Shown here piece after piece: positions 1 to 64,000 of a stretch of 64,000 nt of DNA. The first letter of the stretch is position 1, and every line of letters starts with the position of its first letter. The position numbers were made by a program, and so were the translations under genes. The DNA is from a virus: the IMG/VR virus record IMGVR_UViG_3300045988_135095, one strand, 5' to 3'. The notes under the pieces are model-generated. The model searched no databases. It was not told the DNA's origin and saw only the letters and a program-made list of their open reading frames with translations.

Positions 1-54
1 GGAAAGCGTGTAACCGGCAAAACCGGTTCGGGGGTTCGAATCCCCCTCTTTCCG
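1..54 (+). tRNA. 3' portion of a class-II tRNA, probably tRNA-Ser (truncated by window); attL side of the prophage
   Basis: T-arm GGGGG/TTCGAAT/CCCCC at 30-46. Acceptor 3' strand TCTTTCC at 47-53, discriminator G54, no encoded CCA. Long variable arm AACCGG-CAAAA-CCGGTT at 12-28. G73 plus the long arm favour Ser. The window may open inside the anticodon loop (GGA-AA). Confidence 0.7.
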
Positions 55-125
55 CAGAAAACACTGAAAATTAGGTATTTCCAAAACATCGTATTTTATC
101 CAACTAAGTAGAATCCTGCACATTC

Positions 126-178
126 TTGCACATTTTTGCACATTTTTGCACAATTCTGCTTGCAAATAGCTTGCAAAT
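126..178 (+). repeat. Five tandem TTGCA(C/A)A(T/A)T repeats just upstream of the integrase ATG
   Basis: TTGCACATTT occurs at 126-135 and 136-145, TTGCACAATT at 146-155, and TTGCAAAT at 160-167 and 171-178. They could be int promoter/operator or arm-type sites. Confidence 0.5.
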
Positions 179-1436
179 GATAACAACGAAACTATACTTA
201 GATACAAGAGCGGTCAAGGACGGAGAGCCTGCACCGCTCAAAGTTGCCATTACGAAGAAGCGACAGGCAGCTTATATTCCTCTTGGTGTCAAATTGAAAA
301 AGGAACAATGGGATGTCAAGAAACAAAGAATAGTTGATGCACCAAACAAGCAGAGATTGGAAATATTTGTCAAGAACAAATTGGTAGAGATTGAAAATGC
401 TATATTGGAACTGCAGATGAAGGGAGAACTTACTAAACAGACTTCAACGCAGATAAAGAATAAGGTTGTGGCCTATCTAGACCCTGATGTTAAGAAGAAA
501 GACTTATTTATAAATAGGTATATAGAATATATGAATAGTCGTTCAGCACAAAGGACCAAGGAAATATATGCAACCACTTTGAAGAAGATGCGCGATTTCG
601 ATAGCAAGGTAGATACCTACGCTTTTGAAGATATCTCAAAGGATTGGCTGAAAAGGTTGGATGCCGAGTTGGTAAGACAAGGGTTAAAGAAGAACTCCAG
701 GAATATACATTTCAGAAACATACGTGCCGTTTTCAACGATGCTATCGATAATGAGATAACCAGCCATTATCCGATGAGAACATTCGATATAAATCCGGAA
801 CAGACAGAAAAACGTTCTCTTTCTGTAGATGAACTACGTACCTTATTTAATTATAATGTGCAGCCATGGCAGCAGAAGTACCTGGATTATTTCAAGCTTA
901 CATTCTTCTTGATCGGGATAAACCCTGCCGATATTCTTAATTGTACGGATGAGAATGTTGTAGACGGAAGATTACTGTATAGACGAAAGAAGACGGGAAG
1001 ACTGTATAGCATCAGACTGGAACCGGAAGCTATACAGATAATAAATAGGTATAGAGGAAAGACAAAGCTAGTCAATTTCTCAGAGAACATGAGAAACTAC
1101 AAGCAATTTGTGTGCAAGGCAAACAAGGGACTAAAGGCAATAGGCCCTGTCACTAAAGAAAGGAACGAGAAAAAGAAAGCTCATGATTTTCAGAAGGAAT
1201 ATCATACAAAGCATAATCCTCTGTTTGATCATATCTCTCTGTATTGGGCTAGGCATACGTGGGCAACAATAGCCTTCTCCATAGGAATACCCGAAGAAAT
1301 CATTGCCGAAGCATTGGGACATTCCCATGGAAACAGGACAACAGCTATCTATATTGACAAGAGTGTTGCCAATATAGACGCTGCAAATAGAAAAGTATTG
1401 GATTACGTTCTATATAAGGAGCAACCAAAGGACTAA
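177..1436 (+). CDS. int: Tyrosine recombinase / phage integrase (Bacteroidota type)
   Basis: The C-terminal catalytic region contains ARHTWAT and HSHGNRTTAIY (R..HxxR..Y). It lies next to the tRNA. The ATG is at 177; the track start at 126 is TTG. Confidence 0.9.
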   Translation: MITTKLYLDTRAVKDGEPAPLKVAITKKRQAAYIPLGVKLKKEQWDVKKQRIVDAPNKQRLEIFVKNKLVEIENAILELQMKGELTKQTSTQIKNKVVAYLDPDVKKKDLFINRYIEYMNSRSAQRTKEIYATTLKKMRDFDSKVDTYAFEDISKDWLKRLDAELVRQGLKKNSRNIHFRNIRAVFNDAIDNEITSHYPMRTFDINPEQTEKRSLSVDELRTLFNYNVQPWQQKYLDYFKLTFFLIGINPADILNCTDENVVDGRLLYRRKKTGRLYSIRLEPEAIQIINRYRGKTKLVNFSENMRNYKQFVCKANKGLKAIGPVTKERNEKKKAHDFQKEYHTKHNPLFDHISLYWARHTWATIAFSIGIPEEIIAEALGHSHGNRTTAIYIDKSVANIDAANRKVLDYVLYKEQPKD

Positions 1437-1461
1437 CCCTTGGAAGCTCCTTTCGAACCAA

Positions 1462-2409
1462 TTAAATTATCAGACCATTGGCCTTCATGAAGTTAACCAT
1501 TGCCCTGTTCTGTGGCAAAAGAGCAGGGATATCCATTCTGTTAGCCTTATACAAGTTGGTAGCAGAATTATACATATCCCAGGCAGTTACAAACTCCTTA
1601 TCGTGATAGGCCTCCAGCATATCCTCTGTAAAGAGTGTAATCTGTGACTGATTGAGAGGGTAGGTGATATTCTCACGAATAGACTTTCGTGATGTATCTG
1701 CCTTTACTCTGGTAGCAGTCATCAAACCAATGAGCAAGAACATCTGTTCTGCAGTAATGCGTGTCTCCTTCATCTTGGCAATACGCTCACGATCAGTCTC
1801 GATGATGTGCCGGGCATCGACCAGCCATGACTTTAATGTATCAAGCATTGCTGCCACTTCCATACCGGAACCCTTCTTGCCCTTTTCGGAATAGCTGGAC
1901 ATATACAGTTCTGGAGAGAGCATACACTGATTGTGGCAAATCATCACATTCGGACCGAATCCAATCTGAATACCTTTCTGATGGAAGGCTACGGCCACAT
2001 TAGTAGTAGTCTCATCATTATCAAAATCAGTGATACGAATATTGGCATAAACTCGGCGGAGAATATGCGCCTCTACCGCATGCTGACCTTTGACCGCTTC
2101 CACTTGTGGGAGGCGAACCACTCCAGGCGACTGACGGTCTCTGTTCTGTGCTGCAAACATATCATAAACCTCCACATTGTAGCCGAGCTCTGTACACTCA
2201 TCAATGACCTTATTGAAAAGGTCAAAGTGATAGATGCCACGGAGCGGATTTCCGTAAACATCATCCTCACGGTGTGTGCGACTCAACTGTTCGAGAGTGA
2301 TAGCTTGGGTCTTGGCTTTCTCGAAATCAAAGAACTTGTCTTCATTAACTGAAGAAGGAACTGCTACCATATCTTCGGCAGCCTTACTCAAATTTGTTGC
2401 TGTTGTCAT
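1462..2409 (-). CDS. DUF932-like (phage/plasmid-like) protein
   Basis: 315-aa ORF convergent with int. It resembles the DUF932 family common on Bacteroidota conjugative elements; this is from memory, not a search. The conserved leader TTTTAATTGGTT sits upstream at 2410-2440. Confidence 0.6.
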   Translation of the reverse strand: MTTATNLSKAAEDMVAVPSSVNEDKFFDFEKAKTQAITLEQLSRTHREDDVYGNPLRGIYHFDLFNKVIDECTELGYNVEVYDMFAAQNRDRQSPGVVRLPQVEAVKGQHAVEAHILRRVYANIRITDFDNDETTTNVAVAFHQKGIQIGFGPNVMICHNQCMLSPELYMSSYSEKGKKGSGMEVAAMLDTLKSWLVDARHIIETDRERIAKMKETRITAEQMFLLIGLMTATRVKADTSRKSIRENITYPLNQSQITLFTEDMLEAYHDKEFVTAWDMYNSATNLYKANRMDIPALLPQNRAMVNFMKANGLII

Positions 2410-2437
2410 AATCTTTAATATTTTAATTGGTTACAAA

Positions 2438-2686
2438 TTATTTCAATGGAATGCCTGCTTCTTCAAGAAGCTTGATTCTCTCTTCCTTTGTTGCTTTTGT
2501 CAAGTTTGTCTCTTTGACAAAATTCCCGGCAGAGTCTCTTGTTATAAGAAAAACATAGTCGGCATGATTGATCCAGCCTCTCTGACACTCCTCACGATAG
2601 GCATTGGCCTCCTCGTAAGTCTCAAACCCACTCTTTGTGTCATACATTGAATCATCGCGGGTAACATATAAGCTACTAGTCTTCAT
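2438..2686 (-). CDS. Hypothetical protein
   Basis: 82 aa from the ATG at 2686 (the track start at 2698 is TTG). It overlaps the upstream stop by 11 nt and lies in a co-directional operon. Confidence 0.5.
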   Translation of the reverse strand: MKTSSLYVTRDDSMYDTKSGFETYEEANAYREECQRGWINHADYVFLITRDSAGNFVKETNLTKATKEERIKLLEEAGIPLK

Positions 2687-2990
2687 TTTTAATCTCAATT
2701 ATGTACATTAATTCTTTATCTAACACATCCTTCTCTTGAGAAGGAGAATCATACTTATATACAACTGCGTCATCAAGATACATTCTTACCCAATCCATAA
2801 AAATATCCTGTGATACTGAGTTGTCTGTGATATAGGCTGCCAGGAAGAAACCGTTTCGTTCCTGTGCATCACCTAACCCAACTGCACCAAAATGACTTCT
2901 AAAAGTAGTGCCCTGCAACTCGTCGCATGAGTACTGAATCATCATATTCTTCATCATTTCAAAGAATAATGCTACTTTAATAGCTTTCAT
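2676..2990 (-). CDS. Hypothetical protein
   Basis: 104-aa ORF in a co-directional operon. No motif recognised. Confidence 0.5.
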   Translation of the reverse strand: MKAIKVALFFEMMKNMMIQYSCDELQGTTFRSHFGAVGLGDAQERNGFFLAAYITDNSVSQDIFMDWVRMYLDDAVVYKYDSPSQEKDVLDKELMYIIEIKNED

Positions 2991-3107
2991 ATAAGTGACT
3001 TGACCGTGTTGTCGAGGGCTTATTTTATTAATGTTTCATTGCTAAATCTACTATCGCTACGATAAATAGAAAAATTAATCCGTTTATTAAAAGAATGGTA
3101 CCCATAT

Positions 3108-3335
3108 CTACTTAAAATTAAAGAAGTCCTTAATCTGTTTCTTCTCGTCATCGCTGGCATTCAAGATGTCCTTCACTATGAAATCTGCAAGCGGAGCTAA
3201 TACTGTATTCATAGCATCAATCAGTTCTCCCTGCGCTCCAAGTTTAGAAAGAACGCCTGCATATTCACAAAGAAATTCATGGGACGAAATGAATCCCATT
3301 TCATAATTCTTTTTGATTTCCTTAATTTCTTCCAT
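3108..3335 (-). CDS. Hypothetical protein
   Basis: 75-aa ORF lying directly downstream of promoter/leader cassette copy 1. Confidence 0.6.
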   Translation of the reverse strand: MEEIKEIKKNYEMGFISSHEFLCEYAGVLSKLGAQGELIDAMNTVLAPLADFIVKDILNASDDEKKQIKDFFNFK

Positions 3336-3466
3336 CTTTTTAAGATTTTAATTGGTTCAACATAATCTGTGGTTAGTCAAAATAACCACTCTTTCTATAT
3401 GCAAAGATACAAAAAAAATGTGATATATGCAAATATACCACACTTTATTTTAGTTAAAAATACCAA
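3336..3466 (-). promoter_or_regulatory. Promoter/leader cassette, copy 1 (diverged)
   Basis: On the minus strand it carries TATATTTGCATATA (plus 3430-3437) and TATCTTTGCATATAG (plus 3392-3399). Both match the Bacteroidota -7 box TAnnTTTG. The leader ...GAACCAATTAAAATC.. follows, before the ATG. Confidence 0.65.
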
Positions 3467-3491
3467 ATTTAACTCACTGAGTATCAAAGAG

Positions 3492-3698
3492 TTATACGCT
3501 TTTGTAGATACTGCTTAATGTAATGATTTTTGTAGCTTCGCCGACTTTGTCAATCAGATTGGTTACGGCTTCATCCACTTCGCACAAAGCATTATACACA
3601 TCGTTTGGGATATTTCCTGTCTCCAAATCATTACTACTCATTTTCCAAGTTTGGTTTAGCTGCCTTGCAGCATCCACCATTAATTTAATGTCCGTCAT
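3492..3698 (-). CDS. Hypothetical protein
   Basis: 68-aa ORF, 11 nt downstream of the previous stop. Confidence 0.5.
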   Translation of the reverse strand: MTDIKLMVDAARQLNQTWKMSSNDLETGNIPNDVYNALCEVDEAVTNLIDKVGEATKIITLSSIYKSV

Positions 3699-3709
3699 AT
3701 TTCTAAATT

Positions 3710-4090
3710 TTAAATGAATATCCTACTAACTGCCTGGCAGAGCCATCCCATCATATAGCAAGGCTCTTCGTCTTTCAAGTCAATACCTAGTGATTCGCAG
3801 ATATGAGTGACAACATGAAACATTTCGTGTGTGGCAGTATTCACGAACTCATATTCTGATGTGGTCCTGCTAATAGCAACCACACTCTTTCTACCTGCAA
3901 GATTGGAGTAGGTTAGACCTGTGTTCGGCATTCCTCGTAAGCAATGCTCCCTTGCGCTTTCGACTGCCTTTTCTGTGCAGCCTATCTGCACAAGGGAGTT
4001 GCATACCTCATCGGTATCTGATGATTCCAAACCGTAAAACACAAGAACTTTCCAATCGTACTTTTCTAGATATATCTCTTGACTTATCAT
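3710..4090 (-). CDS. Small putative zinc metallopeptidase (HExxH)
   Basis: 126 aa with the motif TATHEMFHVVTH (HExxH). Its ATG overlaps the upstream stop (ATGA). Confidence 0.6.
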   Translation of the reverse strand: MISQEIYLEKYDWKVLVFYGLESSDTDEVCNSLVQIGCTEKAVESAREHCLRGMPNTGLTYSNLAGRKSVVAISRTTSEYEFVNTATHEMFHVVTHICESLGIDLKDEEPCYMMGWLCQAVSRIFI

Positions 4091-4515
4091 AAAATATCAT
4101 CCCATGGAATGCCGATGCCATTATGGTTGCAATCGGCATAGAATCTGTTAAAGATGAAGCCATCCTTCTGATCGGTATCATCAACCATATCTTTCACGAA
4201 CAAAGCCATGTGAGCTTCGTCCTCGATGGAAGACTTATAGAAATCAGCTTTAACCATGTTTGCCACATAAACATGATCATAGCCTACATTATTTTCAAGC
4301 GTCACTCCCTGCTTGGTAAGGATGGATTCAACCTTCTCCTTATCCATATAGTCAACCTCCTCATCCTTTTTGGTGACTGGGTTGTATTTTCTCATCTGAC
4401 TGACTGCCCATTCGCAAGCCTTCTTGTTGAAGTGCCAGCCATTATATCTCAGATATGCTATCATTCCTTCTGGCTTCATATCGTAAGCATCCAAAGGCAT
4501 TCTACATTTTCCCAT
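4087..4515 (-). CDS. Hypothetical protein
   Basis: 142-aa ORF, first gene after the hairpin at 4532-4557. Confidence 0.6.
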   Translation of the reverse strand: MGKCRMPLDAYDMKPEGMIAYLRYNGWHFNKKACEWAVSQMRKYNPVTKKDEEVDYMDKEKVESILTKQGVTLENNVGYDHVYVANMVKADFYKSSIEDEAHMALFVKDMVDDTDQKDGFIFNRFYADCNHNGIGIPWDDIL

Positions 4516-4531
4516 AGCTCTTTCTTTTAAG

Positions 4532-4557
4532 GGTGGCAGGGAAAAATCCCCACCACC
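4532..4557 (-). terminator. Hairpin after the 4568-4807 gene (weak terminator candidate)
   Basis: GGTGG-CA-GGG / CCC-CA-CCACC stem with an A-rich loop. No clear U-tract follows. Confidence 0.35.
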
Positions 4558-4567
4558 GAATTAAACA

Positions 4568-4807
4568 TTAGTAACGTCCACCACCACGGCGACCATAGTA
4601 GCGTCGCTCTCCATAGCGGTCTTCGTCACGCCAATCTTCATCGTCCCACTTGTCACGATAGTCTGGCATCGGCATACGGTTTCCCATACGCTCGCGCTTC
4701 AGACTATCCAGGCACTTCATAACCTTGCCACCTGCTCGAACCATTTCCTCGCAGTTGTCAACAAGCTCATCGAACTTGTTTTCCGTAATTTCTACCATAT
4801 ATCCCAT
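4568..4807 (-). CDS. Small protein with acidic middle and RG/Y-rich C-terminus
   Basis: 79 aa ending ...RYGERRYYGRRGGGRY. Last gene of the orphan cassette. Confidence 0.55.
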   Translation of the reverse strand: MGYMVEITENKFDELVDNCEEMVRAGGKVMKCLDSLKRERMGNRMPMPDYRDKWDDEDWRDEDRYGERRYYGRRGGGRY

Positions 4808-4812
4808 AGCAA

Positions 4813-5334
4813 TTACTTTTTAAAATTGTTACCGCTCAAAGCCTTAGACAGCATGGATTCAATATTGGATAGCGTTCCCTTCATGCCGCTGACCTCTGAT
4901 TTGAGGTTATTGATGTCTTTTTCCTGCTGCTTTTCCTTAGCAATCTGTGGGTTGATTCTAGTGAGCATTTCCTCGCAGGAGCTTATAACTCCATTGTGGT
5001 AATCTACACTTTCCACGACTCCCTTTGAATGTCGCAACATAGCATCAATCTCTGCGCACATAGCTTCTCTGCTGTCACTGACAACAACACCTTCATTGCC
5101 GAAGTTCACTATCTGTGCCGTAGATGGCAGCTTTTCGAAATTGACCTGCTGGTCCTCTACTTGCACCTTAACATCAACGGTCGTCTCCAATGTCGGAGTC
5201 TGTCCTGGCATATAGCTAGGATATTTCTGCTGAGGATTGCTGACCGATATTACTTGACCGATTTTTAGAGTCGGCTTTTCTCCTCCCTTGTCTAAGATGT
5301 AGAAGAGAGAAGACTGTCTTAGTCCTTGAAACAT
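4813..5334 (-). CDS. Hypothetical protein (coiled-coil C-terminus)
   Basis: 173-aa ORF, 5 nt from the next gene. No motif recognised. Confidence 0.6.
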   Translation of the reverse strand: MFQGLRQSSLFYILDKGGEKPTLKIGQVISVSNPQQKYPSYMPGQTPTLETTVDVKVQVEDQQVNFEKLPSTAQIVNFGNEGVVVSDSREAMCAEIDAMLRHSKGVVESVDYHNGVISSCEEMLTRINPQIAKEKQQEKDINNLKSEVSGMKGTLSNIESMLSKALSGNNFKK

Positions 5335-5390
5335 TTTCTTTCTCTTTTAAAGGGGCAGACTTTTCAGTCTGTCCCATAGTTAATACTCTG

Positions 5391-5837
5391 TTAGCCGCCT
5401 GTAGGCTGCTGAAACCCAAGCAGTCGGATAATACCGCTCTTCTTATTGATGTATGCCAAAGCCTCCGTAGTTTCAGAAACGTTAGCTCCCGTCACTGCCT
5501 TTCCCACATGATCAACAACTGGCACCTTTGTTGTGCCGGAAGTAGTTCCGCTAGTGTTAGCAGTTCCGTTAACAGTGGTCGAACCACTATTTGGAGTTAC
5601 GATTGTAACAGGAAGTGTCGCACTTGCAGCGGCAACTCCTTGATGTATCTTCAAGAGTACAATGCACTCGCAAGGCAAAGCATTGTAGTAGCAAGGATTG
5701 ATACCATAATCTACACTAGCATCTGTGACCTGCTGAGCATTTGTCTTCAGCTCATAGATACCGCCTACATCAATAAGTTTGATTTGGTTTCTCTGACCGA
5801 TTGGAATAAATGGATTGAATGGATATAAAGGGAACAT
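5391..5837 (-). CDS. Hypothetical protein with T/S/G-rich linker
   Basis: 148 aa from the ATG at 5837, which is preceded by AAGGAGGTA (plus 5841-5849). The track start at 5864 is less likely. Confidence 0.6.
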   Translation of the reverse strand: MFPLYPFNPFIPIGQRNQIKLIDVGGIYELKTNAQQVTDASVDYGINPCYYNALPCECIVLLKIHQGVAAASATLPVTIVTPNSGSTTVNGTANTSGTTSGTTKVPVVDHVGKAVTGANVSETTEALAYINKKSGIIRLLGFQQPTGG

Positions 5838-5851
5838 AGTTACCTCCTTTC

Positions 5852-6835
5852 CTAACAACCGCATCCTACAGTTGAACGAGAAGCCGCTACATCACCTGCA
5901 TAAGCTCCCATGGCGGCAGCAGTATAAACGTCCTTGTTGAATACTCCGTACTGAGGGTACTGAACACTGATGGTATTAGGCAACTTGCACTTGATGCCAG
6001 CCACCTCTGCCTGCAGCGCAGCCAAAGCTGCATTTACTGGTGTGATAACCTGTGCCTGATAAGCCTGCAAAGCCTGTGTCTGATGCTCGTTGGAAATCTG
6101 AGCAAGCAGGGCACTATTCTTCTCTCTCAAAGCATCGAGCTTATCCTGCATTGCCTGTGTCTGCATCTGATCCAACTTAGCCAAGACAGACTGATTGTTA
6201 GCATCAGCCTTGTCACGGAGCATCAAAGCATTGGCATTTGCCGTATCATTGATGGCGTGGGTCTGCTGACAGATAGACAACTTGAGGTTGCCATCCATTG
6301 CAGTTATGGCGTTATTGGTCTTGCAGCAGCATTCTGCCAACTGAGTAGCGATGGCATTGTTACCCTGCATGATAGCAGTCAAAATCTGATTAGCATTCAT
6401 GCCCATCTGATTGCCGAGGTTGCAAATCTGATGACCTAAGCCATTGATTGCAGCCATGACTGCGTCACTTGATGTGTTGAGGGCTGTAGCCAAGCTCTGA
6501 ACGTCGAAACCATTGCGCTGAACAGCCTGCATGATAACGGCTGTATTGGCATCATTGTTAAGCATTGGCACAACACCGCCCTGTCCGTTAGAACCCATGC
6601 AGCGATTACCTCCGAAGAACCCCATACCATTATTGCCCATAAGGATGAACAAGAGGAGGATTGCAAAGATGTCTTCACCCCAACCATTTCCGTTTCCACG
6701 GTTGTTCAAGAGTGCAATAAGACCTGGGTCAACACCCTGTCTCTGCATGAGTGCAGGAAGCATAGCCAAGATTCCATTAGAGCCTGTGCCGCTTGTGCCG
6801 CTCTCTGGATTGAACACGTAAGTTTTACTTTCCAT
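5852..6835 (-). CDS. G/N/Q/A-rich membrane-anchored protein, C-terminus ..VGCGC
   Basis: 327 aa. Gly/Asn-rich N-terminal part with one hydrophobic helix (IFAILLLFILMG), a Cys cluster ECCCK, and a long Q/A/L coiled-coil-like C-half. First gene after the TAACTTTG promoter. Confidence 0.65.
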   Translation of the reverse strand: MESKTYVFNPESGTSGTGSNGILAMLPALMQRQGVDPGLIALLNNRGNGNGWGEDIFAILLLFILMGNNGMGFFGGNRCMGSNGQGGVVPMLNNDANTAVIMQAVQRNGFDVQSLATALNTSSDAVMAAINGLGHQICNLGNQMGMNANQILTAIMQGNNAIATQLAECCCKTNNAITAMDGNLKLSICQQTHAINDTANANALMLRDKADANNQSVLAKLDQMQTQAMQDKLDALREKNSALLAQISNEHQTQALQAYQAQVITPVNAALAALQAEVAGIKCKLPNTISVQYPQYGVFNKDVYTAAAMGAYAGDVAASRSTVGCGC

Positions 6836-6894
6836 ATCCCGAATTTTTAATTTAACCTTAATATTTAACTAACACTATTTGTAACGTTACGTGT

Positions 6895-6902
6895 GCAAAG
6901 TT
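6895..6902 (-). promoter_or_regulatory. -7 box TAACTTTG for the 4568-6835 cassette
   Basis: Plus-strand CAAAGTTA equals minus-strand TAACTTTG (TAnnTTTG). It lies ~60 nt upstream of the ATG at 6835 and downstream of the lysis terminator. Confidence 0.5.
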
Positions 6903-7030
6903 AGGAAATAGTATGCAAATAGGCTATAACTCTATCATAGTTTCTGTTAATAGCTCTAAATCAGCAGTTTATGGTGATAGTAGGTAGTATCATTTTTTAT
7001 CCTCTTAGAACGATAGAATTTACTTTGCAA

Positions 7031-7066
7031 ACAAAAAGGGCGACCGCTCATCACGAGTAGTCGCCC
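7031..7066 (-). terminator. Rho-independent terminator of the lysis cassette
   Basis: Minus strand GGGCGAC-(15 nt)-GTCGCCC followed by TTTTTGT. It lies 45 nt after the stop at 7112. Confidence 0.75.
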
Positions 7067-7111
7067 TAGTTATCCAAAAATAAATCTTAAAACCTTAATT
7101 AAACAACTTTT

Positions 7112-7711
7112 CTAAGAACATTTCTTTTTCTTCCTTGATATATATAGTAAGTACATAACTATGAGTATAAAGCAGAACCAAAACATCTGCCCCGTTTTTA
7201 AGAATATCTTCTGCATACTTGACAGAGATTTCTCTTTTATAGAAGGAGCGTCAATCTTATAGAACTGAGAGGTACCAATCTTTGATAAGGAGTCACATCT
7301 TTCTCTGTAATATATAAAGCTATCTTTGTATGCTTTATATGTACTGATGGTATCGAGTAGCATTCTTCGTTCCTTTTCAAATAAATAGTGACTCTCGTAA
7401 TGAAAACGATCTTCACCAATCTTATTCCCTTGCGCATCATATCGGGTTGCTGTGCTATCTTTTACATAGCTGCTATCTTTGGTAGATTTTTCTGTTTCTC
7501 GCTTTTGGATATGTTGCCATTGCTCGAAGGCATAAGACAATCGGGTAGTGAAGAGGGAATCGAACTTTTTTTCACTCTGCTTGTCTGTGATGAAGGTTTG
7601 TGTAGTTACTGCTCTAGGAGTGCTGCACCCTAAGACAGAAACAAGCGCAATACCTACCACTAGGGTGATGGTTGCCCATTTCCAAAATCTTATATCATAC
7701 CATTTCATCAT
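7112..7711 (-). CDS. Unimolecular-spanin-like lipoprotein
   Basis: 199 aa. N-terminal signal peptide with lipobox SVLG|C; C-terminal TM helix MFWFCFILIVMYLLYI followed by RKKKK. Its ATG overlaps the endolysin stop (ATGA). Confidence 0.6.
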   Translation of the reverse strand: MMKWYDIRFWKWATITLVVGIALVSVLGCSTPRAVTTQTFITDKQSEKKFDSLFTTRLSYAFEQWQHIQKRETEKSTKDSSYVKDSTATRYDAQGNKIGEDRFHYESHYLFEKERRMLLDTISTYKAYKDSFIYYRERCDSLSKIGTSQFYKIDAPSIKEKSLSSMQKIFLKTGQMFWFCFILIVMYLLYISRKKKKCS

Positions 7712-8244
7712 TTATTCAATTTTAGATTACCATACGTAATGTAGCTAAGTCTGCGAAGCCATCCTTTAAGAAAACCTTTCTGGTCACCGACAGCAATTCT
7801 CTTTAGATAAGCTTTTCTATCTTTCTTGAAGGCTTCGAATAGTCTTTTTCCATTGGATTTATTAATGGCATACAGCGTCTTATTACCGATAATACCATCT
7901 GCTGTGATACCTAATACAAGTTGCAGATGTTTTACCGCTTTGCAGACTCCGCTATTATAAGCGAAGTCTACTAGCATATTGGCTACGCTCTGATCCTGTA
8001 TTTGGTCTGCCTTGCAAGCATTCCAATAGTTCTGCCTAAAAACTCGATGAAAGTCTTCCTCAGTAAGGCGTTTCACGTCTTCTTCGTTAAGAACACCATC
8101 ACCATTCTTGTCGTACCCGACTCTTCTCCAGGTAGCAAGGGTAATGCCATATTTTGTTGGACCGCCCTTATCTTTCTTGTTATTTGTATATTTGTCCGTT
8201 TCCCAACTGAGGATAAACGGAACGAGTTTACTAGAATCAGCCAT
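7708..8244 (-). CDS. Endolysin, GH108-like lysozyme with PG_binding_3-like C-terminus
   Basis: 178 aa. Contains ..SWETDKY..GGPTKYGIT.. (GH108-type N-domain) and ..FLKGWLRRL.. (PG_binding_3-type). An EF-hand-like loop DKNGDGVLNEED is inserted. Confidence 0.85.
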   Translation of the reverse strand: MADSSKLVPFILSWETDKYTNNKKDKGGPTKYGITLATWRRVGYDKNGDGVLNEEDVKRLTEEDFHRVFRQNYWNACKADQIQDQSVANMLVDFAYNSGVCKAVKHLQLVLGITADGIIGNKTLYAINKSNGKRLFEAFKKDRKAYLKRIAVGDQKGFLKGWLRRLSYITYGNLKLNK

Positions 8245-8246
8245 GT

Positions 8247-8345
8247 TTACTTCTCCTCCTCGCTATAATCATTTCTTTGAATAATGCAGCCAAATACAAT
8301 AATGCTTACTATAATAGCTGCCACCATAATAATCGCTAACATCAT
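8247..8345 (-). CDS. 32-aa single-TM peptide between holin and endolysin (holin partner/antiholin candidate)
   Basis: Sequence MMLAIIMVAAIIVSIIVFGCIIQRNDYSEEEK. Its ATG overlaps the holin stop (ATGA) and its stop lies 2 nt before the endolysin ATG. Confidence 0.45.
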   Translation of the reverse strand: MMLAIIMVAAIIVSIIVFGCIIQRNDYSEEEK

Positions 8346-8812
8346 ATCTTTTCCTCCTTTTCCGTGTAATTTAGATAGTCTGACAAATATGGAATCTTCT
8401 CGATAAATTTGAAGCGCATGAGATAATAGAGGAAACTCACTACATACCAAGGAGGGGTACCCTTCTTGAATATCTGTTTCAAGTTCTTCAGAATATTGCA
8501 TCCGTAGAACCACAATACTAGATACGAGATAAAAGAAACACATTGAACGGAACCTTCCATTTGTCCTTTGAATCGCCCGATTGCATATACTGCTGCACAA
8601 AGGACGAAGAACACGGTAGCGTGACCGATGCACACAACTGCTTTCTTCAACTCGAAGTTCTCTCCTTTTGCAATCATGCCACTAAGATAACCGAAAATAA
8701 AGTTGAGGGTGAAGACGATCATAAGCGAAGACAACTCGCCTTCAATCGGTTTAAGATAGGCGAGGAGTGCAAGAACTACGCCTACAACAATATCTTTAAT
8801 TCTATCTGCCAT
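8342..8812 (-). CDS. Holin (Phage_holin_4 / TcdE-like)
   Basis: 156 aa with four hydrophobic helices. First gene of the lysis cassette. Confidence 0.75.
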   Translation of the reverse strand: MADRIKDIVVGVVLALLAYLKPIEGELSSLMIVFTLNFIFGYLSGMIAKGENFELKKAVVCIGHATVFFVLCAAVYAIGRFKGQMEGSVQCVSFISYLVLWFYGCNILKNLKQIFKKGTPPWYVVSFLYYLMRFKFIEKIPYLSDYLNYTEKEEKI

Positions 8813-8819
8813 ACTATAA

Positions 8820-8880
8820 CTATTTGATGATTAAACAATAATGCTGCAAATATACAACAAAATATTTAATCATCAAATAG
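8820..8880 (-). promoter_or_regulatory. Late-type promoter of lysis cassette inside a 16-bp inverted repeat
   Basis: The inverted repeat is CTATTTGATGATTAAA (8820-8835) / TTTAATCATCAAATAG (8865-8880). The minus strand reads TTTG-N19-TATATTTGCAGC, with the -7 box at plus 8847-8854. Confidence 0.6.
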
Positions 8881-9004
8881 ATTCAGCGAAAAAGTGCAAA
8901 ACTTTATGCCTTCATATAAACGAATATATATTTTTGCAGAAAAATTGTATAATATCGCATATAATTTTATCGAAATATTGTATTTTTAAAACCCACGAAA
9001 TAGG

Positions 9005-9047
9005 GGGAATTAAAATCCTTTCCAATGTTTGCAAGATTGGAAAGGAT
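9005..9047 (-). terminator. Terminator after the HTH gene
   Basis: 12-bp stem ATCCTTTCCAAT (9015-9026) / ATTGGAAAGGAT (9036-9047), followed on the minus strand by TTTTAATT. Confidence 0.6.
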
Positions 9048-9068
9048 TGAAAACAAAAAGAGAGGAAA

Positions 9069-9413
9069 TCACTTACCTCTCTTACTCTTAATAAAGTGCA
9101 GAATATCCCACTTCTTCCAATATCTGGTGTGCCCACGCTTCTTGCACTCACCGTTCGGAATGTCGCCCCTAGCAACCATACGATTGAGTGTAGCATCAGA
9201 AACGTGCAGTTTCTCCTTGACTTCCTCGGTAGATAGCATCGGGTTGAGAGCATACGGCAGATAGTTCTCACAAAGGTCTTCTATCTCATCGCTACTCATT
9301 CCGCAAGCAGTTACCTTCTCCCCTCTCTTCTCTTGCTCGTCTGCTCGAAAACAAGAATCCGATAACGATTTTAATAACACTCCCAAGGTGTGATAACCAA
9401 ATAACTTTCCCAT
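9069..9413 (-). CDS. HTH DNA-binding protein (excisionase/AlpA/MerR-like)
   Basis: 114 aa. The segment ..LSTEEVKEKLHVSDATLNRMVARGDIPNG.. resembles excisionase-type HTH domains. Confidence 0.6.
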   Translation of the reverse strand: MGKLFGYHTLGVLLKSLSDSCFRADEQEKRGEKVTACGMSSDEIEDLCENYLPYALNPMLSTEEVKEKLHVSDATLNRMVARGDIPNGECKKRGHTRYWKKWDILHFIKSKRGK

Positions 9414-9417
9414 ATCA

Positions 9418-9969
9418 TTATAATCTAGAGATTAAACTTTGACAGCCCTTGCCTGAGAAATACTTATCGGCAAAACCATATACATAAAATATAATGGTCA
9501 TTACAAGTATTACAGCATTAGCTTCCACCATTTCGTTGGTGGTAAAAACATTCCAGTATACGATATGAATAGCATTTATCCCAAATAGGTAGATGATCAT
9601 CGGAATACGCCATCTGTAGCAGAGCCAAAAGAATCTGCTCGCAATTATAAGTACAAGCGGATGGATGTAAACGGAAAAATAGATAAATGCTGCCGATACC
9701 CAATTCTCCTTAAACCATACGCACATTTCTTTTTCATGAGACGCAAATGTTACCATGCATGCAATATGAAAAAGCATGATAAACAGAGGCATCACTTCAC
9801 AATAATACTTAAACCAAGTGAGTAGCTTTATGCTGTAGCCTCTACCTGCAAGGATAATGACGTTTATCATTTCGCTAACGTCCATGTCCTTAAACATTAC
9901 TCTTGACAACTGTACAACACCGACTGATTGAACTAACCGATGGACTTCATCTTCTTCCTCTTTAGTCAT
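9418..9969 (-). CDS. Multi-pass membrane protein (moron)
   Basis: 183 aa with 4-5 hydrophobic helices. Own TATCTTTG promoter. Confidence 0.6.
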   Translation of the reverse strand: MTKEEEDEVHRLVQSVGVVQLSRVMFKDMDVSEMINVIILAGRGYSIKLLTWFKYYCEVMPLFIMLFHIACMVTFASHEKEMCVWFKENWVSAAFIYFSVYIHPLVLIIASRFFWLCYRWRIPMIIYLFGINAIHIVYWNVFTTNEMVEANAVILVMTIIFYVYGFADKYFSGKGCQSLISRL

Positions 9970-10002
9970 AAGCTATTATATTTTAGTTTATTTAAAAGAT
10001 TG

Positions 10003-10179
10003 ATGCCGCAAAGATACGCATTTTTAAAAGTAAGAAGTCGGCTTTAGGTTAATTTTTGTGTTAAACTTTATAAAAAGTAACAATCTGAAAGTTTTGTTGC
10101 CAAATTCTTGCTACTATATTATCTTTTTTTTGTAACAGAAACATTGCACTTTCAGATTATTTTCGTAACTTTGCGGCAT
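10003..10179. promoter_or_regulatory. Mirrored divergent promoters
   Basis: 11-bp perfect inverted repeat ATGCCGCAAAG (10003-10013) / CTTTGCGGCAT (10169-10179). Each arm contains a -7 box: minus TATCTTTG (plus 10009-10016) and plus TAACTTTG (10166-10173). A T8 run lies between them. Confidence 0.6.
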
Positions 10180-10198
10180 AAATCAAAACATTAAGATT

Positions 10199-10492
10199 AT
10201 GAAAATGAAGATACCATTCAGAGACAGAAGTCAAATGAAGATGAAGGAGAAAATAGTCAATCCTTTGTCTGTTGAGGAGGCTTTAGAGATTAGCAAGGAA
10301 GGCTTTATTCCTATAACTGATAGTTGGGGAAATGATATAAACCATTCTAGCTTCAGCAGGCTTCCATTTGCTGTCAGAATGCCGAAAGGTTTAGTAACAC
10401 AAGCAGAAGAGGAACGAAGGAAACGTAGATATGGCTATCTTAGTGATTTAATTCCATCTTTTCGTGGCTTTGATGCACCATATTTCCCCTGA
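10199..10492 (+). CDS. Hypothetical protein (moron, + strand)
   Basis: 97-aa ORF, 25 nt after the TAACTTTG box and followed by the bidirectional terminator. Confidence 0.5.
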   Translation: MKMKIPFRDRSQMKMKEKIVNPLSVEEALEISKEGFIPITDSWGNDINHSSFSRLPFAVRMPKGLVTQAEEERRKRRYGYLSDLIPSFRGFDAPYFP

Positions 10493-10509
10493 CGGGCGAT
10501 AAAAGAAAT

Positions 10510-10536
10510 AGGCGGTCACCATGTGGTAAACCGCCT
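10510..10536. terminator. Bidirectional terminator
   Basis: Stem AGGCGGT / ACCGCCT between convergent genes, with A-rich and T-rich flanks. Confidence 0.6.
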
Positions 10537-10545
10537 TGTATGTTC

Positions 10546-10872
10546 TTATCCTTCGAGCAAATCAACTATCTGACCATATCCACCTACAGCCATGACAGGA
10601 CAGAGGATCTTCTTGATAAGAATAATATCCTCGGCTTCGATGTCTACGTTCTCTGCATCCTTGCCTATCTTGCAGGCTACCCGATAAGCACGTAGCTTTT
10701 CTTCGCCCGATAGCTGCATATCTTGGCGGTCTATCACTTCGAAGAGTACCTTGCCTACAATATCACCAATAATCTGAGGCTTGTAGGTTTCCTCTCCATT
10801 CTCATTCTTAACTGGTGATACTATCACCTCACCCTTCCAATTTTTGAAGGGAACATTGAAATTCTTTTTCAT
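10546..10872 (-). CDS. Hypothetical protein downstream of tail fibre (possible fibre chaperone)
   Basis: 108-aa ORF. The functional call rests on position only. Confidence 0.5.
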   Translation of the reverse strand: MKKNFNVPFKNWKGEVIVSPVKNENGEETYKPQIIGDIVGKVLFEVIDRQDMQLSGEEKLRAYRVACKIGKDAENVDIEAEDIILIKKILCPVMAVGGYGQIVDLLEG

Positions 10873-10899
10873 ATTTCTTACCTTTTAATAATTATATTG

Positions 10900-13623
10900 C
10901 TATTTCCCTATAAACCAATTTACGTTCCAATTACTACCATCATATATTAATTCTGTTGTCTGGTTTAATGCACCCGAAGTGAAGCTATTTTTACCAACTC
11001 CGTACCAAAACATATTATTAAGTGATGATTTAATAACAAAGTTGTCACCAGTTTGTAAAAACTTATAATATTGACCTCTCTGAGGTTTCGCTGGAAGTGT
11101 AATAGTTACGCCTTTTGTTACTATAACGAAACAATCCATATCCGTTAACTCCATACTTCTATTTATTGTCCTGGTCATCGGTCTAAATCCGGCATACATG
11201 CCATGTTCTGCATATATCGCAAAGTTTCCATATACTTTACTCTGAAAGACTCCGTTATACTTGTTATCTTCGTACTGATACTTATCATTGCACCCTGTTA
11301 CAGAAATACGTATACCTGACTTCAGAGTATCATCATCTGCGGAAAAGCTATCATCTATTAAAAGGTTACTCAATAATGCTGGTAATTGGTAAGTAGTTCG
11401 ATACTCTCCAAGCCAAACCGTCCTTTTTCTTTCCGATTTCCATGTATGCGTATTTGGATTTAAAGTTCTGCTATATTCACGAAACAACATATAGTTATTG
11501 TATAAGGCGAAACCAGGCTCTTCATCATCGTATCCAGATATATATCTGAGACTCGTTTTATCCAACAAGAAACAGCCAAGTGTAGCGCTTGTAGATACCA
11601 TGTGCCCTTCATTGGTAACATAGAATGGAGATTTAGCTGCCGTATCAGCACCAACAAACAACGGAGCATTGGCATTATTCACTTTGCACGCGTCAATCTC
11701 GTAGTTGCCGAAATATCCCACCTTGGTAATTCCATCCTCAGACTTCGCCCAAAGGTGCTTAACCTCAATTTTATCAGCATCAATCAGGCTAGCATTAAGC
11801 TTGCCTCCAATGAACATGGCGGCAGTTTGCCCGTTATTATCAACACGGATTCTATCTCCATACAGCAGCACCTCATCGCTCTTTACCTCGATTCCTGCCT
11901 TTTTCAGACTCGCCTTATCAACAAGGTCACTCTTACGCTCGGTGTATTCAGTAACGACTGCACCCACTTCGATTTTCGGCTTTGTGATGGTCACATTCCA
12001 GCTCGTTACGTCAGTCTGCTTGGCATTTTTCGGGAACTGGAAGTAGAGTTCTTCAGGAAGTCTATCCTTGAATCGGAAATGCCCCCATACCCTCTGCTGC
12101 TTAGACAGCTCTTTGACTTCAACCAAAGCAACATAACCAACTGTCTTTCCGTCACCATCCGCTTCAGTCATCATACCATTCTGCTGTTCTGTGTAGCAAG
12201 TGAACTTGGTGTTTGTTACAGGATAAACGACATACACGCCCATACATTTCGCATCGCCTCTTACCTCGAAACTGATAGTATAATCTGTGTAGAGCTTGAA
12301 GGCGCTGCCTTTTATCCGATAGAATGTATTGTAATCATCGCTACCGCTCGCTGTCAGTTCATAAGCATCACCCACAAGAGTCTTCTGACCCTTCGCAGCA
12401 TAAACATTACCACCTACATCAAGCGTCCTTGAATTATCAATCAAGTTAGCACCGACATAATCATAGTCTTTATCTGATAATGTCCAACCGTTGTAAGTAT
12501 TACCTTCTTCAACCATTGGTCTGCAAATATAGGCTACAATCCTTCCAACTTTATTATTGCAGTATTCCCAAAAATTGAATGCAATATAATCAGATTTTGC
12601 ATCTTTTGTATCAATTACGGTAGTACATAACTGCCATTCGTTGACCTTTTTCGGTTTAAAATTCATAGGGGTAATGTTGGTGGCTCTGACTAAACGCTTT
12701 GCATTTGTCTGCTTGTCTGTATAGATTGCTTCAAGATATAAATTAGCGTTGATGTCATTTGACTTATAATAGCAGGATATTATGTATTTTTTCCCCTTTT
12801 CAATCCTGATGCTTCTTCCACCTTGTGAACCATCCCAATATACACCAATGTAGTGTGAAGTACCATCCGTATCATCAATGACTTTGATGCAGTTAGTTCC
12901 GTTATATCCACTGGTCATTTCAATCCTTGCGGTATTAGATATGATGAAGTCATTGATTTTTCTTTTGAAATCACTGCCCGCAAGCAGATTGCGCCTTGCT
13001 ATTGACTTTTCGCTTACAGACAGGGAGATTTCTCTTGCTGTTTGTTCGATTTCAGACTTTGCCTGAGTCAGTTCGTCTTTTGTTGCAGCACCATCAAGCC
13101 TGTTTGATACCTCTTTAAACTTCGACTTGTAGCTTTTGTTGTCGAATGCTACAATGCCAGTAAATTTTGCCACATTAATCGAAAAAGGAACCTGTGCAAA
13201 ATAGGTAACCCCGTCATAAGCAGCCTGCGCAACCGCATATCCTGACGTCGCGGAAACCACATGATTCACGCCATCAACAACCACGTCATCCTTTGCGATG
13301 ATATTGCCTGATACAGATACCGTGATATATCCGTCCTCCTGCGTTACATAACATTTGCAATTTACGCACATATCATCTCTCGACGAAACGCCAATGCATT
13401 GATTTGAGACATTCTGGTTTCCCTTCATTACCTTTACTTTCGCTGTCTTTGATGTACCAGGAGATACAATTCCGTTATCGTCTGTATCAAAGACAAGCGG
13501 AGCGTCTTCAACAATAATAGAAACGGCATCCTTGCCAGGCTTGCCAGGCTTGCCTTGCGGGCCTGGCGCACCATCCCTTATCGCCGCTATCGTTATCTGA
13601 CCCCTCGCCAATAATGTTGCCAT
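10900..13623 (-). CDS. Tail fibre / receptor-binding protein
   Basis: 907 aa. The N-terminus MATLLARGQITIAAIRDG is shared with the next gene, followed by a short collagen-like run GAPGPQGKPGKPGKDA. It occupies the last structural position. The 3' end is AT-rich. Confidence 0.75.
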   Translation of the reverse strand: MATLLARGQITIAAIRDGAPGPQGKPGKPGKDAVSIIVEDAPLVFDTDDNGIVSPGTSKTAKVKVMKGNQNVSNQCIGVSSRDDMCVNCKCYVTQEDGYITVSVSGNIIAKDDVVVDGVNHVVSATSGYAVAQAAYDGVTYFAQVPFSINVAKFTGIVAFDNKSYKSKFKEVSNRLDGAATKDELTQAKSEIEQTAREISLSVSEKSIARRNLLAGSDFKRKINDFIISNTARIEMTSGYNGTNCIKVIDDTDGTSHYIGVYWDGSQGGRSIRIEKGKKYIISCYYKSNDINANLYLEAIYTDKQTNAKRLVRATNITPMNFKPKKVNEWQLCTTVIDTKDAKSDYIAFNFWEYCNNKVGRIVAYICRPMVEEGNTYNGWTLSDKDYDYVGANLIDNSRTLDVGGNVYAAKGQKTLVGDAYELTASGSDDYNTFYRIKGSAFKLYTDYTISFEVRGDAKCMGVYVVYPVTNTKFTCYTEQQNGMMTEADGDGKTVGYVALVEVKELSKQQRVWGHFRFKDRLPEELYFQFPKNAKQTDVTSWNVTITKPKIEVGAVVTEYTERKSDLVDKASLKKAGIEVKSDEVLLYGDRIRVDNNGQTAAMFIGGKLNASLIDADKIEVKHLWAKSEDGITKVGYFGNYEIDACKVNNANAPLFVGADTAAKSPFYVTNEGHMVSTSATLGCFLLDKTSLRYISGYDDEEPGFALYNNYMLFREYSRTLNPNTHTWKSERKRTVWLGEYRTTYQLPALLSNLLIDDSFSADDDTLKSGIRISVTGCNDKYQYEDNKYNGVFQSKVYGNFAIYAEHGMYAGFRPMTRTINRSMELTDMDCFVIVTKGVTITLPAKPQRGQYYKFLQTGDNFVIKSSLNNMFWYGVGKNSFTSGALNQTTELIYDGSNWNVNWFIGK

Positions 13624-13668
13624 ACACTTTCATCTTTTTAATTAATAAAAAATAAGGGTGAGGTGCCC

Positions 13669-14712
13669 TTATTTTGACACCTCACAAGTAAATGTACCTC
13701 TGCCGCTCACGTCAGTAGCAGCCACCGTGACGTAAGGCTTGGTCGAAGCGTTTACCGCACTTGACGTACCGTTCCAGTTGGTAGCCACACCGCTGGCATT
13801 GTACTTCGTCCATTTGTAGATGTAGTTCGAGGCATGGGTGCTGTCTGCCTTCACCGCTGCACCATCCTCCACTACCTTGCCGTCCTTCCACACACGAGCG
13901 AAAAGCTCGGTCGACTGGGCACCGTTCACGATCTTGTCGCCCGTCAGCGAGTACACCTCCACTACATACGGGTCGCTCGCATCGAAGAACGTGATGATGG
14001 CACTTGCAATATCAGTACCGTCCTTCACCGTACAGCGGAACGTCTGAAAGTTAAGCACGTCATTGGCACGCACATTCAGAGTGCTCACGCCGCCCGAAGT
14101 GCTCACGTTGCCCGATGCCACAGCGCTCCAGGTTCCTGCACTGATATTCAGCACCTCCCAAGTCATAGAAGTCAGAGAAGTGTCCTGCACGTTGCCACGG
14201 AAGAACTTCGCCACGGCACGCAGCGTCTTGCTGTTGTTGGTCGAGTCGAACGTGTTGCCGTCGGGAGTTTCTATCTGCACCGTCTGTAGCGCACCGCCGC
14301 TCTTCGCCAGCGAAATGGTCTTGTAGCCGATACACGTAGTCGTAGCCTTTGTCTCCGGGTCTGTGTATTTGCACGACCACTCGATGTTCTTCACGCTGCC
14401 GTTCTTGGCGATGTTGCTTGTGAGGTTAAGCTGATACGGCTTACCGCTCGCTGGGGTAGCAGCCGCACCATCCACCTTCCACGACCATCCCGTACAAGCC
14501 GAGGTCGGAGCCTGGTCTGAAGCATTGCCAGTCACGTAGACATGAGCTGCGATGACGTTAGGCGCACTTGCCGAATAGTTCGGAGTGTATACACCCGTGT
14601 CGGGAGTGTAAATCTGAGTCTCGCCCTTAGAGCACTGAGTGAAACACTGCACGGCCTTACCGTCATTGAGGTCAACGATAGTAATCTGACCATTAGCTAA
14701 TACTTTTGCCAT
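13669..14712 (-). CDS. Tail fibre-associated protein with Ig-like repeats
   Basis: 347 aa. The N-terminus MAKVLANGQITIVDLNDG is paralogous to the 907-aa fibre. Repeated ..F(R/T)C(T/E)V.. Ig-like modules. GC-rich patch. Confidence 0.7.
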   Translation of the reverse strand: MAKVLANGQITIVDLNDGKAVQCFTQCSKGETQIYTPDTGVYTPNYSASAPNVIAAHVYVTGNASDQAPTSACTGWSWKVDGAAATPASGKPYQLNLTSNIAKNGSVKNIEWSCKYTDPETKATTTCIGYKTISLAKSGGALQTVQIETPDGNTFDSTNNSKTLRAVAKFFRGNVQDTSLTSMTWEVLNISAGTWSAVASGNVSTSGGVSTLNVRANDVLNFQTFRCTVKDGTDIASAIITFFDASDPYVVEVYSLTGDKIVNGAQSTELFARVWKDGKVVEDGAAVKADSTHASNYIYKWTKYNASGVATNWNGTSSAVNASTKPYVTVAATDVSGRGTFTCEVSK

Positions 14713-14736
14713 AATCGTTTGTTTGTTTAAATATTA

Positions 14737-17700
14737 TTATATGTTACTATTAATAGTCTTTGAGTCTGATATGTACACACGACACCCGAATTGAGCCTGC
14801 CTGCTCACATCGTCACGTGTGATAAGACACGAGCGCCCCACGCCCTCATGTAGCCTATTCCACACAGCATCGTCTTCAGCGTCAGCCGACTGTCGCCACC
14901 ACGACCATGAGCCGTTGCTCACGGTGTCGCTTATGTCCTCGCCATTGCGCAGCAGCGTTGCCTTGAGCGTCATTTCGCCCGAGCCGTTTATCATCACCGT
15001 GCCCGTATCGCTCGTTATCATTATCTGATAAGCCACGCCGTCCTCGCCCTTGTCTCCCTTCTCGCCTTTGCTTCCAGATAGAACTTTTTTCCATTGTGTC
15101 GAGCCGTCAGAAGGCTCACCTGTTACGTCCTCCTCTGAATTGGCAACACACACCCAAACGGCATTGTTGTGATTTACTTGGTCGTTCTTATGATAGGTAT
15201 TTCCTTCTACCCAGTCACCTCTATAATTGATGATATTAATAGTACTGCCGTCATCCGAAATCAATTCAAAGTGTGAGGAATTGATTTTCGTTCCACCCTT
15301 CGGTGAAGTCTCGAATACCGACAGAGATACTTCTTTGTTCTCGCCATTTACGCTTTTTGTGATAGTATGCTTGTACTCAGAGATATTAGCATAGCAAACG
15401 ATACGAGGAGCATAGTCGCCAGTTGTCTCAAGGATAATCACGTTCTGCCTGTCCGTCTTGTCGTACTCAAGATTGCTATTACGATGTCTGTTGCCGTCCA
15501 GCACGATTGTGTCGCCCTCAGCAGGGTCTCCCTTTATCTCAACAGGCGCATTCTTCTCTGTATATCCGTCTAAGCCTTCGGAATGCTTGCCAACGACAAT
15601 CCAAGCAAACGCCTGACCATCGTACAATTCAACCTGTACTTCTCTCGTCTGCTCCTTACCAGCTTCGTCAAGATAAGTCTCCGTTTTAGTGCCGTATATC
15701 TTCTCATTTTGCGTAGATACGCCACCATCATGAATAGTACGCCAGTAACTCTTATTACTTGTATCACTATATGCTCCACCAGCCACAATCTCGCCAATAG
15801 TCTGACAGCGCACTTGGTCGCCCTCCTGCCAGTAGTTCATCGTGGCAGTAGTTCCGTTGTCAGCTAAGAGATAGCATTTCCAGCCAGCGCATTCTGCATC
15901 ATCCGCAGTTGTTTCTACCCAAGATATCACACCGTCAGCAGATACCGATTCCTTGACAGGCACAACTTTGATAAGCTTGCTACCAGCTCCAGATAAATAG
16001 ATGTTGCCTCCCGAATAAGACAGCTTGCGTACATCTAATTCGTGGAATATCGCCTTGCCCCAGATGGTTAGGTTGTTCAAGAATGCATGATACTTGCCGT
16101 TCTTCTCCTTCTCAACAGAAAAGCCTTGTTCAGCCGCGTTGTCGTAATCGAAAGACTTGATGGTATTAAACACCGCATCGCCCAACTCCGTAATCATAGC
16201 ATTGTTGCCAAACTTCGCTCCCATCATCAAATCAGCAAGACCTTTGGCAATAAGACCTTTCGCAAATGTGATTAATCCCTGCGCAGTGTCGTTGTGTAGC
16301 TTTGACAAGAAACTAAGGATAGTCTTTCTTGCTGATAGAACATTACTGTCTGTAGGAGGTGTTGAGTCGTTCGTGCCTATTACATAGACGCCACCACCAC
16401 CATTGCCACCACTTATCTGAATGCCGTTTACCGTGATAGAGTCAACCTTATCTTCCAACTTACCCAACCGGCTAGTAGCTGCCTTCTCGCCAACCGTGTA
16501 CTGAGGGTGGTCGTAAGGGATATCCAAAGGTATCTCCATTCCGATGATACGAGAGTTTCGGTAGTGCTTGCCATCCGCGTCCACCTGCGCAAACATATCA
16601 TTAATCAGCTTTACCTGCTCACCGAGAGGATGGTAATCGTATGTTCCATCATTGTAGAACTTATCGCCATCCATCGTGCAGGTGAAGTTTGAGTTGCTGA
16701 TCATGGTTTTCTGATAGTACTGCTTCGCTCTATCGAACAGAGATAACTGAGCAGTAGGGATGAGGTCCGTATCTGTAATTTTGGTTGCGTCCCAGTTGAA
16801 CAGAAAGTACTTATCACCAACCTTTGGGCACATAACGCCATCGGGAAGAGTTCTTCCGTAGGTATCGTTTGCCACAATCTCAAAGTAGTTAACCTTGTCG
16901 ATAACCTTGAAGCTGACATCGAACTCCATACCCATGAGAGCACCGCTAGTGAACTTGATGCCTAAGGTGAGGTTACTCTTTATCCAACTCTCCTTGAAGT
17001 TATTAGTGAAAGAGTCTGTAGAAGTGACCTGCCAAAATGTCTGTGTAGTCTTCGTTCCGTCTTCGTTATCAACGGTGCTATCATAGGTCTTGATACTGCT
17101 GACTACACTTTCCACCTTTGGATATTCCTCCTCAAACATCACGACACCTTCGATAGCCTGCTTGTCGTTCTTCACGACATTCACATTCTCCAGGTAACCA
17201 TTCTTGGCATAGAACCCATCACTATCTACTTCCTTGTTAGGGAGCATGAGGTAATCAGTAGCAACACCATCGGTGGTGACGTCCGCATCGGCACCAGTGA
17301 AATATCCTTTCGGAATATTCCTATCTGAGCCGAATGCGTACAGTCTCGTAATATAAGTTGACTTAGATTCCGAATAGGACATAGACAGAACATTAACATC
17401 CTGCTCGAATGTTGTCTGTCCTTCCATTTCGCAATATCCAAGGTATATAATGGAGCCATCTATCCACCACTCGCAGTTGAGTGCGTCTTCGGAACAGATG
17501 GCGTTGAGAGCATCAAGAATACTGATGGAGCCGTACTCGATCAAGAATCTCTTCTGAACATCGAAAGCCTTGTTGTTGTAAGTAGTGTAGTCAACAGAGA
17601 ACTCCTTGCCATTGTACGTAAGACCTAGCGCCTTTAGGTTGCCGAGTATAACGTTCATGTGTACGCCTACCGTAGTGGTGAGCTTGAATGAAGTTTCGTT

Positions 17701-18003
17701 TACTCCGTGCTGAGGGCGATACTTGCAAAGCTTATTCTTCCAAGACATATAGTAGGCATCCATCTGCATTTCGTAGTCGTAGCCATCACTATCATTGTGC
17801 TTAGGGAAGTATGATGATGTAAGCTCAAAGTAGCCGAAGTCGGGAATCTCTACGGAGTCCCCAATCTCGAAATAGATAGGAGTAGCCGTAGTGAACTTCA
17901 ATATGACGTAATGATGGTCCATAAGCTGATATGACAGCTTAGAACCCTCGCCGAAGTCCTCTAATGTGAAGAATACCTTGTTATTTCTCTTAATCTGAAT
18001 CAT
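14737..18003 (-). CDS. Tail-associated / baseplate hub protein (Tal-like)
   Basis: 1088 aa immediately after the Dit-like gene. C-terminal collagen-like GSKGEKGDKGEDG plus an Ig-like module. Confidence 0.75.
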   Translation of the reverse strand: MIQIKRNNKVFFTLEDFGEGSKLSYQLMDHHYVILKFTTATPIYFEIGDSVEIPDFGYFELTSSYFPKHNDSDGYDYEMQMDAYYMSWKNKLCKYRPQHGVNETSFKLTTTVGVHMNVILGNLKALGLTYNGKEFSVDYTTYNNKAFDVQKRFLIEYGSISILDALNAICSEDALNCEWWIDGSIIYLGYCEMEGQTTFEQDVNVLSMSYSESKSTYITRLYAFGSDRNIPKGYFTGADADVTTDGVATDYLMLPNKEVDSDGFYAKNGYLENVNVVKNDKQAIEGVVMFEEEYPKVESVVSSIKTYDSTVDNEDGTKTTQTFWQVTSTDSFTNNFKESWIKSNLTLGIKFTSGALMGMEFDVSFKVIDKVNYFEIVANDTYGRTLPDGVMCPKVGDKYFLFNWDATKITDTDLIPTAQLSLFDRAKQYYQKTMISNSNFTCTMDGDKFYNDGTYDYHPLGEQVKLINDMFAQVDADGKHYRNSRIIGMEIPLDIPYDHPQYTVGEKAATSRLGKLEDKVDSITVNGIQISGGNGGGGVYVIGTNDSTPPTDSNVLSARKTILSFLSKLHNDTAQGLITFAKGLIAKGLADLMMGAKFGNNAMITELGDAVFNTIKSFDYDNAAEQGFSVEKEKNGKYHAFLNNLTIWGKAIFHELDVRKLSYSGGNIYLSGAGSKLIKVVPVKESVSADGVISWVETTADDAECAGWKCYLLADNGTTATMNYWQEGDQVRCQTIGEIVAGGAYSDTSNKSYWRTIHDGGVSTQNEKIYGTKTETYLDEAGKEQTREVQVELYDGQAFAWIVVGKHSEGLDGYTEKNAPVEIKGDPAEGDTIVLDGNRHRNSNLEYDKTDRQNVIILETTGDYAPRIVCYANISEYKHTITKSVNGENKEVSLSVFETSPKGGTKINSSHFELISDDGSTINIINYRGDWVEGNTYHKNDQVNHNNAVWVCVANSEEDVTGEPSDGSTQWKKVLSGSKGEKGDKGEDGVAYQIMITSDTGTVMINGSGEMTLKATLLRNGEDISDTVSNGSWSWWRQSADAEDDAVWNRLHEGVGRSCLITRDDVSRQAQFGCRVYISDSKTINSNI

Positions 18004-18443
18004 TAGCTTGTATATTTACTTGTTTCACTTCTGTCACTAGGGTCTGGCTCGTTGAGCTTTAGGCTGAACTTTGCCATTTCCCGAATGCACTGACTAAACT
18101 GAGTGCAGGAAAGATAGATGCACCGATACCACACATTAGGCTGGAATCGGGTGCGGATAACCAACTCTCCCTTGGCAAGAACCTCCTCGCAGAACCTAGC
18201 ATAGTTCGTCAAGAACGTATCTGAGTCCTTGGCGGTCATATTGAATGGCAGCGTTATCTCCCTCTCGTCCAACCTTGGATTGTGCTTGATAACCGACTTT
18301 CCGTCCTTTGAGCGATACTTATTGCTGATGAACTCCTTGTTCGGTGCAGGAGTCATGAGCGCACTGAGGGCGGTTTCGTCTAGGAAAATACCCCATGTAA
18401 GGTAGGCATCCATGCCATTGATATAAAGTTGTCCCTTTAGCAT
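18003..18443 (-). CDS. Distal tail protein (Dit)-position protein
   Basis: 146 aa between the tape measure and Tal. Its stop overlaps the Tal start by 1 nt. Confidence 0.55.
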   Translation of the reverse strand: MLKGQLYINGMDAYLTWGIFLDETALSALMTPAPNKEFISNKYRSKDGKSVIKHNPRLDEREITLPFNMTAKDSDTFLTNYARFCEEVLAKGELVIRTRFQPNVWYRCIYLSCTQFSQCIREMAKFSLKLNEPDPSDRSETSKYTS

Positions 18444-18446
18444 AGC

Positions 18447-18463
18447 TATTTAATCATTAAATA
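18447..18463. promoter_or_regulatory. Palindrome TATTTAATCATTAAATA upstream of the Dit gene
   Basis: The same palindrome family occurs at 28961-28971, 57949-57967 and in the 8820-8880 repeat. Confidence 0.45.
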
Positions 18464-18544
18464 ACCTCATAGGCTTCGCTGTGAGCCGCTTTTACCATTG
18501 TTGAGTATAGTTGTAAGGGCTGACTAGCGAAAAGCCTGTAGAGG

Positions 18545-21500
18545 CTAAATATCCTTTAATCTTCTGTTCATATCATCCAGCTTGGTTCCGAAGTCATTAT
18601 AGGTGAGCTTTGAATACTTCACGATGTCTTCGAGGTAGCTGTTTGTCATAATCATCATGTTTCTAATCTCCAATACCGCGCCATTGGTTGAAATTCCGAG
18701 TGTAACGATGCTCTCCATCTGTGATATGGTGGTAGTCATGTTCTGAGCGATGGACTCTCCTGCAATCTGCAGGGCGGTGAAGCGACCATTCAGCTCGTCT
18801 GCGGTATCTTGCCCCATAGATGCCCATCCTCCGCTTGTTGCTGTCTGTGATGAGGATGATGAACCGGTGTAGCCAGTTACCTTTGCCCACTCGTCACGTC
18901 TCTTCAAGCCTTCCTGGACTATATCATCGTAACGCTTGTAGAATGCATCTACATCTTCTTTGGTTAGCTTTCCGTTTTTATCCTTCATAGCCTTTGCCCA
19001 ATCATCGTAGAGTTTCTTCAAGTCTCCATTGATAAGGTCTTCCATACTGAAAGAGAGAAGGGACTTCTGCATCTTTTCTGCGAAATCATCTGCCATTTCG
19101 CTAGCAAAGTCGCTACCATCCTTCTTCATGTCCATGAGGTCCGTCAAAAAGCTATCTCTCATTCCACTGAAGGAAATCTGAGTAAGGTTCTCCTTGAACT
19201 GCTCTGACAACTCTTCCAGCTTGCCCGCTTGGTCTATGTAGTCATTCAACTTCTCTGTCAGACGTCCACCATAGTTACCCTTTCCAGTGTTCTCGATATG
19301 CTCCCAGATGGCAACGTTGCCACGGAGGAGCTTCATTTCCTCTGGACTGAGGGAGAAGAGGTCGCCATTGAAGTCTGATTTGACGTTCTTCTTGATCCAA
19401 TCAATCTCCTCACTACCGAAACCGCTCCAATAACGATTCCATGAGTGGTGCGAACCGTGATAGCTTGCCTGTGCCTTGGCGATGTCGAGGTAGTTCTGAT
19501 TAGTCTCCTGCTGATTCTTGTAGGCTTGCTCGTAGTATGAGGTTGCCTTGGAGCCAAAGGAGTTTTCCATTGCATCAGTCAAATCCTCGATGGATTGCTG
19601 CAAGAGGGTATTTCTGTCTGTCAGTCTTTCGATGGTGTCATTGACTTTCTTTGCATTTCCATCTCCACCGAACAGACTATTGAAACCACCGAATGAAAGC
19701 GTGTTGAGGATATGAGAAACATTGTTCCCGATGCTCTTCAATGGCTTCATAACAATGTCACCCGACAAAGCATCATCAAGGATGCCCGTTACTGCGCCAA
19801 AGACCGTATCCATGAGGTTGCTTATGAGTGTTCCGAAGCCATCTTTCAGAATATCAAGGATGCCGAGTATTGCGGAGATTATTTCTCCTGCCATACCGCT
19901 ATCCCCTAAAGCTTTCGTCAGAGCCTTGGCTGCGTCGCTGTCTTTACCGAGTAACCCTTGGATTCCCTTTGCAAGCGTGTTGGCAACGTCCTTCTGCATG
20001 TTACCTCCGAAAAGCTTGTCAAGTCCTAGAATGGAGTTTCCTATGCCTTTGAGTGACCCCGATGTGAGACCCTGCAAACCATTTTCAAGCTGCTGGAACT
20101 GAGAAACTGCCTTCTGTGCAGATGTCTGTAAGTCTGATGATGCCTTCTGAACTGATGAACCGAACTCCAAAACGTTGTTAGATGCGGTAGCAAGTACGCC
20201 CTGCGCTCTAGAGAGGTTGCTTTCAGCCTTGCTGATACTTGTCTTGTCACCGCTCTTCTTAGCCTTGGCGAGGTCTTCCTGCGCCTTGGTAACGGCTTTC
20301 GTGGCTTCAATCTCTCGCTCTTGTGCGTCAATATAGCCCTGCATGGCTGACTGATAGGAGTTGATATCGTCAGAGACCTTCTTGAAAATGTCACTATCCC
20401 AGACGGTGGCAGAGCCTTGTAACTTGGAGATAAGTTCCTGTATGGTCTTCTGCTCATTAACATCTGTTGTGCTCTTGGAGAGTTCTTGCAGCTTCTCAAT
20501 GGTAGGCTCCAGTTGGTCCTTGAACATAGCTCCGAAGTCTCCGAAGATGCTTCCCCAATCGATGTTCTGTCTGATGGCATTTATCTCGATGGTTTGGAGG
20601 TCCTTCTTTCTCTGCTGCTGAAGAGAGAGCTTTTCGCCTTTCGTCTGAGCCTTGGCAATCTTCTCTTCGTACTCCTCGGCAATGGCTTGCTTCTGCTGAT
20701 AGAGAGAACCATACTCCTTCAAGTAGTCACGCATAGAGGTGAGGGCTTCCCTGTTGACCTCATCAAGCTTCTTGTTATACTCTTGGGTAGCGAGGTCTCT
20801 AGCCTTGGAGAGAGCATTGGACTGAGCAGAGGTAAGGGTTACTTTCTTGCCAGCTTCCTTGTTCTTCTTCTTGAACTCTGCTTCCTGCTTGTCAATCTCG
20901 GCATTGCGCTTAGCATAGTCGTTCTTGATTTGAGCAAGCTTCTTCTCCGTGCCTTCCTGCATCTGAGATATATCGGTGTCGATATTTTCCTGCTGCAGCT
21001 GCTTCAAATCCTCGTTCAGTTCCTCCTGGGCCTTCTTGCGGTCTTCTGCTAGTTTCTTGGCATCGGCGGCTGCTTTCTTGGCTTTGGAAGCGTTCTTCTT
21101 TGCGTTTGCTTCTGCCTCTTCCTTTTCGCGACGCTTCTGCTTAGCATCGTCTTCTGCCTTGGTCTGCTTGGTGTTGGCTGCATTGGTATAATCCCATCCT
21201 CGCTGGGCAATATCGTTGGTTGACATCCATTTGCCATTGACTAGCGCACCTGACTTCTTGTTGTTTGCAAGGTCGCGTGCCAAAGCAGAGAAGTACTTAC
21301 CTAAGCGTCCCAGTTCCGGAATATTCATATTCTGCATCCACGATGGTATCTTGGCATCGAAGTTGACGTGGAAGTTGATGTTGTTCTCGGAATAGTTCTG
21401 CATGAACTCCTTGACACGGTTGTAGAGAACGTGTACATCCTCACCGGCACCCTGGAGTTGTTTCTGCAAAGCGTTTATCCTTCCCTTGGTAGAATCGACC

Positions 21501-23293
21501 TTGTTGCCGAAATCCTCGGTAGCATCTGCCGCCTGATTGATATTATCTGCCTCTTCACTATGCAGTTTTTTTGCAGCTCGAAGCTCATAGAGATAACCAA
21601 TCAATGCCTTCCTGGCATCGCTTGTTTTGTCTCCTGTAAAACCGAAAGTATTAGCAAGCTTTTCAGATTCGGATATCAAAGAAGCTTCCAGCTGATTGTA
21701 TTGTTTCAGATATTTCTGATACTCCTTTGAGTGCTCATTCAAGCCAGCCATCTTCTGTGTTAGGTCATCAAACTGCTTGATAACCGAGTCAGATACGATG
21801 TTCTGTATGCCGACGGCTATACCGCTGCTAGAGGTTCCATAATCCTTCAACTTACCCAAAAGGGCTTGCTGAGCGCTATCAACACGGTTGTTGTATTCTT
21901 CATTAGCCTTGGAGATTGCATTGGCTCTGTTGCGCTCTGTAGCCTCCAGCTTGATTTGCTCGACGAGTTCTTTAGATTTATCTATCTCCTGCTGCTTAAC
22001 ATCCACAAGGTTGCTCTCGTCTTCCTTGATCTTGTCAATAGCAATCCCGTAGTTGTCATAGATGTTTGACAGCTCCTTGATGGTGTCCTTGTAAACCTTG
22101 GAGCCTTCCTTTGCAGTCTTCAGAATGGAGATTAGCGACTCGACCTTGCTTGATGCTTCATTTGCACTCTCGGTAAACTTGGAAGTCTTGGTAGCGGCAT
22201 CCTCAGCGCTATTGCCGAATAGATTGAACATCGTGACTCCAGCTGCTACTGCACCAAGAACCAGACCGAGAACATTTGAAGAAGAGACCAAATTGAACAG
22301 AGCCATGGCATCCTTGGCGGTTGTGATAGACTTCGCTAAAGACAAGAATGCTTTCGCACTCTCCCAAGCTACCTGTGCCTTAGATATTGCTATCATCGTT
22401 ATCACTGCAGCCTTGTATGCTCCATACGCTGCAACAACAGTCATGAGTACCTTGCCTACCGTCTCCCAATTCTCAACAAGGGTGGAAACGACTCCCAATC
22501 CGGTATTGATAACACCCTCCTGGGATTTGCCGAGGTCATTGAACATCTGCTCGATGGCATCCTCAATGTTGCTTATCTGACCGGTAATAGTCTTGGACTG
22601 GGCTTCCATCAAGCCACCGAACTTGCTACCCTCGGCGGTCATACTCTGCATTGCCTGGATGAAGATGTCACTGGTAACCTTGCCTGCCTTGATTTGCTTC
22701 TGTACCTCCTTGATGGCGTTGGTAACGTCAAGCCCCATAACCTTGGCTATCTCATCTGCGATAGGAATACCTCGGTTGAGGAACTGATACAGGTCCATCG
22801 TGTCCATCTTACCCTTGGCGATGGTAGTGCCGTAAAGCATCACAAGGTCTTTAAGGTTCAGACCCATACCTGCTGCAACGTCTCCCAATCCGATAAGCGT
22901 CTTGTTGACATCCTCGGCTGCTACGTTGAACGCAAGAAGCTGCTTGGCTCCCTCTGTAACGTCTTCAACCCCGAAAGGTGTGACGGCTGCCGTGCGGATC
23001 AACTGCTTCATGAGAGCATCAGCTTTCTCCTCAGACTGCAACATCGTCTTGAATGCCATTTCTGTCTGCTGGAACTGACCGCGGACCTGCATCATCTGAT
23101 TGACGAACTTGCCGATGCTCCAACCGCCAATGGCAATGTTCATGCTGTTCTGTATATTCGAGATTACATCGTCAATAGACTTTCCGTCCTTCTCAACCCT
23201 CTCGGCAGTCTGATGAACTGCGTTCTGAATGTCTCGAAAACCGGAAACGACCTTGGCTGTCTCGACTATTGTATCGAATTTAATGCTTGGCAT
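18545..23293 (-). CDS. Tail tape measure protein
   Basis: 1582 aa, the longest ORF. TP901-type core near the N-terminus (..AFKTMLQSEEKADALMKQLIRTAAVTPFGVEDV..), a coiled-coil K/E/A-rich centre, and canonical position. Confidence 0.9.
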   Translation of the reverse strand: MPSIKFDTIVETAKVVSGFRDIQNAVHQTAERVEKDGKSIDDVISNIQNSMNIAIGGWSIGKFVNQMMQVRGQFQQTEMAFKTMLQSEEKADALMKQLIRTAAVTPFGVEDVTEGAKQLLAFNVAAEDVNKTLIGLGDVAAGMGLNLKDLVMLYGTTIAKGKMDTMDLYQFLNRGIPIADEIAKVMGLDVTNAIKEVQKQIKAGKVTSDIFIQAMQSMTAEGSKFGGLMEAQSKTITGQISNIEDAIEQMFNDLGKSQEGVINTGLGVVSTLVENWETVGKVLMTVVAAYGAYKAAVITMIAISKAQVAWESAKAFLSLAKSITTAKDAMALFNLVSSSNVLGLVLGAVAAGVTMFNLFGNSAEDAATKTSKFTESANEASSKVESLISILKTAKEGSKVYKDTIKELSNIYDNYGIAIDKIKEDESNLVDVKQQEIDKSKELVEQIKLEATERNRANAISKANEEYNNRVDSAQQALLGKLKDYGTSSSGIAVGIQNIVSDSVIKQFDDLTQKMAGLNEHSKEYQKYLKQYNQLEASLISESEKLANTFGFTGDKTSDARKALIGYLYELRAAKKLHSEEADNINQAADATEDFGNKVDSTKGRINALQKQLQGAGEDVHVLYNRVKEFMQNYSENNINFHVNFDAKIPSWMQNMNIPELGRLGKYFSALARDLANNKKSGALVNGKWMSTNDIAQRGWDYTNAANTKQTKAEDDAKQKRREKEEAEANAKKNASKAKKAAADAKKLAEDRKKAQEELNEDLKQLQQENIDTDISQMQEGTEKKLAQIKNDYAKRNAEIDKQEAEFKKKNKEAGKKVTLTSAQSNALSKARDLATQEYNKKLDEVNREALTSMRDYLKEYGSLYQQKQAIAEEYEEKIAKAQTKGEKLSLQQQRKKDLQTIEINAIRQNIDWGSIFGDFGAMFKDQLEPTIEKLQELSKSTTDVNEQKTIQELISKLQGSATVWDSDIFKKVSDDINSYQSAMQGYIDAQEREIEATKAVTKAQEDLAKAKKSGDKTSISKAESNLSRAQGVLATASNNVLEFGSSVQKASSDLQTSAQKAVSQFQQLENGLQGLTSGSLKGIGNSILGLDKLFGGNMQKDVANTLAKGIQGLLGKDSDAAKALTKALGDSGMAGEIISAILGILDILKDGFGTLISNLMDTVFGAVTGILDDALSGDIVMKPLKSIGNNVSHILNTLSFGGFNSLFGGDGNAKKVNDTIERLTDRNTLLQQSIEDLTDAMENSFGSKATSYYEQAYKNQQETNQNYLDIAKAQASYHGSHHSWNRYWSGFGSEEIDWIKKNVKSDFNGDLFSLSPEEMKLLRGNVAIWEHIENTGKGNYGGRLTEKLNDYIDQAGKLEELSEQFKENLTQISFSGMRDSFLTDLMDMKKDGSDFASEMADDFAEKMQKSLLSFSMEDLINGDLKKLYDDWAKAMKDKNGKLTKEDVDAFYKRYDDIVQEGLKRRDEWAKVTGYTGSSSSSQTATSGGWASMGQDTADELNGRFTALQIAGESIAQNMTTTISQMESIVTLGISTNGAVLEIRNMMIMTNSYLEDIVKYSKLTYNDFGTKLDDMNRRLKDI

Positions 23294-23404
23294 AATGTTC
23301 TATTTTTCCTTGAATTTATACTCTGTTATAAAGAATCGCCGGGGAAACACCAAATGTGAGTGTTCGATATGGGAACTTTACGTGCGTGCGCAGGAAGACT
23401 TCGG

Positions 23405-24115
23405 TTAAATCTCGGTCTCTGACTCTATCACCGCCTTCATGACCGCCTCCTTGTTGTTGCCATCGATGACCTCTTCCCCTGCTGCCGGTATATGTGCTTT
23501 CTTCCTCTCCTCGTCAGACAGATAGATTGAAGTAATCTTGTCTTTGAGCATGAGAGTCAGGTTGTTATACGATATTCCCCATACCACGTAATCGAAAGTC
23601 CATCCGTATCTTTCGCAAGCGGCATCTATGAGAGTTCCCCATATTGTCTTGCCTCCGAAGATAAAGCTATTCTCCGACTTCTTTGCCGCGTTGACTTTTG
23701 CCATACGCTTCGCTTCTTCTTCCATTCCTGTCTCTTTGGCTATTGTCTGGTATGAGTTAGCCTTAAGGATGATGATGAGGAGAGTGGCTATATCCTCGTT
23801 GGAACATTCTTTGAAGATTAACTCCGTCTGCCTGCTTACGCATTTGGAGTCTAGTATTTCATTCTTTGTGTTGAGTGAGTGATATGCAATCAATCTGCAG
23901 CATGTCTCCCTTTTGGTGTTTGCAACTCGCAATGCTTCCAAGAATGGATCAGCTTGAAGTAACTCTTTGTCTAGCTCCAAGCTATCTACTAACTGCGACG
24001 TTAGGTACATCATGCCCAGTGTAGTAGGGTAGATGTTAACGTGAGCGTGCTCAGTATCAAAGCCTATCGGCATATCTGTGAGCGTATTCGATATAATGAT
24101 TCCTAACTCTTCCAT
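23405..24115 (-). CDS. Tail assembly chaperone-position protein
   Basis: 236 aa from the ATG at 24115. The track start at 24172 would run through the tRNA-like gene. It lies between the major tail and tape measure genes. Confidence 0.55.
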   Translation of the reverse strand: MEELGIIISNTLTDMPIGFDTEHAHVNIYPTTLGMMYLTSQLVDSLELDKELLQADPFLEALRVANTKRETCCRLIAYHSLNTKNEILDSKCVSRQTELIFKECSNEDIATLLIIILKANSYQTIAKETGMEEEAKRMAKVNAAKKSENSFIFGGKTIWGTLIDAACERYGWTFDYVVWGISYNNLTLMLKDKITSIYLSDEERKKAHIPAAGEEVIDGNNKEAVMKAVIESETEI

Positions 24116-24135
24116 ATCACTCGAATTTAAATTGT

Positions 24136-24248
24136 TGGCACCCAAGGCAGGACTCGAACCTGCGACTTTCAACCAGCTTTTGAAGACCCTGGATTTTTTT
24201 GCATGCGACGGACTATTTGGTCTCGCTCTGCCCCTGAGCTACTTGGGT
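24136..24248 (-). tRNA. Aberrant 113-nt tRNA-like gene with encoded CCA; anticodon unassignable
   Basis: On the minus strand: acceptor ACCCAAG/CTTGGGT; D-arm GCTC-AGGGGCA-GAGC; T-arm GCAGG-TTCGAGT-CCTGC; discriminator G plus CCA. There are 61 nt between the D- and T-arms, against ~23 in class I and up to ~39 in class II tRNAs. Confidence 0.6.
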
Positions 24249-24252
24249 AGGT

Positions 24253-24278
24253 TGCCGGCTGATAACCCTCAGTCGGCA
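24253..24278 (-). other. 10-bp hairpin between major tail gene and tRNA-like gene
   Basis: TGCCGGCTGA-TAACCC-TCAGTCGGCA with one G.T pair. No U-tract follows. It could be an attenuator or a processing site. Confidence 0.5.
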
Positions 24279-24298
24279 GAAGGGATATTAGGATATGC

Positions 24299-24880
24299 CT
24301 ATGTCTCTGCGTATGTTTCCGTGATTTCAGCAGGAGGGGTCTCACCATCCTGCGGCTTCTTGAAAGTCAAGGAATACTTTCCACCTGTTCCCTTTGTGGC
24401 AGTAATGACACGCCAGCGGTAAGCACAATAGACTTCCTCACCCTTTGCGTTTGTAGTCTTAGCCACCACGTCACCCTCCGGAATGAGAGCTGCGTGGGTA
24501 TAAGTGATGGAAGCACCTTCTTCTGTTGTATAGCCCTCCTCGGCACCGATGGTGGTATTACCCATGTAAACGCCAGGAAGCTCGGCGTCTTCTGGCTGGA
24601 TAGCCAAACGGTAGTTACCCTCAATGATACCATCAATAGTCTTGAATGGCTGCGACTGGTTCTTCTTGATGAAGAGCTGATATACAGCCTCGTAGGTGGA
24701 CTTCTTTGTCTTGCGGTCAACAATTCCGCCACCTTCCTCAACCTGAGTCATAGTATCGCCTTTCGTTGGAGTAACAGTAGTAGTGCCATCCTTTGGAGTT
24801 GGGAGCTTAGTCCACTCATTCTTTTTGCTACCTACCTCTTGAACGTAGATAGTGCATTTGCCCCATGATGTTACTGACAT
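24299..24880 (-). CDS. Major tail protein (by position)
   Basis: 193 aa, upstream of the chaperone and tape measure genes. Beta-rich composition. Confidence 0.6.
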   Translation of the reverse strand: MSVTSWGKCTIYVQEVGSKKNEWTKLPTPKDGTTTVTPTKGDTMTQVEEGGGIVDRKTKKSTYEAVYQLFIKKNQSQPFKTIDGIIEGNYRLAIQPEDAELPGVYMGNTTIGAEEGYTTEEGASITYTHAALIPEGDVVAKTTNAKGEEVYCAYRWRVITATKGTGGKYSLTFKKPQDGETPPAEITETYAET

Positions 24881-24883
24881 AAT

Positions 24884-25285
24884 TTAATCGTTTATGAGTT
24901 TATATTCAACTTGATTATTTATTACATGTTCTCCCGTGCTTGCTGCATATACCCTCTGCTCAATAGCGTGGGCAACATATTCGCTCGTTCTGAACATTTC
25001 CAAGAGATTCCAAGCCAGTTTGCAGATTTCGTCAACTCTGATAGTGTTCTCCTCGAACTGCCCATCTACATCCTGGTCTTGTATATATATATTTACATTT
25101 ATAATCGCCGTTTGAAGCTGCGTTCCCTCATTAGCCAAGATGGAGATAACGACATCTTCCTTATGAGAATTATGCGGTCTCATCGTCTTTGACAGCTTGC
25201 CATTGACGTTGTTCATGAAACCGCTTTCGTTGATGTACCGGTAAACATCTGTCTTAATTGCTCCGTCTGATTTCATATCTTCCAC
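24884..25285 (-). CDS. Tail completion / neck protein (by position)
   Basis: 133-aa ORF in the connector block. Confidence 0.5.
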   Translation of the reverse strand: MEDMKSDGAIKTDVYRYINESGFMNNVNGKLSKTMRPHNSHKEDVVISILANEGTQLQTAIINVNIYIQDQDVDGQFEENTIRVDEICKLAWNLLEMFRTSEYVAHAIEQRVYAASTGEHVINNQVEYKLIND

Positions 25286-25755
25286 TTGTTTATTTCATTA
25301 ACTGCTGAGTCTATTGCTGTCTTCACACGCTGCTCTACAATGGATGTGGCCCATATCTTCGTTGAAGCGAGGACATCCTTGCTTTCCAAGGCTTCCACCT
25401 CTCCTGCGTATTCCATTCCGGCAACGACAACCAAAGCATAAACCCTGGAATATTCCTTAGCAAGGTCATTGATCATCTTCTTGCCCTTTACAGAGCCGTC
25501 TGTGCCACTGAGAACCTGCGAAAAGGCTGATTCCATATATTTACTTCCCTGCTCGTACACGGCGAAACCTATGGAGCTTCTTAGGTTGCCCGTATGGTCT
25601 ATCCAGCTTTCCTTGGCAGACCTGTTACGGATTCTAACCACAGATTCGTCTCCTAGCTTGCTCAATGCCTTAAGCACATTCTCCTGTATCTTCCTAGCGG
25701 CTCTCTGTAGGAAGGCATCGAGAGCGGAAGCGCTGGTTGTCATTCTTATGCCCAT
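25273..25755 (-). CDS. HK97 gp10-like head-tail joining protein
   Basis: 160 aa. The N-terminal region ..LDAFLQRAARKIQENVLKALSKLGDESV.. resembles the gp10 family. An alternative ATG lies at 25743. Confidence 0.5.
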   Translation of the reverse strand: MGIRMTTSASALDAFLQRAARKIQENVLKALSKLGDESVVRIRNRSAKESWIDHTGNLRSSIGFAVYEQGSKYMESAFSQVLSGTDGSVKGKKMINDLAKEYSRVYALVVVAGMEYAGEVEALESKDVLASTKIWATSIVEQRVKTAIDSAVNEINKWKI

Positions 25756-26081
25756 ATCTTACACTGGAGTTGATAACGATGAAATCCCTTGACCTTGATA
25801 ATTACATCCTCAGCCCCTAAAATTTCTAGCTTGATAAAATCCCCATAAGAGAACTTTTCAATTCCTACGGGCAAGTTATGCACTTCGTAGGAGTAGTAAT
25901 CAATAGAACCGTCAGATGTAACTAACTTGTTGGCCTCGCCAGCAGGAACTACATCGCAAGTGCAGCAGAACTTCCACTCGGTCTTGCCCTGGTGATAATT
26001 TCCATCATCATCTGTATAGCCAGCTACCTTCTGCTGCCGGTATAGCTTTGAGGCATGAAAACTCAATAGACTCATCAGCAA
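25746..26081 (-). CDS. Head closure / adaptor protein (by position)
   Basis: 111-aa ORF that overlaps both neighbours. Confidence 0.5.
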   Translation of the reverse strand: MLMSLLSFHASKLYRQQKVAGYTDDDGNYHQGKTEWKFCCTCDVVPAGEANKLVTSDGSIDYYSYEVHNLPVGIEKFSYGDFIKLEILGAEDVIIKVKGFHRYQLQCKIWA

Positions 26082-26404
26082 TTAATGTAAACTGTCGGCT
26101 TTGGAGTAAGTGAAACCTCCTCCTCGCCGATAGAGTTATATAAACGATTGACTTGAACTAATATAGCCTTTCGCTGGTCTTCCGAGAGAGAACCTATTGA
26201 TTTGTCCGCTTCGGAGAAGCTAACGGCTTGTATGAGAGAAAGCAGACAGTCGGCAAGCGTTCCTTTGTAGGCGTCACTTCTGGAAACGTCACCAGTGAAC
26301 TCTGATTCGATATCGAGGTCACGCTTGATGCAGGCGTTTTCCACGAAACCATAGGGGATAGGTATGTGTACCTCATCCACCAAAGCTTGTCCGACCGTCT
26401 TCAT
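26075..26404 (-). CDS. Head-tail connector protein (by position)
   Basis: 109-aa ORF directly after the capsid gene. Confidence 0.5.
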   Translation of the reverse strand: MKTVGQALVDEVHIPIPYGFVENACIKRDLDIESEFTGDVSRSDAYKGTLADCLLSLIQAVSFSEADKSIGSLSEDQRKAILVQVNRLYNSIGEEEVSLTPKPTVYINC

Positions 26405-26406
26405 GA

Positions 26407-27714
26407 TTACTCCTCAGCTTTAGCTGCGTTATCCTTGAACTCCTTCTTCTTTGTAGGAGGCAGCTCATTGTAGGCGTCAATAACCTCCTTGTCGCTGGCG
26501 TCACTAGGAAGTGTAGCACCAAGAGCGTTGAGAGTTGTGATAGCCTCCGGCTTCTTGTAGGTCACATCAGAGATTGTTACCTTAGCGTCCTCTGTATCTG
26601 CTTTCTCCTTTTCGGTATCAACCGAAACGTCTGGGTCTGCCAGCTTAGTATTAATCTGATAGATTGTATCAACGTCCTCGATGACAGGCAAGCAGTATGC
26701 CTGCACCGCAGTAGTCTCACGCAATGGATCAGTTGTTGAATACTGAGAGATAAGCTTGTAATCAATTTGCTGATAGGTTACACCTGCCACTCTGTTGGTT
26801 GCCTCTGCTACCTGACCGTAAACGAGGGCACCAATCATCTGTGAGCAGACACCGATAATCATATCGTTGTTCCAAGGCTTAACGCTCTTCTTCACACCAT
26901 CATGCTCCAAGCGGACAGTACGGTTGATGATGCGGAATGATACACCGGTCTCGTCCAAGAATGCCTCCTGGAATACGTTGGCAGTAGGAACCGGCAGCTT
27001 TGTGTTGGAGTCATAAGTCTGACCCTTATAGTTGGCAACAAGCTCACGAGCGTCCTGTGCCTTCTTCAGTTCGTCAAACTTAGCCTTACCAATCCAGAAG
27101 ATCAAGATGGTGTTGCCATCATTCGATGCTCGCTCGATACATTCCTTCAAGTCAGCAACGGTAACACCATTATTGACGTTGTTGATACCAAGCTGATTTT
27201 CTGGTAAGTACTGATACGTGATGCGAAGCATCTCATTTGGCTTGTCATCGTCACGAACAGCTACGTAGCCGTTAGAAAGACCATACAGAAGGGCGTACTC
27301 ATTACGCTCATCAACACCGACATTACAAGCTACCGGGTCCTGCGCCAACTTACGGCGAATCTCTGCTGTCTGACCGCCCTGTGCTTCCATGAGTCTGAGA
27401 GTGAGAATATCTGACTCCTTCAAGAATTTCTTCATACCGACTTTTGGCAGTTTGCCGTTGGCGGTTGAAATCTTGTCACGTGACTTCAAAGGAACCGGAG
27501 AATCCACTGCCACGTAGTCAGCAGCTACGTAAGAGGTATCAACTGTGTCGGCTTCCCATTTGTTGTCGGTAGAATAAACGCGGCGGAGAATGGATGTATC
27601 TTTGTGGAGATACGTCATCTCGTTCTTGCGCTTACCGTTAATCTTCTCAATCAATGTCTTCAGGATTGGGAAGAAACTCAAGATATACTTAAGAAATAAA
27701 GAACTCTGTTGCAT
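26407..27714 (-). CDS. Major capsid protein
   Basis: 435 aa following the scaffold and accessory genes. A strong SD AAGGAGGTGA (plus 27718-27727) lies 4 nt before the ATG. Confidence 0.75.
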   Translation of the reverse strand: MQQSSLFLKYILSFFPILKTLIEKINGKRKNEMTYLHKDTSILRRVYSTDNKWEADTVDTSYVAADYVAVDSPVPLKSRDKISTANGKLPKVGMKKFLKESDILTLRLMEAQGGQTAEIRRKLAQDPVACNVGVDERNEYALLYGLSNGYVAVRDDDKPNEMLRITYQYLPENQLGINNVNNGVTVADLKECIERASNDGNTILIFWIGKAKFDELKKAQDARELVANYKGQTYDSNTKLPVPTANVFQEAFLDETGVSFRIINRTVRLEHDGVKKSVKPWNNDMIIGVCSQMIGALVYGQVAEATNRVAGVTYQQIDYKLISQYSTTDPLRETTAVQAYCLPVIEDVDTIYQINTKLADPDVSVDTEKEKADTEDAKVTISDVTYKKPEAITTLNALGATLPSDASDKEVIDAYNELPPTKKKEFKDNAAKAEE

Positions 27715-27725
27715 AAATCACCTCC

Positions 27726-28118
27726 TTAACCGATTGCATCGTGTCCCCACTGAAGAGTAGGAACGGCTGTTTTCAAAGCTGCCTTAATCGTATCGACAGG
27801 ATAAGGGACAGCCTTATCATTAGCCTCACCTGCCGTCATAACACCTACATGAGGGGTATCTGCCGGAGCTGTTGTCATACAGATGCCAACATACTCGTGG
27901 CTCGCTGGCAAAGAAGCATAAGCCCCACCTGTTACAGGCATTGGCTTGTACTCGCCAGACGTAGTGTCACGAATGATAATGTGTCCGCACTGGATGAACT
28001 CTCCAGAGAAACCTGTCAAGTCAAGAACGACACCACCCATGATGCCATTCACGTAATTTCTGATGATTACAGACTCCTTGCCTGAATCATACGTTTCTGT
28101 CTTGCTTACGCCATACAT
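27726..28118 (-). CDS. Head accessory/decoration-position protein
   Basis: 130 aa between the scaffold and the capsid. The call rests on position only. Confidence 0.45.
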   Translation of the reverse strand: MYGVSKTETYDSGKESVIIRNYVNGIMGGVVLDLTGFSGEFIQCGHIIIRDTTSGEYKPMPVTGGAYASLPASHEYVGICMTTAPADTPHVGVMTAGEANDKAVPYPVDTIKAALKTAVPTLQWGHDAIG

Positions 28119-28137
28119 AACTTTTAAAATTTAAAGA

Positions 28138-28833
28138 TTACATTGTTTCGGCAAGCTCATCAATCTCATTGTCCTTGATAACCTCAACCTCATCCTTCTT
28201 AGGCTTTCTCTGAGCCGCAGGAGCACCAAGTTTTCCGAGACCTTCGTTAGCACGCTCTTGATCGATAGCTGCCAAGTCCTCCACAACACCATCGTAGAAA
28301 TCATCGAACTCAGATTCGTTCTCGAACTTCATCTTGTCGAAATTCTTCAAGATAGTCTTTCCGAACGTACCTTTGTCCTTAAGGAGTGCCTTCAGCTTAG
28401 AACGGCGGCCATCATTCTCACGCTCTGACTTCAAACCGAGGATTTCGGTCTGCAAGGCTTTGTTCTGAGTAATGAGTGCCTGCGCCCATGCTGGGACCTG
28501 CTCATCTTTCTCTCTCTTCTGTTTGCGGATTGGTTTCTTGTTGCCGGCAGGGTCATCATCATCGTCATCGACCTCGTCGTCATCCAAGTCTTGACTATCC
28601 TTAAAACTCTGGATAGTACGCTGCGCAGTCTTTTGCGCAATCTTAAGATAAGGAAGAACCGCATTGACCTGCTTTTCAATCTCTGCGTTTACATCCTCGT
28701 CTGAGGCTTCTTCATCGAGTTCTAAGTTATTGGCAACATCGGCAGCAATACCCTCTAACTCCTCTCTACTGAACCCCAACGCCTTTGATTTGGGTTTCAG
28801 AATAACTAAAACTTGCTTCGTTCTTTTTTTCAT
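28138..28833 (-). CDS. Scaffolding protein
   Basis: 231 aa from the ATG at 28833. Highly acidic (DDDEVDDDDDD), helical and K/E-rich. Sits upstream of the capsid gene. Confidence 0.65.
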   Translation of the reverse strand: MKKRTKQVLVILKPKSKALGFSREELEGIAADVANNLELDEEASDEDVNAEIEKQVNAVLPYLKIAQKTAQRTIQSFKDSQDLDDDEVDDDDDDPAGNKKPIRKQKREKDEQVPAWAQALITQNKALQTEILGLKSERENDGRRSKLKALLKDKGTFGKTILKNFDKMKFENESEFDDFYDGVVEDLAAIDQERANEGLGKLGAPAAQRKPKKDEVEVIKDNEIDELAETM

Positions 28834-28908
28834 TCTAACTAAATATTTAATTGAACAATAAAATTCAAGAAATATCCCAGTACGAAGCGATAGCAATAAG
28901 TAATGCTG

Positions 28909-28971
28909 CAAAATTATAAAAAAAGTATTTAGTCACCAAATATATTGCAAGGAAATATACTTAATGATTAA
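28909..28971 (-). promoter_or_regulatory. Late-type promoter of the head/tail operon
   Basis: The minus strand reads TTTG-N20-TAATTTTGCAGC, with the -7 box at plus 28909-28916. The palindrome TTAATGATTAA lies at 28961-28971. Confidence 0.55.
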
Positions 28972-28995
28972 ATACTTTATGGTTACATATAAATA

Positions 28996-29460
28996 TTAAT
29001 CTGGATAATTGAGCTTATCCGGTCCAGCTGTGGATAGATATACGGAGAACATATCACATAGCTCTTTTGCTCCTTTTAAGTCGTTGAGCTTGTAATTACC
29101 GCATTCCACTTCCGATGCACCTGGAATCGTCTTTGATAGCGAACAAGCCTTGAAGGCTTCTACTATCATTTCCTTTATGAGCTTTGAAGTCCACGTACCT
29201 TTAAGGATAAGATAGAAACCTGTAAGACATCCCATTGGTCCAAAATACAGAACGGAATTGCTAAGAGGACTATCATTTCGTAGGTAGTCCGCCATCAAAT
29301 GCTCTATTGTGTGCGCGACAGCAGGTGACATCATATCTTTGTTTGGCTTGCACACGCGAATATCGAATGTGGTAGCAGTCTCCATGCCCCATTTATCTAC
29401 TCTCGAAACATAAAGACCTGGCTTCAGTTTCGTATGATCAACTTTAAAACTTGGTATCAT
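28996..29460 (-). CDS. luxS: S-ribosylhomocysteine lyase (AI-2 synthase)
   Basis: 154 aa. Metal-ligand motif HTIEHL and GPMGCLTGFY are both present. The sequence aligns by eye with LuxS over its whole length. Confidence 0.9.
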   Translation of the reverse strand: MIPSFKVDHTKLKPGLYVSRVDKWGMETATTFDIRVCKPNKDMMSPAVAHTIEHLMADYLRNDSPLSNSVLYFGPMGCLTGFYLILKGTWTSKLIKEMIVEAFKACSLSKTIPGASEVECGNYKLNDLKGAKELCDMFSVYLSTAGPDKLNYPD

Positions 29461-30103
29461 TCTCTAATAATTTACAAACAACACTAAATGCCTTTTCGGC
29501 AAGACTATCCCAAAAACCTGCATACTGCTCGGTCTGGTTCGGCTCCAGGGAATTATCGCTAATAACTCGGATGGACGTAAAACCGATACCCTTCTTGTAG
29601 CATACCTGCGCGAGAGCAGCAGACTCCATGTCAATAGCACATACGTTATAAGAATTAGGAAGAAAATCCTTAATCGCCAATACCTGCTCTCTCGTGGTGA
29701 CAAACTTATCTCCCGTAGCTATAGTTCCTAGTCTGAATCTTTCATCCATATCAATCCAGGAGAAATCAGAAGGAAAGACTGCCGGCATACCTTGAACTTG
29801 TCCATTGGCATTCGGTTCGCCGCAATATACATCGTGGTAACAGTACGAATTACCTATTACGACATTACCTGGCTTTAAACCAGCAACGGCAGCACCTGCG
29901 CATCCTACCGAGATAACTCTTGTAACTTTGCTGGACGTATTCGACGAAAGAAATTCTGTCAAGCAAGATGCCGCATTAACCTTGCCAATACCAGACTTGA
30001 TTAAAGCTATGTTTTGAACATTTTTGTAGTCAAGCCAATTCTTTGCAATCCATTCGCTGATAAGGTCATATTCCTTATCCATAGCGGTAACTATGACAAT
30101 CAT
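29444..30103 (-). CDS. mtnN: 5'-methylthioadenosine/S-adenosylhomocysteine nucleosidase
   Basis: 219 aa. Contains N-terminal ..VTAMDKE.., ..SVGCAG.., ..IDMESAALAQV.. and ..IRVISDN.., which are the MTAN catalytic Glu/Asp motifs. It overlaps luxS by 17 nt. Confidence 0.9.
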   Translation of the reverse strand: MIVIVTAMDKEYDLISEWIAKNWLDYKNVQNIALIKSGIGKVNAASCLTEFLSSNTSSKVTRVISVGCAGAAVAGLKPGNVVIGNSYCYHDVYCGEPNANGQVQGMPAVFPSDFSWIDMDERFRLGTIATGDKFVTTREQVLAIKDFLPNSYNVCAIDMESAALAQVCYKKGIGFTSIRVISDNSLEPNQTEQYAGFWDSLAEKAFSVVCKLLENDTKF

Positions 30104-30399
30104 TGCGCACCTCCTTTCGTTAGCTTAAGCTTCTTACAACGATTGTAAATAGCGTTTTCGTCCACTCCAATCTTGGTAGCAATGGCTTTTACCGGGTACT
30201 TGCCATACATTCTGCGAATGATGAAATCCTCATCAGCTGTAAACACGTGGCTCTTGCTGATACCCATTTCCTTCATCTTTCGATGGATGGCCCAATAATT
30301 ACGATTGAGCTTCTTTGCAATCTCCGTTGTCGTCATCACCAAAGCATTAACCTTGATGAACTCAATCTCTTCTGCACTAAAATGTTTTCCTCTACTCAT
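30100..30399 (-). CDS. Tandem-HTH DNA-binding protein
   Basis: 99 aa made of two ~45-aa repeats: F(S/T)A(E/D)E..FI....(E/K)IA.K(L/I)....I..(K/R).K. Confidence 0.55.
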   Translation of the reverse strand: MSRGKHFSAEEIEFIKVNALVMTTTEIAKKLNRNYWAIHRKMKEMGISKSHVFTADEDFIIRRMYGKYPVKAIATKIGVDENAIYNRCKKLKLTKGGAQ

Positions 30400-30584
30400 T
30401 ATTTAATATTTGGGTTCATTAAGCCGCCCAAGGCTTTCCTTCTCTTTCTGTTATATCTTCTGTTTGCAGCAATCCTTTCAGCGTTCTCTTTACGATAGAC
30501 TTCCATTCTTGCCAATAAATGTTCCTTATGCTCCTGGTAGTACCTTCTATGGTATTCCCGGATATCCTCCTCACTTCTCGCCAT
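30399..30584 (-). CDS. Hypothetical basic protein
   Basis: 61-aa ORF whose stop abuts the next ATG. Confidence 0.5.
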   Translation of the reverse strand: MARSEEDIREYHRRYYQEHKEHLLARMEVYRKENAERIAANRRYNRKRRKALGGLMNPNIK

Positions 30585-30813
30585 GTACCTTGTCTTTTAT
30601 TAGCTCGTACAACGATGGACTAAGTGTACTCCAACGACCATTCTCATCTTTTACAAGATAGAATCCATCAGGAACATAGAACTCTCGATTTCTCAATCTA
30701 ACTATCAATGTTTGTTTAGTGCAGTCTCCGCTGACAGTCTTTACTAACTCTGAAACGTCCGGGCATTTCCATAATTCTTGGATGTTCTCGGAAGATACTT
30801 TAATTGCAATCAT
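30571..30813 (-). CDS. Hypothetical protein
   Basis: 80 aa from the ATG at 30813, 1 nt after the ASCH stop. The longer track ORF would overlap the ASCH gene by 128 nt. Confidence 0.45.
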   Translation of the reverse strand: MIAIKVSSENIQELWKCPDVSELVKTVSGDCTKQTLIVRLRNREFYVPDGFYLVKDENGRWSTLSPSLYELIKDKVHGEK

Positions 30814-30814
30814 A

Positions 30815-31165
30815 TCACTTAAACTTAATGATGAAAAACTCATGATCCAACCACTTGCCTGGGCAAAGACCTTTCTTCGGTTTACCGATGGTGATACTCT
30901 CAATCTCCTTCTCAATTCGTGGACTATACTTGCGGTAGCCATTGATGAAGAGGACGTGAGTATAAGGTTTATATTCCAGCTTGCCTATCACGCGACAATA
31001 ACCGCCAAACTCATCGAAAAGCACCTCACCGCTTTCTGCTTGTTGGTTTACCAGTCTGGAAGCCCAATATGATTTTATTTTCCGATATTCCTCAGTCTTC
31101 TCGCCAGTCACAATCTTATCAAACCATTCCTTGCTGACGGTGAGCACCAATACTTTCTTTTCCAT
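30815..31165 (-). CDS. ASCH domain protein
   Basis: 116 aa. The N-terminus KKVLVLTVSKEWFDKIVTGEKTEEYR is typical of ASCH/PUA-like proteins. Confidence 0.6.
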   Translation of the reverse strand: MEKKVLVLTVSKEWFDKIVTGEKTEEYRKIKSYWASRLVNQQAESGEVLFDEFGGYCRVIGKLEYKPYTHVLFINGYRKYSPRIEKEIESITIGKPKKGLCPGKWLDHEFFIIKFK

Positions 31166-31171
31166 ACGCTG

Positions 31172-31405
31172 CTACTTCTTTTTATTACAAGGACAACTAC
31201 TAGCGTGAATAATAACGCAAGCTCCATGTTCCCTGCCCACAAACAGGTAGTCATGCCCTTTCTTGGTGAATATTTTTATATTAAACTCTTCTTTTTCGTG
31301 TGGAGTTCCTAAGCTGAAAGAAACTCTAAAACCTATTACGCCTATAATGAAAATCAAAACGAGCAAACCGTATGACTTGGCTAAGTCTAAAATCTTTTTC
31401 TTCAT
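31172..31405 (-). CDS. Small membrane protein
   Basis: 77 aa with one TM helix (LLVLIFIIGVIGF). The junction upstream reads TAGCGTATG. Confidence 0.5.
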   Translation of the reverse strand: MKKKILDLAKSYGLLVLIFIIGVIGFRVSFSLGTPHEKEEFNIKIFTKKGHDYLFVGREHGACVIIHASSCPCNKKK

Positions 31406-31408
31406 ACG

Positions 31409-31792
31409 CTACTTCTCATCGAATTTGTTGCCAACGACTATGAATTTACCTAATGAAAGATAATAACCTAACGGTTTTTCATAAATCTTTCCATTAGCAT
31501 GTGTGAGGTAATACCCACTTAACTCTTCCGACCATACAATTTCTGATGGAATAAAAGGATAATTCTTGATAACATCATGTTCGTACAATTCATTGCCCTT
31601 ACCGTCTGCCAGTTCACAGGACTGGCAGACGGTAGAAGGGTCAACTTCATAAGTGATATTTCTGTTCAACATACTTTCTTCCTGACGATTTTCGATGATG
31701 TAGGTGTTACCACATTCGGCATAAAAGTAACCTTCTACCCACTTACCATTGTCAAGACGTTTTGCTTTAAACTTGATATTTCCTACTTTCAT
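31409..31792 (-). CDS. YopX-like protein
   Basis: 127 aa. Contains ..KFKAKRLDNGKWVEGYF.., ..VDPSTVCQ.. and ..GNELYEHDV..; the C-terminus is VGNKFDEK. Confidence 0.65.
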   Translation of the reverse strand: MKVGNIKFKAKRLDNGKWVEGYFYAECGNTYIIENRQEESMLNRNITYEVDPSTVCQSCELADGKGNELYEHDVIKNYPFIPSEIVWSEELSGYYLTHANGKIYEKPLGYYLSLGKFIVVGNKFDEK

Positions 31793-31795
31793 AAG

Positions 31796-32050
31796 CTATT
31801 CATATAAAATTGTTATTCTTTTACTTTTATCTACCTTCAATATAGATTCTTTTGCTTTATCGATAGAAGAAAACAAATACTCCGGGCGAAGGTTATATGC
31901 ACCATAATCCCAATAATGGATAAGTCCAAATAACAACGAATGTCTCTTATCTACACGATAAGCATATATTGGTTCATCCCAAGAATCGTAATGTATGCCT
32001 TTAACAGCCTTGCTTTTACGATACATATCTACTATTCTATAGGTTGCCAT
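31796..32050 (-). CDS. Hypothetical protein
   Basis: 84-aa ORF, tightly packed with its neighbours. Confidence 0.5.
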   Translation of the reverse strand: MATYRIVDMYRKSKAVKGIHYDSWDEPIYAYRVDKRHSLLFGLIHYWDYGAYNLRPEYLFSSIDKAKESILKVDKSKRITILYE

Positions 32051-32052
32051 AA

Positions 32053-32262
32053 CTATTTTGCTTTAACATTATATACTCCATCAATGACCTCCACCTCATA
32101 ACAATCGGGACAATAGTGTTTGCCATCTATCATTTCCCAATCAGAGTAGTCACCAATATCAACTTCTTTGTTACTGAATAGTGCAGAGCAAGTATCTGTA
32201 CCGCCAAATACTCCTCCGCATCTATCGCAAACAATCTGATACATTGTAATCGGTCTATACAT
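32053..32262 (-). CDS. Zinc-ribbon protein
   Basis: 69 aa with CDRCG....CPDC. Confidence 0.55.
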   Translation of the reverse strand: MYRPITMYQIVCDRCGGVFGGTDTCSALFSNKEVDIGDYSDWEMIDGKHYCPDCYEVEVIDGVYNVKAK

Positions 32263-32265
32263 AAG

Positions 32266-32625
32266 CTATTCAACTTTTACACCGAAGGGAGTTCCGTCGG
32301 CAAATGTGAACTTTTTAAAAAGAGCTTCTAAATCACAACCATTGCCTATCACTGTTAAGTTTATTTTTTGATTGATTCCAATAGGAATCATCCATCCAAA
32401 CGGCTGGTGCTTTTGCATCTCCTGCCAGCACTCTTCTTCATCCTTAAATGGGCGGTATTTTTGTTCTGGCTTGATGCGGTAATCATTATAATAAGTTACT
32501 AAATGGTCTAAACTAGCTACGTTAGTATCATACCATTCTCTATTAATTGTTTTATGTTGTATAGTTTTGCCATCTACAATAGCCTGCAGAATAGGCATAA
32601 TTTTTTTAAGATTCTTTATATCCAT
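32266..32625 (-). CDS. Hypothetical protein
   Basis: 119 aa with GGAGGA 7 nt upstream of the ATG. Confidence 0.55.
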   Translation of the reverse strand: MDIKNLKKIMPILQAIVDGKTIQHKTINREWYDTNVASLDHLVTYYNDYRIKPEQKYRPFKDEEECWQEMQKHQPFGWMIPIGINQKINLTVIGNGCDLEALFKKFTFADGTPFGVKVE

Positions 32626-32628
32626 AAT

Positions 32629-32766
32629 TCAATCCTCCAATTCTTTAAGCATTTCATTCAAATTCTTTTTAACTCTCATTAGTGCAGGATAACCTCTATC
32701 AGCATCAATATCTGGAATTTCTAATAAAGAGTCTTTAATTAACTCAATAGCTTTTTCTTTACTCAT
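32629..32766 (-). CDS. Mini-gene (45 aa)
   Basis: Hand translation: MSKEKAIELIKDSLLEIPDIDADRGYPALMRVKKNLNEMLKELED. AAGGAGGGTAAGCA precedes the ATG, and the junction with the upstream mini-gene is an ATGA overlap. Confidence 0.4.
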   Translation of the reverse strand: MSKEKAIELIKDSLLEIPDIDADRGYPALMRVKKNLNEMLKELED

Positions 32767-32939
32767 TGCTTACCCTCCTTTGCCTTTAAGTATCTTCGTT
32801 CAAAACTTTTGAACTGTCTGTTTATAGAATGAGCTTCTTCTTCAAATCCTTCATCTAAAGTACCAGACATAGCCATAAGGGATTCTGTTGCTTGAAAGAA
32901 AGCTTCAAAGTCCTTTTCTGTTACATTCATTTTTGCCAT
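32763..32939 (-). CDS. Mini-gene (58 aa)
   Basis: Hand translation MAKMNVTEKDFEAFF...YLKAKEGKQ. It is preceded by the conserved leader ..GATAGTAAT-ATG. Confidence 0.4.
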   Translation of the reverse strand: MAKMNVTEKDFEAFFQATESLMAMSGTLDEGFEEEAHSINRQFKSFERRYLKAKEGKQ

Positions 32940-32963
32940 ATTACTATCTGATTAGTTAATCTT

Positions 32964-33092
32964 CTACAATAACCCATTTTCAGTGCAAGTGTCAATAGCT
33001 CTAATTGCTATCCAAATCGCTTGCTTCTGTTCATCGTCTGTAAGATTGCTTCTAATCTCACACAACTTTCTTTTTACTTCTGCAGCTTTCAT
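32964..33092 (-). CDS. Mini-gene (42 aa)
   Basis: Hand translation MKAAEVKRKLCEIRSNLTDDEQKQAIWIAIRAIDTCTENGLL. Its ATG overlaps the upstream stop (ATGA). Confidence 0.4.
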   Translation of the reverse strand: MKAAEVKRKLCEIRSNLTDDEQKQAIWIAIRAIDTCTENGLL

Positions 33093-33520
33093 ATTCTCTT
33101 CTTTTTACCACCTGCGAATGCTTGTGTCATGTTTATCGCAGATTTAATATCTTTGTACCTGACACCGCAAACTGTTGCCACATTTTTAATTGCCTCATCC
33201 ATTTTGAATTGCCTTGCCAAAAACTGATTATTCTTTATCAAGTTGACGATTTCTTCTTTCGTGTGAATTCCTTTCCAAAATAGTTCGGTATGACTACCAA
33301 CTCTGTCTTCATCTACAGAGAACGGAACACCATAATTTGTATAAAACTCTCCGTGATGCTTGATGAGATGGCGACCAGGATTCTTTCGGATATTATTTAT
33401 CCAAGTTTCATTATCGCATTCGCACCACATTCCATATTCTGCCGAGGTCAGCACTTTGTCGATGCCGATAGGATAATGACCAGAACACCCATTCGTTCCA
33501 AAATAAATAATCTCTGCCAT
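33089..33520 (-). CDS. Hypothetical protein
   Basis: 143-aa ORF. No motif recognised. Confidence 0.55.
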   Translation of the reverse strand: MAEIIYFGTNGCSGHYPIGIDKVLTSAEYGMWCECDNETWINNIRKNPGRHLIKHHGEFYTNYGVPFSVDEDRVGSHTELFWKGIHTKEEIVNLIKNNQFLARQFKMDEAIKNVATVCGVRYKDIKSAINMTQAFAGGKKKRI

Positions 33521-33573
33521 ATTCTCTCTTCTTTTTACCCTCTCCCTTTTACAGGAGAGGGTGGTTAGTTACT

Positions 33574-33837
33574 CTATCTCCAAGCGTAAATTGCTGTATA
33601 ATTACCTTTGCACCCAGTATCAAGGTTATGGGAATAATAATACTTAACAGCAGCGCAATCAAATCTCCAATTGTGCTTTGCAATTAATGTGTAAACTTCA
33701 CTATCTCTTGTAGCGCGCCCCTTTTCATCGAATAATGCCAAATAGAGAGGGTCATTATCATCACATCTATATGGGTCAAACGGCTTAATGAAGTTACCAT
33801 CTTTATCAAAGCAGTCTTTAATTTTCATTTTCTTCAT
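33574..33837 (-). CDS. Hypothetical protein
   Basis: 87-aa ORF preceded by a hairpin/leader unit. Confidence 0.55.
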   Translation of the reverse strand: MKKMKIKDCFDKDGNFIKPFDPYRCDDNDPLYLALFDEKGRATRDSEVYTLIAKHNWRFDCAAVKYYYSHNLDTGCKGNYTAIYAWR

Positions 33838-33852
33838 ATTACTATCTATTTA

Positions 33853-33869
33853 TATCCTCATAGAGGATA
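33853..33869 (-). repeat. Intercistronic hairpin + conserved leader unit
   Basis: The minus strand reads TATCCTC-TAT-GAGGATA, then TAAATAGATAGTAAT-ATG. Confidence 0.6.
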
Positions 33870-33874
33870 ATTAG

Positions 33875-34363
33875 TTAATCTTTTTTCGGCTTAATACCCC
33901 ATGCAAGGCATCCAAATCTAACATCAGTACTAATGTTTGAGCCATCAAAAACTCTCTCTTCTCCTCCAATAGACGTTAGGGTAATACCTATAGGCAATGA
34001 AGGGTAGAGATATAGCGGAATCAAACGAAGTCCAAGAGTATTTTTCTCTTTGGAAACCTTCTTATCAAATTCCTCCTTTGTAAGGTGTCCCTTGTCTAAT
34101 TCAGATTGTAAACAAGAAATTTCTTCCTCAATATCTTCTTCGGATTGCCAACTTCCAAAATGTAAAGCCTTACACTGACTTTCCGTAAGAGCATTCCAAT
34201 CAATGTCTTTCTTAAATTGTTCTTGAACTTTTTGCCAAGCATTATTGAGACTTTCCTTTTTAAATTCTTCGTCCCACTTTTTATATACTTGGATACACGC
34301 AATTTGATTTGCGAGCCATTTCAAAGTATTACTAACTTTGTCTTCTAATGAAATTTGTTCCAT
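33875..34363 (-). CDS. Hypothetical protein
   Basis: 162-aa ORF preceded by a hairpin/leader unit. Confidence 0.55.
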   Translation of the reverse strand: MEQISLEDKVSNTLKWLANQIACIQVYKKWDEEFKKESLNNAWQKVQEQFKKDIDWNALTESQCKALHFGSWQSEEDIEEEISCLQSELDKGHLTKEEFDKKVSKEKNTLGLRLIPLYLYPSLPIGITLTSIGGEERVFDGSNISTDVRFGCLAWGIKPKKD

Positions 34364-34379
34364 ATTACTTTATATTATA

Positions 34380-34392
34380 ATCCTATAAGGAT
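34380..34392 (-). repeat. Intercistronic hairpin + leader unit
   Basis: ATCCT-TAT-AGGAT, then TATAATATAAAGTAAT-ATG. Confidence 0.55.
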
Positions 34393-34401
34393 GTTTAGTT
34401 A

Positions 34402-34617
34402 CTAAAGCTCATCAAACTCTTTCTGAAGTCTCTGTTTTGTTTCATTCAGAAGCTGCTTGAATTTGGTTTTAAACTCTTCATCACACTCTGAAAGCTCATA
34501 AATAGCATCAGCAAGACTACTACGCATTGATTTTGGAGACATATTTAAGAGTTCATTTACTTTAGGAATTAAACTCTTTGCTAAGATATTTGCTCTTTCT
34601 AATTTTTCTGTATTCAT
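34402..34617 (-). CDS. Hypothetical protein
   Basis: 71-aa helical ORF. Confidence 0.5.
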   Translation of the reverse strand: MNTEKLERANILAKSLIPKVNELLNMSPKSMRSSLADAIYELSECDEEFKTKFKQLLNETKQRLQKEFDEL

Positions 34618-34633
34618 ATTACTATCTATTTAT

Positions 34634-34647
34634 ATCCTTTGCAGGAT
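34634..34647 (-). repeat. Intercistronic hairpin + leader unit
   Basis: ATCCT-GCAA-AGGAT (GNRA loop), then ATAAATAGATAGTAAT-ATG. Confidence 0.6.
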
Positions 34648-34649
34648 GG

Positions 34650-34988
34650 TTAATCAATCTTCTTGATACTATCAATTTCCATACTCCATAGTACAAGCTC
34701 TCTATTGGAGCGAGTGCCATCTTTTTTAGCAGGGTTGATTCTTACATCAATCTCGCCATTATAGCCACCGTAACCTCGGTCTGGAACAATGCTTTTAATC
34801 CAACAAACATCACATCTGGAACAGCTAACTTTGTCGCCAACCTTGTATGGAAGACTTTCGATGTAATCATTTACGTAAGAACAAATCTCATCGTTAGCAT
34901 CATTGATAATGCTTCGTTGTTTGTCAACCTTTACTTTTAATTCTTCTTTTGTCATATCTTTAAAATTATGTCCGAAGACGTTAAACAT
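34650..34988 (-). CDS. Hypothetical protein
   Basis: 112-aa ORF. Confidence 0.55.
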   Translation of the reverse strand: MFNVFGHNFKDMTKEELKVKVDKQRSIINDANDEICSYVNDYIESLPYKVGDKVSCSRCDVCWIKSIVPDRGYGGYNGEIDVRINPAKKDGTRSNRELVLWSMEIDSIKKID

Positions 34989-35157
34989 TTAACAATACTC
35001 TTTTGAGCTTTATTCGCAAATTCTCTTTTAACTCTTTAGCTTCACTCCAAGGTGTATATGTTGTGGTATAAAAATTATAACTACGTTCATCTACACAATG
35101 TAAGCCTGTTATGAGTAATTCTAACTCTTCGTTTGATAATACAACATTTTTATCCAT
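34981..35157 (-). CDS. Mini-gene (58 aa)
   Basis: Hand translation MDKNVVLSNEELELLITGLHCVDERSYNFYTTTYTPWSEAKELKENLRIKLKRVLLNV. It overlaps the next ATG by 8 nt. Confidence 0.4.
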   Translation of the reverse strand: MDKNVVLSNEELELLITGLHCVDERSYNFYTTTYTPWSEAKELKENLRIKLKRVLLNV

Positions 35158-35171
35158 ACTTCTATTATTTA

Positions 35172-35184
35172 TGCCCCGAAGGCA
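35172..35184 (-). repeat. Intercistronic hairpin (UUCG-type) + leader unit
   Basis: The minus strand reads TGCC-TTCGG-GGCA, then TAAATAATAGAAGT-ATG. Confidence 0.55.
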
Positions 35185-35185
35185 A

Positions 35186-35686
35186 TTAATAATTGCGTAT
35201 TATCTCAACTTTCCACTCCTTAGAAGAGAACTTCTTTTTGAGGTTTTTAATTAAACTCTCGATCTCTTGAAGAGATTCAAAGGCATTAACTAAATCACCT
35301 ACTTGATACCAATAGTCCCATCTGTCTGGTTGTTCGTCTTTCTCCTTTTGAGTGAGAGGTCTGACAAACTCCCCTTTGATGGATTTATACTCATTCGGAA
35401 TTTCAATCCCTCCCAAATATCCTCCTACAGAACTATTACCACACACATTGCTTACATTAATATACAATTTTGCGTAATAATGTATTGCTCCACCACAAAG
35501 ACCACAAAAAGAACTAATTTCGATATTCATGAGTCTTTTTTTGTCTTTAGTATAGCTACCCATAGTTGTATATGTTTTACCAGAGAGATTAAACTGAAAT
35601 CCTTCTCCAATATTCTGAGGAATAGCCCCAGTTATCTTAGATATATCAAATCCATTTTCTATTCGTAAATAGCTGTTTGTATTCAT
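35186..35686 (-). CDS. Hypothetical protein
   Basis: 166-aa ORF. Confidence 0.55.
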   Translation of the reverse strand: MNTNSYLRIENGFDISKITGAIPQNIGEGFQFNLSGKTYTTMGSYTKDKKRLMNIEISSFCGLCGGAIHYYAKLYINVSNVCGNSSVGGYLGGIEIPNEYKSIKGEFVRPLTQKEKDEQPDRWDYWYQVGDLVNAFESLQEIESLIKNLKKKFSSKEWKVEIIRNY

Positions 35687-35702
35687 ACGCTTTGCTTCTT
35701 AT

Positions 35703-35712
35703 GCCCGAAGGC
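35703..35712 (-). repeat. Intercistronic hairpin (UUCG tetraloop)
   Basis: The minus strand reads GCC-TTCG-GGC, then ATAAGAAGCAAAGCGT-ATG. Confidence 0.5.
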
Positions 35713-35720
35713 GTTATAAA

Positions 35721-35987
35721 CTAATGTGAAAAAATATTTTTATCACCTAAATCTTTTAATGCTATATCCTTACACTTTTGGCAAAGAAATTTGTTTCCCA
35801 TGCCTTTGTCAAAACACGCTAAAGAAATAAAATCTTCTGGTTGGAATTTGTGCCCACAGCAAAAGCAAGTCTTTTGTACTGACAAATTAGAACTCTCACG
35901 CAACTCTTTAAAATGTGCAAACGTCCCAAAGTAGTGTCCTTTTTCACACCCTACAGCTTTGTAGACTTTCTTAATTATTACTTCCAT
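35721..35987 (-). CDS. Cys-rich (zinc-finger-like) protein
   Basis: 88 aa with ..CEKGH..CFCCGH..CQKC.. Confidence 0.55.
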   Translation of the reverse strand: MEVIIKKVYKAVGCEKGHYFGTFAHFKELRESSNLSVQKTCFCCGHKFQPEDFISLACFDKGMGNKFLCQKCKDIALKDLGDKNIFSH

Positions 35988-35989
35988 AC

Positions 35990-36385
35990 CTACACCTCCA
36001 TTTCGTGATTAATACATAGACCAAAGAGAAGGTGCTGGAGTTCGTGGATATAATGTATCTCCATTATAAAGATTCTGTTAATAGCAACGTATATATTTTC
36101 GCTAAGCTCTATTGTTAAGCGAATATTGTTAACGTTTTTCTCAAAGAATTTCTCATATAATTTCTCCCATCCATTCTTCTTTAAAATCTCAGGAGTGAGA
36201 GGAATCGGACGAATAGCATTATTACTAATAGAGTATGTTGTACTACTATCGTTTAACATGACTACCTTAAGAAAGCCACCACTCAATGAAGATATTACTT
36301 TGAATATTTTATCTTTAGCAAATTGAAGTGCTGACTCCTTTACCATCACCAAATCACCTGGTATATATTCTAATTTATTATCCAT
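35990..36385 (-). CDS. Hypothetical protein
   Basis: 131-aa ORF, 2 nt from the next gene. Confidence 0.55.
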   Translation of the reverse strand: MDNKLEYIPGDLVMVKESALQFAKDKIFKVISSLSGGFLKVVMLNDSSTTYSISNNAIRPIPLTPEILKKNGWEKLYEKFFEKNVNNIRLTIELSENIYVAINRIFIMEIHYIHELQHLLFGLCINHEMEV

Positions 36386-36390
36386 ACGCT

Positions 36391-36555
36391 TTACTTTTCA
36401 AATAACACGAATTTCCCATTTTCAATACCGATTGATTTAATACCTTTCGTACAATATTCAGTATCTCCGTGAGGGTTAATAACATATTCTCTTTTTATAC
36501 AAACATCGCTTTCTGGCTTTGTTAGCAATATTTCTGTTAATTCTTTTGCTTTCAT
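36391..36555 (-). CDS. Mini-gene (54 aa)
   Basis: Hand translation MKAKELTEILLTKPESDVCIKREYVINPHGDTEYCTKGIKSIGIENGKFVLFEK. The junction downstream reads TAAAGCGTATG. Confidence 0.4.
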   Translation of the reverse strand: MKAKELTEILLTKPESDVCIKREYVINPHGDTEYCTKGIKSIGIENGKFVLFEK

Positions 36556-36586
36556 ATTATTATCTATTTATGCCCGATGTCGTTAA

Positions 36587-36754
36587 TCAATATCGTTTAA
36601 AGAAACCTTTTCCGTATCTCTTGGAATTCTTACTAACTTTCTTTTTCCATTTTATACAGATAGGGCACTCATTTGGATTTCTATCGATATCACAATGACT
36701 ATGCACTTCTCCTTTTCCTGGTATTTTATGAATACATGTACTATGTGGACACAT
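36587..36754 (-). CDS. Mini-gene (55 aa), Cys/His-rich
   Basis: Hand translation MCPHSTCIHKIPGKGEVHSHCDIDRNPNECPICIKWKKKVSKNSKRYGKGFFKRY. Confidence 0.4.
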   Translation of the reverse strand: MCPHSTCIHKIPGKGEVHSHCDIDRNPNECPICIKWKKKVSKNSKRYGKGFFKRY

Positions 36755-36759
36755 ACGCT

Positions 36760-36990
36760 TTACTTTTTACGATGATTAAACTTTTTTATGGCGTCCCTCT
36801 TAGAAGCAGCCATAATCTTAACACCCTTGATTGTAAACTCATGCTGTGCCTTTGGCTGACACTTCTGTTTGTCAGAAGGAATGTTGCCTTTCGGAACATT
36901 GAATCTAATACGTGGAAGACCAAAAGGAAAATCACTCATTTGGTATTCCATTTCAGTTTTCATACCAATTATTGATAGTAGTCCATTCAT
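36760..36990 (-). CDS. Hypothetical protein
   Basis: 76-aa ORF with the TAAAGCGTATG junction downstream. Confidence 0.5.
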   Translation of the reverse strand: MNGLLSIIGMKTEMEYQMSDFPFGLPRIRFNVPKGNIPSDKQKCQPKAQHEFTIKGVKIMAASKRDAIKKFNHRKK

Positions 36991-37205
36991 AATCTACCCT
37001 TTCTTTTTCTAAGTTCTAACATTCTCCTAGTTCTACGGCTTTCCTTGCCACTAGGAGGAATGCCACCAAGCTTTACTTCTGGGATTTCATAATTCATATA
37101 GTTGGAAGCTTCTTCATTGAGCGCCTTAACTACTTCTTTAATCAAGGCTTCTTTAAGTGATACACCAGTTGGTGTTACAATTATCTTTGCATCGTCTCTA
37201 ATCAT
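36987..37205 (-). CDS. Hypothetical protein
   Basis: 72-aa ORF with ATGA overlaps on both sides. Confidence 0.5.
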   Translation of the reverse strand: MIRDDAKIIVTPTGVSLKEALIKEVVKALNEEASNYMNYEIPEVKLGGIPPSGKESRRTRRMLELRKRKGRL

Positions 37206-38194
37206 TGCTCACCTCCTTCCCAATCATCAGTCGTTCCTAGTAGATGTGCTGTCTCTTCGTTGTAAGGGATACAATACATCCATAAATCTCCTACACATAA
37301 ATACTTACCACTCTGCGTGTAATCAATTTCTTTTCGTGTAAGACGAGCAAAGAAATCAGCTTCCCAAGTATCATCCTTAGAATTTCGACAAAGCACCTTA
37401 TCAAAAGGTTTAAACTCGACCTTTGGCTTCAAGTCCACAATCATTTTATGCTCACTATCCCAGCGTTTGCCTTCCTTTGCGAGAGCATCAAAGAGTTGCT
37501 GCTTTTCCGAGTCCGTGGCAAATCTTTTAATACGACTTATACGACTAAAAAATTCGCCTTCTACTTGGTTGATATATATATACTCATTACGCATATAAGC
37601 ATGATAATATATCTTTCTAGTTAAACTAATTCCTCTGACAAGAACTATTGTACCCGAATCAGATATTACTATATCTCCCTCCTTGAACTCAGGCTGAGTC
37701 TTCTCAACCTTCAAACTCTCACGGTTCAACTTTCCGCCCAAACGTTCCTCGATGGTGTTGATGTAGGTCTGAGCTTCTTCTTTGTTTGCTTTGTAGAACT
37801 CGGATGTTAGCATGTAGTCTTCATTCTCTTCAAAGTTCACTATACTACCCCCTTCTTCCCATAGATAATTCTTACCATGGAAAGTTTTGTAGGTATCATT
37901 TTCAAACCCTTCGAAGATAATATGTACATTTCCATCTTTGTTAACTAGAATGTCTCCTTTCTTCCATGCGAACTTAGACCAGTATCGCATTTCTTTAGAT
38001 GGGAACAATAGAGGTTCTGCTTCTGCATGATTAAAGTACTTGCCATCATTATAGAAAGAAGATGATTCAGCATGGTGATTTACACTACTATTATAGTATC
38101 TTCGCTGCATATGCTTGAAGTATATACATCTCCAAATAAGGGAGACCACAACTTCGTATTTTAAGATTTTCGCTAAATTAATATTCTTTTCCAT
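37202..38194 (-). CDS. Hypothetical protein with three short beta-rich repeats
   Basis: 330 aa. Repeated K(G/E)D(I/K)(L/V)...... modules: KKGDILVNKDGNVHII, KEGDIVISDSGTIVLV and KPFDKVLCRNSKDD. Confidence 0.6.
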   Translation of the reverse strand: MEKNINLAKILKYEVVVSLIWRCIYFKHMQRRYYNSSVNHHAESSSFYNDGKYFNHAEAEPLLFPSKEMRYWSKFAWKKGDILVNKDGNVHIIFEGFENDTYKTFHGKNYLWEEGGSIVNFEENEDYMLTSEFYKANKEEAQTYINTIEERLGGKLNRESLKVEKTQPEFKEGDIVISDSGTIVLVRGISLTRKIYYHAYMRNEYIYINQVEGEFFSRISRIKRFATDSEKQQLFDALAKEGKRWDSEHKMIVDLKPKVEFKPFDKVLCRNSKDDTWEADFFARLTRKEIDYTQSGKYLCVGDLWMYCIPYNEETAHLLGTTDDWEGGEQ

Positions 38195-38198
38195 ATCA

Positions 38199-38400
38199 TT
38201 AATTTCTCATTATGTGACACTTAATAACCTTATGAACCGCATTTGGCTGAGATTCATTAAAACTATTAATGAACTGACGTTCCATTTCCTTTGGGAAGAT
38301 GGGCTTTGTCGGCTTCCTCATAGTGAGGACGGCTTGAATCTTTGCCCCCCCCATCCAAAGTAAGCAGACATCTGCGAGTAATCATTTCTCCAAACATCAT
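38199..38400 (-). pseudogene. Small gene split by a C8/G8 homopolymer (frameshifted or slippage-dependent)
   Basis: The ATG at 38400 opens a 46-codon frame. A second frame (51 codons) starts at the ATG abutting the G8 run and ends at 38199. The span is 202 nt, so one G fewer would give a single 66-aa ORF filling the gap. Confidence 0.4.
38345..38352. repeat. Poly-C(8) tract
   Basis: CCCCCCCC at 38345-38352. It is the only G/C homopolymer of this length that I noticed in the window. Confidence 0.8.
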
Positions 38401-38404
38401 ATCC

Positions 38405-38644
38405 TTATCCGTTTACATAGTTGATAACGTGCTCCTGGGCTTGCTCATGCAAGTTGTCGAAAGCGTTTTCTATAACTTTTGCTACCTGCTGTCCGTTCAG
38501 ATTGTTTAGCATTTCGCCAACAACTTTTACCTGATGTTCTATAGGTAAAGAACAGAACTCTTCAACAAGGAAGCTTTTCTGATGGTTTTCAGACATATCG
38601 TGAAATAAGTCTGATAAATCTACGTTTGCTTTATATACTGACAT
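38405..38644 (-). CDS. Hypothetical protein
   Basis: 79-aa ORF. Confidence 0.55.
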   Translation of the reverse strand: MSVYKANVDLSDLFHDMSENHQKSFLVEEFCSLPIEHQVKVVGEMLNNLNGQQVAKVIENAFDNLHEQAQEHVINYVNG

Positions 38645-38648
38645 ACTC

Positions 38649-39155
38649 TTAATCGAAAATATGATGGTTCAACTTTCTCTTTCTGAGGTTTCTCTTAATC
38701 ACTTCCATATCCTTGTGGTCGTTAGTGTGGTCCGCAAGAAGCTTGATGATTTCATAGATGTCATTTGCGTTATCCTCCAGGTTGGCGCAAATGCTCTCGT
38801 CACCGAAGAAACTCTTATTAAAGGGTTTCAAATGGAAGTAGTACTTTTTGGCTGCATCCTGCATCTGAGTGTAGTGCATCTTCTGCTCTTGCTTGTACTG
38901 AACGCTTAACAGCCTAAACATGCCCTGTTCATCTTTGATGAGCTGATCCAATACATCTGTTACCATTGCAATCAAGCAGCCATTGACCTGCAGGCGTTGA
39001 ATAATCTTTTCCTGCTTCAAGCCAGATGTTACACCAAGCTCTGAGAGTGTAACCTTCAAATCGTTTACTGTAACTTTCTCTTTTCCCATTGTCTTACATT
39101 TAATTGTCAAACCATAAACCTGCATATCTCCATTCCCAATGAAGGCAAGTGTCAT
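38649..39155 (-). CDS. Hypothetical protein (start uncertain)
   Basis: 168-aa ORF with alternative ATGs at 39125 and 39089. A hairpin AAGGCAAG (39141-39148) / CTTGCCTT (39162-39169) encloses the first ATG. Confidence 0.5.
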   Translation of the reverse strand: MTLAFIGNGDMQVYGLTIKCKTMGKEKVTVNDLKVTLSELGVTSGLKQEKIIQRLQVNGCLIAMVTDVLDQLIKDEQGMFRLLSVQYKQEQKMHYTQMQDAAKKYYFHLKPFNKSFFGDESICANLEDNANDIYEIIKLLADHTNDHKDMEVIKRNLRKRKLNHHIFD

Positions 39156-39221
39156 TAGGCTTCTTGCCTTTACTATAGCATATCTCGGAAGCTATACAAT
39201 TACTACATATATGCTTCATAA

Positions 39222-39602
39222 TCATGGAAGTTTTGATATCATATAATCTAACTCCTTATCTGTAATATCCAGATTGTTCTTACGCTTGAACTTGATGATA
39301 GCATCAATTCCGACCTCGCCTTCAACCAACTGGTAGATGGCATCCTTATCAAATCCCTTGTCTAGAACCTTGATAAGCTCCATTCCCAAATCATGGATTT
39401 TCTGCTGAAACTCCTTTTTGAGGTCTGCGTTAATTCGCTCTAAAGCTTCTGCTTTCTGACTAAATCCGCATCCTCCCTCAATGGCGAAGTCGTTATTGAT
39501 GTTCTGACACATCTGGTCAATGTCCTTGCTACCGAAGAACTGAGCGAAATAGGTATCGCCCTTCAAGGACTGTAGAATATCGATTTCTTCTTGCTTTGTC
39601 AT
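39222..39602 (-). CDS. Hypothetical protein
   Basis: 126-aa ORF. Confidence 0.55.
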   Translation of the reverse strand: MTKQEEIDILQSLKGDTYFAQFFGSKDIDQMCQNINNDFAIEGGCGFSQKAEALERINADLKKEFQQKIHDLGMELIKVLDKGFDKDAIYQLVEGEVGIDAIIKFKRKNNLDITDKELDYMISKLP

Positions 39603-39619
39603 AACTAATCCTCCTTTCT

Positions 39620-40036
39620 TTATTTATCAAATTCTTCACGCAACTCAATAAGTTTGTTTGTGAAATAAACCATAGTTTCTTTCAAAAGTGAAACCATGTC
39701 TTTGTGATTGAGTATGTCGCCAACCGCTGTGTAGTACTTAAGATTATCGTTCGCCTCAATAAGGTCAAATTCTCCACAGCTTGCCACATTGGTGTTGAAA
39801 GACTCTTCCTGGAAGAAGCCATTTTTTTTCTGGTAACGAATCACCAGGCTTCTGTTTCTTTCGACTCCTTTTAAATTCAAACAAACGTTAAGTGACTTAA
39901 AACCAAAATCGATATATTCTACCTCCCAATCAGGACAAACTGAAATTACATTAATAATCTTAATCTTGGCTGACTCAAGTGTATTCTTGATGTTCTTTCT
40001 AACCTCTTCCTTCTTTGTTTCAACTGAATTGTTCAT
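39620..40036 (-). CDS. Hypothetical protein (first gene after cassette copy 2)
   Basis: 138-aa ORF whose ATG directly follows the conserved leader. Confidence 0.6.
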   Translation of the reverse strand: MNNSVETKKEEVRKNIKNTLESAKIKIINVISVCPDWEVEYIDFGFKSLNVCLNLKGVERNRSLVIRYQKKNGFFQEESFNTNVASCGEFDLIEANDNLKYYTAVGDILNHKDMVSLLKETMVYFTNKLIELREEFDK

Positions 40037-40179
40037 AATCTTTTATAATTTTAATTGGTTCAACTTATAAGGTAGGCTCTGAATAGTCAAAAGTACTACC
40101 TTTATCTATATGCAAAGGTACGAAAATTTTCTGATATATGCAAATATACCAATGATTATTTTAGTTAAAAATACTAAAA
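40037..40179 (-). promoter_or_regulatory. Promoter/leader cassette, copy 2
   Basis: The minus strand reads TATATTTGCATATA (plus 40141-40148) ...22 nt... TACCTTTGCATATAG (plus 40113-40120). This is followed by AAAGGTAGTACTTTT and the leader GTTGAACCAATTAAAATTATAAAAGATT-ATG. Confidence 0.7.
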
Positions 40180-40205
40180 CCATTAAATATATGCGAATAT
40201 ATCCG

Positions 40206-40213
40206 TAATTTTG
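40206..40213 (+). promoter_or_regulatory. -7 box TAATTTTG for the portal operon
   Basis: A TAnnTTTG match 22 nt upstream of the portal ATG, divergent from cassette copy 2. Confidence 0.5.
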
Positions 40214-40235
40214 CCAAATCAAAACTTCGAAGATT

Positions 40236-41651
40236 ATGATAGATTTTAATGAACTTTTTAAAAGAAATGACGTTGGCAGCATCATAGGAGAGCTGAAACA
40301 ACGCGTGTTGGATATTCCACTTTGGAGTACCCTGTTATCTGAGTATGAGCCTATGCTACATGAAATCGTAAACGACCACGTTGGCAGACAGGACAGAACT
40401 CTTGATGACGGAATTGTAGAAAAGGCAGCTAGATTGCCTGTCGGATTGGAGAAGCTTCTTACACGAAGAATCTCTGAGTTCACAATGGCTATACCGGTCA
40501 AGCGTGTATATACGTATGATCAGGCTGACGAGGAACTGAAGACGATTGTGCGTGCCATCGAGAAAATCTACACCTGTGCACACATTGATGCCGTGAACAT
40601 GCACAGAGCAAAGTGCTATTACGCCTCTTGTCAGATGTTTACACTTTGGTACACGCAGAAGAAGCCTAACAAGCTCTACGGGTTCAACAGTCAGTACAAA
40701 CTGAAATGCAAGACATTCTCTCCAATGGACGGAGTTGACATCTATCCTTACTTTGATGAGTATGACGACTTGCTTGCTCTGTCATTCGAGTATAAGCGTA
40801 AGGTTACTGACACAGAGCACACCTTCTTCGAGACCTATACCGCAGACCATCATTACAAGTGGGACCTGTCTTCAGACGACGAAGAGTCCGGATGGAATTT
40901 GGTGGATGATAATGAGATTTCTATCGACAAGATTCCAGCCGTGTTCTGGTACCGGCACAAGCCATGCTGGGAAGGATTGAAACCTATCCGTGAGAATATC
41001 GAGTACACCATTTCCCGAAACAGCGATGTTGTGGCATACAATTCCGCTCCTGTCTTGAAGATTGCCGGTGCCATCGTTGGAATGGAGCGAAAGGGAGAGA
41101 GCAAGAGGGTGTATAGAGTCAGCGAAGACGGCGATGTTAGCTACGTGTCTTGGCAGCAGGCTATCGAGGCTCTTAAGTATCACGTTGACACTCTCGTCAA
41201 GCTTTTCTTCATGCAGTCTCAGATGCCGGACATCAGTTTCGAGAATATGAAGAGCCTTGGCAATATCGGCTATGATTCAAGAAAGACACTCCTCATGGAT
41301 GCCCATCTTAAGATAGGAGAGGAGACTGGTGCCTGGATTGAAGGCTTCGAGAGAGAGGCCAACGTCATAAAGGCGTTCCTTTCCAAGATGAACACGAAAT
41401 GGGCAGCTAGAATGGATGAGATTACTGTAGAGCACATTATCACTCCATTCATCCAGGAGGATGAGAATACCCAGATTGACAAATGGCTTAAGGCTAACGG
41501 CAACAAGCCTCTCGTCAGCCAGAAGGAATCTATTCAGCGTGCCGGTCTTTCCGATGATCCTGACAAGACTTTCAACGAGATTCAAGGAGAAGAGGAAGTA
41601 GAGGCCACAAGAACAGCAGCTTCTATGCCTAACTTATTCTCGGAGGAATAG
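40236..41651 (+). CDS. Portal protein (SPP1 gp6-like)
   Basis: 471 aa followed by a MuF-like gene. Overall resemblance to SPP1-type portals, judged by eye. Confidence 0.8.
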   Translation: MIDFNELFKRNDVGSIIGELKQRVLDIPLWSTLLSEYEPMLHEIVNDHVGRQDRTLDDGIVEKAARLPVGLEKLLTRRISEFTMAIPVKRVYTYDQADEELKTIVRAIEKIYTCAHIDAVNMHRAKCYYASCQMFTLWYTQKKPNKLYGFNSQYKLKCKTFSPMDGVDIYPYFDEYDDLLALSFEYKRKVTDTEHTFFETYTADHHYKWDLSSDDEESGWNLVDDNEISIDKIPAVFWYRHKPCWEGLKPIRENIEYTISRNSDVVAYNSAPVLKIAGAIVGMERKGESKRVYRVSEDGDVSYVSWQQAIEALKYHVDTLVKLFFMQSQMPDISFENMKSLGNIGYDSRKTLLMDAHLKIGEETGAWIEGFEREANVIKAFLSKMNTKWAARMDEITVEHIITPFIQEDENTQIDKWLKANGNKPLVSQKESIQRAGLSDDPDKTFNEIQGEEEVEATRTAASMPNLFSEE

Positions 41652-41653
41652 CC

Positions 41654-41848
41654 ATGAGAAAGAAGAAGGAAGAAGAGAAACTGCACTTTTGCCGTGAATG
41701 TGCTCATGCTACTGACTTTCATAGTATGAGCCTTAAAGGTCAGCCTATCCTAGCCAAATGCCCATATCAAGAATGGAGCGTTCTTCTCAACTGGGATTGC
41801 TGCCAACACTTTAAAATGAAATTGTATGAAAAAGCCAAAACTGCCTAA
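41654..41848 (+). CDS. Small Cys-rich protein
   Basis: 64 aa with CRECAH...CPYQEW...WDCCQHF, lying between the portal and MuF genes. Confidence 0.5.
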   Translation: MRKKKEEEKLHFCRECAHATDFHSMSLKGQPILAKCPYQEWSVLLNWDCCQHFKMKLYEKAKTA

Positions 41849-43208
41849 TCAGAAAAAGGCATATAAAGACCTTGGCAAGAGACTGAACGCTTATACCCGG
41901 AAAATCATTTCCATATATGAGACTCTTGCCAAGGAGTCCGCTAAAATCGCCACCTCCACCGACTTCGATGGGGATGGCGAGTTCTCTTTTGATGATTACC
42001 CTAGAACAGAAAGGAAGGTAAACGCCTTGTTGGATTACTATTCAAACAATATGCAGGCCTTGGTCTATAATGGCATATCGGACGAATGGAAGAATAGTAA
42101 CACCCTGCAGGACCTACTTGCCAAAAGGGTAATCGGCACCTTTACTAGGAAGATAGCGGACGCAAAGCAGAAAGCTTACTTTGAGCACAACAACGCGGCA
42201 AAGAAGGCTTTCATGGAGAGAAAGATTAAAGGTCTAGGTCTTTCAGAAAGAATATGGAACCAGAGAGCTGATGTAAAGGAGGCTCTGGAGAAATCTCTGT
42301 CTGTCGGCATAGAGAAGGGTATGAGTGCTGTTAAACTCAGCAAGAAGGTCAGCAAGTACCTTAATGATTATCCATCACTTGCCAAAGACTATAAGAAGAA
42401 ATACGGCAAAGCCATAACTATTCAGAACTGCGAGTACAGAAGCGTTCGCCTGGCACGTAACGAGATAAACATGGCCTACCGTTCTGCCGAGCAAGAAAGA
42501 TGGGCAAGGATGGACTACATTAAAGGCAAGGAAATAAAGACTACCAACAACCCAAGTCATAAGCACGATATGTGTGATTTGCTTGCAGGTGTCTATCCGA
42601 GTTATTTTCCTTGGGTTGGTTGGCACGTAAATTGTATGTGCTATGCCATCCCGGTAATAATGAGCGAGAAAGAGTATTGGAGTGGGAAACAGCCAAGCAA
42701 TGCTATGCCTAAGAACTTCACAAATTGGGTGAATGACAATAAAGACAAGGTGAAGCAATCATCCTATATCACCCAATACGCTCGCTCTGAAAGGTCACAA
42801 AGGCAAGTTCGAATAGCTGCACAGAACTCACCAGAGGTGAGGGAAAGACTTCGAGAATTCATTAATGAGACAATGCAAACAAAATTTAAAGAGGTAGAGC
42901 TACCAGACGGTCAAACGGCTAGAAGGCTTTATCTCAATAATAATAATGAGGAATTTGTGGTAGGACGAAATTTCTTTTCTGAAACGATGGCAAAGAATAT
43001 TAGAAATAGAAGACTTAGCGAAACAATACAAATTGCAGCCGATGTAAACGAATGGTTTCCTACAGCAACATTTGACAGGATTGAGGAAGGTAACCATCAT
43101 GATTTTCAGTTCAAAGTATTCCATGCTACTTATCAAGGAAAACGAATAGAATGTAAGGCTAAACTTACAAGTGAAAATATCCTTTATACTATGAGATTAC
43201 TAAACTAA
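41826..43208 (+). CDS. Head morphogenesis protein (MuF / SPP1 gp7-like) with C-terminal extension
   Basis: 460 aa. MuF-type core ..SVRLARNEINMAYRSAEQERW..HKHDMCD.. A further ~150 aa of unassigned sequence follows it. Confidence 0.8.
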   Translation: MKKPKLPNQKKAYKDLGKRLNAYTRKIISIYETLAKESAKIATSTDFDGDGEFSFDDYPRTERKVNALLDYYSNNMQALVYNGISDEWKNSNTLQDLLAKRVIGTFTRKIADAKQKAYFEHNNAAKKAFMERKIKGLGLSERIWNQRADVKEALEKSLSVGIEKGMSAVKLSKKVSKYLNDYPSLAKDYKKKYGKAITIQNCEYRSVRLARNEINMAYRSAEQERWARMDYIKGKEIKTTNNPSHKHDMCDLLAGVYPSYFPWVGWHVNCMCYAIPVIMSEKEYWSGKQPSNAMPKNFTNWVNDNKDKVKQSSYITQYARSERSQRQVRIAAQNSPEVRERLREFINETMQTKFKEVELPDGQTARRLYLNNNNEEFVVGRNFFSETMAKNIRNRRLSETIQIAADVNEWFPTATFDRIEEGNHHDFQFKVFHATYQGKRIECKAKLTSENILYTMRLLN

Positions 43209-43215
43209 AAAAACA

Positions 43216-43281
43216 AGGGATTGGAAACCCTCCCGAAGTCTGCATCCGAAGACCGACGTGTGAGAGGTCTATCCAATCCCT
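43216..43281. terminator. Long structured bidirectional terminator
   Basis: Outer stem AGGGATTGGA (43216-43225) / TCCAATCCCT (43272-43281). The interior carries two CTTCGG (UUCG) motifs on the minus strand. An A7 run lies upstream and a T-rich run downstream. It sits between convergent operons. Confidence 0.7.
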
Positions 43282-43361
43282 ATTTATCTTTTTCCTTCAC
43301 CGCTGCAAAGGTAATATTTTATTTTGGAAAATCCAAATCTTTTCTTGGAATTTTAATTGGT

Positions 43362-44066
43362 TCAAGCCCTCGTTGGTGCATTTAATGTCTTATAAGCATC
43401 AAAAGCTAATGTGCTCACGTGCTCACTGATGGTGGTGGAGATTGTCATAATGTCTCCCATAAGGAGCATCGTCTCGCCCTTTCCGACCTCTGTAATGAGA
43501 TTCAAAAGGCAGTTGATTTCATCCTTAAGCGTCTCGGCTTTCTTCATCAGCGGTGTTGGCGGCTCGACCTTGACCTCTTTCTTCTTCTCGCCAGATTGAG
43601 AAGCAATACACTTCTCAACAGCCTTCGGCACTCTCGGCTTCGGGAGGTTGCAGATGATGTTCTTCTCCTTCAATGCGAGAAGCCAGCGTCTGCCTCGCTC
43701 CGTCCAAAGAGGTCTTCTTGTGTACTTGCCCTTGATGACGTGTGTAGTCACCTCAGTTAGCTGATAGGTGGAGTAGGGACTTGTCAGCATCCACTCATAA
43801 CCCTGGTTGAACGCAAGGCCAACCTCCTTCAGCTCTTCGTACAGCTTCTGTGCGCTGCTCATGCCCAACTCCTTCGCCATCTGCGTAGTGGAATAGACAC
43901 CCTTTGTCATGTCGCACTTCTGCACTCTCTTGAAGCACTCATCGATTCTCTCCTGGAGATCACCGGTGATTTCCTTCTGTCTTGTTAACCACTCCTGGTC
44001 CTTTTTAAATTCGACCAGCATTTCCTTTGCGAACTCTTTCAAGCTCATATCTGCATTTGTTGCCAT
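43362..44066 (-). CDS. KilAC-domain (antirepressor C-terminal-like) protein
   Basis: 234 aa from the ATG at 44066 (the track TTG is at 44084). The segment ..YSTTQMAKELGMSSAQKLYEELKEVGLAFNQGYEWMLTSPY.. resembles the KilA-C/ANT domain. Confidence 0.6.
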   Translation of the reverse strand: MATNADMSLKEFAKEMLVEFKKDQEWLTRQKEITGDLQERIDECFKRVQKCDMTKGVYSTTQMAKELGMSSAQKLYEELKEVGLAFNQGYEWMLTSPYSTYQLTEVTTHVIKGKYTRRPLWTERGRRWLLALKEKNIICNLPKPRVPKAVEKCIASQSGEKKKEVKVEPPTPLMKKAETLKDEINCLLNLITEVGKGETMLLMGDIMTISTTISEHVSTLAFDAYKTLNAPTRA

Positions 44067-44193
44067 AAGAATCTGTTTAAGCAACCATCGAGCTCATTTA
44101 ATAAAGAAGGGCAGCCGCTCATTACGCCCTCAGATTCACCTCTGCTAGCGTCCCAGCTTCGGCAGGTCGTAACAATGCAGTTGCCCTATTTAG

Positions 44194-44250
44194 TAGGCTC
44201 TTAGACAAAATTACTACCTTTATCCTATATGCAAAGGTACGAAAATTTTG
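44194..44250 (-). promoter_or_regulatory. Promoter cassette, partial copy (single -7 box)
   Basis: The minus strand reads TACCTTTGCATATAGGATAAAGGTAGTAATTTTG.., with the -7 box at plus 44232-44239. It lies upstream of the KilAC gene. Confidence 0.55.
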
Positions 44251-44277
44251 TCAGATTACCAAATCTTTTAACCTAAA

Positions 44278-46026
44278 TTACGAATTTAATTTGTTGGAAA
44301 TCAGAGAGTTAGATTTGAGGTAAGCGATAAACTTATCAAGCATTCTTGACGTTCGCTCTCTAATATCCGTTTCTGTAAAATCTGTCAACGTCTGTGACAG
44401 CATTCGTAATTCGTGTATCTTAGTTCCAATCCTCTCGCCTGTGGATTTGAACTCACCATTATAATACTTAATCTTGTCAGCAAATCTGTAATCGGATGCC
44501 CGAATATTAACTCTTCGCTCCAATACCGATTTGTTTCCCAACATTTCAAGAACCTCGTCACTCGACAATCCACCTTCCTTGACTTGTCTGTTCCTTGGGA
44601 AGATGTGCTCAATGTCATATGTTGCGTCAAGAGGAAGCAATTCCTGGCTATCGAAAGAGAATGCCCACCACACAATCATCGACTTCGTAATCGCACGAGT
44701 GTTTGAAAAACTGAAGTTGGTAAATTGCGAACGGAACAATTCCTCTTGGAATAGATAGTTCTCGAAAGCAATCTCTTTGTTCTCTATGATATTCACCATC
44801 TCATTGAATACCGGTGCTCGCAAGGCTGTTATTCCTGGGTTGCTGATAGCATATGCCCAAATAAAGCCTATCAAACGATTCAAGAACAAATAGAACTTCT
44901 CGTTGTCTAGCATATTCTCAGCATTCTTATAGTGCATGAAATATACTGATACGATATATGTCCATAAACTGTTAGGCGCATAATTCAATACAAACAAGCG
45001 CTTTAGTACATCCACGGAAAAACGATCTTCGTTCTGAGAATATACATCTTTCCAGAAGTCCGCAAGCAAGACTAGATTCTCTAAAGTCTGCTCTCGTCGA
45101 AGTAGAACATATCCATCTTTCTCATAGAACTTACGAAGTCCTTCTGTCATAGAACTACGATTAGTCAGCAATGCCCTCTCGTAGTACATATAGCGTGTAA
45201 ACAACTCATCCAAAGGTGTTCCACGATATGGGTGGAATATTTTTGTAACGAGTTCGTCAAGCTCTTTCCATGTAGTGATAAACTCTTCCTTCTTTCCGAT
45301 GGATGAGTAGAACTTATAGAGCTGTGCCTTGAAGATGTCTGAGTCAGACAATGGCTTACCTCTATCATTAAGCGTCGAGAATATCCTAAGAGCAGTATCT
45401 TGCGATTCTGCCTCTATTGGAAGTAGCACACAGTTATTGAGTATGCGAGCTGGATATAATGCAAAGAAAGAAGGATATTCTTCAATGAATTTTCCTATCT
45501 TGTCTTGAAAGTATCTGAAGTTGGCAGCATACCGGCTTTTCCCTTCTGATGTTCCTTTCCGGAGTATATCCATAAACTCTTCCTTGTCGTTATCAGTTGC
45601 AACCTCCGAATTTATCTTCAAGTCGTTTGGATCATACTCTCCGAACTCATTTGCTCTCCAAATGCACTTTTCTATGTCCTCTCGCATCTTGATAGAACGA
45701 TTGTCTTTCATGTGCTCCAGGCGATTGTAGAAAGCTCGCAGTAAGAGAAGCAAGGTCGTAAGACGCTGCTGACCGTCAATGATTTCAAGTTTCCCTTCGT
45801 CATTACGGAATGTTACTATAGGACCGAGAAAGTAACTCTCTGAAGAATCGAAGCTGTCGCAGTTGTTATTCGGGAATGAAAAGGAAAATAAGTCTTCCCA
45901 TAAGACCTTACATTCGTCTTCTCCCCAAGCATACGGACGCTGATAATCAGGAATCAAGAACGTAGCTTTTTTATCTTGAAAAAGATACTTTACGTTCTTT
46001 TGATCTACTATAAGCTTTGATGACAT
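44278..46026 (-). CDS. GmrSD-family type IV (modification-dependent) restriction endonuclease (DUF262 + DUF1524)
   Basis: 582 aa. N-terminal ..IPDYQRPYAW.. and ..IIDGQQRLTTL.. (DUF262). C-terminal His-Me finger ..YDIEHIFPRN..LGNKSVLERRVN.. (DUF1524). Confidence 0.85.
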   Translation of the reverse strand: MSSKLIVDQKNVKYLFQDKKATFLIPDYQRPYAWGEDECKVLWEDLFSFSFPNNNCDSFDSSESYFLGPIVTFRNDEGKLEIIDGQQRLTTLLLLLRAFYNRLEHMKDNRSIKMREDIEKCIWRANEFGEYDPNDLKINSEVATDNDKEEFMDILRKGTSEGKSRYAANFRYFQDKIGKFIEEYPSFFALYPARILNNCVLLPIEAESQDTALRIFSTLNDRGKPLSDSDIFKAQLYKFYSSIGKKEEFITTWKELDELVTKIFHPYRGTPLDELFTRYMYYERALLTNRSSMTEGLRKFYEKDGYVLLRREQTLENLVLLADFWKDVYSQNEDRFSVDVLKRLFVLNYAPNSLWTYIVSVYFMHYKNAENMLDNEKFYLFLNRLIGFIWAYAISNPGITALRAPVFNEMVNIIENKEIAFENYLFQEELFRSQFTNFSFSNTRAITKSMIVWWAFSFDSQELLPLDATYDIEHIFPRNRQVKEGGLSSDEVLEMLGNKSVLERRVNIRASDYRFADKIKYYNGEFKSTGERIGTKIHELRMLSQTLTDFTETDIRERTSRMLDKFIAYLKSNSLISNKLNS

Positions 46027-46038
46027 AGCAATTACATT

Positions 46039-46335
46039 CTACTTTTCATCAAACTCACCTTTCTCATCAAGATAGCGTACAGCTGCTTTCACGATAAACG
46101 AGAATCCTCTGAGTACAAAAGAACCTACCAGGCAAAGCAATGAGTCAATAACGTAGCCAAATGCCTGTACGCCACTAATACTTGAACTTTCATATCCATA
46201 ACCGCCAGAAGTATTCAAGGCGTTTATCCAAGTTATAATTGAAACTATTATGGCTATAAATGAAACAACAGCTAAAATGTTCGAGATAGTTCCAAGATGG
46301 TTTCCTACCTGTGGAACAAATTTTCTATTTCCCAT
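46039..46335 (-). CDS. Small membrane protein upstream of GmrSD
   Basis: 98 aa with two hydrophobic helices, 12 nt from the GmrSD ATG. Confidence 0.55.
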   Translation of the reverse strand: MGNRKFVPQVGNHLGTISNILAVVSFIAIIVSIITWINALNTSGGYGYESSSISGVQAFGYVIDSLLCLVGSFVLRGFSFIVKAAVRYLDEKGEFDEK

Positions 46336-46408
46336 ATGATGCGCCCGTCATGCCGGTAGCTAAGCTTTAGTTAATAATCCGTCTGTCAGATTAATAACGC
46401 ATCATATG
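46333..46408 (-). promoter_or_regulatory. 11-bp inverted repeat sequestering the start codon of the membrane-protein gene
   Basis: CATATGATGCG (46333-46343, which includes the ATG) pairs with CGCATCATATG (46398-46408). A nested imperfect repeat TTAATAATC/GATTAATAA lies inside. Confidence 0.5.
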
Positions 46409-46436
46409 GTACTTTATTGTGTTGAACCAAAAAAAT

Positions 46437-47000
46437 CTAAATTTTTTTGAGTGCCTTTTCTCGCCCTGCATTCAGCTGGCGGTACTCATAGAAGTCTTTG
46501 TAGTGCTCGACCTTACCGTAAAGCTTCGGGTGGTCCATCATATCGTTCAGCATTTCTTTACTAAACTCGGTGAATCCAAAATTATAGCCACTCTCACCAC
46601 CTTGTATAGCACCACTTCCATGTGTTCGAGATGGCACGTATTGATATGTGAGACTTATTCCTCCCTCAGATGTATATTTTGCAAGCTGATAGGATAGAAA
46701 CTTTCCATCCTTTCTTACTATGTAGCCATGTAACTGATTTATAGCAATAACACGATAGCCTAGTTTCTTAATTTCCTCCAGTCTGTTTTTCATAAGCAAA
46801 GAACTCCATTCCGACACATATAAAGGCTTTCTAACGTTCACGTCGTGAAAGTTCTGAATGAACACATCAAGCTTTTCACAATCCCAATCTCTTGGATAAG
46901 TTATGTTGACACATCTTCGCAAGTCTCTTTTGTAATTAATCAGGACGAAAGTTTCTGTCTTAGACTCATACTTTCTTTTTAGCTTAACCTCTAACTCCAT
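46437..47000 (-). CDS. Hypothetical protein
   Basis: 187-aa ORF. No motif recognised. Confidence 0.55.
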   Translation of the reverse strand: MELEVKLKRKYESKTETFVLINYKRDLRRCVNITYPRDWDCEKLDVFIQNFHDVNVRKPLYVSEWSSLLMKNRLEEIKKLGYRVIAINQLHGYIVRKDGKFLSYQLAKYTSEGGISLTYQYVPSRTHGSGAIQGGESGYNFGFTEFSKEMLNDMMDHPKLYGKVEHYKDFYEYRQLNAGREKALKKI

Positions 47001-47002
47001 AG

Positions 47003-47158
47003 TTATTTCTTCTTGAATTTATAGTTTGGGCAGCTTCTCTTGTTTCCCATCACAAGCAGTACCGGGAACAGCAGACCGTGCCTGCAACCATTTCCGTGCT
47101 CGTCAGCAGCCTCGCAAGAGAAGCAGCCGTAATACTCGTTAATATTTAATGCTGCCAT
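47003..47158 (-). CDS. Mini-gene (51 aa), Cys-rich
   Basis: Hand translation MAALNINEYYGCFSCEAADEHGNGCRHGLLFPVLLVMGNKRSCPNYKFKKK. TAATG overlap with the ligase stop. Confidence 0.4.
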   Translation of the reverse strand: MAALNINEYYGCFSCEAADEHGNGCRHGLLFPVLLVMGNKRSCPNYKFKKK

Positions 47159-47952
47159 TATTCGTAATCCCTAATGTTCAACAATACTGGAAATCTCGGT
47201 ACTCCAGCGTCAGAATACCCTTGATGCTGAACAGTCGCCGCCATACCTATCAACTCGTCCTTATCGGCTAAGTATTGAGCTCTGAGTGACCTTGAACCTA
47301 CCGGGCGGGCACAGAACTCGTACTCTCCACACTTCAGTTTGAATATAGCGGTACCTGCATCATTGCCCTCCGCTTCCAAAACATCGACCACCTTGAACTC
47401 TGTCGTGTCGAACGATTTCAGCTTCATAAGGTCATTGCTTCTGCCCTCGGTATATGTTCCATCTGCATTTCTGATAATGGCACCCTCGTAACCGGTAGAA
47501 ACGAATATCTTGTGCCATCGCTTGATGTCCTTCTCTGAATGGGCAACGAAAGTCTGCGTAAGGTACACCGGTCCGTTTGGATCAATGGAAGCAAACTCCT
47601 CCTGCAGAACTTTCCATCTGGCAGAAAAGCTTCCCGGAATCTGTGCATCGTAGATAACCATGCGTAGCTTGTCGGTCATAGAAGAACGGCACTTGACGGC
47701 AGAGCATATCTGTTGGAAGGTCAATTCCTGATGGTTGTATATCTCCCCATCCAGAGGAAGCATACCGCGGTGTTTCTCTCCCCAAGCCTTAATCTGAGGA
47801 ACATCATATTCCTTGCCACCTCTCGATGTGAGGTGAATCTCTCCGTCTTCTCCTTCATGAAGGATGCAACGAACTCCATCGTACTTAGGCTGGACGAAGC
47901 AAGGAAATTTCGTCTGTGACGGATAATATCTTGTTGCAAGCATTGGTTTCAT
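47158..47952 (-). CDS. lig: ATP-dependent DNA ligase (minimal phage type)
   Basis: 264 aa. Motif I KYDGVR, motif III LDGEIY, motif IV EGAIIR, motif V LMKLK. Confidence 0.85.
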   Translation of the reverse strand: MKPMLATRYYPSQTKFPCFVQPKYDGVRCILHEGEDGEIHLTSRGGKEYDVPQIKAWGEKHRGMLPLDGEIYNHQELTFQQICSAVKCRSSMTDKLRMVIYDAQIPGSFSARWKVLQEEFASIDPNGPVYLTQTFVAHSEKDIKRWHKIFVSTGYEGAIIRNADGTYTEGRSNDLMKLKSFDTTEFKVVDVLEAEGNDAGTAIFKLKCGEYEFCARPVGSRSLRAQYLADKDELIGMAATVQHQGYSDAGVPRFPVLLNIRDYE

Positions 47953-47955
47953 ACG

Positions 47956-48096
47956 CTACTTAATATCTGAGGTTATTTTAATTCTCAATGGAGTACCATT
48001 CACTCTGTGCGTGACGAAAGACTCCAGGTCCGTATAGAAGCTACTATAGCACTCTACACTAGAGCTTTCTACTTCAATGGTGATAATCTTTTTCAT
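47956..48096 (-). CDS. Mini-gene (46 aa)
   Basis: Hand translation MKKIITIEVESSSVECYSSFYTDLESFVTHRVNGTPLRIKITSDIK. ATGA overlap upstream and a TAGCGTATG junction downstream. Confidence 0.35.
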   Translation of the reverse strand: MKKIITIEVESSSVECYSSFYTDLESFVTHRVNGTPLRIKITSDIK

Positions 48097-48311
48097 AGCC
48101 ATTTCCCGTATCTTCTATGAATCTCATCGTAAATGTAGGCTCCGCTCGTATGCGAAGCACTGAACATTAAGATGATGTCGTTATCTACCTTAATCTGATT
48201 TGTCCTGACAACCTTATCGTTCTTGACGTGGTCGCAATAGACCGTGTTACAGGAGTGATATAGGCGCATTGTGCGCCCATATCTGTCTGTTCCTATATTC
48301 TCTTTGTACAT
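48093..48311 (-). CDS. Hypothetical protein
   Basis: 72-aa ORF. Confidence 0.5.
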   Translation of the reverse strand: MYKENIGTDRYGRTMRLYHSCNTVYCDHVKNDKVVRTNQIKVDNDIILMFSASHTSGAYIYDEIHRRYGKWL

Positions 48312-48313
48312 GG

Positions 48314-48520
48314 CTAGTCCTCCAAATCTACATCAAAAGCAGCTTCAATAACATCCTTGATGTCCTCTGTGTAACCGCAAATTCCGTTGTACTCCAGCCA
48401 ATGATCCAGCAACTCCGTGTTAGTCATTTCGGCTACTTCACTCTCACTATACTCTGCCTCTTCTACGAGGTACTTCATCAAATCATTCTTATCCATATTA
48501 CTTGATTTTATTGATGTCAC
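48314..48520 (-). CDS. Hypothetical acidic protein
   Basis: 68-aa ORF. Confidence 0.5.
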   Translation of the reverse strand: MTSIKSSNMDKNDLMKYLVEEAEYSESEVAEMTNTELLDHWLEYNGICGYTEDIKDVIEAAFDVDLED

Positions 48521-48770
48521 AAACTAATACATTACCTACTATAACGTCTCTGATACCTGCAATATTCACAAGCATCGTGGCGTTCTCGTTCTGAGGAAGG
48601 TCGTAAACCTTGCCTTCCTCATTAACTACCATTACCTGCGACTTGCTGAGTCGGACCAACTCAATGTGTCCACCAACAAATCCTCTCAACTCCTCCAATG
48701 AGAAATCCGTTCCGTTGGATGGCTCCACATTCTTCTGGGCACCATCCGTGAATATTACTGTTGACAACAT
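48498..48770 (-). CDS. DUF3846-like protein
   Basis: 90 aa. ..LEELRGFVGGHIELVRL....VVNEEGKVYDLPQNENA.. resembles DUF3846; this is from memory. Confidence 0.5.
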   Translation of the reverse strand: MLSTVIFTDGAQKNVEPSNGTDFSLEELRGFVGGHIELVRLSKSQVMVVNEEGKVYDLPQNENATMLVNIAGIRDVIVGNVLVCDINKIK

Positions 48771-48916
48771 AGGCTAATCATTCTCTTTGCGTTGTTAATA
48801 GAATAAGTCGGTGTCTTGCCGTCGATATAGACGTATCTCTGACCGAACATATCCTCAAAAACCTGTATAATGTGCTTCTTGTATTTAAGAAGCTTTGTTT
48901 CAAAAAGACCACTCAT
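48755..48916 (-). CDS. Mini-gene (53 aa)
   Basis: Hand translation MSGLFETKLLKYKKHIIQVFEDMFGQRYVYIDGKTPTYSINNAKRMISLCCQQ. TAGGAGGAACTGTC precedes the ATG. Confidence 0.4.
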   Translation of the reverse strand: MSGLFETKLLKYKKHIIQVFEDMFGQRYVYIDGKTPTYSINNAKRMISLCCQQ

Positions 48917-48934
48917 GACAGTTCCTCCTATATA

Positions 48935-49138
48935 TTAAGCGATTTCAAACTTCTGTGTAGGATTGTTCTTCTGCAAGCGAGCAAGAACATCGTCCTGTGA
49001 CTTCTCGTTTCCGAAAGCCATATACTCTGTAGGTTTTGTATCTCTCTCACCATTTTTCTTGAATGAATAGATGAGAGCAAATTTAGAAATGTAAACTCTT
49101 CCGTTTTTTACATTCTCTTTTTCAAGTAACTGTTTCAT
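48935..49138 (-). CDS. Hypothetical protein
   Basis: 67 aa from the ATG at 49138, which directly follows the short leader GTTGAACCAATTAAAAATAAAGATT. Confidence 0.5.
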   Translation of the reverse strand: MKQLLEKENVKNGRVYISKFALIYSFKKNGERDTKPTEYMAFGNEKSQDDVLARLQKNNPTQKFEIA

Positions 49139-49178
49139 AATCTTTATTTTTAATTGGTTCAACGTCTGTTTTTGCTAT

Positions 49179-49430
49179 TTAAGCGATGGTGGTCTCGTAC
49201 AACTTCTTGGTTGCCTCGAACACCTTTTCTCCCTGGAACATTCCGCAGTCTGCACTCTCGAAGCCCCAGTCCTCTGCGTCTCCGTCAAATATACCATATG
49301 CTGAAACTCGGAACAATGTAGGTGCAACTGAAACTACATTGATTGCCATCTTGCCAGATGCTATTCTCATAAGCTCTGAAACCTCATTAACTGTCATTTC
49401 ATCAAAGCGAGCATAAACTAAATTCTTCAT
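49179..49430 (-). CDS. Hypothetical protein (first gene after cassette copy 3)
   Basis: 83 aa from the ATG at 49430, which directly follows the conserved leader. Confidence 0.5.
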   Translation of the reverse strand: MKNLVYARFDEMTVNEVSELMRIASGKMAINVVSVAPTLFRVSAYGIFDGDAEDWGFESADCGMFQGEKVFEATKKLYETTIA

Positions 49431-49572
49431 AATCTTTATAATTTTAATTGGTTCAACTTGCAAGGTAGCTCCTGTATATCCAAAAGTACTACCTTTTATC
49501 TATATGCAAAGGTACGAAAATTTTCTGATATATGCAAATATACTAACGATTATTTTAGTTAAAAATACTAAA
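49431..49572 (-). promoter_or_regulatory. Promoter/leader cassette, copy 3
   Basis: Near-identical to copy 2. -7 boxes at plus 49535-49542 (TATATTTG) and 49507-49514 (TACCTTTG). Confidence 0.7.
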
Positions 49573-49652
49573 TTATAATGCGCTGGTAATCAAATAGTTA
49601 AGGCGCCTACTCTCACGAGCAAACGCCTAGCTAACATGGTTTTAAAAAGAAA

Positions 49653-51131
49653 TTACAAGAAACCGCCACGTCGGAGCTGTGCATCGGTAGCATTGTTAAG
49701 CCACTCCTCGCACTTCTCTATGATGCCCGTACAAGCGTCCGGCGCATCATCGTGGGCGTTATATCCTTCCTTTCTGTAGGATTTCATATCGTGGGCGAAC
49801 TCCGGCCACAACTGTTCCCAATTAGAAGGGAAGACTAGTTTATTGTTTACCTCGCTGGAGCGAGTGAATATTCTAATCTGTTTGTTCTTCGATTGCGTGA
49901 ACGTTACGAACTGGGTAATTCTGTTTCCGTGTTCCCTTGTTATGCGCTCGACATTGCGGGCGTAAGAGCGTCCACCATTGTTACTTTCAACGAAACACAC
50001 GTCTGTCTGATTGCGCTTAACCATATTGGCTTGCGCTGGTTCCGTGTATTCCATCGGTCGCTTAGTGTATAGAACATCGGTAACATAGTAGCCGTCATCG
50101 TGTGCATCGAAGCATATAGAGCAAAGGAAGTCGAAACCGGTATCTGCCGAGTCTGTGTAGTTGCCAATCATTCTTGCATACCTTCTGTCCGGCAGCTCAT
50201 CGTATGTTCTGAAGGCATGGTACATAAGACCTTCCATAGGGGTAGGGTTCTGCATGTACTGTGTCTCAAATACGAACTCGCTGGCATGCTTGATTTTATA
50301 CAGCTCCTCCAGCGTATGCTTCCACGGCCACAAGGCTCGCTCCTTTCCGTCCTCGTCTGTCTGTATTACCGGGAGGGAAACAACCTTCCACTCATTCGGC
50401 TCAATCTCTTGAAGGTAACCGCACAAGTCGTGCTCGTGCAACCTCTGCATGACGATGATAATTGGCGTATGACGTGAGTTTACACGGTTACGGATGGTTG
50501 TCTCGAAACGTCTGTTGATAGACTCTCTGACGTTATCGGACAAAGCATCGTCCGGTCGTAAAGGGTCATCGATAACTATGGCTCCCGAAAAGTGACCGGG
50601 GTTGAACGTAGCCATGAACTTATCCATGTTCTTTATGTCTTCTTCGGTCCAGTCTGGCTGACCTGCACCAAAACCTGTGATCTGACCCAAGGTAGATGTA
50701 GCATACTCACCACCACCTGCCGTTGTGCTCCATTTTGATCTTGTGTTATCGTTCTTTCTGATTTTGACATTCGGAAATAGTGTTTGAAAATATGTAGAAG
50801 TTATCGTGTCCTTGACTGCCATTGAGTTGTCCTGGACGAGACTTCCGGAATAAGATATATGAAGAAACTTTGAAGCAGGGTTCAGCGCAAGACCATATGC
50901 GATAAACATCTGTGAACACAAGAGTGTCTTTCCATAACGAGGGCTGATGTTGATAATCAGCTTGTTAGTCTTTCCCCTTATCACATCCATGAGCGCATCA
51001 CATATAATCCTGTGATGTTCGCCTATTACATACTCACGTCGAGCAGTATAGGCGAACATCTTAGTAGTGAATTGCAGCAGGGACGATGCCACTAACTGCT
51101 TATGAAGAAAACGTTGTTTCTCAAAGTCCAT
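49653..51131 (-). CDS. terL: Terminase large subunit
   Basis: 492 aa. Walker A ..SPRYGKT.., Walker B ..AIVIDDP.., and a C-terminal nuclease-type region. Confidence 0.9.
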   Translation of the reverse strand: MDFEKQRFLHKQLVASSLLQFTTKMFAYTARREYVIGEHHRIICDALMDVIRGKTNKLIINISPRYGKTLLCSQMFIAYGLALNPASKFLHISYSGSLVQDNSMAVKDTITSTYFQTLFPNVKIRKNDNTRSKWSTTAGGGEYATSTLGQITGFGAGQPDWTEEDIKNMDKFMATFNPGHFSGAIVIDDPLRPDDALSDNVRESINRRFETTIRNRVNSRHTPIIIVMQRLHEHDLCGYLQEIEPNEWKVVSLPVIQTDEDGKERALWPWKHTLEELYKIKHASEFVFETQYMQNPTPMEGLMYHAFRTYDELPDRRYARMIGNYTDSADTGFDFLCSICFDAHDDGYYVTDVLYTKRPMEYTEPAQANMVKRNQTDVCFVESNNGGRSYARNVERITREHGNRITQFVTFTQSKNKQIRIFTRSSEVNNKLVFPSNWEQLWPEFAHDMKSYRKEGYNAHDDAPDACTGIIEKCEEWLNNATDAQLRRGGFL

Positions 51132-51657
51132 TTATCTTCTGTAATTCTTTAATATCATCCAAGGACAGCTTAGGGAACTTGAAGTCCTCGCCATCCTTGC
51201 CGGTTACTTCTTGAATATGCTTATCTGCCAATCCGTTGAGCCTTGCAACAATACTGGAATCAAACTGATGAAGCATGGCGCCATCAATTTGCTGAGCCAT
51301 CACGACATTCTCAATCTGTGTTATCACCTGCTCAAAGCCTGGTCTCTTAAGATTACCTCTCTTGAAATCCGCCCATTTCTGAACGATGCCACAGAAAGCA
51401 CAAAATCCGACAAGGGTATAGGCTCTTCTGAAAACCCTTACCTCTTGTCTCATGGAATTTGTGGATTTGCCGCTGCCGCCTGCAATGGAGTTGCTACCAG
51501 TCTTTTGCTGCCAAGGGTCATTTTCAACATCATCACAGTAAGCTACAAACTTATCCCATAATTCCTGAGAAGACTTAATCTTGTATGGTCTTCCAACAGG
51601 ATTGGGGATTCTATGTACGAAAGACTTTACTTTCGGCTGTGATGATTCATCTGTCAT
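51121..51657 (-). CDS. terS: Terminase small subunit
   Basis: 178 aa overlapping terL. The N-terminal segment ..GRPYKIKSSQELWDKFVAYCD.. is typical of small terminases. Confidence 0.65.
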   Translation of the reverse strand: MTDESSQPKVKSFVHRIPNPVGRPYKIKSSQELWDKFVAYCDDVENDPWQQKTGSNSIAGGSGKSTNSMRQEVRVFRRAYTLVGFCAFCGIVQKWADFKRGNLKRPGFEQVITQIENVVMAQQIDGAMLHQFDSSIVARLNGLADKHIQEVTGKDGEDFKFPKLSLDDIKELQKINGL

Positions 51658-52271
51658 GGTTTCTTAACTTTTACTAGTTTACCGCAAGCGGAACAATTAT
51701 ACTCATAATACTCTGAAGGCTTGACCTGGATATTCTCCTCAACGCCCTTCATTTCCTCCTTGAACTTCTGGTCCTTCTGGGCTTCCGTTACGACCTTCTT
51801 AGCCGTATGGTTAGTCTCAGCCTTGGAAGGTGCGGCCGCAGGTTTCTGTTCCTTTGGCTTAGCGTTGAGTCCAAGCATACCGGCAATGCTCTCATCGAAA
51901 GCAAACTGAATGCTGTTAGGATCACCGAGATAGGAGAGCTCCTTGCGAAGCTTCTTCTCGTTCCAAGTGGCAAACTCGGACGTCTTGTCATCAGCGATTC
52001 TATACTGCTTAATCTGCTCATCAGTCAGATAGTCAACACGGATGCATGGAACCTTATCCATTCCCAATGCCTTAGCAGCCTTATACACACCGTTACCGGT
52101 TACAATCACGTTGTTCTTATCAACGGAAATAGGCTGAGTGATGCCGAAATCCTTGATGGACTGCATGATTGCCTGTACTGCCGTCTCGTCGGTCTTGTGC
52201 GAACCGTCATGAGGCACGATACTGTCAATAGGTAACTCAATTACCTTGTCATTAATCTTAATCTCTTCCAT
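51654..52271 (-). CDS. ParB/Srx-fold protein 4 (degenerate GxxR box) with C-terminal CxxC
   Basis: 205 aa. ..VIVTGNGVYKAAKALG.. occupies the place of the DGxxR box. The C-terminus is ..YNCSACGKLVKV.. The ATGA overlaps terS. Confidence 0.65.
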   Translation of the reverse strand: MEEIKINDKVIELPIDSIVPHDGSHKTDETAVQAIMQSIKDFGITQPISVDKNNVIVTGNGVYKAAKALGMDKVPCIRVDYLTDEQIKQYRIADDKTSEFATWNEKKLRKELSYLGDPNSIQFAFDESIAGMLGLNAKPKEQKPAAAPSKAETNHTAKKVVTEAQKDQKFKEEMKGVEENIQVKPSEYYEYNCSACGKLVKVKKP

Positions 52272-52276
52272 ACCTG

Positions 52277-52912
52277 TTAATCCTCAATTTCTATTGTTTC
52301 CATATTTCCGCAATATGGGCAAACGACCTTCATATAATGTGAACCGTCCTCGCGCTCTTTGAGAACGAACAAATCCTTGGCAGGGTCCTCCTCCTCATCA
52401 TCTGAAGAAGCTTCCTCGCTTTCGCCAGCCTCTTCATTGGATGGAGCCTCGAAGTTCTCCTCATCAACCTGAGAATAGTCATCCTGGAAGCCACCATACT
52501 CTTCTGCCTGCTGATTGATGCTGTCGAGGGAGAAGTTGAGCATCTGGTTGATATCCTCAAAGAAGAATGCCTGCATATCGGTAGGAACCTCCATGTTGCG
52601 CAATTCCTCCAAAAGCTGGTCTTCATCAAAGGAAGATTTCTCTGCCAGCTTGTTATCGAGGATGCGGTACTTCTTTGCCATTTCGTCGTCCATATCCGAG
52701 TAAACGACAGGAACGAACTCCATACCCAACTGGTAAGCGGCCACGTATCTTGTGTGACCGGCAATGATTACACCTGCCTTATCAACGAGGATAGGCTTAA
52801 CGAATCCAAAACGCTTGATACTCTCCTTCGTAGGCTCAACCGCATTCGTGTTGTCACGAGGGTTGTCATAGTAAGGAAAGATTTCACTGAGCTTAACTGA
52901 CTTTACTTTCAT
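52277..52912 (-). CDS. ParB/Srx-fold protein 3 with acidic linker and C-terminal zinc ribbon
   Basis: 211 aa. ..VIIAGHTRYVAAYQLG.., an acidic tract SEEASSDDEEED, and a C-terminal CPYCG. Confidence 0.7.
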   Translation of the reverse strand: MKVKSVKLSEIFPYYDNPRDNTNAVEPTKESIKRFGFVKPILVDKAGVIIAGHTRYVAAYQLGMEFVPVVYSDMDDEMAKKYRILDNKLAEKSSFDEDQLLEELRNMEVPTDMQAFFFEDINQMLNFSLDSINQQAEEYGGFQDDYSQVDEENFEAPSNEEAGESEEASSDDEEEDPAKDLFVLKEREDGSHYMKVVCPYCGNMETIEIED

Positions 52913-53571
52913 TTCTTATCCTCCTTCTTCTTGGCTGTCTCTCTTGCTACGCGTCTCTCGTCGACAACCTTTTCGATAGCCGCATTATACTTATAGCTCT
53001 TGAAAATCTTGGCGAAACCGGTAACATACTTAAGTTTTACAAGCTCTTTCTGCTCCAGACCTACCTTTTCGCAAATCTCACGCTCAGATACACCATCTCT
53101 GAGCATATTGAAGACGATGTTTACCATTCCATCTACAGAGTGACTTCCACGGGCACGATTATGTCTTACGGTTGATGCCATACGCTGGTCGATGTCCTTG
53201 TCTAGAACTACGATAGGCAGCTTTCCGCCACATCGCTCATTGATGTCCGCAAACTTGCGAATAACGAGGTTTCTGTGGAAACCGTCGATGATTACATACT
53301 TCTGCAGCTTCTCGTCCCAAATGGTAACGATAGGCATAGTGTAACCGTCTTCCCTCACGGATGTATAGAGAAGACGCATTTCCTTATCTGCCACATGGTT
53401 AGGGTTGTAGTTGTTGGCTACAACCATATCCTTGTCAACCCAAAGCACGCAATCTACAGGGTTGACTTTCTCTGGAGATAAGGAACTGATATACTTTCTG
53501 AGGTCGTTCAAAAACTGCACCTTATCCTTGGCAGCATCAAACTCCTTCTTGATGTTCTCTTGAAGATTCAT
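52909..53571 (-). CDS. IbrB-like ParB/Srx-fold protein 2
   Basis: 220 aa. ..VIIDGFHRNLV.. and ..VRHNRARGSH.. It overlaps the PP-loop ATPase gene by 35 nt. Confidence 0.75.
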   Translation of the reverse strand: MNLQENIKKEFDAAKDKVQFLNDLRKYISSLSPEKVNPVDCVLWVDKDMVVANNYNPNHVADKEMRLLYTSVREDGYTMPIVTIWDEKLQKYVIIDGFHRNLVIRKFADINERCGGKLPIVVLDKDIDQRMASTVRHNRARGSHSVDGMVNIVFNMLRDGVSEREICEKVGLEQKELVKLKYVTGFAKIFKSYKYNAAIEKVVDERRVARETAKKKEDKK

Positions 53572-54730
53572 ATTCCTTATTAGCTTTTTCTATTTTAACA
53601 TAATTGTCGCTCAAATACTGACGCAAAGAACGCTCTACGCTCTGAATGCGCTTCATTCCGAAATCTTCCGCAATGACGCAGACAGCGCTGGTATAACCAA
53701 TCTGATGTATTACGTAATCAATACACTCCTGGCAATGCCCGGCTTTAGCTACATTCCTCTTCTTGGCAGAACGGTAGCCTTTCTTGATAGTCTCCGCATT
53801 CTTCTTGTCTTCACAAAGATTGTCTGCGAGATAATCAACGTATTCATCCCAATCCTTGAAATAAGGTGGCAAATTGTAGCAGTATGTTGCTATTTCGTTA
53901 AATACGTGTACAGACGTATTGACGTTTGCAACTCTTCGTACCAACTTGTCGTAGAACCATGGATCCACTTCCTTAATGAAACCTAAGTCGTGGATAGCCT
54001 GCTCATGGATGAGGGAACTTACTCGGCACGCTCTGAGTGGCTTCTGCGTGAACTGATAGTTATAAAGCTTACAGTACGGAAGCTTGTTGCTGAAGATGTA
54101 ATACCATACATCATAAACCTTCCAATCCCAAATAGGGTAGAGCACCAGACTTCTCGGTGTGCCGTCTTTATAATATCCGCCACCACCTCCCCACGTAATA
54201 CCTGGAAGGCACTCACCTCTAGTAAGACCCGACAATCGTGCCGGCGACTCCTCGATACGGACACCACCTAAAGTTAGGTAGTCTTTGCCGAAGAGCATTC
54301 TGTGTACCTGATCAAGGGTCTTGGAGAAATACTGATTGTGCGGAATCTCCAAATCACCATATGAATCTGGTTCCTTCTCACGAATCCACTTTTCTCCTGG
54401 CCCCCATACATTGAACCATTCTCCCTTTGAGGCATTCCATTCCTGGAAGTATGACTGAATCCAATACGGCTCAACCCACGGCAAGTGCATGATGTATCGT
54501 ATGTACTCGATAGTCATTGGAGTCTCTGCCTCTTGGTCTAGGAAGAGGACGGGAATCTTTTCAATTCCCATCTCCTTCATAACCTCGTGCGCAAGGTTGA
54601 GAACCACGGTAGAGTCCTTTCCTCCCGACATCGTCACGACAATCTTACGCTTACCATAAAACTCCCGAAAGATGTATCTGAATCTTTCAAGAGCTGCCTC
54701 ATAAACGTTTTTGTCACTGTAAAATATCAT
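53537..54730 (-). CDS. IbrA-like PAPS-reductase-family PP-loop ATPase
   Basis: 397 aa. PP-loop ..VVTMSGGKDSTVV.. plus a long C-terminal domain as in IbrA/DUF3440-type proteins. Confidence 0.85.
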   Translation of the reverse strand: MIFYSDKNVYEAALERFRYIFREFYGKRKIVVTMSGGKDSTVVLNLAHEVMKEMGIEKIPVLFLDQEAETPMTIEYIRYIMHLPWVEPYWIQSYFQEWNASKGEWFNVWGPGEKWIREKEPDSYGDLEIPHNQYFSKTLDQVHRMLFGKDYLTLGGVRIEESPARLSGLTRGECLPGITWGGGGGYYKDGTPRSLVLYPIWDWKVYDVWYYIFSNKLPYCKLYNYQFTQKPLRACRVSSLIHEQAIHDLGFIKEVDPWFYDKLVRRVANVNTSVHVFNEIATYCYNLPPYFKDWDEYVDYLADNLCEDKKNAETIKKGYRSAKKRNVAKAGHCQECIDYVIHQIGYTSAVCVIAEDFGMKRIQSVERSLRQYLSDNYVKIEKANKEYESSREHQEGV

Positions 54731-55182
54731 TTCTTTCTATTGTTTAATAATACCTTGTCGCTGGAATTACTGAAATGGGTGTCAAGGTAATTCTTAAGCC
54801 TACCCATCATTTCATTATTGTTGTGGCCGCGAGCGGCATTGTGCATGATTGTTGCATATCTCAACTTCTCTTCGTCGAAGTCAACGAAGCATACAGGAAC
54901 CATCTCATATCCGATGACGCAGGCGGCGCGGTATCTGTTCTCTCCGTCAACAATCTGCATCGTCGAGCGGTTGACAACGATAGGCTGAGTAAATCCGAAA
55001 TAGAGCAACGATTTGATGAGAAGGTCGAAGCTGTCTGCATCATGCGTGTTAGGGTTATAGTCATTCGGATAAATGTCATCAACCTTGACGTATTCAATAT
55101 GCAACGGCTTCACCTGCTCAACCTCGATATTGTCCTTTGCCAATTTCAAGGCTAGATTTTCCTTAGAGTTTTTTGTATTCAT
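54727..55182 (-). CDS. ParB/Srx-fold protein 1
   Basis: 151 aa. ..QIVDGENRYRAACVIG.. and ..MHNAARGHN.. Confidence 0.7.
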   Translation of the reverse strand: MNTKNSKENLALKLAKDNIEVEQVKPLHIEYVKVDDIYPNDYNPNTHDADSFDLLIKSLLYFGFTQPIVVNRSTMQIVDGENRYRAACVIGYEMVPVCFVDFDEEKLRYATIMHNAARGHNNNEMMGRLKNYLDTHFSNSSDKVLLNNRKK

Positions 55183-55897
55183 CGAGAAATTCCTTGTTTA
55201 CGATTTCCTTAACCCAATCCTTGCTTGACTTAGCCAAATAAGGATTCTTGAACTCACTCTCCCAATCTACAGACTCAACATCAAACTGGTTGTCGTAGGT
55301 CTTACTGTTTCTAGGAATGCCACCTACGGCGCCTGGATTGTTGAACGTGCTTCTGTATGCACCGAAATGCTGAACCAGACCGGGAACGATAGCGTAAAGG
55401 TCGATACCCTTTGCTTGAAGGTATGCCTTAAGGCGCGAATCATCATAACGTGTCTGATCATCCGTCATCTTGTTTGAAGTTTCAACAAAGTCCTTGGCTA
55501 GGTCATTTGGATATACGCTAGCCTGCAGCCAGAAATTAGTCTTTGTAGAAATAACGTGCTTGCCCTTTGCGTAACAATCAGTATAGTCACCATTTGTTGG
55601 ATTGTAGAAACTGATAACGTTGTTTTCGGGAGCAAAAGAGAGAATATGTAAAATCTTGGCAAGAATGTTGCGGTCAAAGGTAATGTCATCGTGAATAACC
55701 ATGCGATGGGTTCCTTCCGCTACCTCTTGCGTCAACGCTTGGGAATAATTGTCCCAAAGACCCTTACCTCGGTCCATAGAGATACTGACAGGAATGCCAT
55801 AAGGCTTCGTGCTAGTCTCTATCAACTTCTTAAGGTATTTGCCCTCACGTTCTCGCTTCGGAACGTTGAGGATGATAATCTGAGAGAGTTTAATCAT
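55163..55897 (-). CDS. GT-A-type glycosyltransferase-like protein (GT25-like N-terminus)
   Basis: 244 aa. ..IIILNVPKREREGKYLKKL.. resembles GT25 starts. ..VIHDDITF.. is a possible DxD motif. Weak assignment. Confidence 0.5.
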   Translation of the reverse strand: MIKLSQIIILNVPKREREGKYLKKLIETSTKPYGIPVSISMDRGKGLWDNYSQALTQEVAEGTHRMVIHDDITFDRNILAKILHILSFAPENNVISFYNPTNGDYTDCYAKGKHVISTKTNFWLQASVYPNDLAKDFVETSNKMTDDQTRYDDSRLKAYLQAKGIDLYAIVPGLVQHFGAYRSTFNNPGAVGGIPRNSKTYDNQFDVESVDWESEFKNPYLAKSSKDWVKEIVNKEFLDEYKKL

Positions 55898-55905
55898 ATG
55901 CGTAA

Positions 55906-56565
55906 TTATTTAGTTACTGTCCATTCTCCACCTCGCTTGGCAATCTTGCTGATGGCTACTGCCAAACGGTTTCTGTTCATATCGCTACCATAGAAAACCT
56001 TACCTGCGTCATAGGCTGCTTGGGCAACAAGTCCTTGACCCATGAAGAAGTCTGTGATAGAACTGAACGGAACATCCTTACAAATCTTGAACACCGCATC
56101 CCATTCATCCATACCCTGGAGCCCCCAGTCTTCTGCCTGCTTGGTGCCTTGGATAATCCAGCACTTGCAATCTGGCTTATGATAATAGGTGTTCTCGTAG
56201 ATTTTTACATGAGGAAACAGCGATTCTACCATAGGAACCAATTGGTTCTTGTTTCGATAGAAGCACTCGACGAATAGTCTGTCCGGGTTAATCTGCTCGA
56301 TGCACCTCTTGATGTGGGCAACGAACTCGTCAAAATTATCAACCGGGCATTGCTTCTCCGCCTTAGTATAATACGCTTTGAGGACGCCTTTACTTCCTGC
56401 CGGGTCGATGAATACGCAATCGGCATTCTTCGAAAACTCCGGAAGCCCCAAAGTAATATCGGCAATGGTAATCTTGCTACCATTGCCTAAACTGTAAATC
56501 TCGCCTTCTGTGATGGGGTATTTATCAATACTGCCATCATAACGCAAACCTTTCTGTGATGTCAT
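55906..56565 (-). CDS. Beta-class N6/N4-DNA-methyltransferase-fold protein with DPPY replaced by DPAG
   Basis: 219 aa from the ATG at 56565. The C-terminal SAM motif ..DFFMGQGLVAQAAYDAGKVFYGSDMNRNRLAVAISKI.. is present. The N-terminal motif IV position reads ..VFIDPAGSKG.. Confidence 0.6.
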   Translation of the reverse strand: MTSQKGLRYDGSIDKYPITEGEIYSLGNGSKITIADITLGLPEFSKNADCVFIDPAGSKGVLKAYYTKAEKQCPVDNFDEFVAHIKRCIEQINPDRLFVECFYRNKNQLVPMVESLFPHVKIYENTYYHKPDCKCWIIQGTKQAEDWGLQGMDEWDAVFKICKDVPFSSITDFFMGQGLVAQAAYDAGKVFYGSDMNRNRLAVAISKIAKRGGEWTVTK

Positions 56566-57104
56566 ACGCAATTTACTATTAAATAATTGTGATACTCTGA
56601 TACGTTTTCTTCACCAAAAAGACTGCACAAGACCTTCTTTGAATAGAAAAAATGTCTGAACTCCACATCACACTTCTCATAAGTGACCGGATGATATTTC
56701 TCCTTGTAGAACATCAAGAACTTGCGAGCCTTGCACTGCGATATTGCCAGAACGGCATAACGGGAAAGATAAGATGGGGAACCGAACAATGCTACGATAT
56801 TCTCGAAATTCCTGCAATCTAAACTCTTTCCGTCGAAAGGCTCACATACAACCCTATCCTTATAGGCTGGGTATTTGTTAGTGAACTGCTCCAACATTCC
56901 TTTACTAGGATCAATTCCTAGATATTCCTGTGGGTCGATTTTTGCAATCTCTGTCAGCAAGCCGGTACCACATCCGATGTCTAGGATTGAACCGCTGAGA
57001 GGTGGGAGCATTTGCCCCACCTCACGGTTCTCAACGAGACTCATTTCATCACGAAACAAAGTGTCGTACTTACTTGCTATTTTATCATACTGGGAATAAT
57101 TCAT
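56562..57104 (-). CDS. Class I SAM-dependent methyltransferase (small)
   Basis: 180 aa. Motif I ..ILDIGCGTGLL.. and post-I ..YLGIDPS.. Confidence 0.8.
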   Translation of the reverse strand: MNYSQYDKIASKYDTLFRDEMSLVENREVGQMLPPLSGSILDIGCGTGLLTEIAKIDPQEYLGIDPSKGMLEQFTNKYPAYKDRVVCEPFDGKSLDCRNFENIVALFGSPSYLSRYAVLAISQCKARKFLMFYKEKYHPVTYEKCDVEFRHFFYSKKVLCSLFGEENVSEYHNYLIVNCV

Positions 57105-57930
57105 TTTCTACTGTTGCCTGTTGCCAGGTGATTTTTTTACTTGAAATGGTTACGAAATTCTTGTGATTGTATATGTTACAATTCGGGAACATCGATTTCA
57201 ACTGCATTCTGTCATAGGTGAAATGGTGCATTTCCTCGAACTCTGCAGGGGTGTAGTCATCCTTGTAGAACATAAGGCAATAATCCAAACCACTCTCGCC
57301 CAGTTTGCGGAGATACTGAGGCATGAAGTAGGAAGCGGTACCGAAAAGAGCAACCACAACGCTGTCTGCCGACATCCATTTCTTTATCGCCTCCTCAAAA
57401 GAAATAGTAGAACATCTTCGGAAAAAACCAGAGGTCTTCTCCCTGAACTGCTTGATTGCTTTCTTGCTAGGATCAACTCCATAATACATTTCCGGCTTTA
57501 TCTTGGTGAAAGCGACGAAGTCTCCGTTTCCGATGCCTGCCTCGAAAAATCTTCTGTCCTTGAACGTGAACATGATAGATTTTGCCATCACGTCCATTTC
57601 CTGATTCGAATAGATTCGCGGTACCGGCCACTCCAGGAAGTCGAACTCGTTGAAAACCTTCTGTCTGTTCAAAATCCAAGTAGTCTCGAATGGGTCACCC
57701 ATCGTCCAATACTTGTAACCATCAATGTAAAGGTAAGGGAAATTATACTTCCCCCATCTTTCATGGACTCCATTGTCTCGCTGTGCGCTGACGAAGTAAT
57801 AGAACTCGTCGTTTGTCAATGCGCACTTGTCTCTGTGAATGTACTCATGAGGAACGTCTATCATTGAAGTGGCCCATTGCCACTTACAACGCTTGATGAA
57901 CTCTCTGAGCTTACTGTAATCGTATTCCAT
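57085..57930 (-). CDS. Two-domain protein: N-terminal phage domain (..WQWATSM..PHEY..) + degenerate SAM-MTase paralogue
   Basis: 281 aa. The C-half parallels the 180-aa MTase: FFEAGIGNGDF / ILDIGCGTGLL, YYGVDPSKKAIKQF / YLGIDPSKGMLEQF, VVALFGTASYF / IVALFGSPSYL. Confidence 0.6.
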   Translation of the reverse strand: MEYDYSKLREFIKRCKWQWATSMIDVPHEYIHRDKCALTNDEFYYFVSAQRDNGVHERWGKYNFPYLYIDGYKYWTMGDPFETTWILNRQKVFNEFDFLEWPVPRIYSNQEMDVMAKSIMFTFKDRRFFEAGIGNGDFVAFTKIKPEMYYGVDPSKKAIKQFREKTSGFFRRCSTISFEEAIKKWMSADSVVVALFGTASYFMPQYLRKLGESGLDYCLMFYKDDYTPAEFEEMHHFTYDRMQLKSMFPNCNIYNHKNFVTISSKKITWQQATVENELFPV

Positions 57931-57935
57931 CGCTG

Positions 57936-57967
57936 CAAATTTAATAAAATATTTAATGATTAAATAT
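57936..57967 (-). promoter_or_regulatory. Late-type promoter abutting the modification/terminase operon
   Basis: The minus strand reads TAAATTTGCAGCG-ATG; the -7 box (plus 57936-57943) is only 5 nt from the start codon. The 19-bp palindrome ATATTTAATGATTAAATAT lies at 57949-57967. Confidence 0.5.
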
Positions 57968-58022
57968 CTAAAATCTAAAATTAACTATATTTTAACATAA
58001 AATTGTGCATATATGCGGCTTG

Positions 58023-58128
58023 GATAGTCAAAAACACCGCAAAATAGGCTCTTCTCATACGCAAAGGTACGAAAAAATCTCGATATATGCAAATATATCA
58101 AACGGAAATTTTAGCCAAAAATACTAAA
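58023..58128 (-). promoter_or_regulatory. Promoter cassette, copy 4 (no conserved leader)
   Basis: -7 boxes TATATTTG (plus 58090-58097) and TACCTTTG (plus 58062-58069), flanked by the GATAGTCAAAAA and AAAAATACTAAAAA blocks. Confidence 0.6.
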
Positions 58129-58130
58129 AA

Positions 58131-59402
58131 TTACGCCGTTCTACTAGCCCTGTTTGGGAGCCTGGATTCTATCTGCCACAGATTATCTTTGATAAGCTTC
58201 AGAATGGTATCGTGAAAAGCGGAATTGATGTTTCCGTGGCCCTGGCATTGAACAACGGTAACATCGGCTAAGTTTACCTCGATTGTCTCCATACGCTGCC
58301 CGTTTACCTTGGCAGAAAGTATGAGGCAGTTCGGCTTTCTGTTCACATCGTAATAACGATTCCTAAATACACAGTGCCCCATTTCCTTGCCCTCTTCAAA
58401 GAACTCCTGGACGGACTTAAGAACCTGTATGTCTATGGCGCCATCCTTTATGTCAATGTCAAAGAACTGCTTTCTTCTGTCAACATATACATTAGCCATT
58501 GCTTCTGCCTTTTTCTTATTCTCCTCTTCGGCTTTAGCAGCTTGCTCCAGATATCTGAGTTGCATTTTCTCTTCCGCAATCAGACGCAGCTTAGTCATTC
58601 TGTCCTCCATTTTCTTTTTCTTGTTGTCTGCTGCCTTTAGCCACTTGTCGTGCGCCTCACGAAGATTCTCCGGGCAAACTATAGAAGGGTTACGTACATC
58701 TTTCTTAAGATACATAATACTGTCGAGCATATCCCACCACAAGCTATCGTAAATATAAGAAGCCTTTCCGTGTCTGACAACAATCTTGACGGCAGACATT
58801 TTTTCTCTGTCGAAGACAGCTTCATGGTACTTACACACCTTCCACATATCAATATCACGTCTCATGAGAGTTTCATTGTATGGGTTAGCATTGACGGAAC
58901 GGAAGATTTCGTCACACAGAATCTTTTCCCCGAAGTCTCTGAGAGCATATTTATACTTGCCTTGGACTGAAGCGTAATATACTCCATCGAATCCAATATC
59001 ACGAGGATCACCCAAGAAACTCCATACAGTATGCGTTCTTACTTCCAACTTTCCGAAAGCAGAAAAAGCATCTTCTATATATCCGCTGGTTCGCTGCCTG
59101 GCAAGGAAAACATATTCCCCATCTTTCAACCATTGCTGCATACACTCCTTGAAGTAAATCTTCTCCTTAATCATCTTGTGGAACCGGAACTTCGCTCTTA
59201 CCTGAAAGTATCTGAGGACCTGCCATCCCTTGAATGTGCATACTAGATAGAAACACCCTCTTGAAAATCTGTCACCATACTTGTAGGCATCATCTTCAGA
59301 GATGCAAGTCTTGATGGCCCACTCACGCTGTTTGTCTGATAACTCCGGAATTCTGTCCGAGAGTTTTACAACTTTACGTTCTGTCTTATTTCTTGGCTTC
59401 AT
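58131..59402 (-). CDS. PcfJ-like protein
   Basis: 423 aa. The C-terminal ..EEGKEMGHCVFRNRYY.. motif and the pairing with a PcfK-like gene match Bacteroidota mobile elements. Confidence 0.65.
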   Translation of the reverse strand: MKPRNKTERKVVKLSDRIPELSDKQREWAIKTCISEDDAYKYGDRFSRGCFYLVCTFKGWQVLRYFQVRAKFRFHKMIKEKIYFKECMQQWLKDGEYVFLARQRTSGYIEDAFSAFGKLEVRTHTVWSFLGDPRDIGFDGVYYASVQGKYKYALRDFGEKILCDEIFRSVNANPYNETLMRRDIDMWKVCKYHEAVFDREKMSAVKIVVRHGKASYIYDSLWWDMLDSIMYLKKDVRNPSIVCPENLREAHDKWLKAADNKKKKMEDRMTKLRLIAEEKMQLRYLEQAAKAEEENKKKAEAMANVYVDRRKQFFDIDIKDGAIDIQVLKSVQEFFEEGKEMGHCVFRNRYYDVNRKPNCLILSAKVNGQRMETIEVNLADVTVVQCQGHGNINSAFHDTILKLIKDNLWQIESRLPNRASRTA

Positions 59403-59412
59403 AACTCACATA

Positions 59413-59847
59413 TTAAAAATCAAACAAACTCAACTGACCAATCTCAGCATCTTTCTTTCTCTGAGCCTCGGCTTTCTTCTTCAAGCGCTCCTTCTCAGCG
59501 GACTCCTTCTTCTGGAGTTCGATGATTTTGGCTTGCTTGAATTCCTCCTCAGCCTTCTTCTCCAGATTCTCCTTGGTCTGGTCTGAGAGATTTGTAACAA
59601 TGGTGCAATTCTGATTCTTGGTGAATGAAACTTCTTCTTCATTATAATAGTGAATTGCAATTCCATAAATCTCATCATCGTCAAACCCCTGTCTTCCGGA
59701 TTTCTTGACCTCTGAGATAATAAAGTCGCAGCAGTCATCGATATTCTTGCCAGGCTTGGCGTAATCCTTTGCGAACAATTCATCCTCTGCTGCACGCTTG
59801 TCAAGATATGCCTTGATTATCTTCTTGAATGTTTCTGATCCTTTCAT
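59413..59847 (-). CDS. PcfK-like protein (family that includes AcrIIA9-type anti-CRISPRs)
   Basis: 144 aa. N-terminus MKGSETFKKIIKAYLDKRAAEDELFAKDYAKPGKNIDDC. ..DDEIYGIAIHYYNEEE.. C-terminus ..QLSLFDF. Confidence 0.7.
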   Translation of the reverse strand: MKGSETFKKIIKAYLDKRAAEDELFAKDYAKPGKNIDDCCDFIISEVKKSGRQGFDDDEIYGIAIHYYNEEEVSFTKNQNCTIVTNLSDQTKENLEKKAEEEFKQAKIIELQKKESAEKERLKKKAEAQRKKDAEIGQLSLFDF

Positions 59848-60046
59848 AACCTTTCCATTTTTTGAAACCTATAGGCTTGTCTCTAAAACCCTTACGGAAT
59901 GCTTCTCTCATAGAGATGCAAATGAAATCTACGCTGCATTGTGCCAAGCCCGTACAAAACGCACAATCCTCGCAATCATCCATTGGTTCCGCTACGTACA
60001 CGATGCCGTTAATGACTATCGCCGCTTTCTCCTTGAAGACTGCCAT
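59801..60046 (-). CDS. Small Cys-rich protein
   Basis: 81 aa. ..INGIVYVAEPMDDCEDCAFC.. It overlaps pcfK by 47 nt. Confidence 0.4.
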   Translation of the reverse strand: MAVFKEKAAIVINGIVYVAEPMDDCEDCAFCTGLAQCSVDFICISMREAFRKGFRDKPIGFKKWKGYERIRNIQEDNQGIS

Positions 60047-60197
60047 TCCTTTTCGCCAGCAAAGCCTTTGACCTTATTAATCTTCTAGCCAAATCAAAGT
60101 CTTTGGGCCTTGTGGATTTTTCATTAATAAAAGCTGCTGCTTTTTCTAGAACACTAAGCAGTTCTCTGAACTCAGTCTTCGTTGTCTTCACTTCCAT
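60009..60197 (-). CDS. Hypothetical protein
   Basis: 62 aa. The ATG sits in an AAAGCGTATG context. It overlaps the next gene by 38 nt. Confidence 0.4.
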   Translation of the reverse strand: MEVKTTKTEFRELLSVLEKAAAFINEKSTRPKDFDLARRLIRSKALLAKRNGSLQGESGDSH

Positions 60198-60366
60198 ACG
60201 CTTTCTGTGCCGTTATAATTCTACAACCGGTGTAATCGTCGGCAGAAAGGACAATCTCACCATTCTTAACCTTTTCTCTAATCATGGAGCAAGCATCCGT
60301 ATTTGATTCTGCCTCTACGGTTATTGTCTTACTCAAAGTTTCTTGAATGCAAACGTCATATTTCAT
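60172..60366 (-). CDS. Hypothetical protein
   Basis: 64-aa ORF. Confidence 0.45.
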   Translation of the reverse strand: MKYDVCIQETLSKTITVEAESNTDACSMIREKVKNGEIVLSADDYTGCRIITAQKAYGSEDNED

Positions 60367-60367
60367 A

Positions 60368-60580
60368 TTATGTTACCTCCCATGTTTCAATGTTAAACTC
60401 GTAGCTTTTACCACTACATTGGCTCTGCCCGATATTGCGCAAATCTTTAAGTTGCTCTTCCGAAGCTCCATTAGCCTCGGCTGTTGCGTAGCATTTCTGA
60501 AGGCTGTCGGCTACTCTAAGCAATTCGCCGCTTCCCTTTGTATGCCAGGCATCTTCTTTATAAATCAGATATACCTTCAT
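60368..60580 (-). CDS. Hypothetical protein
   Basis: 70-aa ORF, 1-2 nt from its neighbours. Confidence 0.5.
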   Translation of the reverse strand: MKVYLIYKEDAWHTKGSGELLRVADSLQKCYATAEANGASEEQLKDLRNIGQSQCSGKSYEFNIETWEVT

Positions 60581-60582
60581 AA

Positions 60583-60825
60583 TTAAATCTCTTTAAAATG
60601 AACACTAGTTCTATCTTTACGTTCACTTGCAAGGCAAGCTAAATCTTCGCAAGTTATCTCGACGTCATCGCGATGAACGTTTGGAATACATACAATACAA
60701 TTTGGACAACTCCCTCGTTTTGCCACAACACAATTAATGCCATTGATAGAAAGCTTTTGACCGATAGGGAAGTCTGCTTCTATACTAGACTTTTTTACAT
60801 TGATGATATCTTTGTTCTCATCCAT
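60583..60825 (-). CDS. Small Cys-rich protein
   Basis: 80 aa from the ATG at 60825, preceded by AAAGGAGGATTAATC. ..INGINCVVAKRGSCPNCIVC.. Confidence 0.5.
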   Translation of the reverse strand: MDENKDIINVKKSSIEADFPIGQKLSINGINCVVAKRGSCPNCIVCIPNVHRDDVEITCEDLACLASERKDRTSVHFKEI

Positions 60826-60827
60826 GA

Positions 60828-60941
60828 TTAATCCTCCTTTTCTTTTAAGTAACGAAGGTATAACTGACAGTTGTCGCAATCAGAATTGCATCTATAACTG
60901 TACTCGTTGGCGCAAGCCATAAATAATTCACTTCTTTTCAT
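60828..60941 (-). CDS. Mini-gene (37 aa), Cys-rich
   Basis: Hand translation MKRSELFMACANEYSYRCNSDCDNCQLYLRYLKEKED. Low confidence. Confidence 0.3.
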   Translation of the reverse strand: MKRSELFMACANEYSYRCNSDCDNCQLYLRYLKEKED

Positions 60942-60956
60942 AATGGTGTAAAATTA

Positions 60957-61001
60957 AAGGTCGGGTGCCGTCTTTCCGAGCTGTCGCAAAATAAAGAATA
61001 T
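60957..61001 (-). repeat. 5'-leader repeat R2, copy a
   Basis: AAAGGTCGGGTGCCGTCTTTCCGAGCTGTCGCAAAATAAAGAATA, compared with copy b at 61809-61851. Confidence 0.5.
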
Positions 61002-61089
61002 CAAACATTGTTTTGTTATTTAATCCCGACCATTGATTAACGATGATTTTTACTTAATTCTACATGTTTCACCTCCAATCTTATTAAGT

Positions 61090-61491
61090 TTAACTTCCAT
61101 ATCCTGTAAATCTGCCAACAGCGGAACTTCTTGTCTCGTTGCACACCGAGCCTGGCTTAAGATAGTACTTGTAATGCGTACTTCTCTCCAACCTCTTACT
61201 CCAGCAGAAACCGAAAGCATCGAACTCCTTGCCGCACCATTCATGTGCGTAGTAATATTCGTTAGCATGTACCTTTTGCTCCTTGCTGAGCTGAAAGAAC
61301 AATGCACGATACTTGTTGGCCTCTGTTGGATTCTCCTTAAAATCCTTCTCAATCTGCTTACGCTCCTCGGTATATTCAGCCAATTTCTGCTGGTATTCCT
61401 CCTCGCTATCGCACAGATAATAATCTGTGTCTGTCCAATGACTATCCCAATAGGAATTGGAAGACTGATGTATATGATAAATATTTTTCAT
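61090..61491 (-). CDS. Hypothetical protein
   Basis: 133-aa ORF with an ATGA overlap with the upstream gene. Confidence 0.55.
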   Translation of the reverse strand: MKNIYHIHQSSNSYWDSHWTDTDYYLCDSEEEYQQKLAEYTEERKQIEKDFKENPTEANKYRALFFQLSKEQKVHANEYYYAHEWCGKEFDAFGFCWSKRLERSTHYKYYLKPGSVCNETRSSAVGRFTGYGS

Positions 61492-61793
61492 TTCTTTTTA
61501 TCCTTTCTATAAAGGAAGAATGCGTCACCTTGCCAGCCGAAGTTCCTGGACTCACATTTTGCAAGTATATGTGTATCTGTCTCGATGAGCACATCTTCAT
61601 ATTTGTCTAACTCAGTTTGTGTATCTGATGTATCTTCTCCATAATCCCATTGAAGCATAAATTCCAATATTTCATTATGGTCACCGACACAATCCAGTCT
61701 GCAAACATACTCGTAATCCCTAATATCTCCAGAACAGCTCTGATGCTGCGGGGAAATCTCTACGATAAGAGATAAGTAATCGTAATCTTTCAT
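61488..61793 (-). CDS. Hypothetical acidic protein
   Basis: 101-aa ORF directly after R2 copy b. Confidence 0.55.
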   Translation of the reverse strand: MKDYDYLSLIVEISPQHQSCSGDIRDYEYVCRLDCVGDHNEILEFMLQWDYGEDTSDTQTELDKYEDVLIETDTHILAKCESRNFGWQGDAFFLYRKDKKK

Positions 61794-61808
61794 ATTATTT
61801 ATATCTTA

Positions 61809-61851
61809 AAAGGTAGGCTGCCGTCTTTCCGGCTGCCAGATAAGAATAAGG
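61809..61851 (-). repeat. 5'-leader repeat R2, copy b
   Basis: AAAGGTAGGCTGCCGTCTTTCCGGCTGCCAGATAAGAATAAGG. The minus strand contains the GCCG-GAAAGA-CGGC hairpin. Confidence 0.5.
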
Positions 61852-61893
61852 TATCTAACTTGTGGGTGTCCTTAATACCCAAATCGTTAAACC

Positions 61894-62232
61894 TTACTTT
61901 TGCCTACCTTTATAATAAGTATATAAATCCATCATACTATTGTAGAACCACTGCCATGCGACAATCTCCTTCTGCTCTTTAGTAATATCCAGGGCATCAG
62001 TAATCATCTTTCTGCGCCAGTTTATCAGTCTGTCACATGACTGGATGATTCTTGCAATCATCACATGGGCGACATTCTCCATCATTACCGCCTCGCCATT
62101 TACCATCTTCAGGGCGTACTTTTCTGCAGCATCGTGCCAAAGGTTGTAGGCTACAGAATCATTATTGAGCATCAGATAGAGTTCTTCCATGTCTGCCGTT
62201 CTCGTGTATTGTACCATTTCCTTTACCAACAT
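61894..62232 (-). CDS. Hypothetical protein
   Basis: 112-aa ORF. Confidence 0.55.
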   Translation of the reverse strand: MLVKEMVQYTRTADMEELYLMLNNDSVAYNLWHDAAEKYALKMVNGEAVMMENVAHVMIARIIQSCDRLINWRRKMITDALDITKEQKEIVAWQWFYNSMMDLYTYYKGRQK

Positions 62233-62234
62233 AG

Positions 62235-62660
62235 CTAGCCCTCCAATTTGTCTATATACTCTTTTCTTGCCTCTGTGAACACCTTGGCTTTGCGCTCGTC
62301 CGAAAGAAACTCTTTGATAGAGAATCCCAATGCGATAATACCATTCTCAAATTCCCATGTATATCCGCATTCATGGTTGCCAAACTCATAGATGAGAGCA
62401 TCCTTTAAATTCTCATCATTTGAATAGAACTCCTCGTCCTCCTTTACTGAACGCTCGGAAAACTCGATGAACAAATGCTCATCCTCTTTTAGGCAATAGA
62501 CTCCACAGCCTAAGGAAGAAATCTTCTTTAAGTCTTCCTCGCTGGTTGAGAGTCCCCACTCAGCCATCATTTCCTCAAACTGTTTGTCTCCAAAGGCAGC
62601 TTTCATCGGGAGCTTGTTGAACTCCTTTTGTTGCTTGGCTTTATAATCTACGTATTTCAT
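62235..62660 (-). CDS. Hypothetical protein
   Basis: 141-aa ORF. Confidence 0.55.
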   Translation of the reverse strand: MKYVDYKAKQQKEFNKLPMKAAFGDKQFEEMMAEWGLSTSEEDLKKISSLGCGVYCLKEDEHLFIEFSERSVKEDEEFYSNDENLKDALIYEFGNHECGYTWEFENGIIALGFSIKEFLSDERKAKVFTEARKEYIDKLEG

Positions 62661-62800
62661 AACTCGTTTAATTTATACGCTTGGCAAGCATTGTCCCCAC
62701 AATGAGGGTTCTCGGAAAAATCACAAGATCCATATCCATAAATGTCCTCGTGAAGGAACAATGCACAGTTGCCACAACACTTGTTTATATTCTTACACAT
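62657..62800 (-). CDS. Mini-gene (47 aa), Cys-rich
   Basis: Hand translation MCKNINKCCGNCALFLHEDIYGYGSCDFSENPHCGDNACQAYKLNEL. ATGA overlap downstream. Confidence 0.35.
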   Translation of the reverse strand: MCKNINKCCGNCALFLHEDIYGYGSCDFSENPHCGDNACQAYKLNEL

Positions 62801-63090
62801 ATTCCCTGGTCAACACCTCCTCTGTTATAATAGCGGCTACACTTAAAGCCAAGGCTGGTCAGCCAATCCGTAATAGCTGGATGGAGTTTGTATGGAGCAT
62901 AACAGTCTCTCCACCAATCCTTGCTATCTGGGTCTGGAATTTTCCAATCATATGAAAAGTGTGCTGCGCCACCGATTAAAGCGTGATCATATCGCATCAA
63001 GTACTTCTTGATATAAGCAAGAAGCTTTTCCTTGTTTTCCTCTGTGAGTTGAGAAACTCTAGCTGCTCTGATTTCTTCAATTAACCCCAT
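62785..63090 (-). CDS. Hypothetical protein
   Basis: 101 aa. AGGAGGTACGGTC precedes the ATG. Confidence 0.5.
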   Translation of the reverse strand: MGLIEEIRAARVSQLTEENKEKLLAYIKKYLMRYDHALIGGAAHFSYDWKIPDPDSKDWWRDCYAPYKLHPAITDWLTSLGFKCSRYYNRGGVDQGICVRI

Positions 63091-63103
63091 GACCGTACCT
63101 CCT

Positions 63104-63283
63104 TTACATAATGCCCTCCTTCATCAAGAGCTTATACTCTTCCATGCTGTCCCCAACGTGGCCATACAAGCAACCGTCCTCGACGTTCTTCCAATACTCT
63201 TGTTGGGTGGAATATGCCGCCATACTGGCGACTACGACCACGTAGCCCAATGATTTAATAAGATTGAAATTTGAATTTCTCAT
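63104..63283 (-). CDS. Mini-gene (59 aa), one hydrophobic helix
   Basis: Hand translation MRNSNFNLIKSLGYVVVVASMAAYSTQQEYWKNVEDGCLYGHVGDSMEEYKLLMKEGIM. Confidence 0.4.
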   Translation of the reverse strand: MRNSNFNLIKSLGYVVVVASMAAYSTQQEYWKNVEDGCLYGHVGDSMEEYKLLMKEGIM

Positions 63284-63314
63284 AATTATTCCCTTTCTAT
63301 GAATTTTAATTGGT

Positions 63315-63710
63315 TTATATTTTACTAATCTGAAGCGACATTCTGGTTAAAATCATCTTGTCGATTTCTTCGAGGCAACTGTGCTCATCGAGCGTCCTCA
63401 AATCATCTATTGAATCGAGATATTCTTTCACGGTCTCGAAAGAACAATAGCTGCTCCCGTACTTACGGAAGTACTCTTCCTCTATGAATCTGACCAGCAT
63501 ATACTGCTTGCGAAGCATGTCGAAATATGGATTATCTCTGTAATTGCCCAAATTGTGGTCTGGTCTAAGATTTTCCTCAATCTCTCCAAAAGCCCTGAAA
63601 ACTTTATCCGTCGAAAGGCATACGACCGCACACTCTCTGAAATGTTTCTGCAACTGTTCCTTTTTAGAGGAGGTCAAACTGCTAGTTTCAATATATCCTA
63701 ACTTCTTCAT
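63315..63710 (-). CDS. Hypothetical protein (first gene after cassette copy 5)
   Basis: 131-aa ORF whose ATG directly follows the conserved leader. Confidence 0.55.
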   Translation of the reverse strand: MKKLGYIETSSLTSSKKEQLQKHFRECAVVCLSTDKVFRAFGEIEENLRPDHNLGNYRDNPYFDMLRKQYMLVRFIEEEYFRKYGSSYCSFETVKEYLDSIDDLRTLDEHSCLEEIDKMILTRMSLQISKI

Positions 63711-63853
63711 AATCTTTATAAATTTAATTGGTTCAACTTGTAAGATAGGCTCTGAATAGTCAAAAGTACTACCTTTTATCTATATGCAAAGGTACTAAAA
63801 TTTTCTGATATATGCAAATTTACCAACGATTATTTTAGTTAAAAATACTAAAT
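63711..63853 (-). promoter_or_regulatory. Promoter/leader cassette, copy 5
   Basis: Near-identical to copies 2 and 3. -7 boxes at plus 63815-63822 (TAAATTTG) and 63787-63794 (TACCTTTG). Confidence 0.7.
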
Positions 63854-63879
63854 CATAGTACTTTATAACTATCTGATTA

Positions 63880-64000
63880 TCAGAATGGTGCATCTGCTTC
63901 TTCTGGTTTTTCGAAAGGCACCTGTACATCTTCGTTGATTAAATTCGTCTTGAAAAAATTTGTCGTATTTTTGTTGAATCCCATAAAAAATTTGAATGTT
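63880..64000 (-). CDS. C-terminal fragment of a possible SSB-like protein (window-truncated)
   Basis: The open frame ends ..VPFEKPEEADAPF*. An acidic tip ending in PF is typical of bacterial/phage SSB tails. This is the only evidence. Confidence 0.3.
   Translation of the reverse strand, partial: TFKFFMGFNKNTTNFFKTNLINEDVQVPFEKPEEADAPF

Follow-up and report, generated by a model that had tools for sequence, protein, structure and literature searches.

What are nine tightly packed genes, whose products have methyltransferase, glycosyltransferase, PP-loop and ParB folds, doing directly ahead of the terminase genes of a Bacteroidales prophage that is very common in the human gut? The locus lies in a 64,000-nucleotide stretch of viral DNA (IMG/VR record IMGVR_UViG_3300045988_135095), hereafter the window. 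The gene set probably amounts to a machine, hitherto uncharacterised, for the chemical marking of phage DNA ahead of packaging. At its centre is the IbrA/IbrB pair, which is widespread and itself uncharacterised.

Organization of the Locus

An ORF check placed nine minus-strand genes (g1 to g9), all in one direction from 57930 to 51654 and continuing into terS/terL (Table 1). This packed run had been noticed in a preliminary description made from the letters alone, and its coordinates, strand and overlaps were confirmed. From g1 to terL the junctions measure -20, -4, +8, -20, -4, -35, -4, +5, -4 and -11 nt (negative values denote overlap), with overlap at eight of ten and gaps of 8 and 5 nt at the remaining two. 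Only one stretch of any size in the unit is non-coding (57931-58130), and it holds a promoter-like element, which on the minus strand reads TTTG, 20 nt and TACCTTTG, a fit to the Bacteroides -33/-7 consensus. Five to six copies of the element occur within the window, all intergenic; 13 matches were observed against 2.1 expected, a number reached in 0/100 shuffles, and the D1/D5 element may function as a promoter. Because 8/10 junctions overlap and two copies of the element bracket exactly g1 to terL, the nine genes and terS/terL are predicted to form one transcription unit, and the second copy would mark the start of the next. The TerL protein shares 49-57% identity with TerL proteins of a Bacteroides fragilis phage and gut viromes, and 32-34% with annotated TerL matches. 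A DNA ligase gene lies 3′ of terL in the window, as it does in Microbacterium phage Hendrix.

Table 1. Predicted genes and promoter-like elements of the locus, in transcription order.
Feature	Coordinates	Strand	Length	Remarks
Promoter-like element 5′ of g1	58057..58128	-		Repeat families D1 and D5; Bacteroides -33/-7 consensus
g1	57930-57085	-	281 aa	
g2	57104-56562	-	180 aa	
g3	56565/56571-55906	-	219/221 aa	
g4	55897-55163	-	244 aa	
g5	55182-54727	-	151 aa	
g6	54730-53537	-	397 aa	
g7	53571-52909	-	220 aa	
g8	52912-52277	-	211 aa	
g9	52271-51654	-	205 aa	
terS, small terminase subunit	51657-51121	-		GP3_package 8e-14; phrog_606 1e-20; 4-nt overlap with g9
terL, large terminase subunit	51131-49653	-		Final gene of predicted unit; identified by identities to TerL proteins
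Second promoter-like copy, directly 3′ of terL	49502..49572	-		D1 and D5; 82-85% identity with the 58057-58128 copy

Methyltransferase Folds and a New Domain

Profile searches and structure models upheld all nine fold calls of the preliminary description, except that g1, termed a two-domain MTase-like protein, carries a single methyltransferase. Its N-terminal ~95 aa are a separate new domain, conserved (motifs W.WA.T..PHEYI, YIDGYKYWTMG and NRQK) and absent from Pfam, and residues ~100-265 adopt a class I SAM methyltransferase fold. The window protein has no match in Pfam, PHROG or NCBIfam; its C-terminal half and g2 are paralogous (3e-18), and Methyltransf_25 is matched by 22/34 g1 homologues. 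The AF2 model (pLDDT 93) has AzeJ and the sugar C3′-methyltransferases TcaB9/KijD1 as PDB neighbours. The family of the N-domain comprises 1019 clusters, mostly standalone (as in lineages L009, L198 and L200), with others fused to PDDEXK_4, GmrSD_N and methyltransferases. Since it is fused elsewhere to PD-(D/E)XK and GmrSD-type nucleases, the evidence suggests that this domain binds or reads DNA.

The g2 product is a small class I SAM-dependent methyltransferase-fold enzyme (motif I ILDIGCGTG) matching Methyltransf_25 (1e-7), Methyltransf_12 and Methyltransf_11 in Pfam and phrog_4752 (1e-7) in PHROG; its NCBIfam matches were all far under the family cut-offs. Among solved structures, the nearest to g1 and g2 are methyltransferases for small molecules, peptides or NDP-sugars, and none is a DNA enzyme.

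The third protein has the fold of a beta-class (N6/N4) DNA methyltransferase, with motif IV preceding motif I (DFFMGQG), and likely starts at the ATG at 56565 (219 aa). Motif IV reads DPAG instead of (D/N/S)PP(Y/F/W), throughout the window clade, while distant members have DPPG, DPPC or DPPW (alignments A2, A6). No library match rose above threshold, the C-terminal PF01555 match being sub-threshold (0.008). The family profile matches M.MboIIA at 0.0014, and a relative with 43% identity carries both PF01555 and DPPW, relationships that place g3 in the PF01555 lineage of DNA amino-methyltransferases. Lacking the canonical catalytic tetrapeptide, g3 could be inactive.

A Glycosyltransferase-Like Protein and its ParB Neighbour

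The g4 product is, from its predicted structure, a GT-A-fold, GT25-like glycosyltransferase-like protein. It has no sequence-library match and belongs to a family of only 43 clusters, none with a Pfam match. The AF2 model (pLDDT 88) matches GT-A glycosyltransferases, with Mimivirus R655 (5e-7), heparosan synthase and B3GalT5 among the Foldseek PDB matches and a Siphoviridae protein (2e-13), Ardmore gp87 (2e-11) and a Hendrix ‘glycosyltransferase’ (6e-10) in BFVD. Invariant residues are D70 and D71 at a beta-strand end, and Q176 and H177 (alignment A1). Hendrix gp154 is a homologue (blastp 3e-9, HMM 3e-11); gp87 of Mycobacterium phage Ardmore matches Glyco_transf_25 (8e-8) and adjoins a GT2 gene, and its neighbourhood has no IbrA.

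The short ParB N-domain protein g5 (ParB_N 1e-12) keeps a near-canonical nucleotide-binding box, DGENRYRAA, and lies directly 3′ of g4 in all g4-bearing lineages examined with an intact downstream flank. Its identity is 62-77% in lineages where g4 is at 41-55% and g6 at 34-50%. In the natural variant L072, a joint deletion has removed g4 along with the initial 70 aa of g5, and therefore either that step is dispensable or the contig is defective. In lineage L011, a g4 paralogue sits between the ParB and IbrA genes.

The IbrA/IbrB Pair and Two ParB Paralogues

The g6 product is an IbrA-type PP-loop ATP pyrophosphatase (PAPS_reduct 9e-17 and DUF3440; phrog_2302 4e-67) with SGGKDS at residues 35-40, and an identical protein is present in 1283 blocks of the assembly collection. 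The PP-loop catalytic residues are invariant among nine IbrA sequences from phages and prophages, and the same alignment (A5) contains neither an invariant cysteine nor the ECGLH motif of CysH. Its partner g7 is an IbrB-type ParB/Srx-fold protein (motifs DGFHR and HNRARG; phrog_2159, ParB-like, 1e-62) that adjoins IbrA in all ~20 lineages examined with enough flank. It shares 45-49% identity with IbrA neighbours annotated as ParB-like or IbrB in Flavobacterium, Streptococcus and Microbacterium phages, including 48% (3e-61) with Hendrix gp1.

The ParB N-domain protein g8 (ParB_N 5e-9) has an acidic linker and a C-terminal CxxC tail, and matches phrog_620 (6e-42) as well as the ParB segment of phrog_498 (9e-32), a family of ParB-MTase fusions. 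Its paralogue g9 (ParB_N 6e-8; phrog_620 1e-39) also ends in a CxxC tail and has a degenerate nucleotide box, GNGVYKAA.

Conservation of the Module

Lineages whose g4 is only 41-55% identical preserve the gene order, as does an actinobacterial phage, which argues that the arrangement is not due to chance. That phage, Microbacterium phage Hendrix, carries homologues of g4, g1, g6, g7 and g8/g9 in the same order, followed by a terS-like gene, terL and DNA ligase, on a circularly permuted genome (PMC7302621). The genes are gp154 (g4-like), gp155 (GT), gp156 (g1-like, both domains), gp157 (GNAT), gp158 (IbrA), gp1 (IbrB), gp2 and gp3 (ParB, homologues of g8 and g9), gp4 (HTH), gp5 (terminase) and gp10 (ligase). 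Hendrix is a soil phage, unrelated to the Bacteroidales prophage. Arthrobacter phage Laroye has ParB, IbrA, IbrB and a small methyltransferase 5′ of terS/terL, Bacillus phage 031MP003 has a similar set, and Mycobacterium phage Athena, Faecalibacterium phage Taranis and Flavobacterium phage FCL-2 are organised along related lines. In phages of all five genera, the IbrA-IbrB pair recurs 5′ of the terminase along with additional ParBs and SAM-fold enzymes. In Streptococcus phage CHPC877, IbrA/IbrB lie away from the terminase. The N-domain of g1 and g3-like genes adjoin IbrA/IbrB in Ruminococcus, Sphingobacterium and alphaproteobacterial genomes (g3-like genes at 200-204 bits in the first two), and in some genomes the N-domain stands alone next to ParB-IbrA-IbrB. 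The neighbourhood survey thus bears out the linkage of the GT-like and MTase-like genes to IbrA/ParB across distant phages, and the sequence comparisons mark the module as ancient. In four lineages (L098, L099, L102, L160) g1-g5 are 85-95% identical whereas g6-g9 are 55-75% identical; judging by these values, the two blocks recombine separately.

Alternative Targets

The main alternative is that g1-g4 methylate and glycosylate proteins of the virion, or some other target that is not DNA, while IbrA/IbrB/ParB do something else, after the model of cluster O mycobacteriophages and their cassette of O-methyltransferase and glycosyltransferase genes. In this Corndog-type cassette, an O-methyltransferase and three glycosyltransferases inside the morphogenesis module modify capsid and tail-tube proteins (PMC4351075; PMC11600133, citing Freeman et al. 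2023). The GT25-like neighbours of g4, including Ardmore gp87 beside its GT2 gene and without a neighbouring IbrA, the NDP-sugar C-methyltransferases near g1 and the separate recombination of g1-g5 and g6-g9 all fit such a role. It is nevertheless unlikely, as the strongly conserved ParB gene g5 directly follows g4 in every lineage examined with an intact downstream flank (the two overlap by 20 nt in the window), the g1 N-domain is elsewhere joined to DNA nucleases and also found alone beside ParB-IbrA-IbrB, the actinobacterial phage has g4 and g1 homologues directly beside IbrA, and the L011 paralogue of g4 is flanked by ParB and IbrA. We also regard as rather improbable that the ParB-fold and IbrA/IbrB proteins are regulators or accessories of late transcription or packaging initiation (for example in pac-site recognition or nicking, or DNA condensation), with no base modification and with the SAM-fold proteins as ordinary methylases. 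One would not expect a pure regulator to be a PP-loop adenylating enzyme whose catalytic residues are invariant, GT-A, GNAT and methyltransferase partners imply group-transfer chemistry, and the terminase is not always the neighbour of IbrA/IbrB; these points are set against the position directly 5′ of terS/terL conserved across many phages, the ligase gene beyond terL here and in Hendrix, and the ability of ParB/Srx proteins to nick DNA and hydrolyse NTPs.

The target might instead be RNA or a small molecule, with tRNA modified against anticodon nucleases or an immune-signalling nucleotide of the host modified or depleted. PP-loop enzymes acting on tRNA are many and include TilS, ThiI and TtcA; tRNA modification is likewise a classic activity of class I methyltransferases. 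The g2 protein matches phrog_4752, ‘tRNA methyltransferase’, and weakly CmoB-type models, and ParB-fold proteins, kinases such as SerK included, bind ATP, CTP or GTP. Yet g3 comes from a DNA methyltransferase lineage, the g1 N-domain is fused to DNases, the terminase linkage is consistent across phages and the window holds no tRNA genes, which makes this option quite improbable. Least credible, and largely refuted, is a sulfur enzyme, either an auxiliary PAPS reductase (CysH) boosting host assimilation or a DndC/SspD-like phosphorothioate maker. It draws on the Pfam PAPS_reduct match, the resemblance of the PP-loop region to DndC and BrxP (NCBIfam, PADLOC) and the way the literature usually takes viral ‘PAPS reductase’, as an auxiliary metabolic gene for sulfur. 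However, NCBIfam scores for g6 were far below cut-offs for cysH (19 against 165) and DndC (33 against 290, over the PP-loop only), and neither DndA, DndD, DndE, SspB, SspC nor a cysteine desulfurase was found nearby (Pfam on the operon, flank Pfam lists, PADLOC). DndC, according to PMC10853773, requires a 4Fe-4S cluster and a cysteine dyad; because IbrA lacks an invariant cysteine and the CysH motif, we rejected both sulfur roles for it.

A Putative DNA Modification Pathway

We therefore lean, with slightly better than even confidence, towards a post-replicative, ParB-assisted phage DNA modification pathway, whose substrate and chemistry we infer. DNA is the favoured substrate because of the four ParB_N proteins, the PF01555 lineage of g3, the nuclease fusions of the g1 N-domain and the likeness of the IbrA PP-loop to DndC/BrxP. 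Of the hypermodification pathway coupled to packaging that had been proposed earlier, the pointers to DNA (ParBs, g3 fold, g1 N-domain) and the predicted co-transcription with terS/terL stand; the modification itself, DNA instead of virion proteins as the target of g4, and a mechanistic tie to packaging beyond co-transcription are putative. Counted against the pathway are the fold neighbours of g4, GT25-type enzymes acting elsewhere on proteins or LPS, together with the non-DNA structural neighbours of g1/g2, the non-canonical g3 tetrapeptide, the CHPC877 pair off the terminase and the variant without g4/g5.

ParB-fold partners of DNA-modifying enzymes have been published (PMC13229309, PMC12783734, PMC12839542): phage DNA T-dioxygenases are activated by ParB (PMC13229309), and ParBc genes accompany the CmoA/CmoX/CmoY DNA pathway, where an AMP-forming ligase extends the base (PMC12783734). 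Phage ParB domains are often fused to N6_N4 and class I methyltransferases (PMC12704722), phage DNA is glycosylated by GT-A enzymes, and DpdB is a ParB-like ATPase working with DpdA. The claim that no characterised system has this composition stands in the literature searched; the closest logical analogues are the CmoA/CmoX/CmoY+ParBc and 5mYOX+ParB+GT clusters. A further point against the pathway is that known enzymes that make a ‘handle’ (5mYOX/TET, thymidylate-synthase-like hydroxymethylase, C5-MTase) were absent from the operon (Pfam) and from Pfam lists of ~10 kb on each side.

In the proposed pathway, g5, g7, g8 and g9 would bind nucleotide and DNA, each activating or delivering its cognate enzyme on phage DNA, much like ParB with the T-dioxygenases or DpdB with DpdA; candidate pairs are g4 with g5, g6 with g7, and g3 and/or g1 with g8/g9. 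A SAM-fold enzyme would put the first group on the base, the candidate being g3, in which the base-stacking aromatic of motif IV is replaced, possibly assisted by g2 and by g1, tethered to DNA via its reader-like N-domain. IbrA, without catalytic cysteines, might then adenylate an oxygen on the base or the installed group for attachment of a nucleophile, a logic like that of CmoY and TilS and unlike sulfur insertion. The GT-A protein g4 would attach a sugar that may in turn be a methylation target of g1 or g2. Because the nine genes share their predicted promoter with terS/terL, the enzymes would appear as concatemeric DNA nears packaging. Cultured phages carry the module, so direct testing is possible.

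Operon Layout and Promoter Element

The window is a temperate phage or prophage with a tyrosine integrase, an SPP1-type portal, an E-type major capsid protein and a terminase, whose TerL shares 49% identity with TerL of Bacteroides fragilis phages. The run of nine genes leading into terS and terL that the preliminary description had reported (here g1 to g9, in transcription order) is confirmed by ORF coordinates and junction measurements. The ten junctions from g1 to terL measure -20, -4, +8, -20, -4, -35, -4, +5, -4 and -11 nt (negative values are overlaps), and the sole real non-coding gap at the operon lies ahead of g1. This gap holds a promoter-like element of about 70 nt, a second copy of which, 82-85% identical, is found just past the end of terL, and the element recurs at three or four further intergenic sites (13 matches against 2.1 expected; 0 shuffles reached 13). 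Read on the minus strand it consists of TTTG, 20 nt and TACCTTTG, which fits the -33/-7 promoter consensus of Bacteroides. Generic scans for sigma-70 promoters and intrinsic terminators stayed at background level and were set aside for this repeated Bacteroides-type element. We infer that the copy ahead of g1 and its repeats are promoters; the phage appears to be divided by them into some five transcription units with one common promoter type, and since the junctions are tight and promoter-like elements bracket the block, g1 to terL is predicted to form one transcription unit.

Over its conserved 40-70 nt, the element has the plus-strand core GCAAAGGTACGAAAA, about 6 nt and GATATATGCAAATATA, stands upstream of minus-strand gene blocks, and shows in the minus-strand reading the Bacteroides motifs TTTG (-33) and TAnnTTTG (-7). 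A search for parS-like inverted-repeat arrays across 49-59.5 kb gave none that was convincing. Directly upstream of the operon lie genes of the PcfJ, PcfK and DpnD/PcfM families, as typically carried by conjugative elements; the Pfam lists precomputed for identical contigs place them after DnaB and a DUF7659 gene.

Coordinates of features in the window and in compared contigs or genomes (L-numbers)
Sequence	Feature	Coordinates	Strand	Remark
Window	Tyrosine integrase	126-1436		
Window	Promoter-like element, further sites	3401-3437; 40112-40148; 44231-44245; 63786-63822		All intergenic
Window	SPP1-type portal and 460-aa ORF	40236-43208	plus	
Window	GmrSD-type homologue	44278-46026	minus	DUF262/DUF1524
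Window	ATP-dependent DNA ligase	47158-47952	minus	
Window	Promoter-like element, second copy	49502-49572		Intergenic
Window	terL	51131-49653	minus	
Window	terS	51657-51121	minus	
Window	Nine ORFs, g1-g9	57930-51654	minus	Run on into terS, then terL
Window	N-terminal domain of g1	57628-57930	minus	g1 residues 1-101
Window	Non-coding gap	57931-58130		
Window	Promoter-like element ahead of g1	58057-58128		Intergenic
Window	PcfJ, PcfK, DpnD/PcfM-family genes	58131-59847; 60172-60366	minus	
L072	Fused remnant of g4 and g5	7107-7393		Natural variant
L010	Second g4 paralogue	2596-3192		
L096	Second g4 paralogue	960-1556		
L097	Second g4 paralogue	1312-1908		
L011	Second g4 paralogue	11843-12511		
L176 (Hendrix)	DNA ligase gp10	5429-6466		
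L259 (Laroye)	Small class I SAM-MTase	5528-6106		
L260 (031MP003)	Small class I SAM-MTase	6079-6630		

The Predicted Sugar Transferase and the SAM-Fold Proteins

The g4 family is small (43 clusters). Sequence libraries, tblastn against phages and a profile scan of GTDB species genomes gave no match or relative for g4, single-sequence and profile searches against PDB sequences gave nothing useful, and the PF01755 sequence model does not match g4 itself. Its AF2 model (pLDDT 88, pTM 0.88) was matched by Foldseek to GT-A enzymes with a probability of 1.0 and TM of 0.5-0.79 (E 5e-7 in PDB, 2e-13 in BFVD), namely to Mimivirus R655 (5e-7), heparosan synthase and B3GalT5 in PDB and to GT25-like viral proteins in BFVD. 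As modelled, g4 has the single Rossmann-like GT-A fold, and the earlier call of a GT-A glycosyltransferase-like protein is upheld by the model and these matches. D70 and D71, directly past strand 64-69, are invariant, and D/E75 is mostly kept, which makes these residues a candidate for the acidic DxD-type metal and nucleotide-sugar motif. The gene that follows, g5 (ParB_N 1e-12), encodes the best-conserved protein among the diverged lineages (62-77% identity) and stands directly after g4 in every examined lineage with an intact downstream flank.

A natural variant (L072) carries a deletion that fuses g4 codons 1-19 to g5 codons 71-146, with g4 and the first 70 residues of g5 gone and the other seven genes intact; as the deletion spans both genes, g4 and its ParB partner were lost together. 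Four other contigs hold a shorter second paralogue of g4 (25-27% identity), placed immediately ahead of g4 in some and between ParB and IbrA in others, which suggests two successive sugar-transfer steps in these phages.

Three operon proteins have SAM-dependent methyltransferase (MTase) folds. The small class I enzyme g2 matches Methyltransf_25 (1e-7), and the C-terminal half of g1 is its paralogue (3e-18), with 22 of 34 g1 homologues matching the same family. The g1 model (pLDDT 93) resembles AzeJ, the NDP-sugar C3'-methyltransferases TcaB9/KijD1 and CcbJ; single-sequence and profile searches of PDB sequences gave only generic MTase matches for g1 and g3, plantazolicin N-methyltransferases being nearest to the g1 profile. 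The 'two-domain MTase-like' label given to g1 earlier therefore stands for the C-terminal half and has to be amended for the N-terminal 95 or so residues, which form a separate, more strongly conserved domain (motifs W.WA.T..PHEYI, YIDGYKYWTMG and NRQK) for which Pfam has no model. An exhaustive search placed this domain in a family of 1019 clusters at 50% identity, most members being standalone proteins of about 100 aa; in others the domain is joined to class I methyltransferases, to a GmrSD_N protein or, in three cases, to PD-(D/E)XK nucleases. Because it is fused to the nuclease types of modification-dependent restriction enzymes, the domain is suggested to bind or read DNA. One protein of 4529 aa carries matches to it in 32 stretches.

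The g3 protein matches PF01555 below threshold (16.5 bits, cut-off 26.7). Its family comprises 53 clusters, and PF01555 is present in one member 43% identical to g3; the family profile matches M.MboIIA, and the alignment has the beta-class order, with motif IV preceding motif I. The window clade reads DPAG at motif IV, and distant relatives read DPPG, DPPC or DPPW there, so that g3 departs from the (D/N/S)PP(Y/F/W/H) motif that, ahead of motif I FxGxG, is canonical for beta-class N6-adenine/N4-cytosine MTases (PF01555), and the 'altered catalytic motif' noted in the preliminary description is correct. The beta-class fold and lineage are shared; catalytic equivalence is doubtful.

IbrA, IbrB and the ParB-Fold Proteins

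For two decades, annotations of IbrA and IbrB have read 'prophage co-activators' or sulfur auxiliary metabolic genes. The g6 protein carries the PP-loop SGGKDS at residues 35-40 and matches PF01507 (9e-17; 62 bits, cut-off 22.5), the DUF3440 model PF11922 (1.4e-5; 25.4 bits, cut-off 25) and, over residues 4-354, phrog_2302 (4e-67). Overlapping it by 35 nt, g7 has no Pfam match and belongs to the ParB-like family phrog_2159 (1e-62); it is 45-49% identical to the IbrA neighbours of Flavobacterium phages 1H and FCL-2, Streptococcus phage CHPC877, where the neighbour is annotated IbrB, and Microbacterium phage Hendrix (gp1). With an SGGxDS PP-loop, a C-terminal DUF3440 and an adjacent ParB/Srx-fold partner, the two are an IbrA/IbrB pair. 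ParB_N is the only ParB domain detected in g5, g8 (5e-9) and g9 (6e-8), which score 32-48 bits with TIGR00180 (cut-off 58). The Pfam and PHROG matches bear out the earlier assignment of ParB folds, a PAPS-reductase-family PP-loop ATPase and an IbrB-like protein. Identity as canonical partition ParBs was rejected, as the central HTH, the C-terminal dimerisation domain and a ParA partner are missing; no ParA gene was found in the operon or in the precomputed Pfam lists of its flanks. By their domain content the operon ParBs belong with the orphan ParB-CTPase-fold proteins that PMC12704722 surveys.

An alignment of nine IbrA proteins from Bacteroidota, Actinomycetota and metagenomic phages retains SGGKDS, DxE, GxRxxE, PIxDW and RVS..H, and contains neither an ECGLH motif nor a single invariant cysteine. 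Against the cysH, CysD and DndC models g6 scores far under the cut-offs, with similarity limited to the PP-loop: 19 bits against 165 for cysH TIGR00434, 28 against 154 for PRK02090, and 33 against 290 for DndC TIGR03183. Desulfurase, DndA/D/E and SspB/C families were absent from the operon and flanks. Two identities were rejected on these grounds: a CysH acting as sulfur auxiliary metabolic gene (no ECGLH, no invariant cysteine, low cysH scores) and a DndC/SspD phosphorothioation enzyme (no conserved cysteines, a PP-loop-only DndC score, no partner families). Phosphorothioation needs the Fe-S cluster and cysteine features of DndC (PMC10853773); these are absent in IbrA, which argues against it, and the alignment likewise argues against the common reading of viral 'PAPS reductases' as sulfur auxiliary metabolic genes. 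Membership in a defence system was also rejected, PADLOC having returned only PP-loop-restricted BrxP/DndC matches and ParB-domain matches to type II MTase models.

Conservation and Abundance of the Module

The exact g6 protein occurs in 1283 blocks of a public assembly collection, on contigs of up to more than 1 Mb, which fits a very common gut prophage. The g1 family alone has about 1800 member sequences, and IbrA-like genes are present in at least 223 cultured phage records. Megablast of the operon against cultured phages gave no match. Scans of viral contigs were dominated by near-identical prophage copies and added little diversity beyond L096-L099 and L102. A survey of gene neighbourhoods found the gene set kept in diverged lineages (g4 identity 41-55%) and in Hendrix, a lytic actinobacterial phage with a circularly permuted genome (PMC7302621). 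Simpler forms of the set are present in the last five phages tabulated. Streptococcus phage CHPC877 is an exception in which IbrA/IbrB sits away from the terminase.

Gene orders around IbrA in diverged contigs and cultured phages
Genome	Gene order	Remark
L011/L012	MTase, 185-aa gene, g4, ParB, 225-aa gene, g4 paralogue, IbrA, IbrB, ParB, ParB, terS, terL, portal	g4 55% identical
L009	Standalone g1 N-domain, NNMT-type MTase, g4, ParB, PF01555 MTase, IbrA, IbrB, terminase	g4 47% identical by blastp, 44% in family alignment
L096/L097/L010	MTase, g4 paralogue, g4, ParB, IbrA, IbrB	g4 41% identical
Microbacterium phage Hendrix	gp154 g4 homologue, gp155 glycosyltransferase, gp156 with both g1 domains matched, gp157 GNAT, gp158 IbrA (PAPS_reduct and DUF3440), gp1 IbrB, gp2 and gp3 g8/g9-like ParBs, gp4 HTH protein, gp5 terminase, gp10 DNA ligase	gp154: blastp 3e-9, HMM 3e-11, Foldseek 6e-10; gp156: HMM 5e-11; gp158: 36%, 8e-49; gp1: 48%, 3e-61
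Arthrobacter phage Laroye	ParB, 493-aa gene, ParB, IbrA, IbrB, small class I MTase, HTH, terL	
Bacillus phage 031MP003	ParB, IbrA, small MTase, IbrB-like ParB	
Mycobacterium phage Athena	ParB, IbrA, ParB, terL	
Faecalibacterium phage Taranis	ParB-like gene, IbrA, IbrB, terS, terL	
Flavobacterium phage FCL-2	terL, IbrA/IbrB pair, portal	Pair sits between terL and portal

Four contigs (L098, L099, L102 and L160) are mosaic, with g1-g5 85-95% and g6-g9 55-75% identical to the window, which indicates that recombination has taken place where g5 meets g6 and that the operon consists of two exchangeable sub-modules. In bacteria, IbrA and IbrB are adjacent in at least ten genera. The scan of GTDB species genomes with the IbrA profile followed the PP-loop pattern only and returned many unrelated PAPS-reductase-family loci, so that use was restricted to the 16 or so loci that scored strongly with IbrA over the full length. 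Genes like g3 (about 200 bits, motif IV DPPC) flank IbrA-IbrB in one Ruminococcus and one Sphingobacterium genome, and two alphaproteobacterial genomes have a standalone g1 N-domain upstream of ParB-IbrA-IbrB.

Laroye and 031MP003 carry, adjoining IbrA/IbrB, a distinct family of class I SAM-MTases of about 185-190 aa that are homologous to each other (30% identity, 4e-23). Orthology of these proteins, Laroye gp8 and Bacillus gp83, with g2 found no support, their similarity to it being confined to motif I.

Relation to Known Systems

With the IbrA/IbrB pair as known, g6 and g7 share the PP-loop, DUF3440, the adjoining and overlapping ParB-fold partner and the phage or prophage setting, but here the pair is embedded in a larger conserved set with a GT25-like enzyme, a reader-domain MTase, an altered DNA-MTase fold and three more ParBs. 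The searchable literature yielded no description of this larger set, no experimental work on it or on IbrA/IbrB, and for DUF3440 annotations only, in line with the earlier statement that no characterised system has this composition.

The CmoA/CmoX/CmoY genes, with ParBc, make 5-glycylcarboxymethylcytosine in Synechococcus phage S-B43 (PMC12783734). They likewise combine a class I SAM-fold enzyme, a DNA-MTase-fold transferase and an AMP-forming ATP-dependent extender, have frequent ParB neighbours and act post-replicatively in phages, as the window module would. The parts are not orthologous, however: no operon protein matched the CmoA (Cx-SAM synthase), CmoX or CmoY families, CmoX has a C5-cytosine MTase fold and g3 a beta-class amino-MTase fold, g6 is a PAPS_reduct/DUF3440 protein and CmoY resembles asparagine synthetase, and the Cmo pathway has no glycosyltransferase. 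The resemblance is one of logic and fold classes only. Clusters of 5mYOX (TET/JBP-like) enzymes also pair a ParB-fold protein with a DNA-modifying enzyme and include GT-A enzymes and methyltransferases, often near terminase genes (PMC13229309; bioRxiv 10.1101/2023.12.21.572611). In the window, by contrast, the PP-loop enzyme is central and g4 is GT25-like (DD), not JGT/TarP-like (R...DDD...EDY). Pfam searches of the nine proteins and the lists for about 10 kb on each side gave neither a 5-methylpyrimidine dioxygenase nor a thymidylate-synthase-like hydroxymethylase, and therefore no known hydroxyl handle.

Dnd, Ssp and type-4 BREX systems (DndC/SspD/BrxP with DndB) share with the module the combination of a PAPS-reductase-superfamily PP-loop enzyme and a ParB-superfamily protein, which acts on DNA there and would do so here, but IbrA lacks their Fe-S/cysteine features, the desulfurase, DndD/E and SspB/C partners are missing, and the module is phage-encoded and terminase-linked rather than part of a host defence island. 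Virion glycosylation cassettes of mycobacteriophages (Corndog/Che8 type) have MTase and GT genes within or beside morphogenesis genes, and the g4 fold resembles the GT25-like gp87 of cluster F1 phage Ardmore; those cassettes are without ParB, IbrA and DNA-MTase-fold partners, whereas the window GT is locked to a ParB gene and its MTase bears a domain otherwise fused to DNases.

Proposed Pathway and Alternatives

Taken together, the operon encodes the components of a group-transfer pathway acting on nucleic acid: one enzyme for adenylation, one for transfer from a nucleotide-sugar, three proteins of SAM fold and four of ParB fold, the last without the HTH and ParA features of partition ParBs. 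Direct precedents have been published. A phage ParB homologue is required for activation of its cognate DNA thymine dioxygenase (PMC13229309); ParB-domain genes stand near those of CmoA/X/Y, a pathway whose SAM-fold enzyme, DNA-MTase-fold transferase and AMP-forming ligase act on phage DNA (PMC12783734); DpdB is a ParB-like ATPase working with DpdA; N6_N4 and class I methyltransferases are frequent fusion partners of phage ParB domains, which bind CTP, ATP or GTP (PMC12704722); and GT-A enzymes add sugar to phage DNA. Because of these precedents we propose, as the most likely mechanism, that the ParB-fold proteins may be adaptors paired with enzymes: g5 with g4, g7 with g6, and g8/g9 with g3, with g1 or with both. 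The first group would be put in place by a SAM-fold enzyme; through adenylation of an oxygen, IbrA (g6) would then allow a nucleophile to be attached. The sugar would come from g4 and may be methylated by g1 or g2, and the promoter common to the operon and terS/terL would time modification to the packaging stage. The preliminary reading of a multi-step DNA hypermodification pathway coupled to packaging is thus partly supported: its anatomy, folds and conserved linkage are borne out, and its modification steps are what we infer from these.

A wider proposal is that of a new class of DNA hypermodification, widespread among phages, with IbrA/IbrB at its core. In it the target of adenylation by the PP-loop enzyme, which has no catalytic cysteines, would be either a DNA base or a group that the atypical DNA-MTase-fold transferase had put there; the GT25-like enzyme and the reader-tethered methyltransferases would build a (methylated) glycosyl adduct; and ParB nucleotide switches would load near pac/terS and bring each enzyme only to phage DNA awaiting packaging. 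We advance this proposal tentatively and consider it less likely than not.

Chief among the rival readings is glycosylation and methylation of virion proteins by g1-g4. Cluster O mycobacteriophages have an O-MTase and GT cassette that does exactly that (PMC4351075; PMC11600133), the GT25-type protein Ardmore gp87, near which there is no IbrA, is one of the fold neighbours of g4, and sugar methyltransferases are among the structural neighbours of g1; yet the g4-g5 pairing is fixed, the g1 N-domain is fused to nucleases, and homologues of both g4 and g1 adjoin IbrA in Hendrix. Sulfur chemistry by g6 has against it the cysteine-free, ECGLH-free alignment, the low model scores and the missing desulfurase, Dnd and Ssp partners. 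The operon might also serve regulation or packaging without covalent chemistry, or the target of its enzymes could be RNA or a small molecule.

Novelty and Significance

Phage clusters for post-replicative DNA modification with ParB partners are already known as a general kind. A central PP-loop IbrA together with a reader-domain MTase, a DNA-MTase fold of non-canonical motif IV and a GT25-like enzyme has not been described, and this composition is conserved from Bacteroidota to Actinomycetota phages; there is a real chance that its chemistry is new as well. The module is abundant in the human gut, ancient and misannotated in current databases. Whatever its nature, the operon activity occurs there at scale, given the numbers of IbrA blocks and g1 members, and the routine reading of IbrA-like genes as sulfur auxiliary metabolic genes is wrong by the sequence evidence. 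If the module modifies DNA, it would represent a new anti-restriction chemistry, with PP-loop activation without sulfur and a sugar. It would also give a function to a domain family of about 1000 clusters fused to type IV-like nucleases, extend the emerging rule of ParB-fold proteins as adaptors for DNA-modifying enzymes, matter for the sequencing and engineering of Bacteroides phages, and be a source of new DNA-labelling enzymes. With Hendrix, Laroye, Athena/Pipefish and FCL-2 as cultured relatives, the question is directly testable.

Accessory Genes near the Operon

The packaging module of the window has an unusual layout. The SPP1-type portal and a 460-aa ORF lie on the strand opposite to terL and the remaining structural genes, and about 6.4 kb of accessory genes (ligase, GmrSD and an ANT antirepressor) separate them from terL. 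The GmrSD-type protein is a type IV restriction homologue (PADLOC models HEC-06, Orf5 and SspE); characterised relatives target modified DNA. The otherwise syntenic contig L007 has a different gene in its position, pointing to a variable defence or moron slot. The ATP-dependent DNA ligase lies a few genes past terL, as does gp10 of Hendrix, and may be part of the same conserved super-module or related to nicked DNA.
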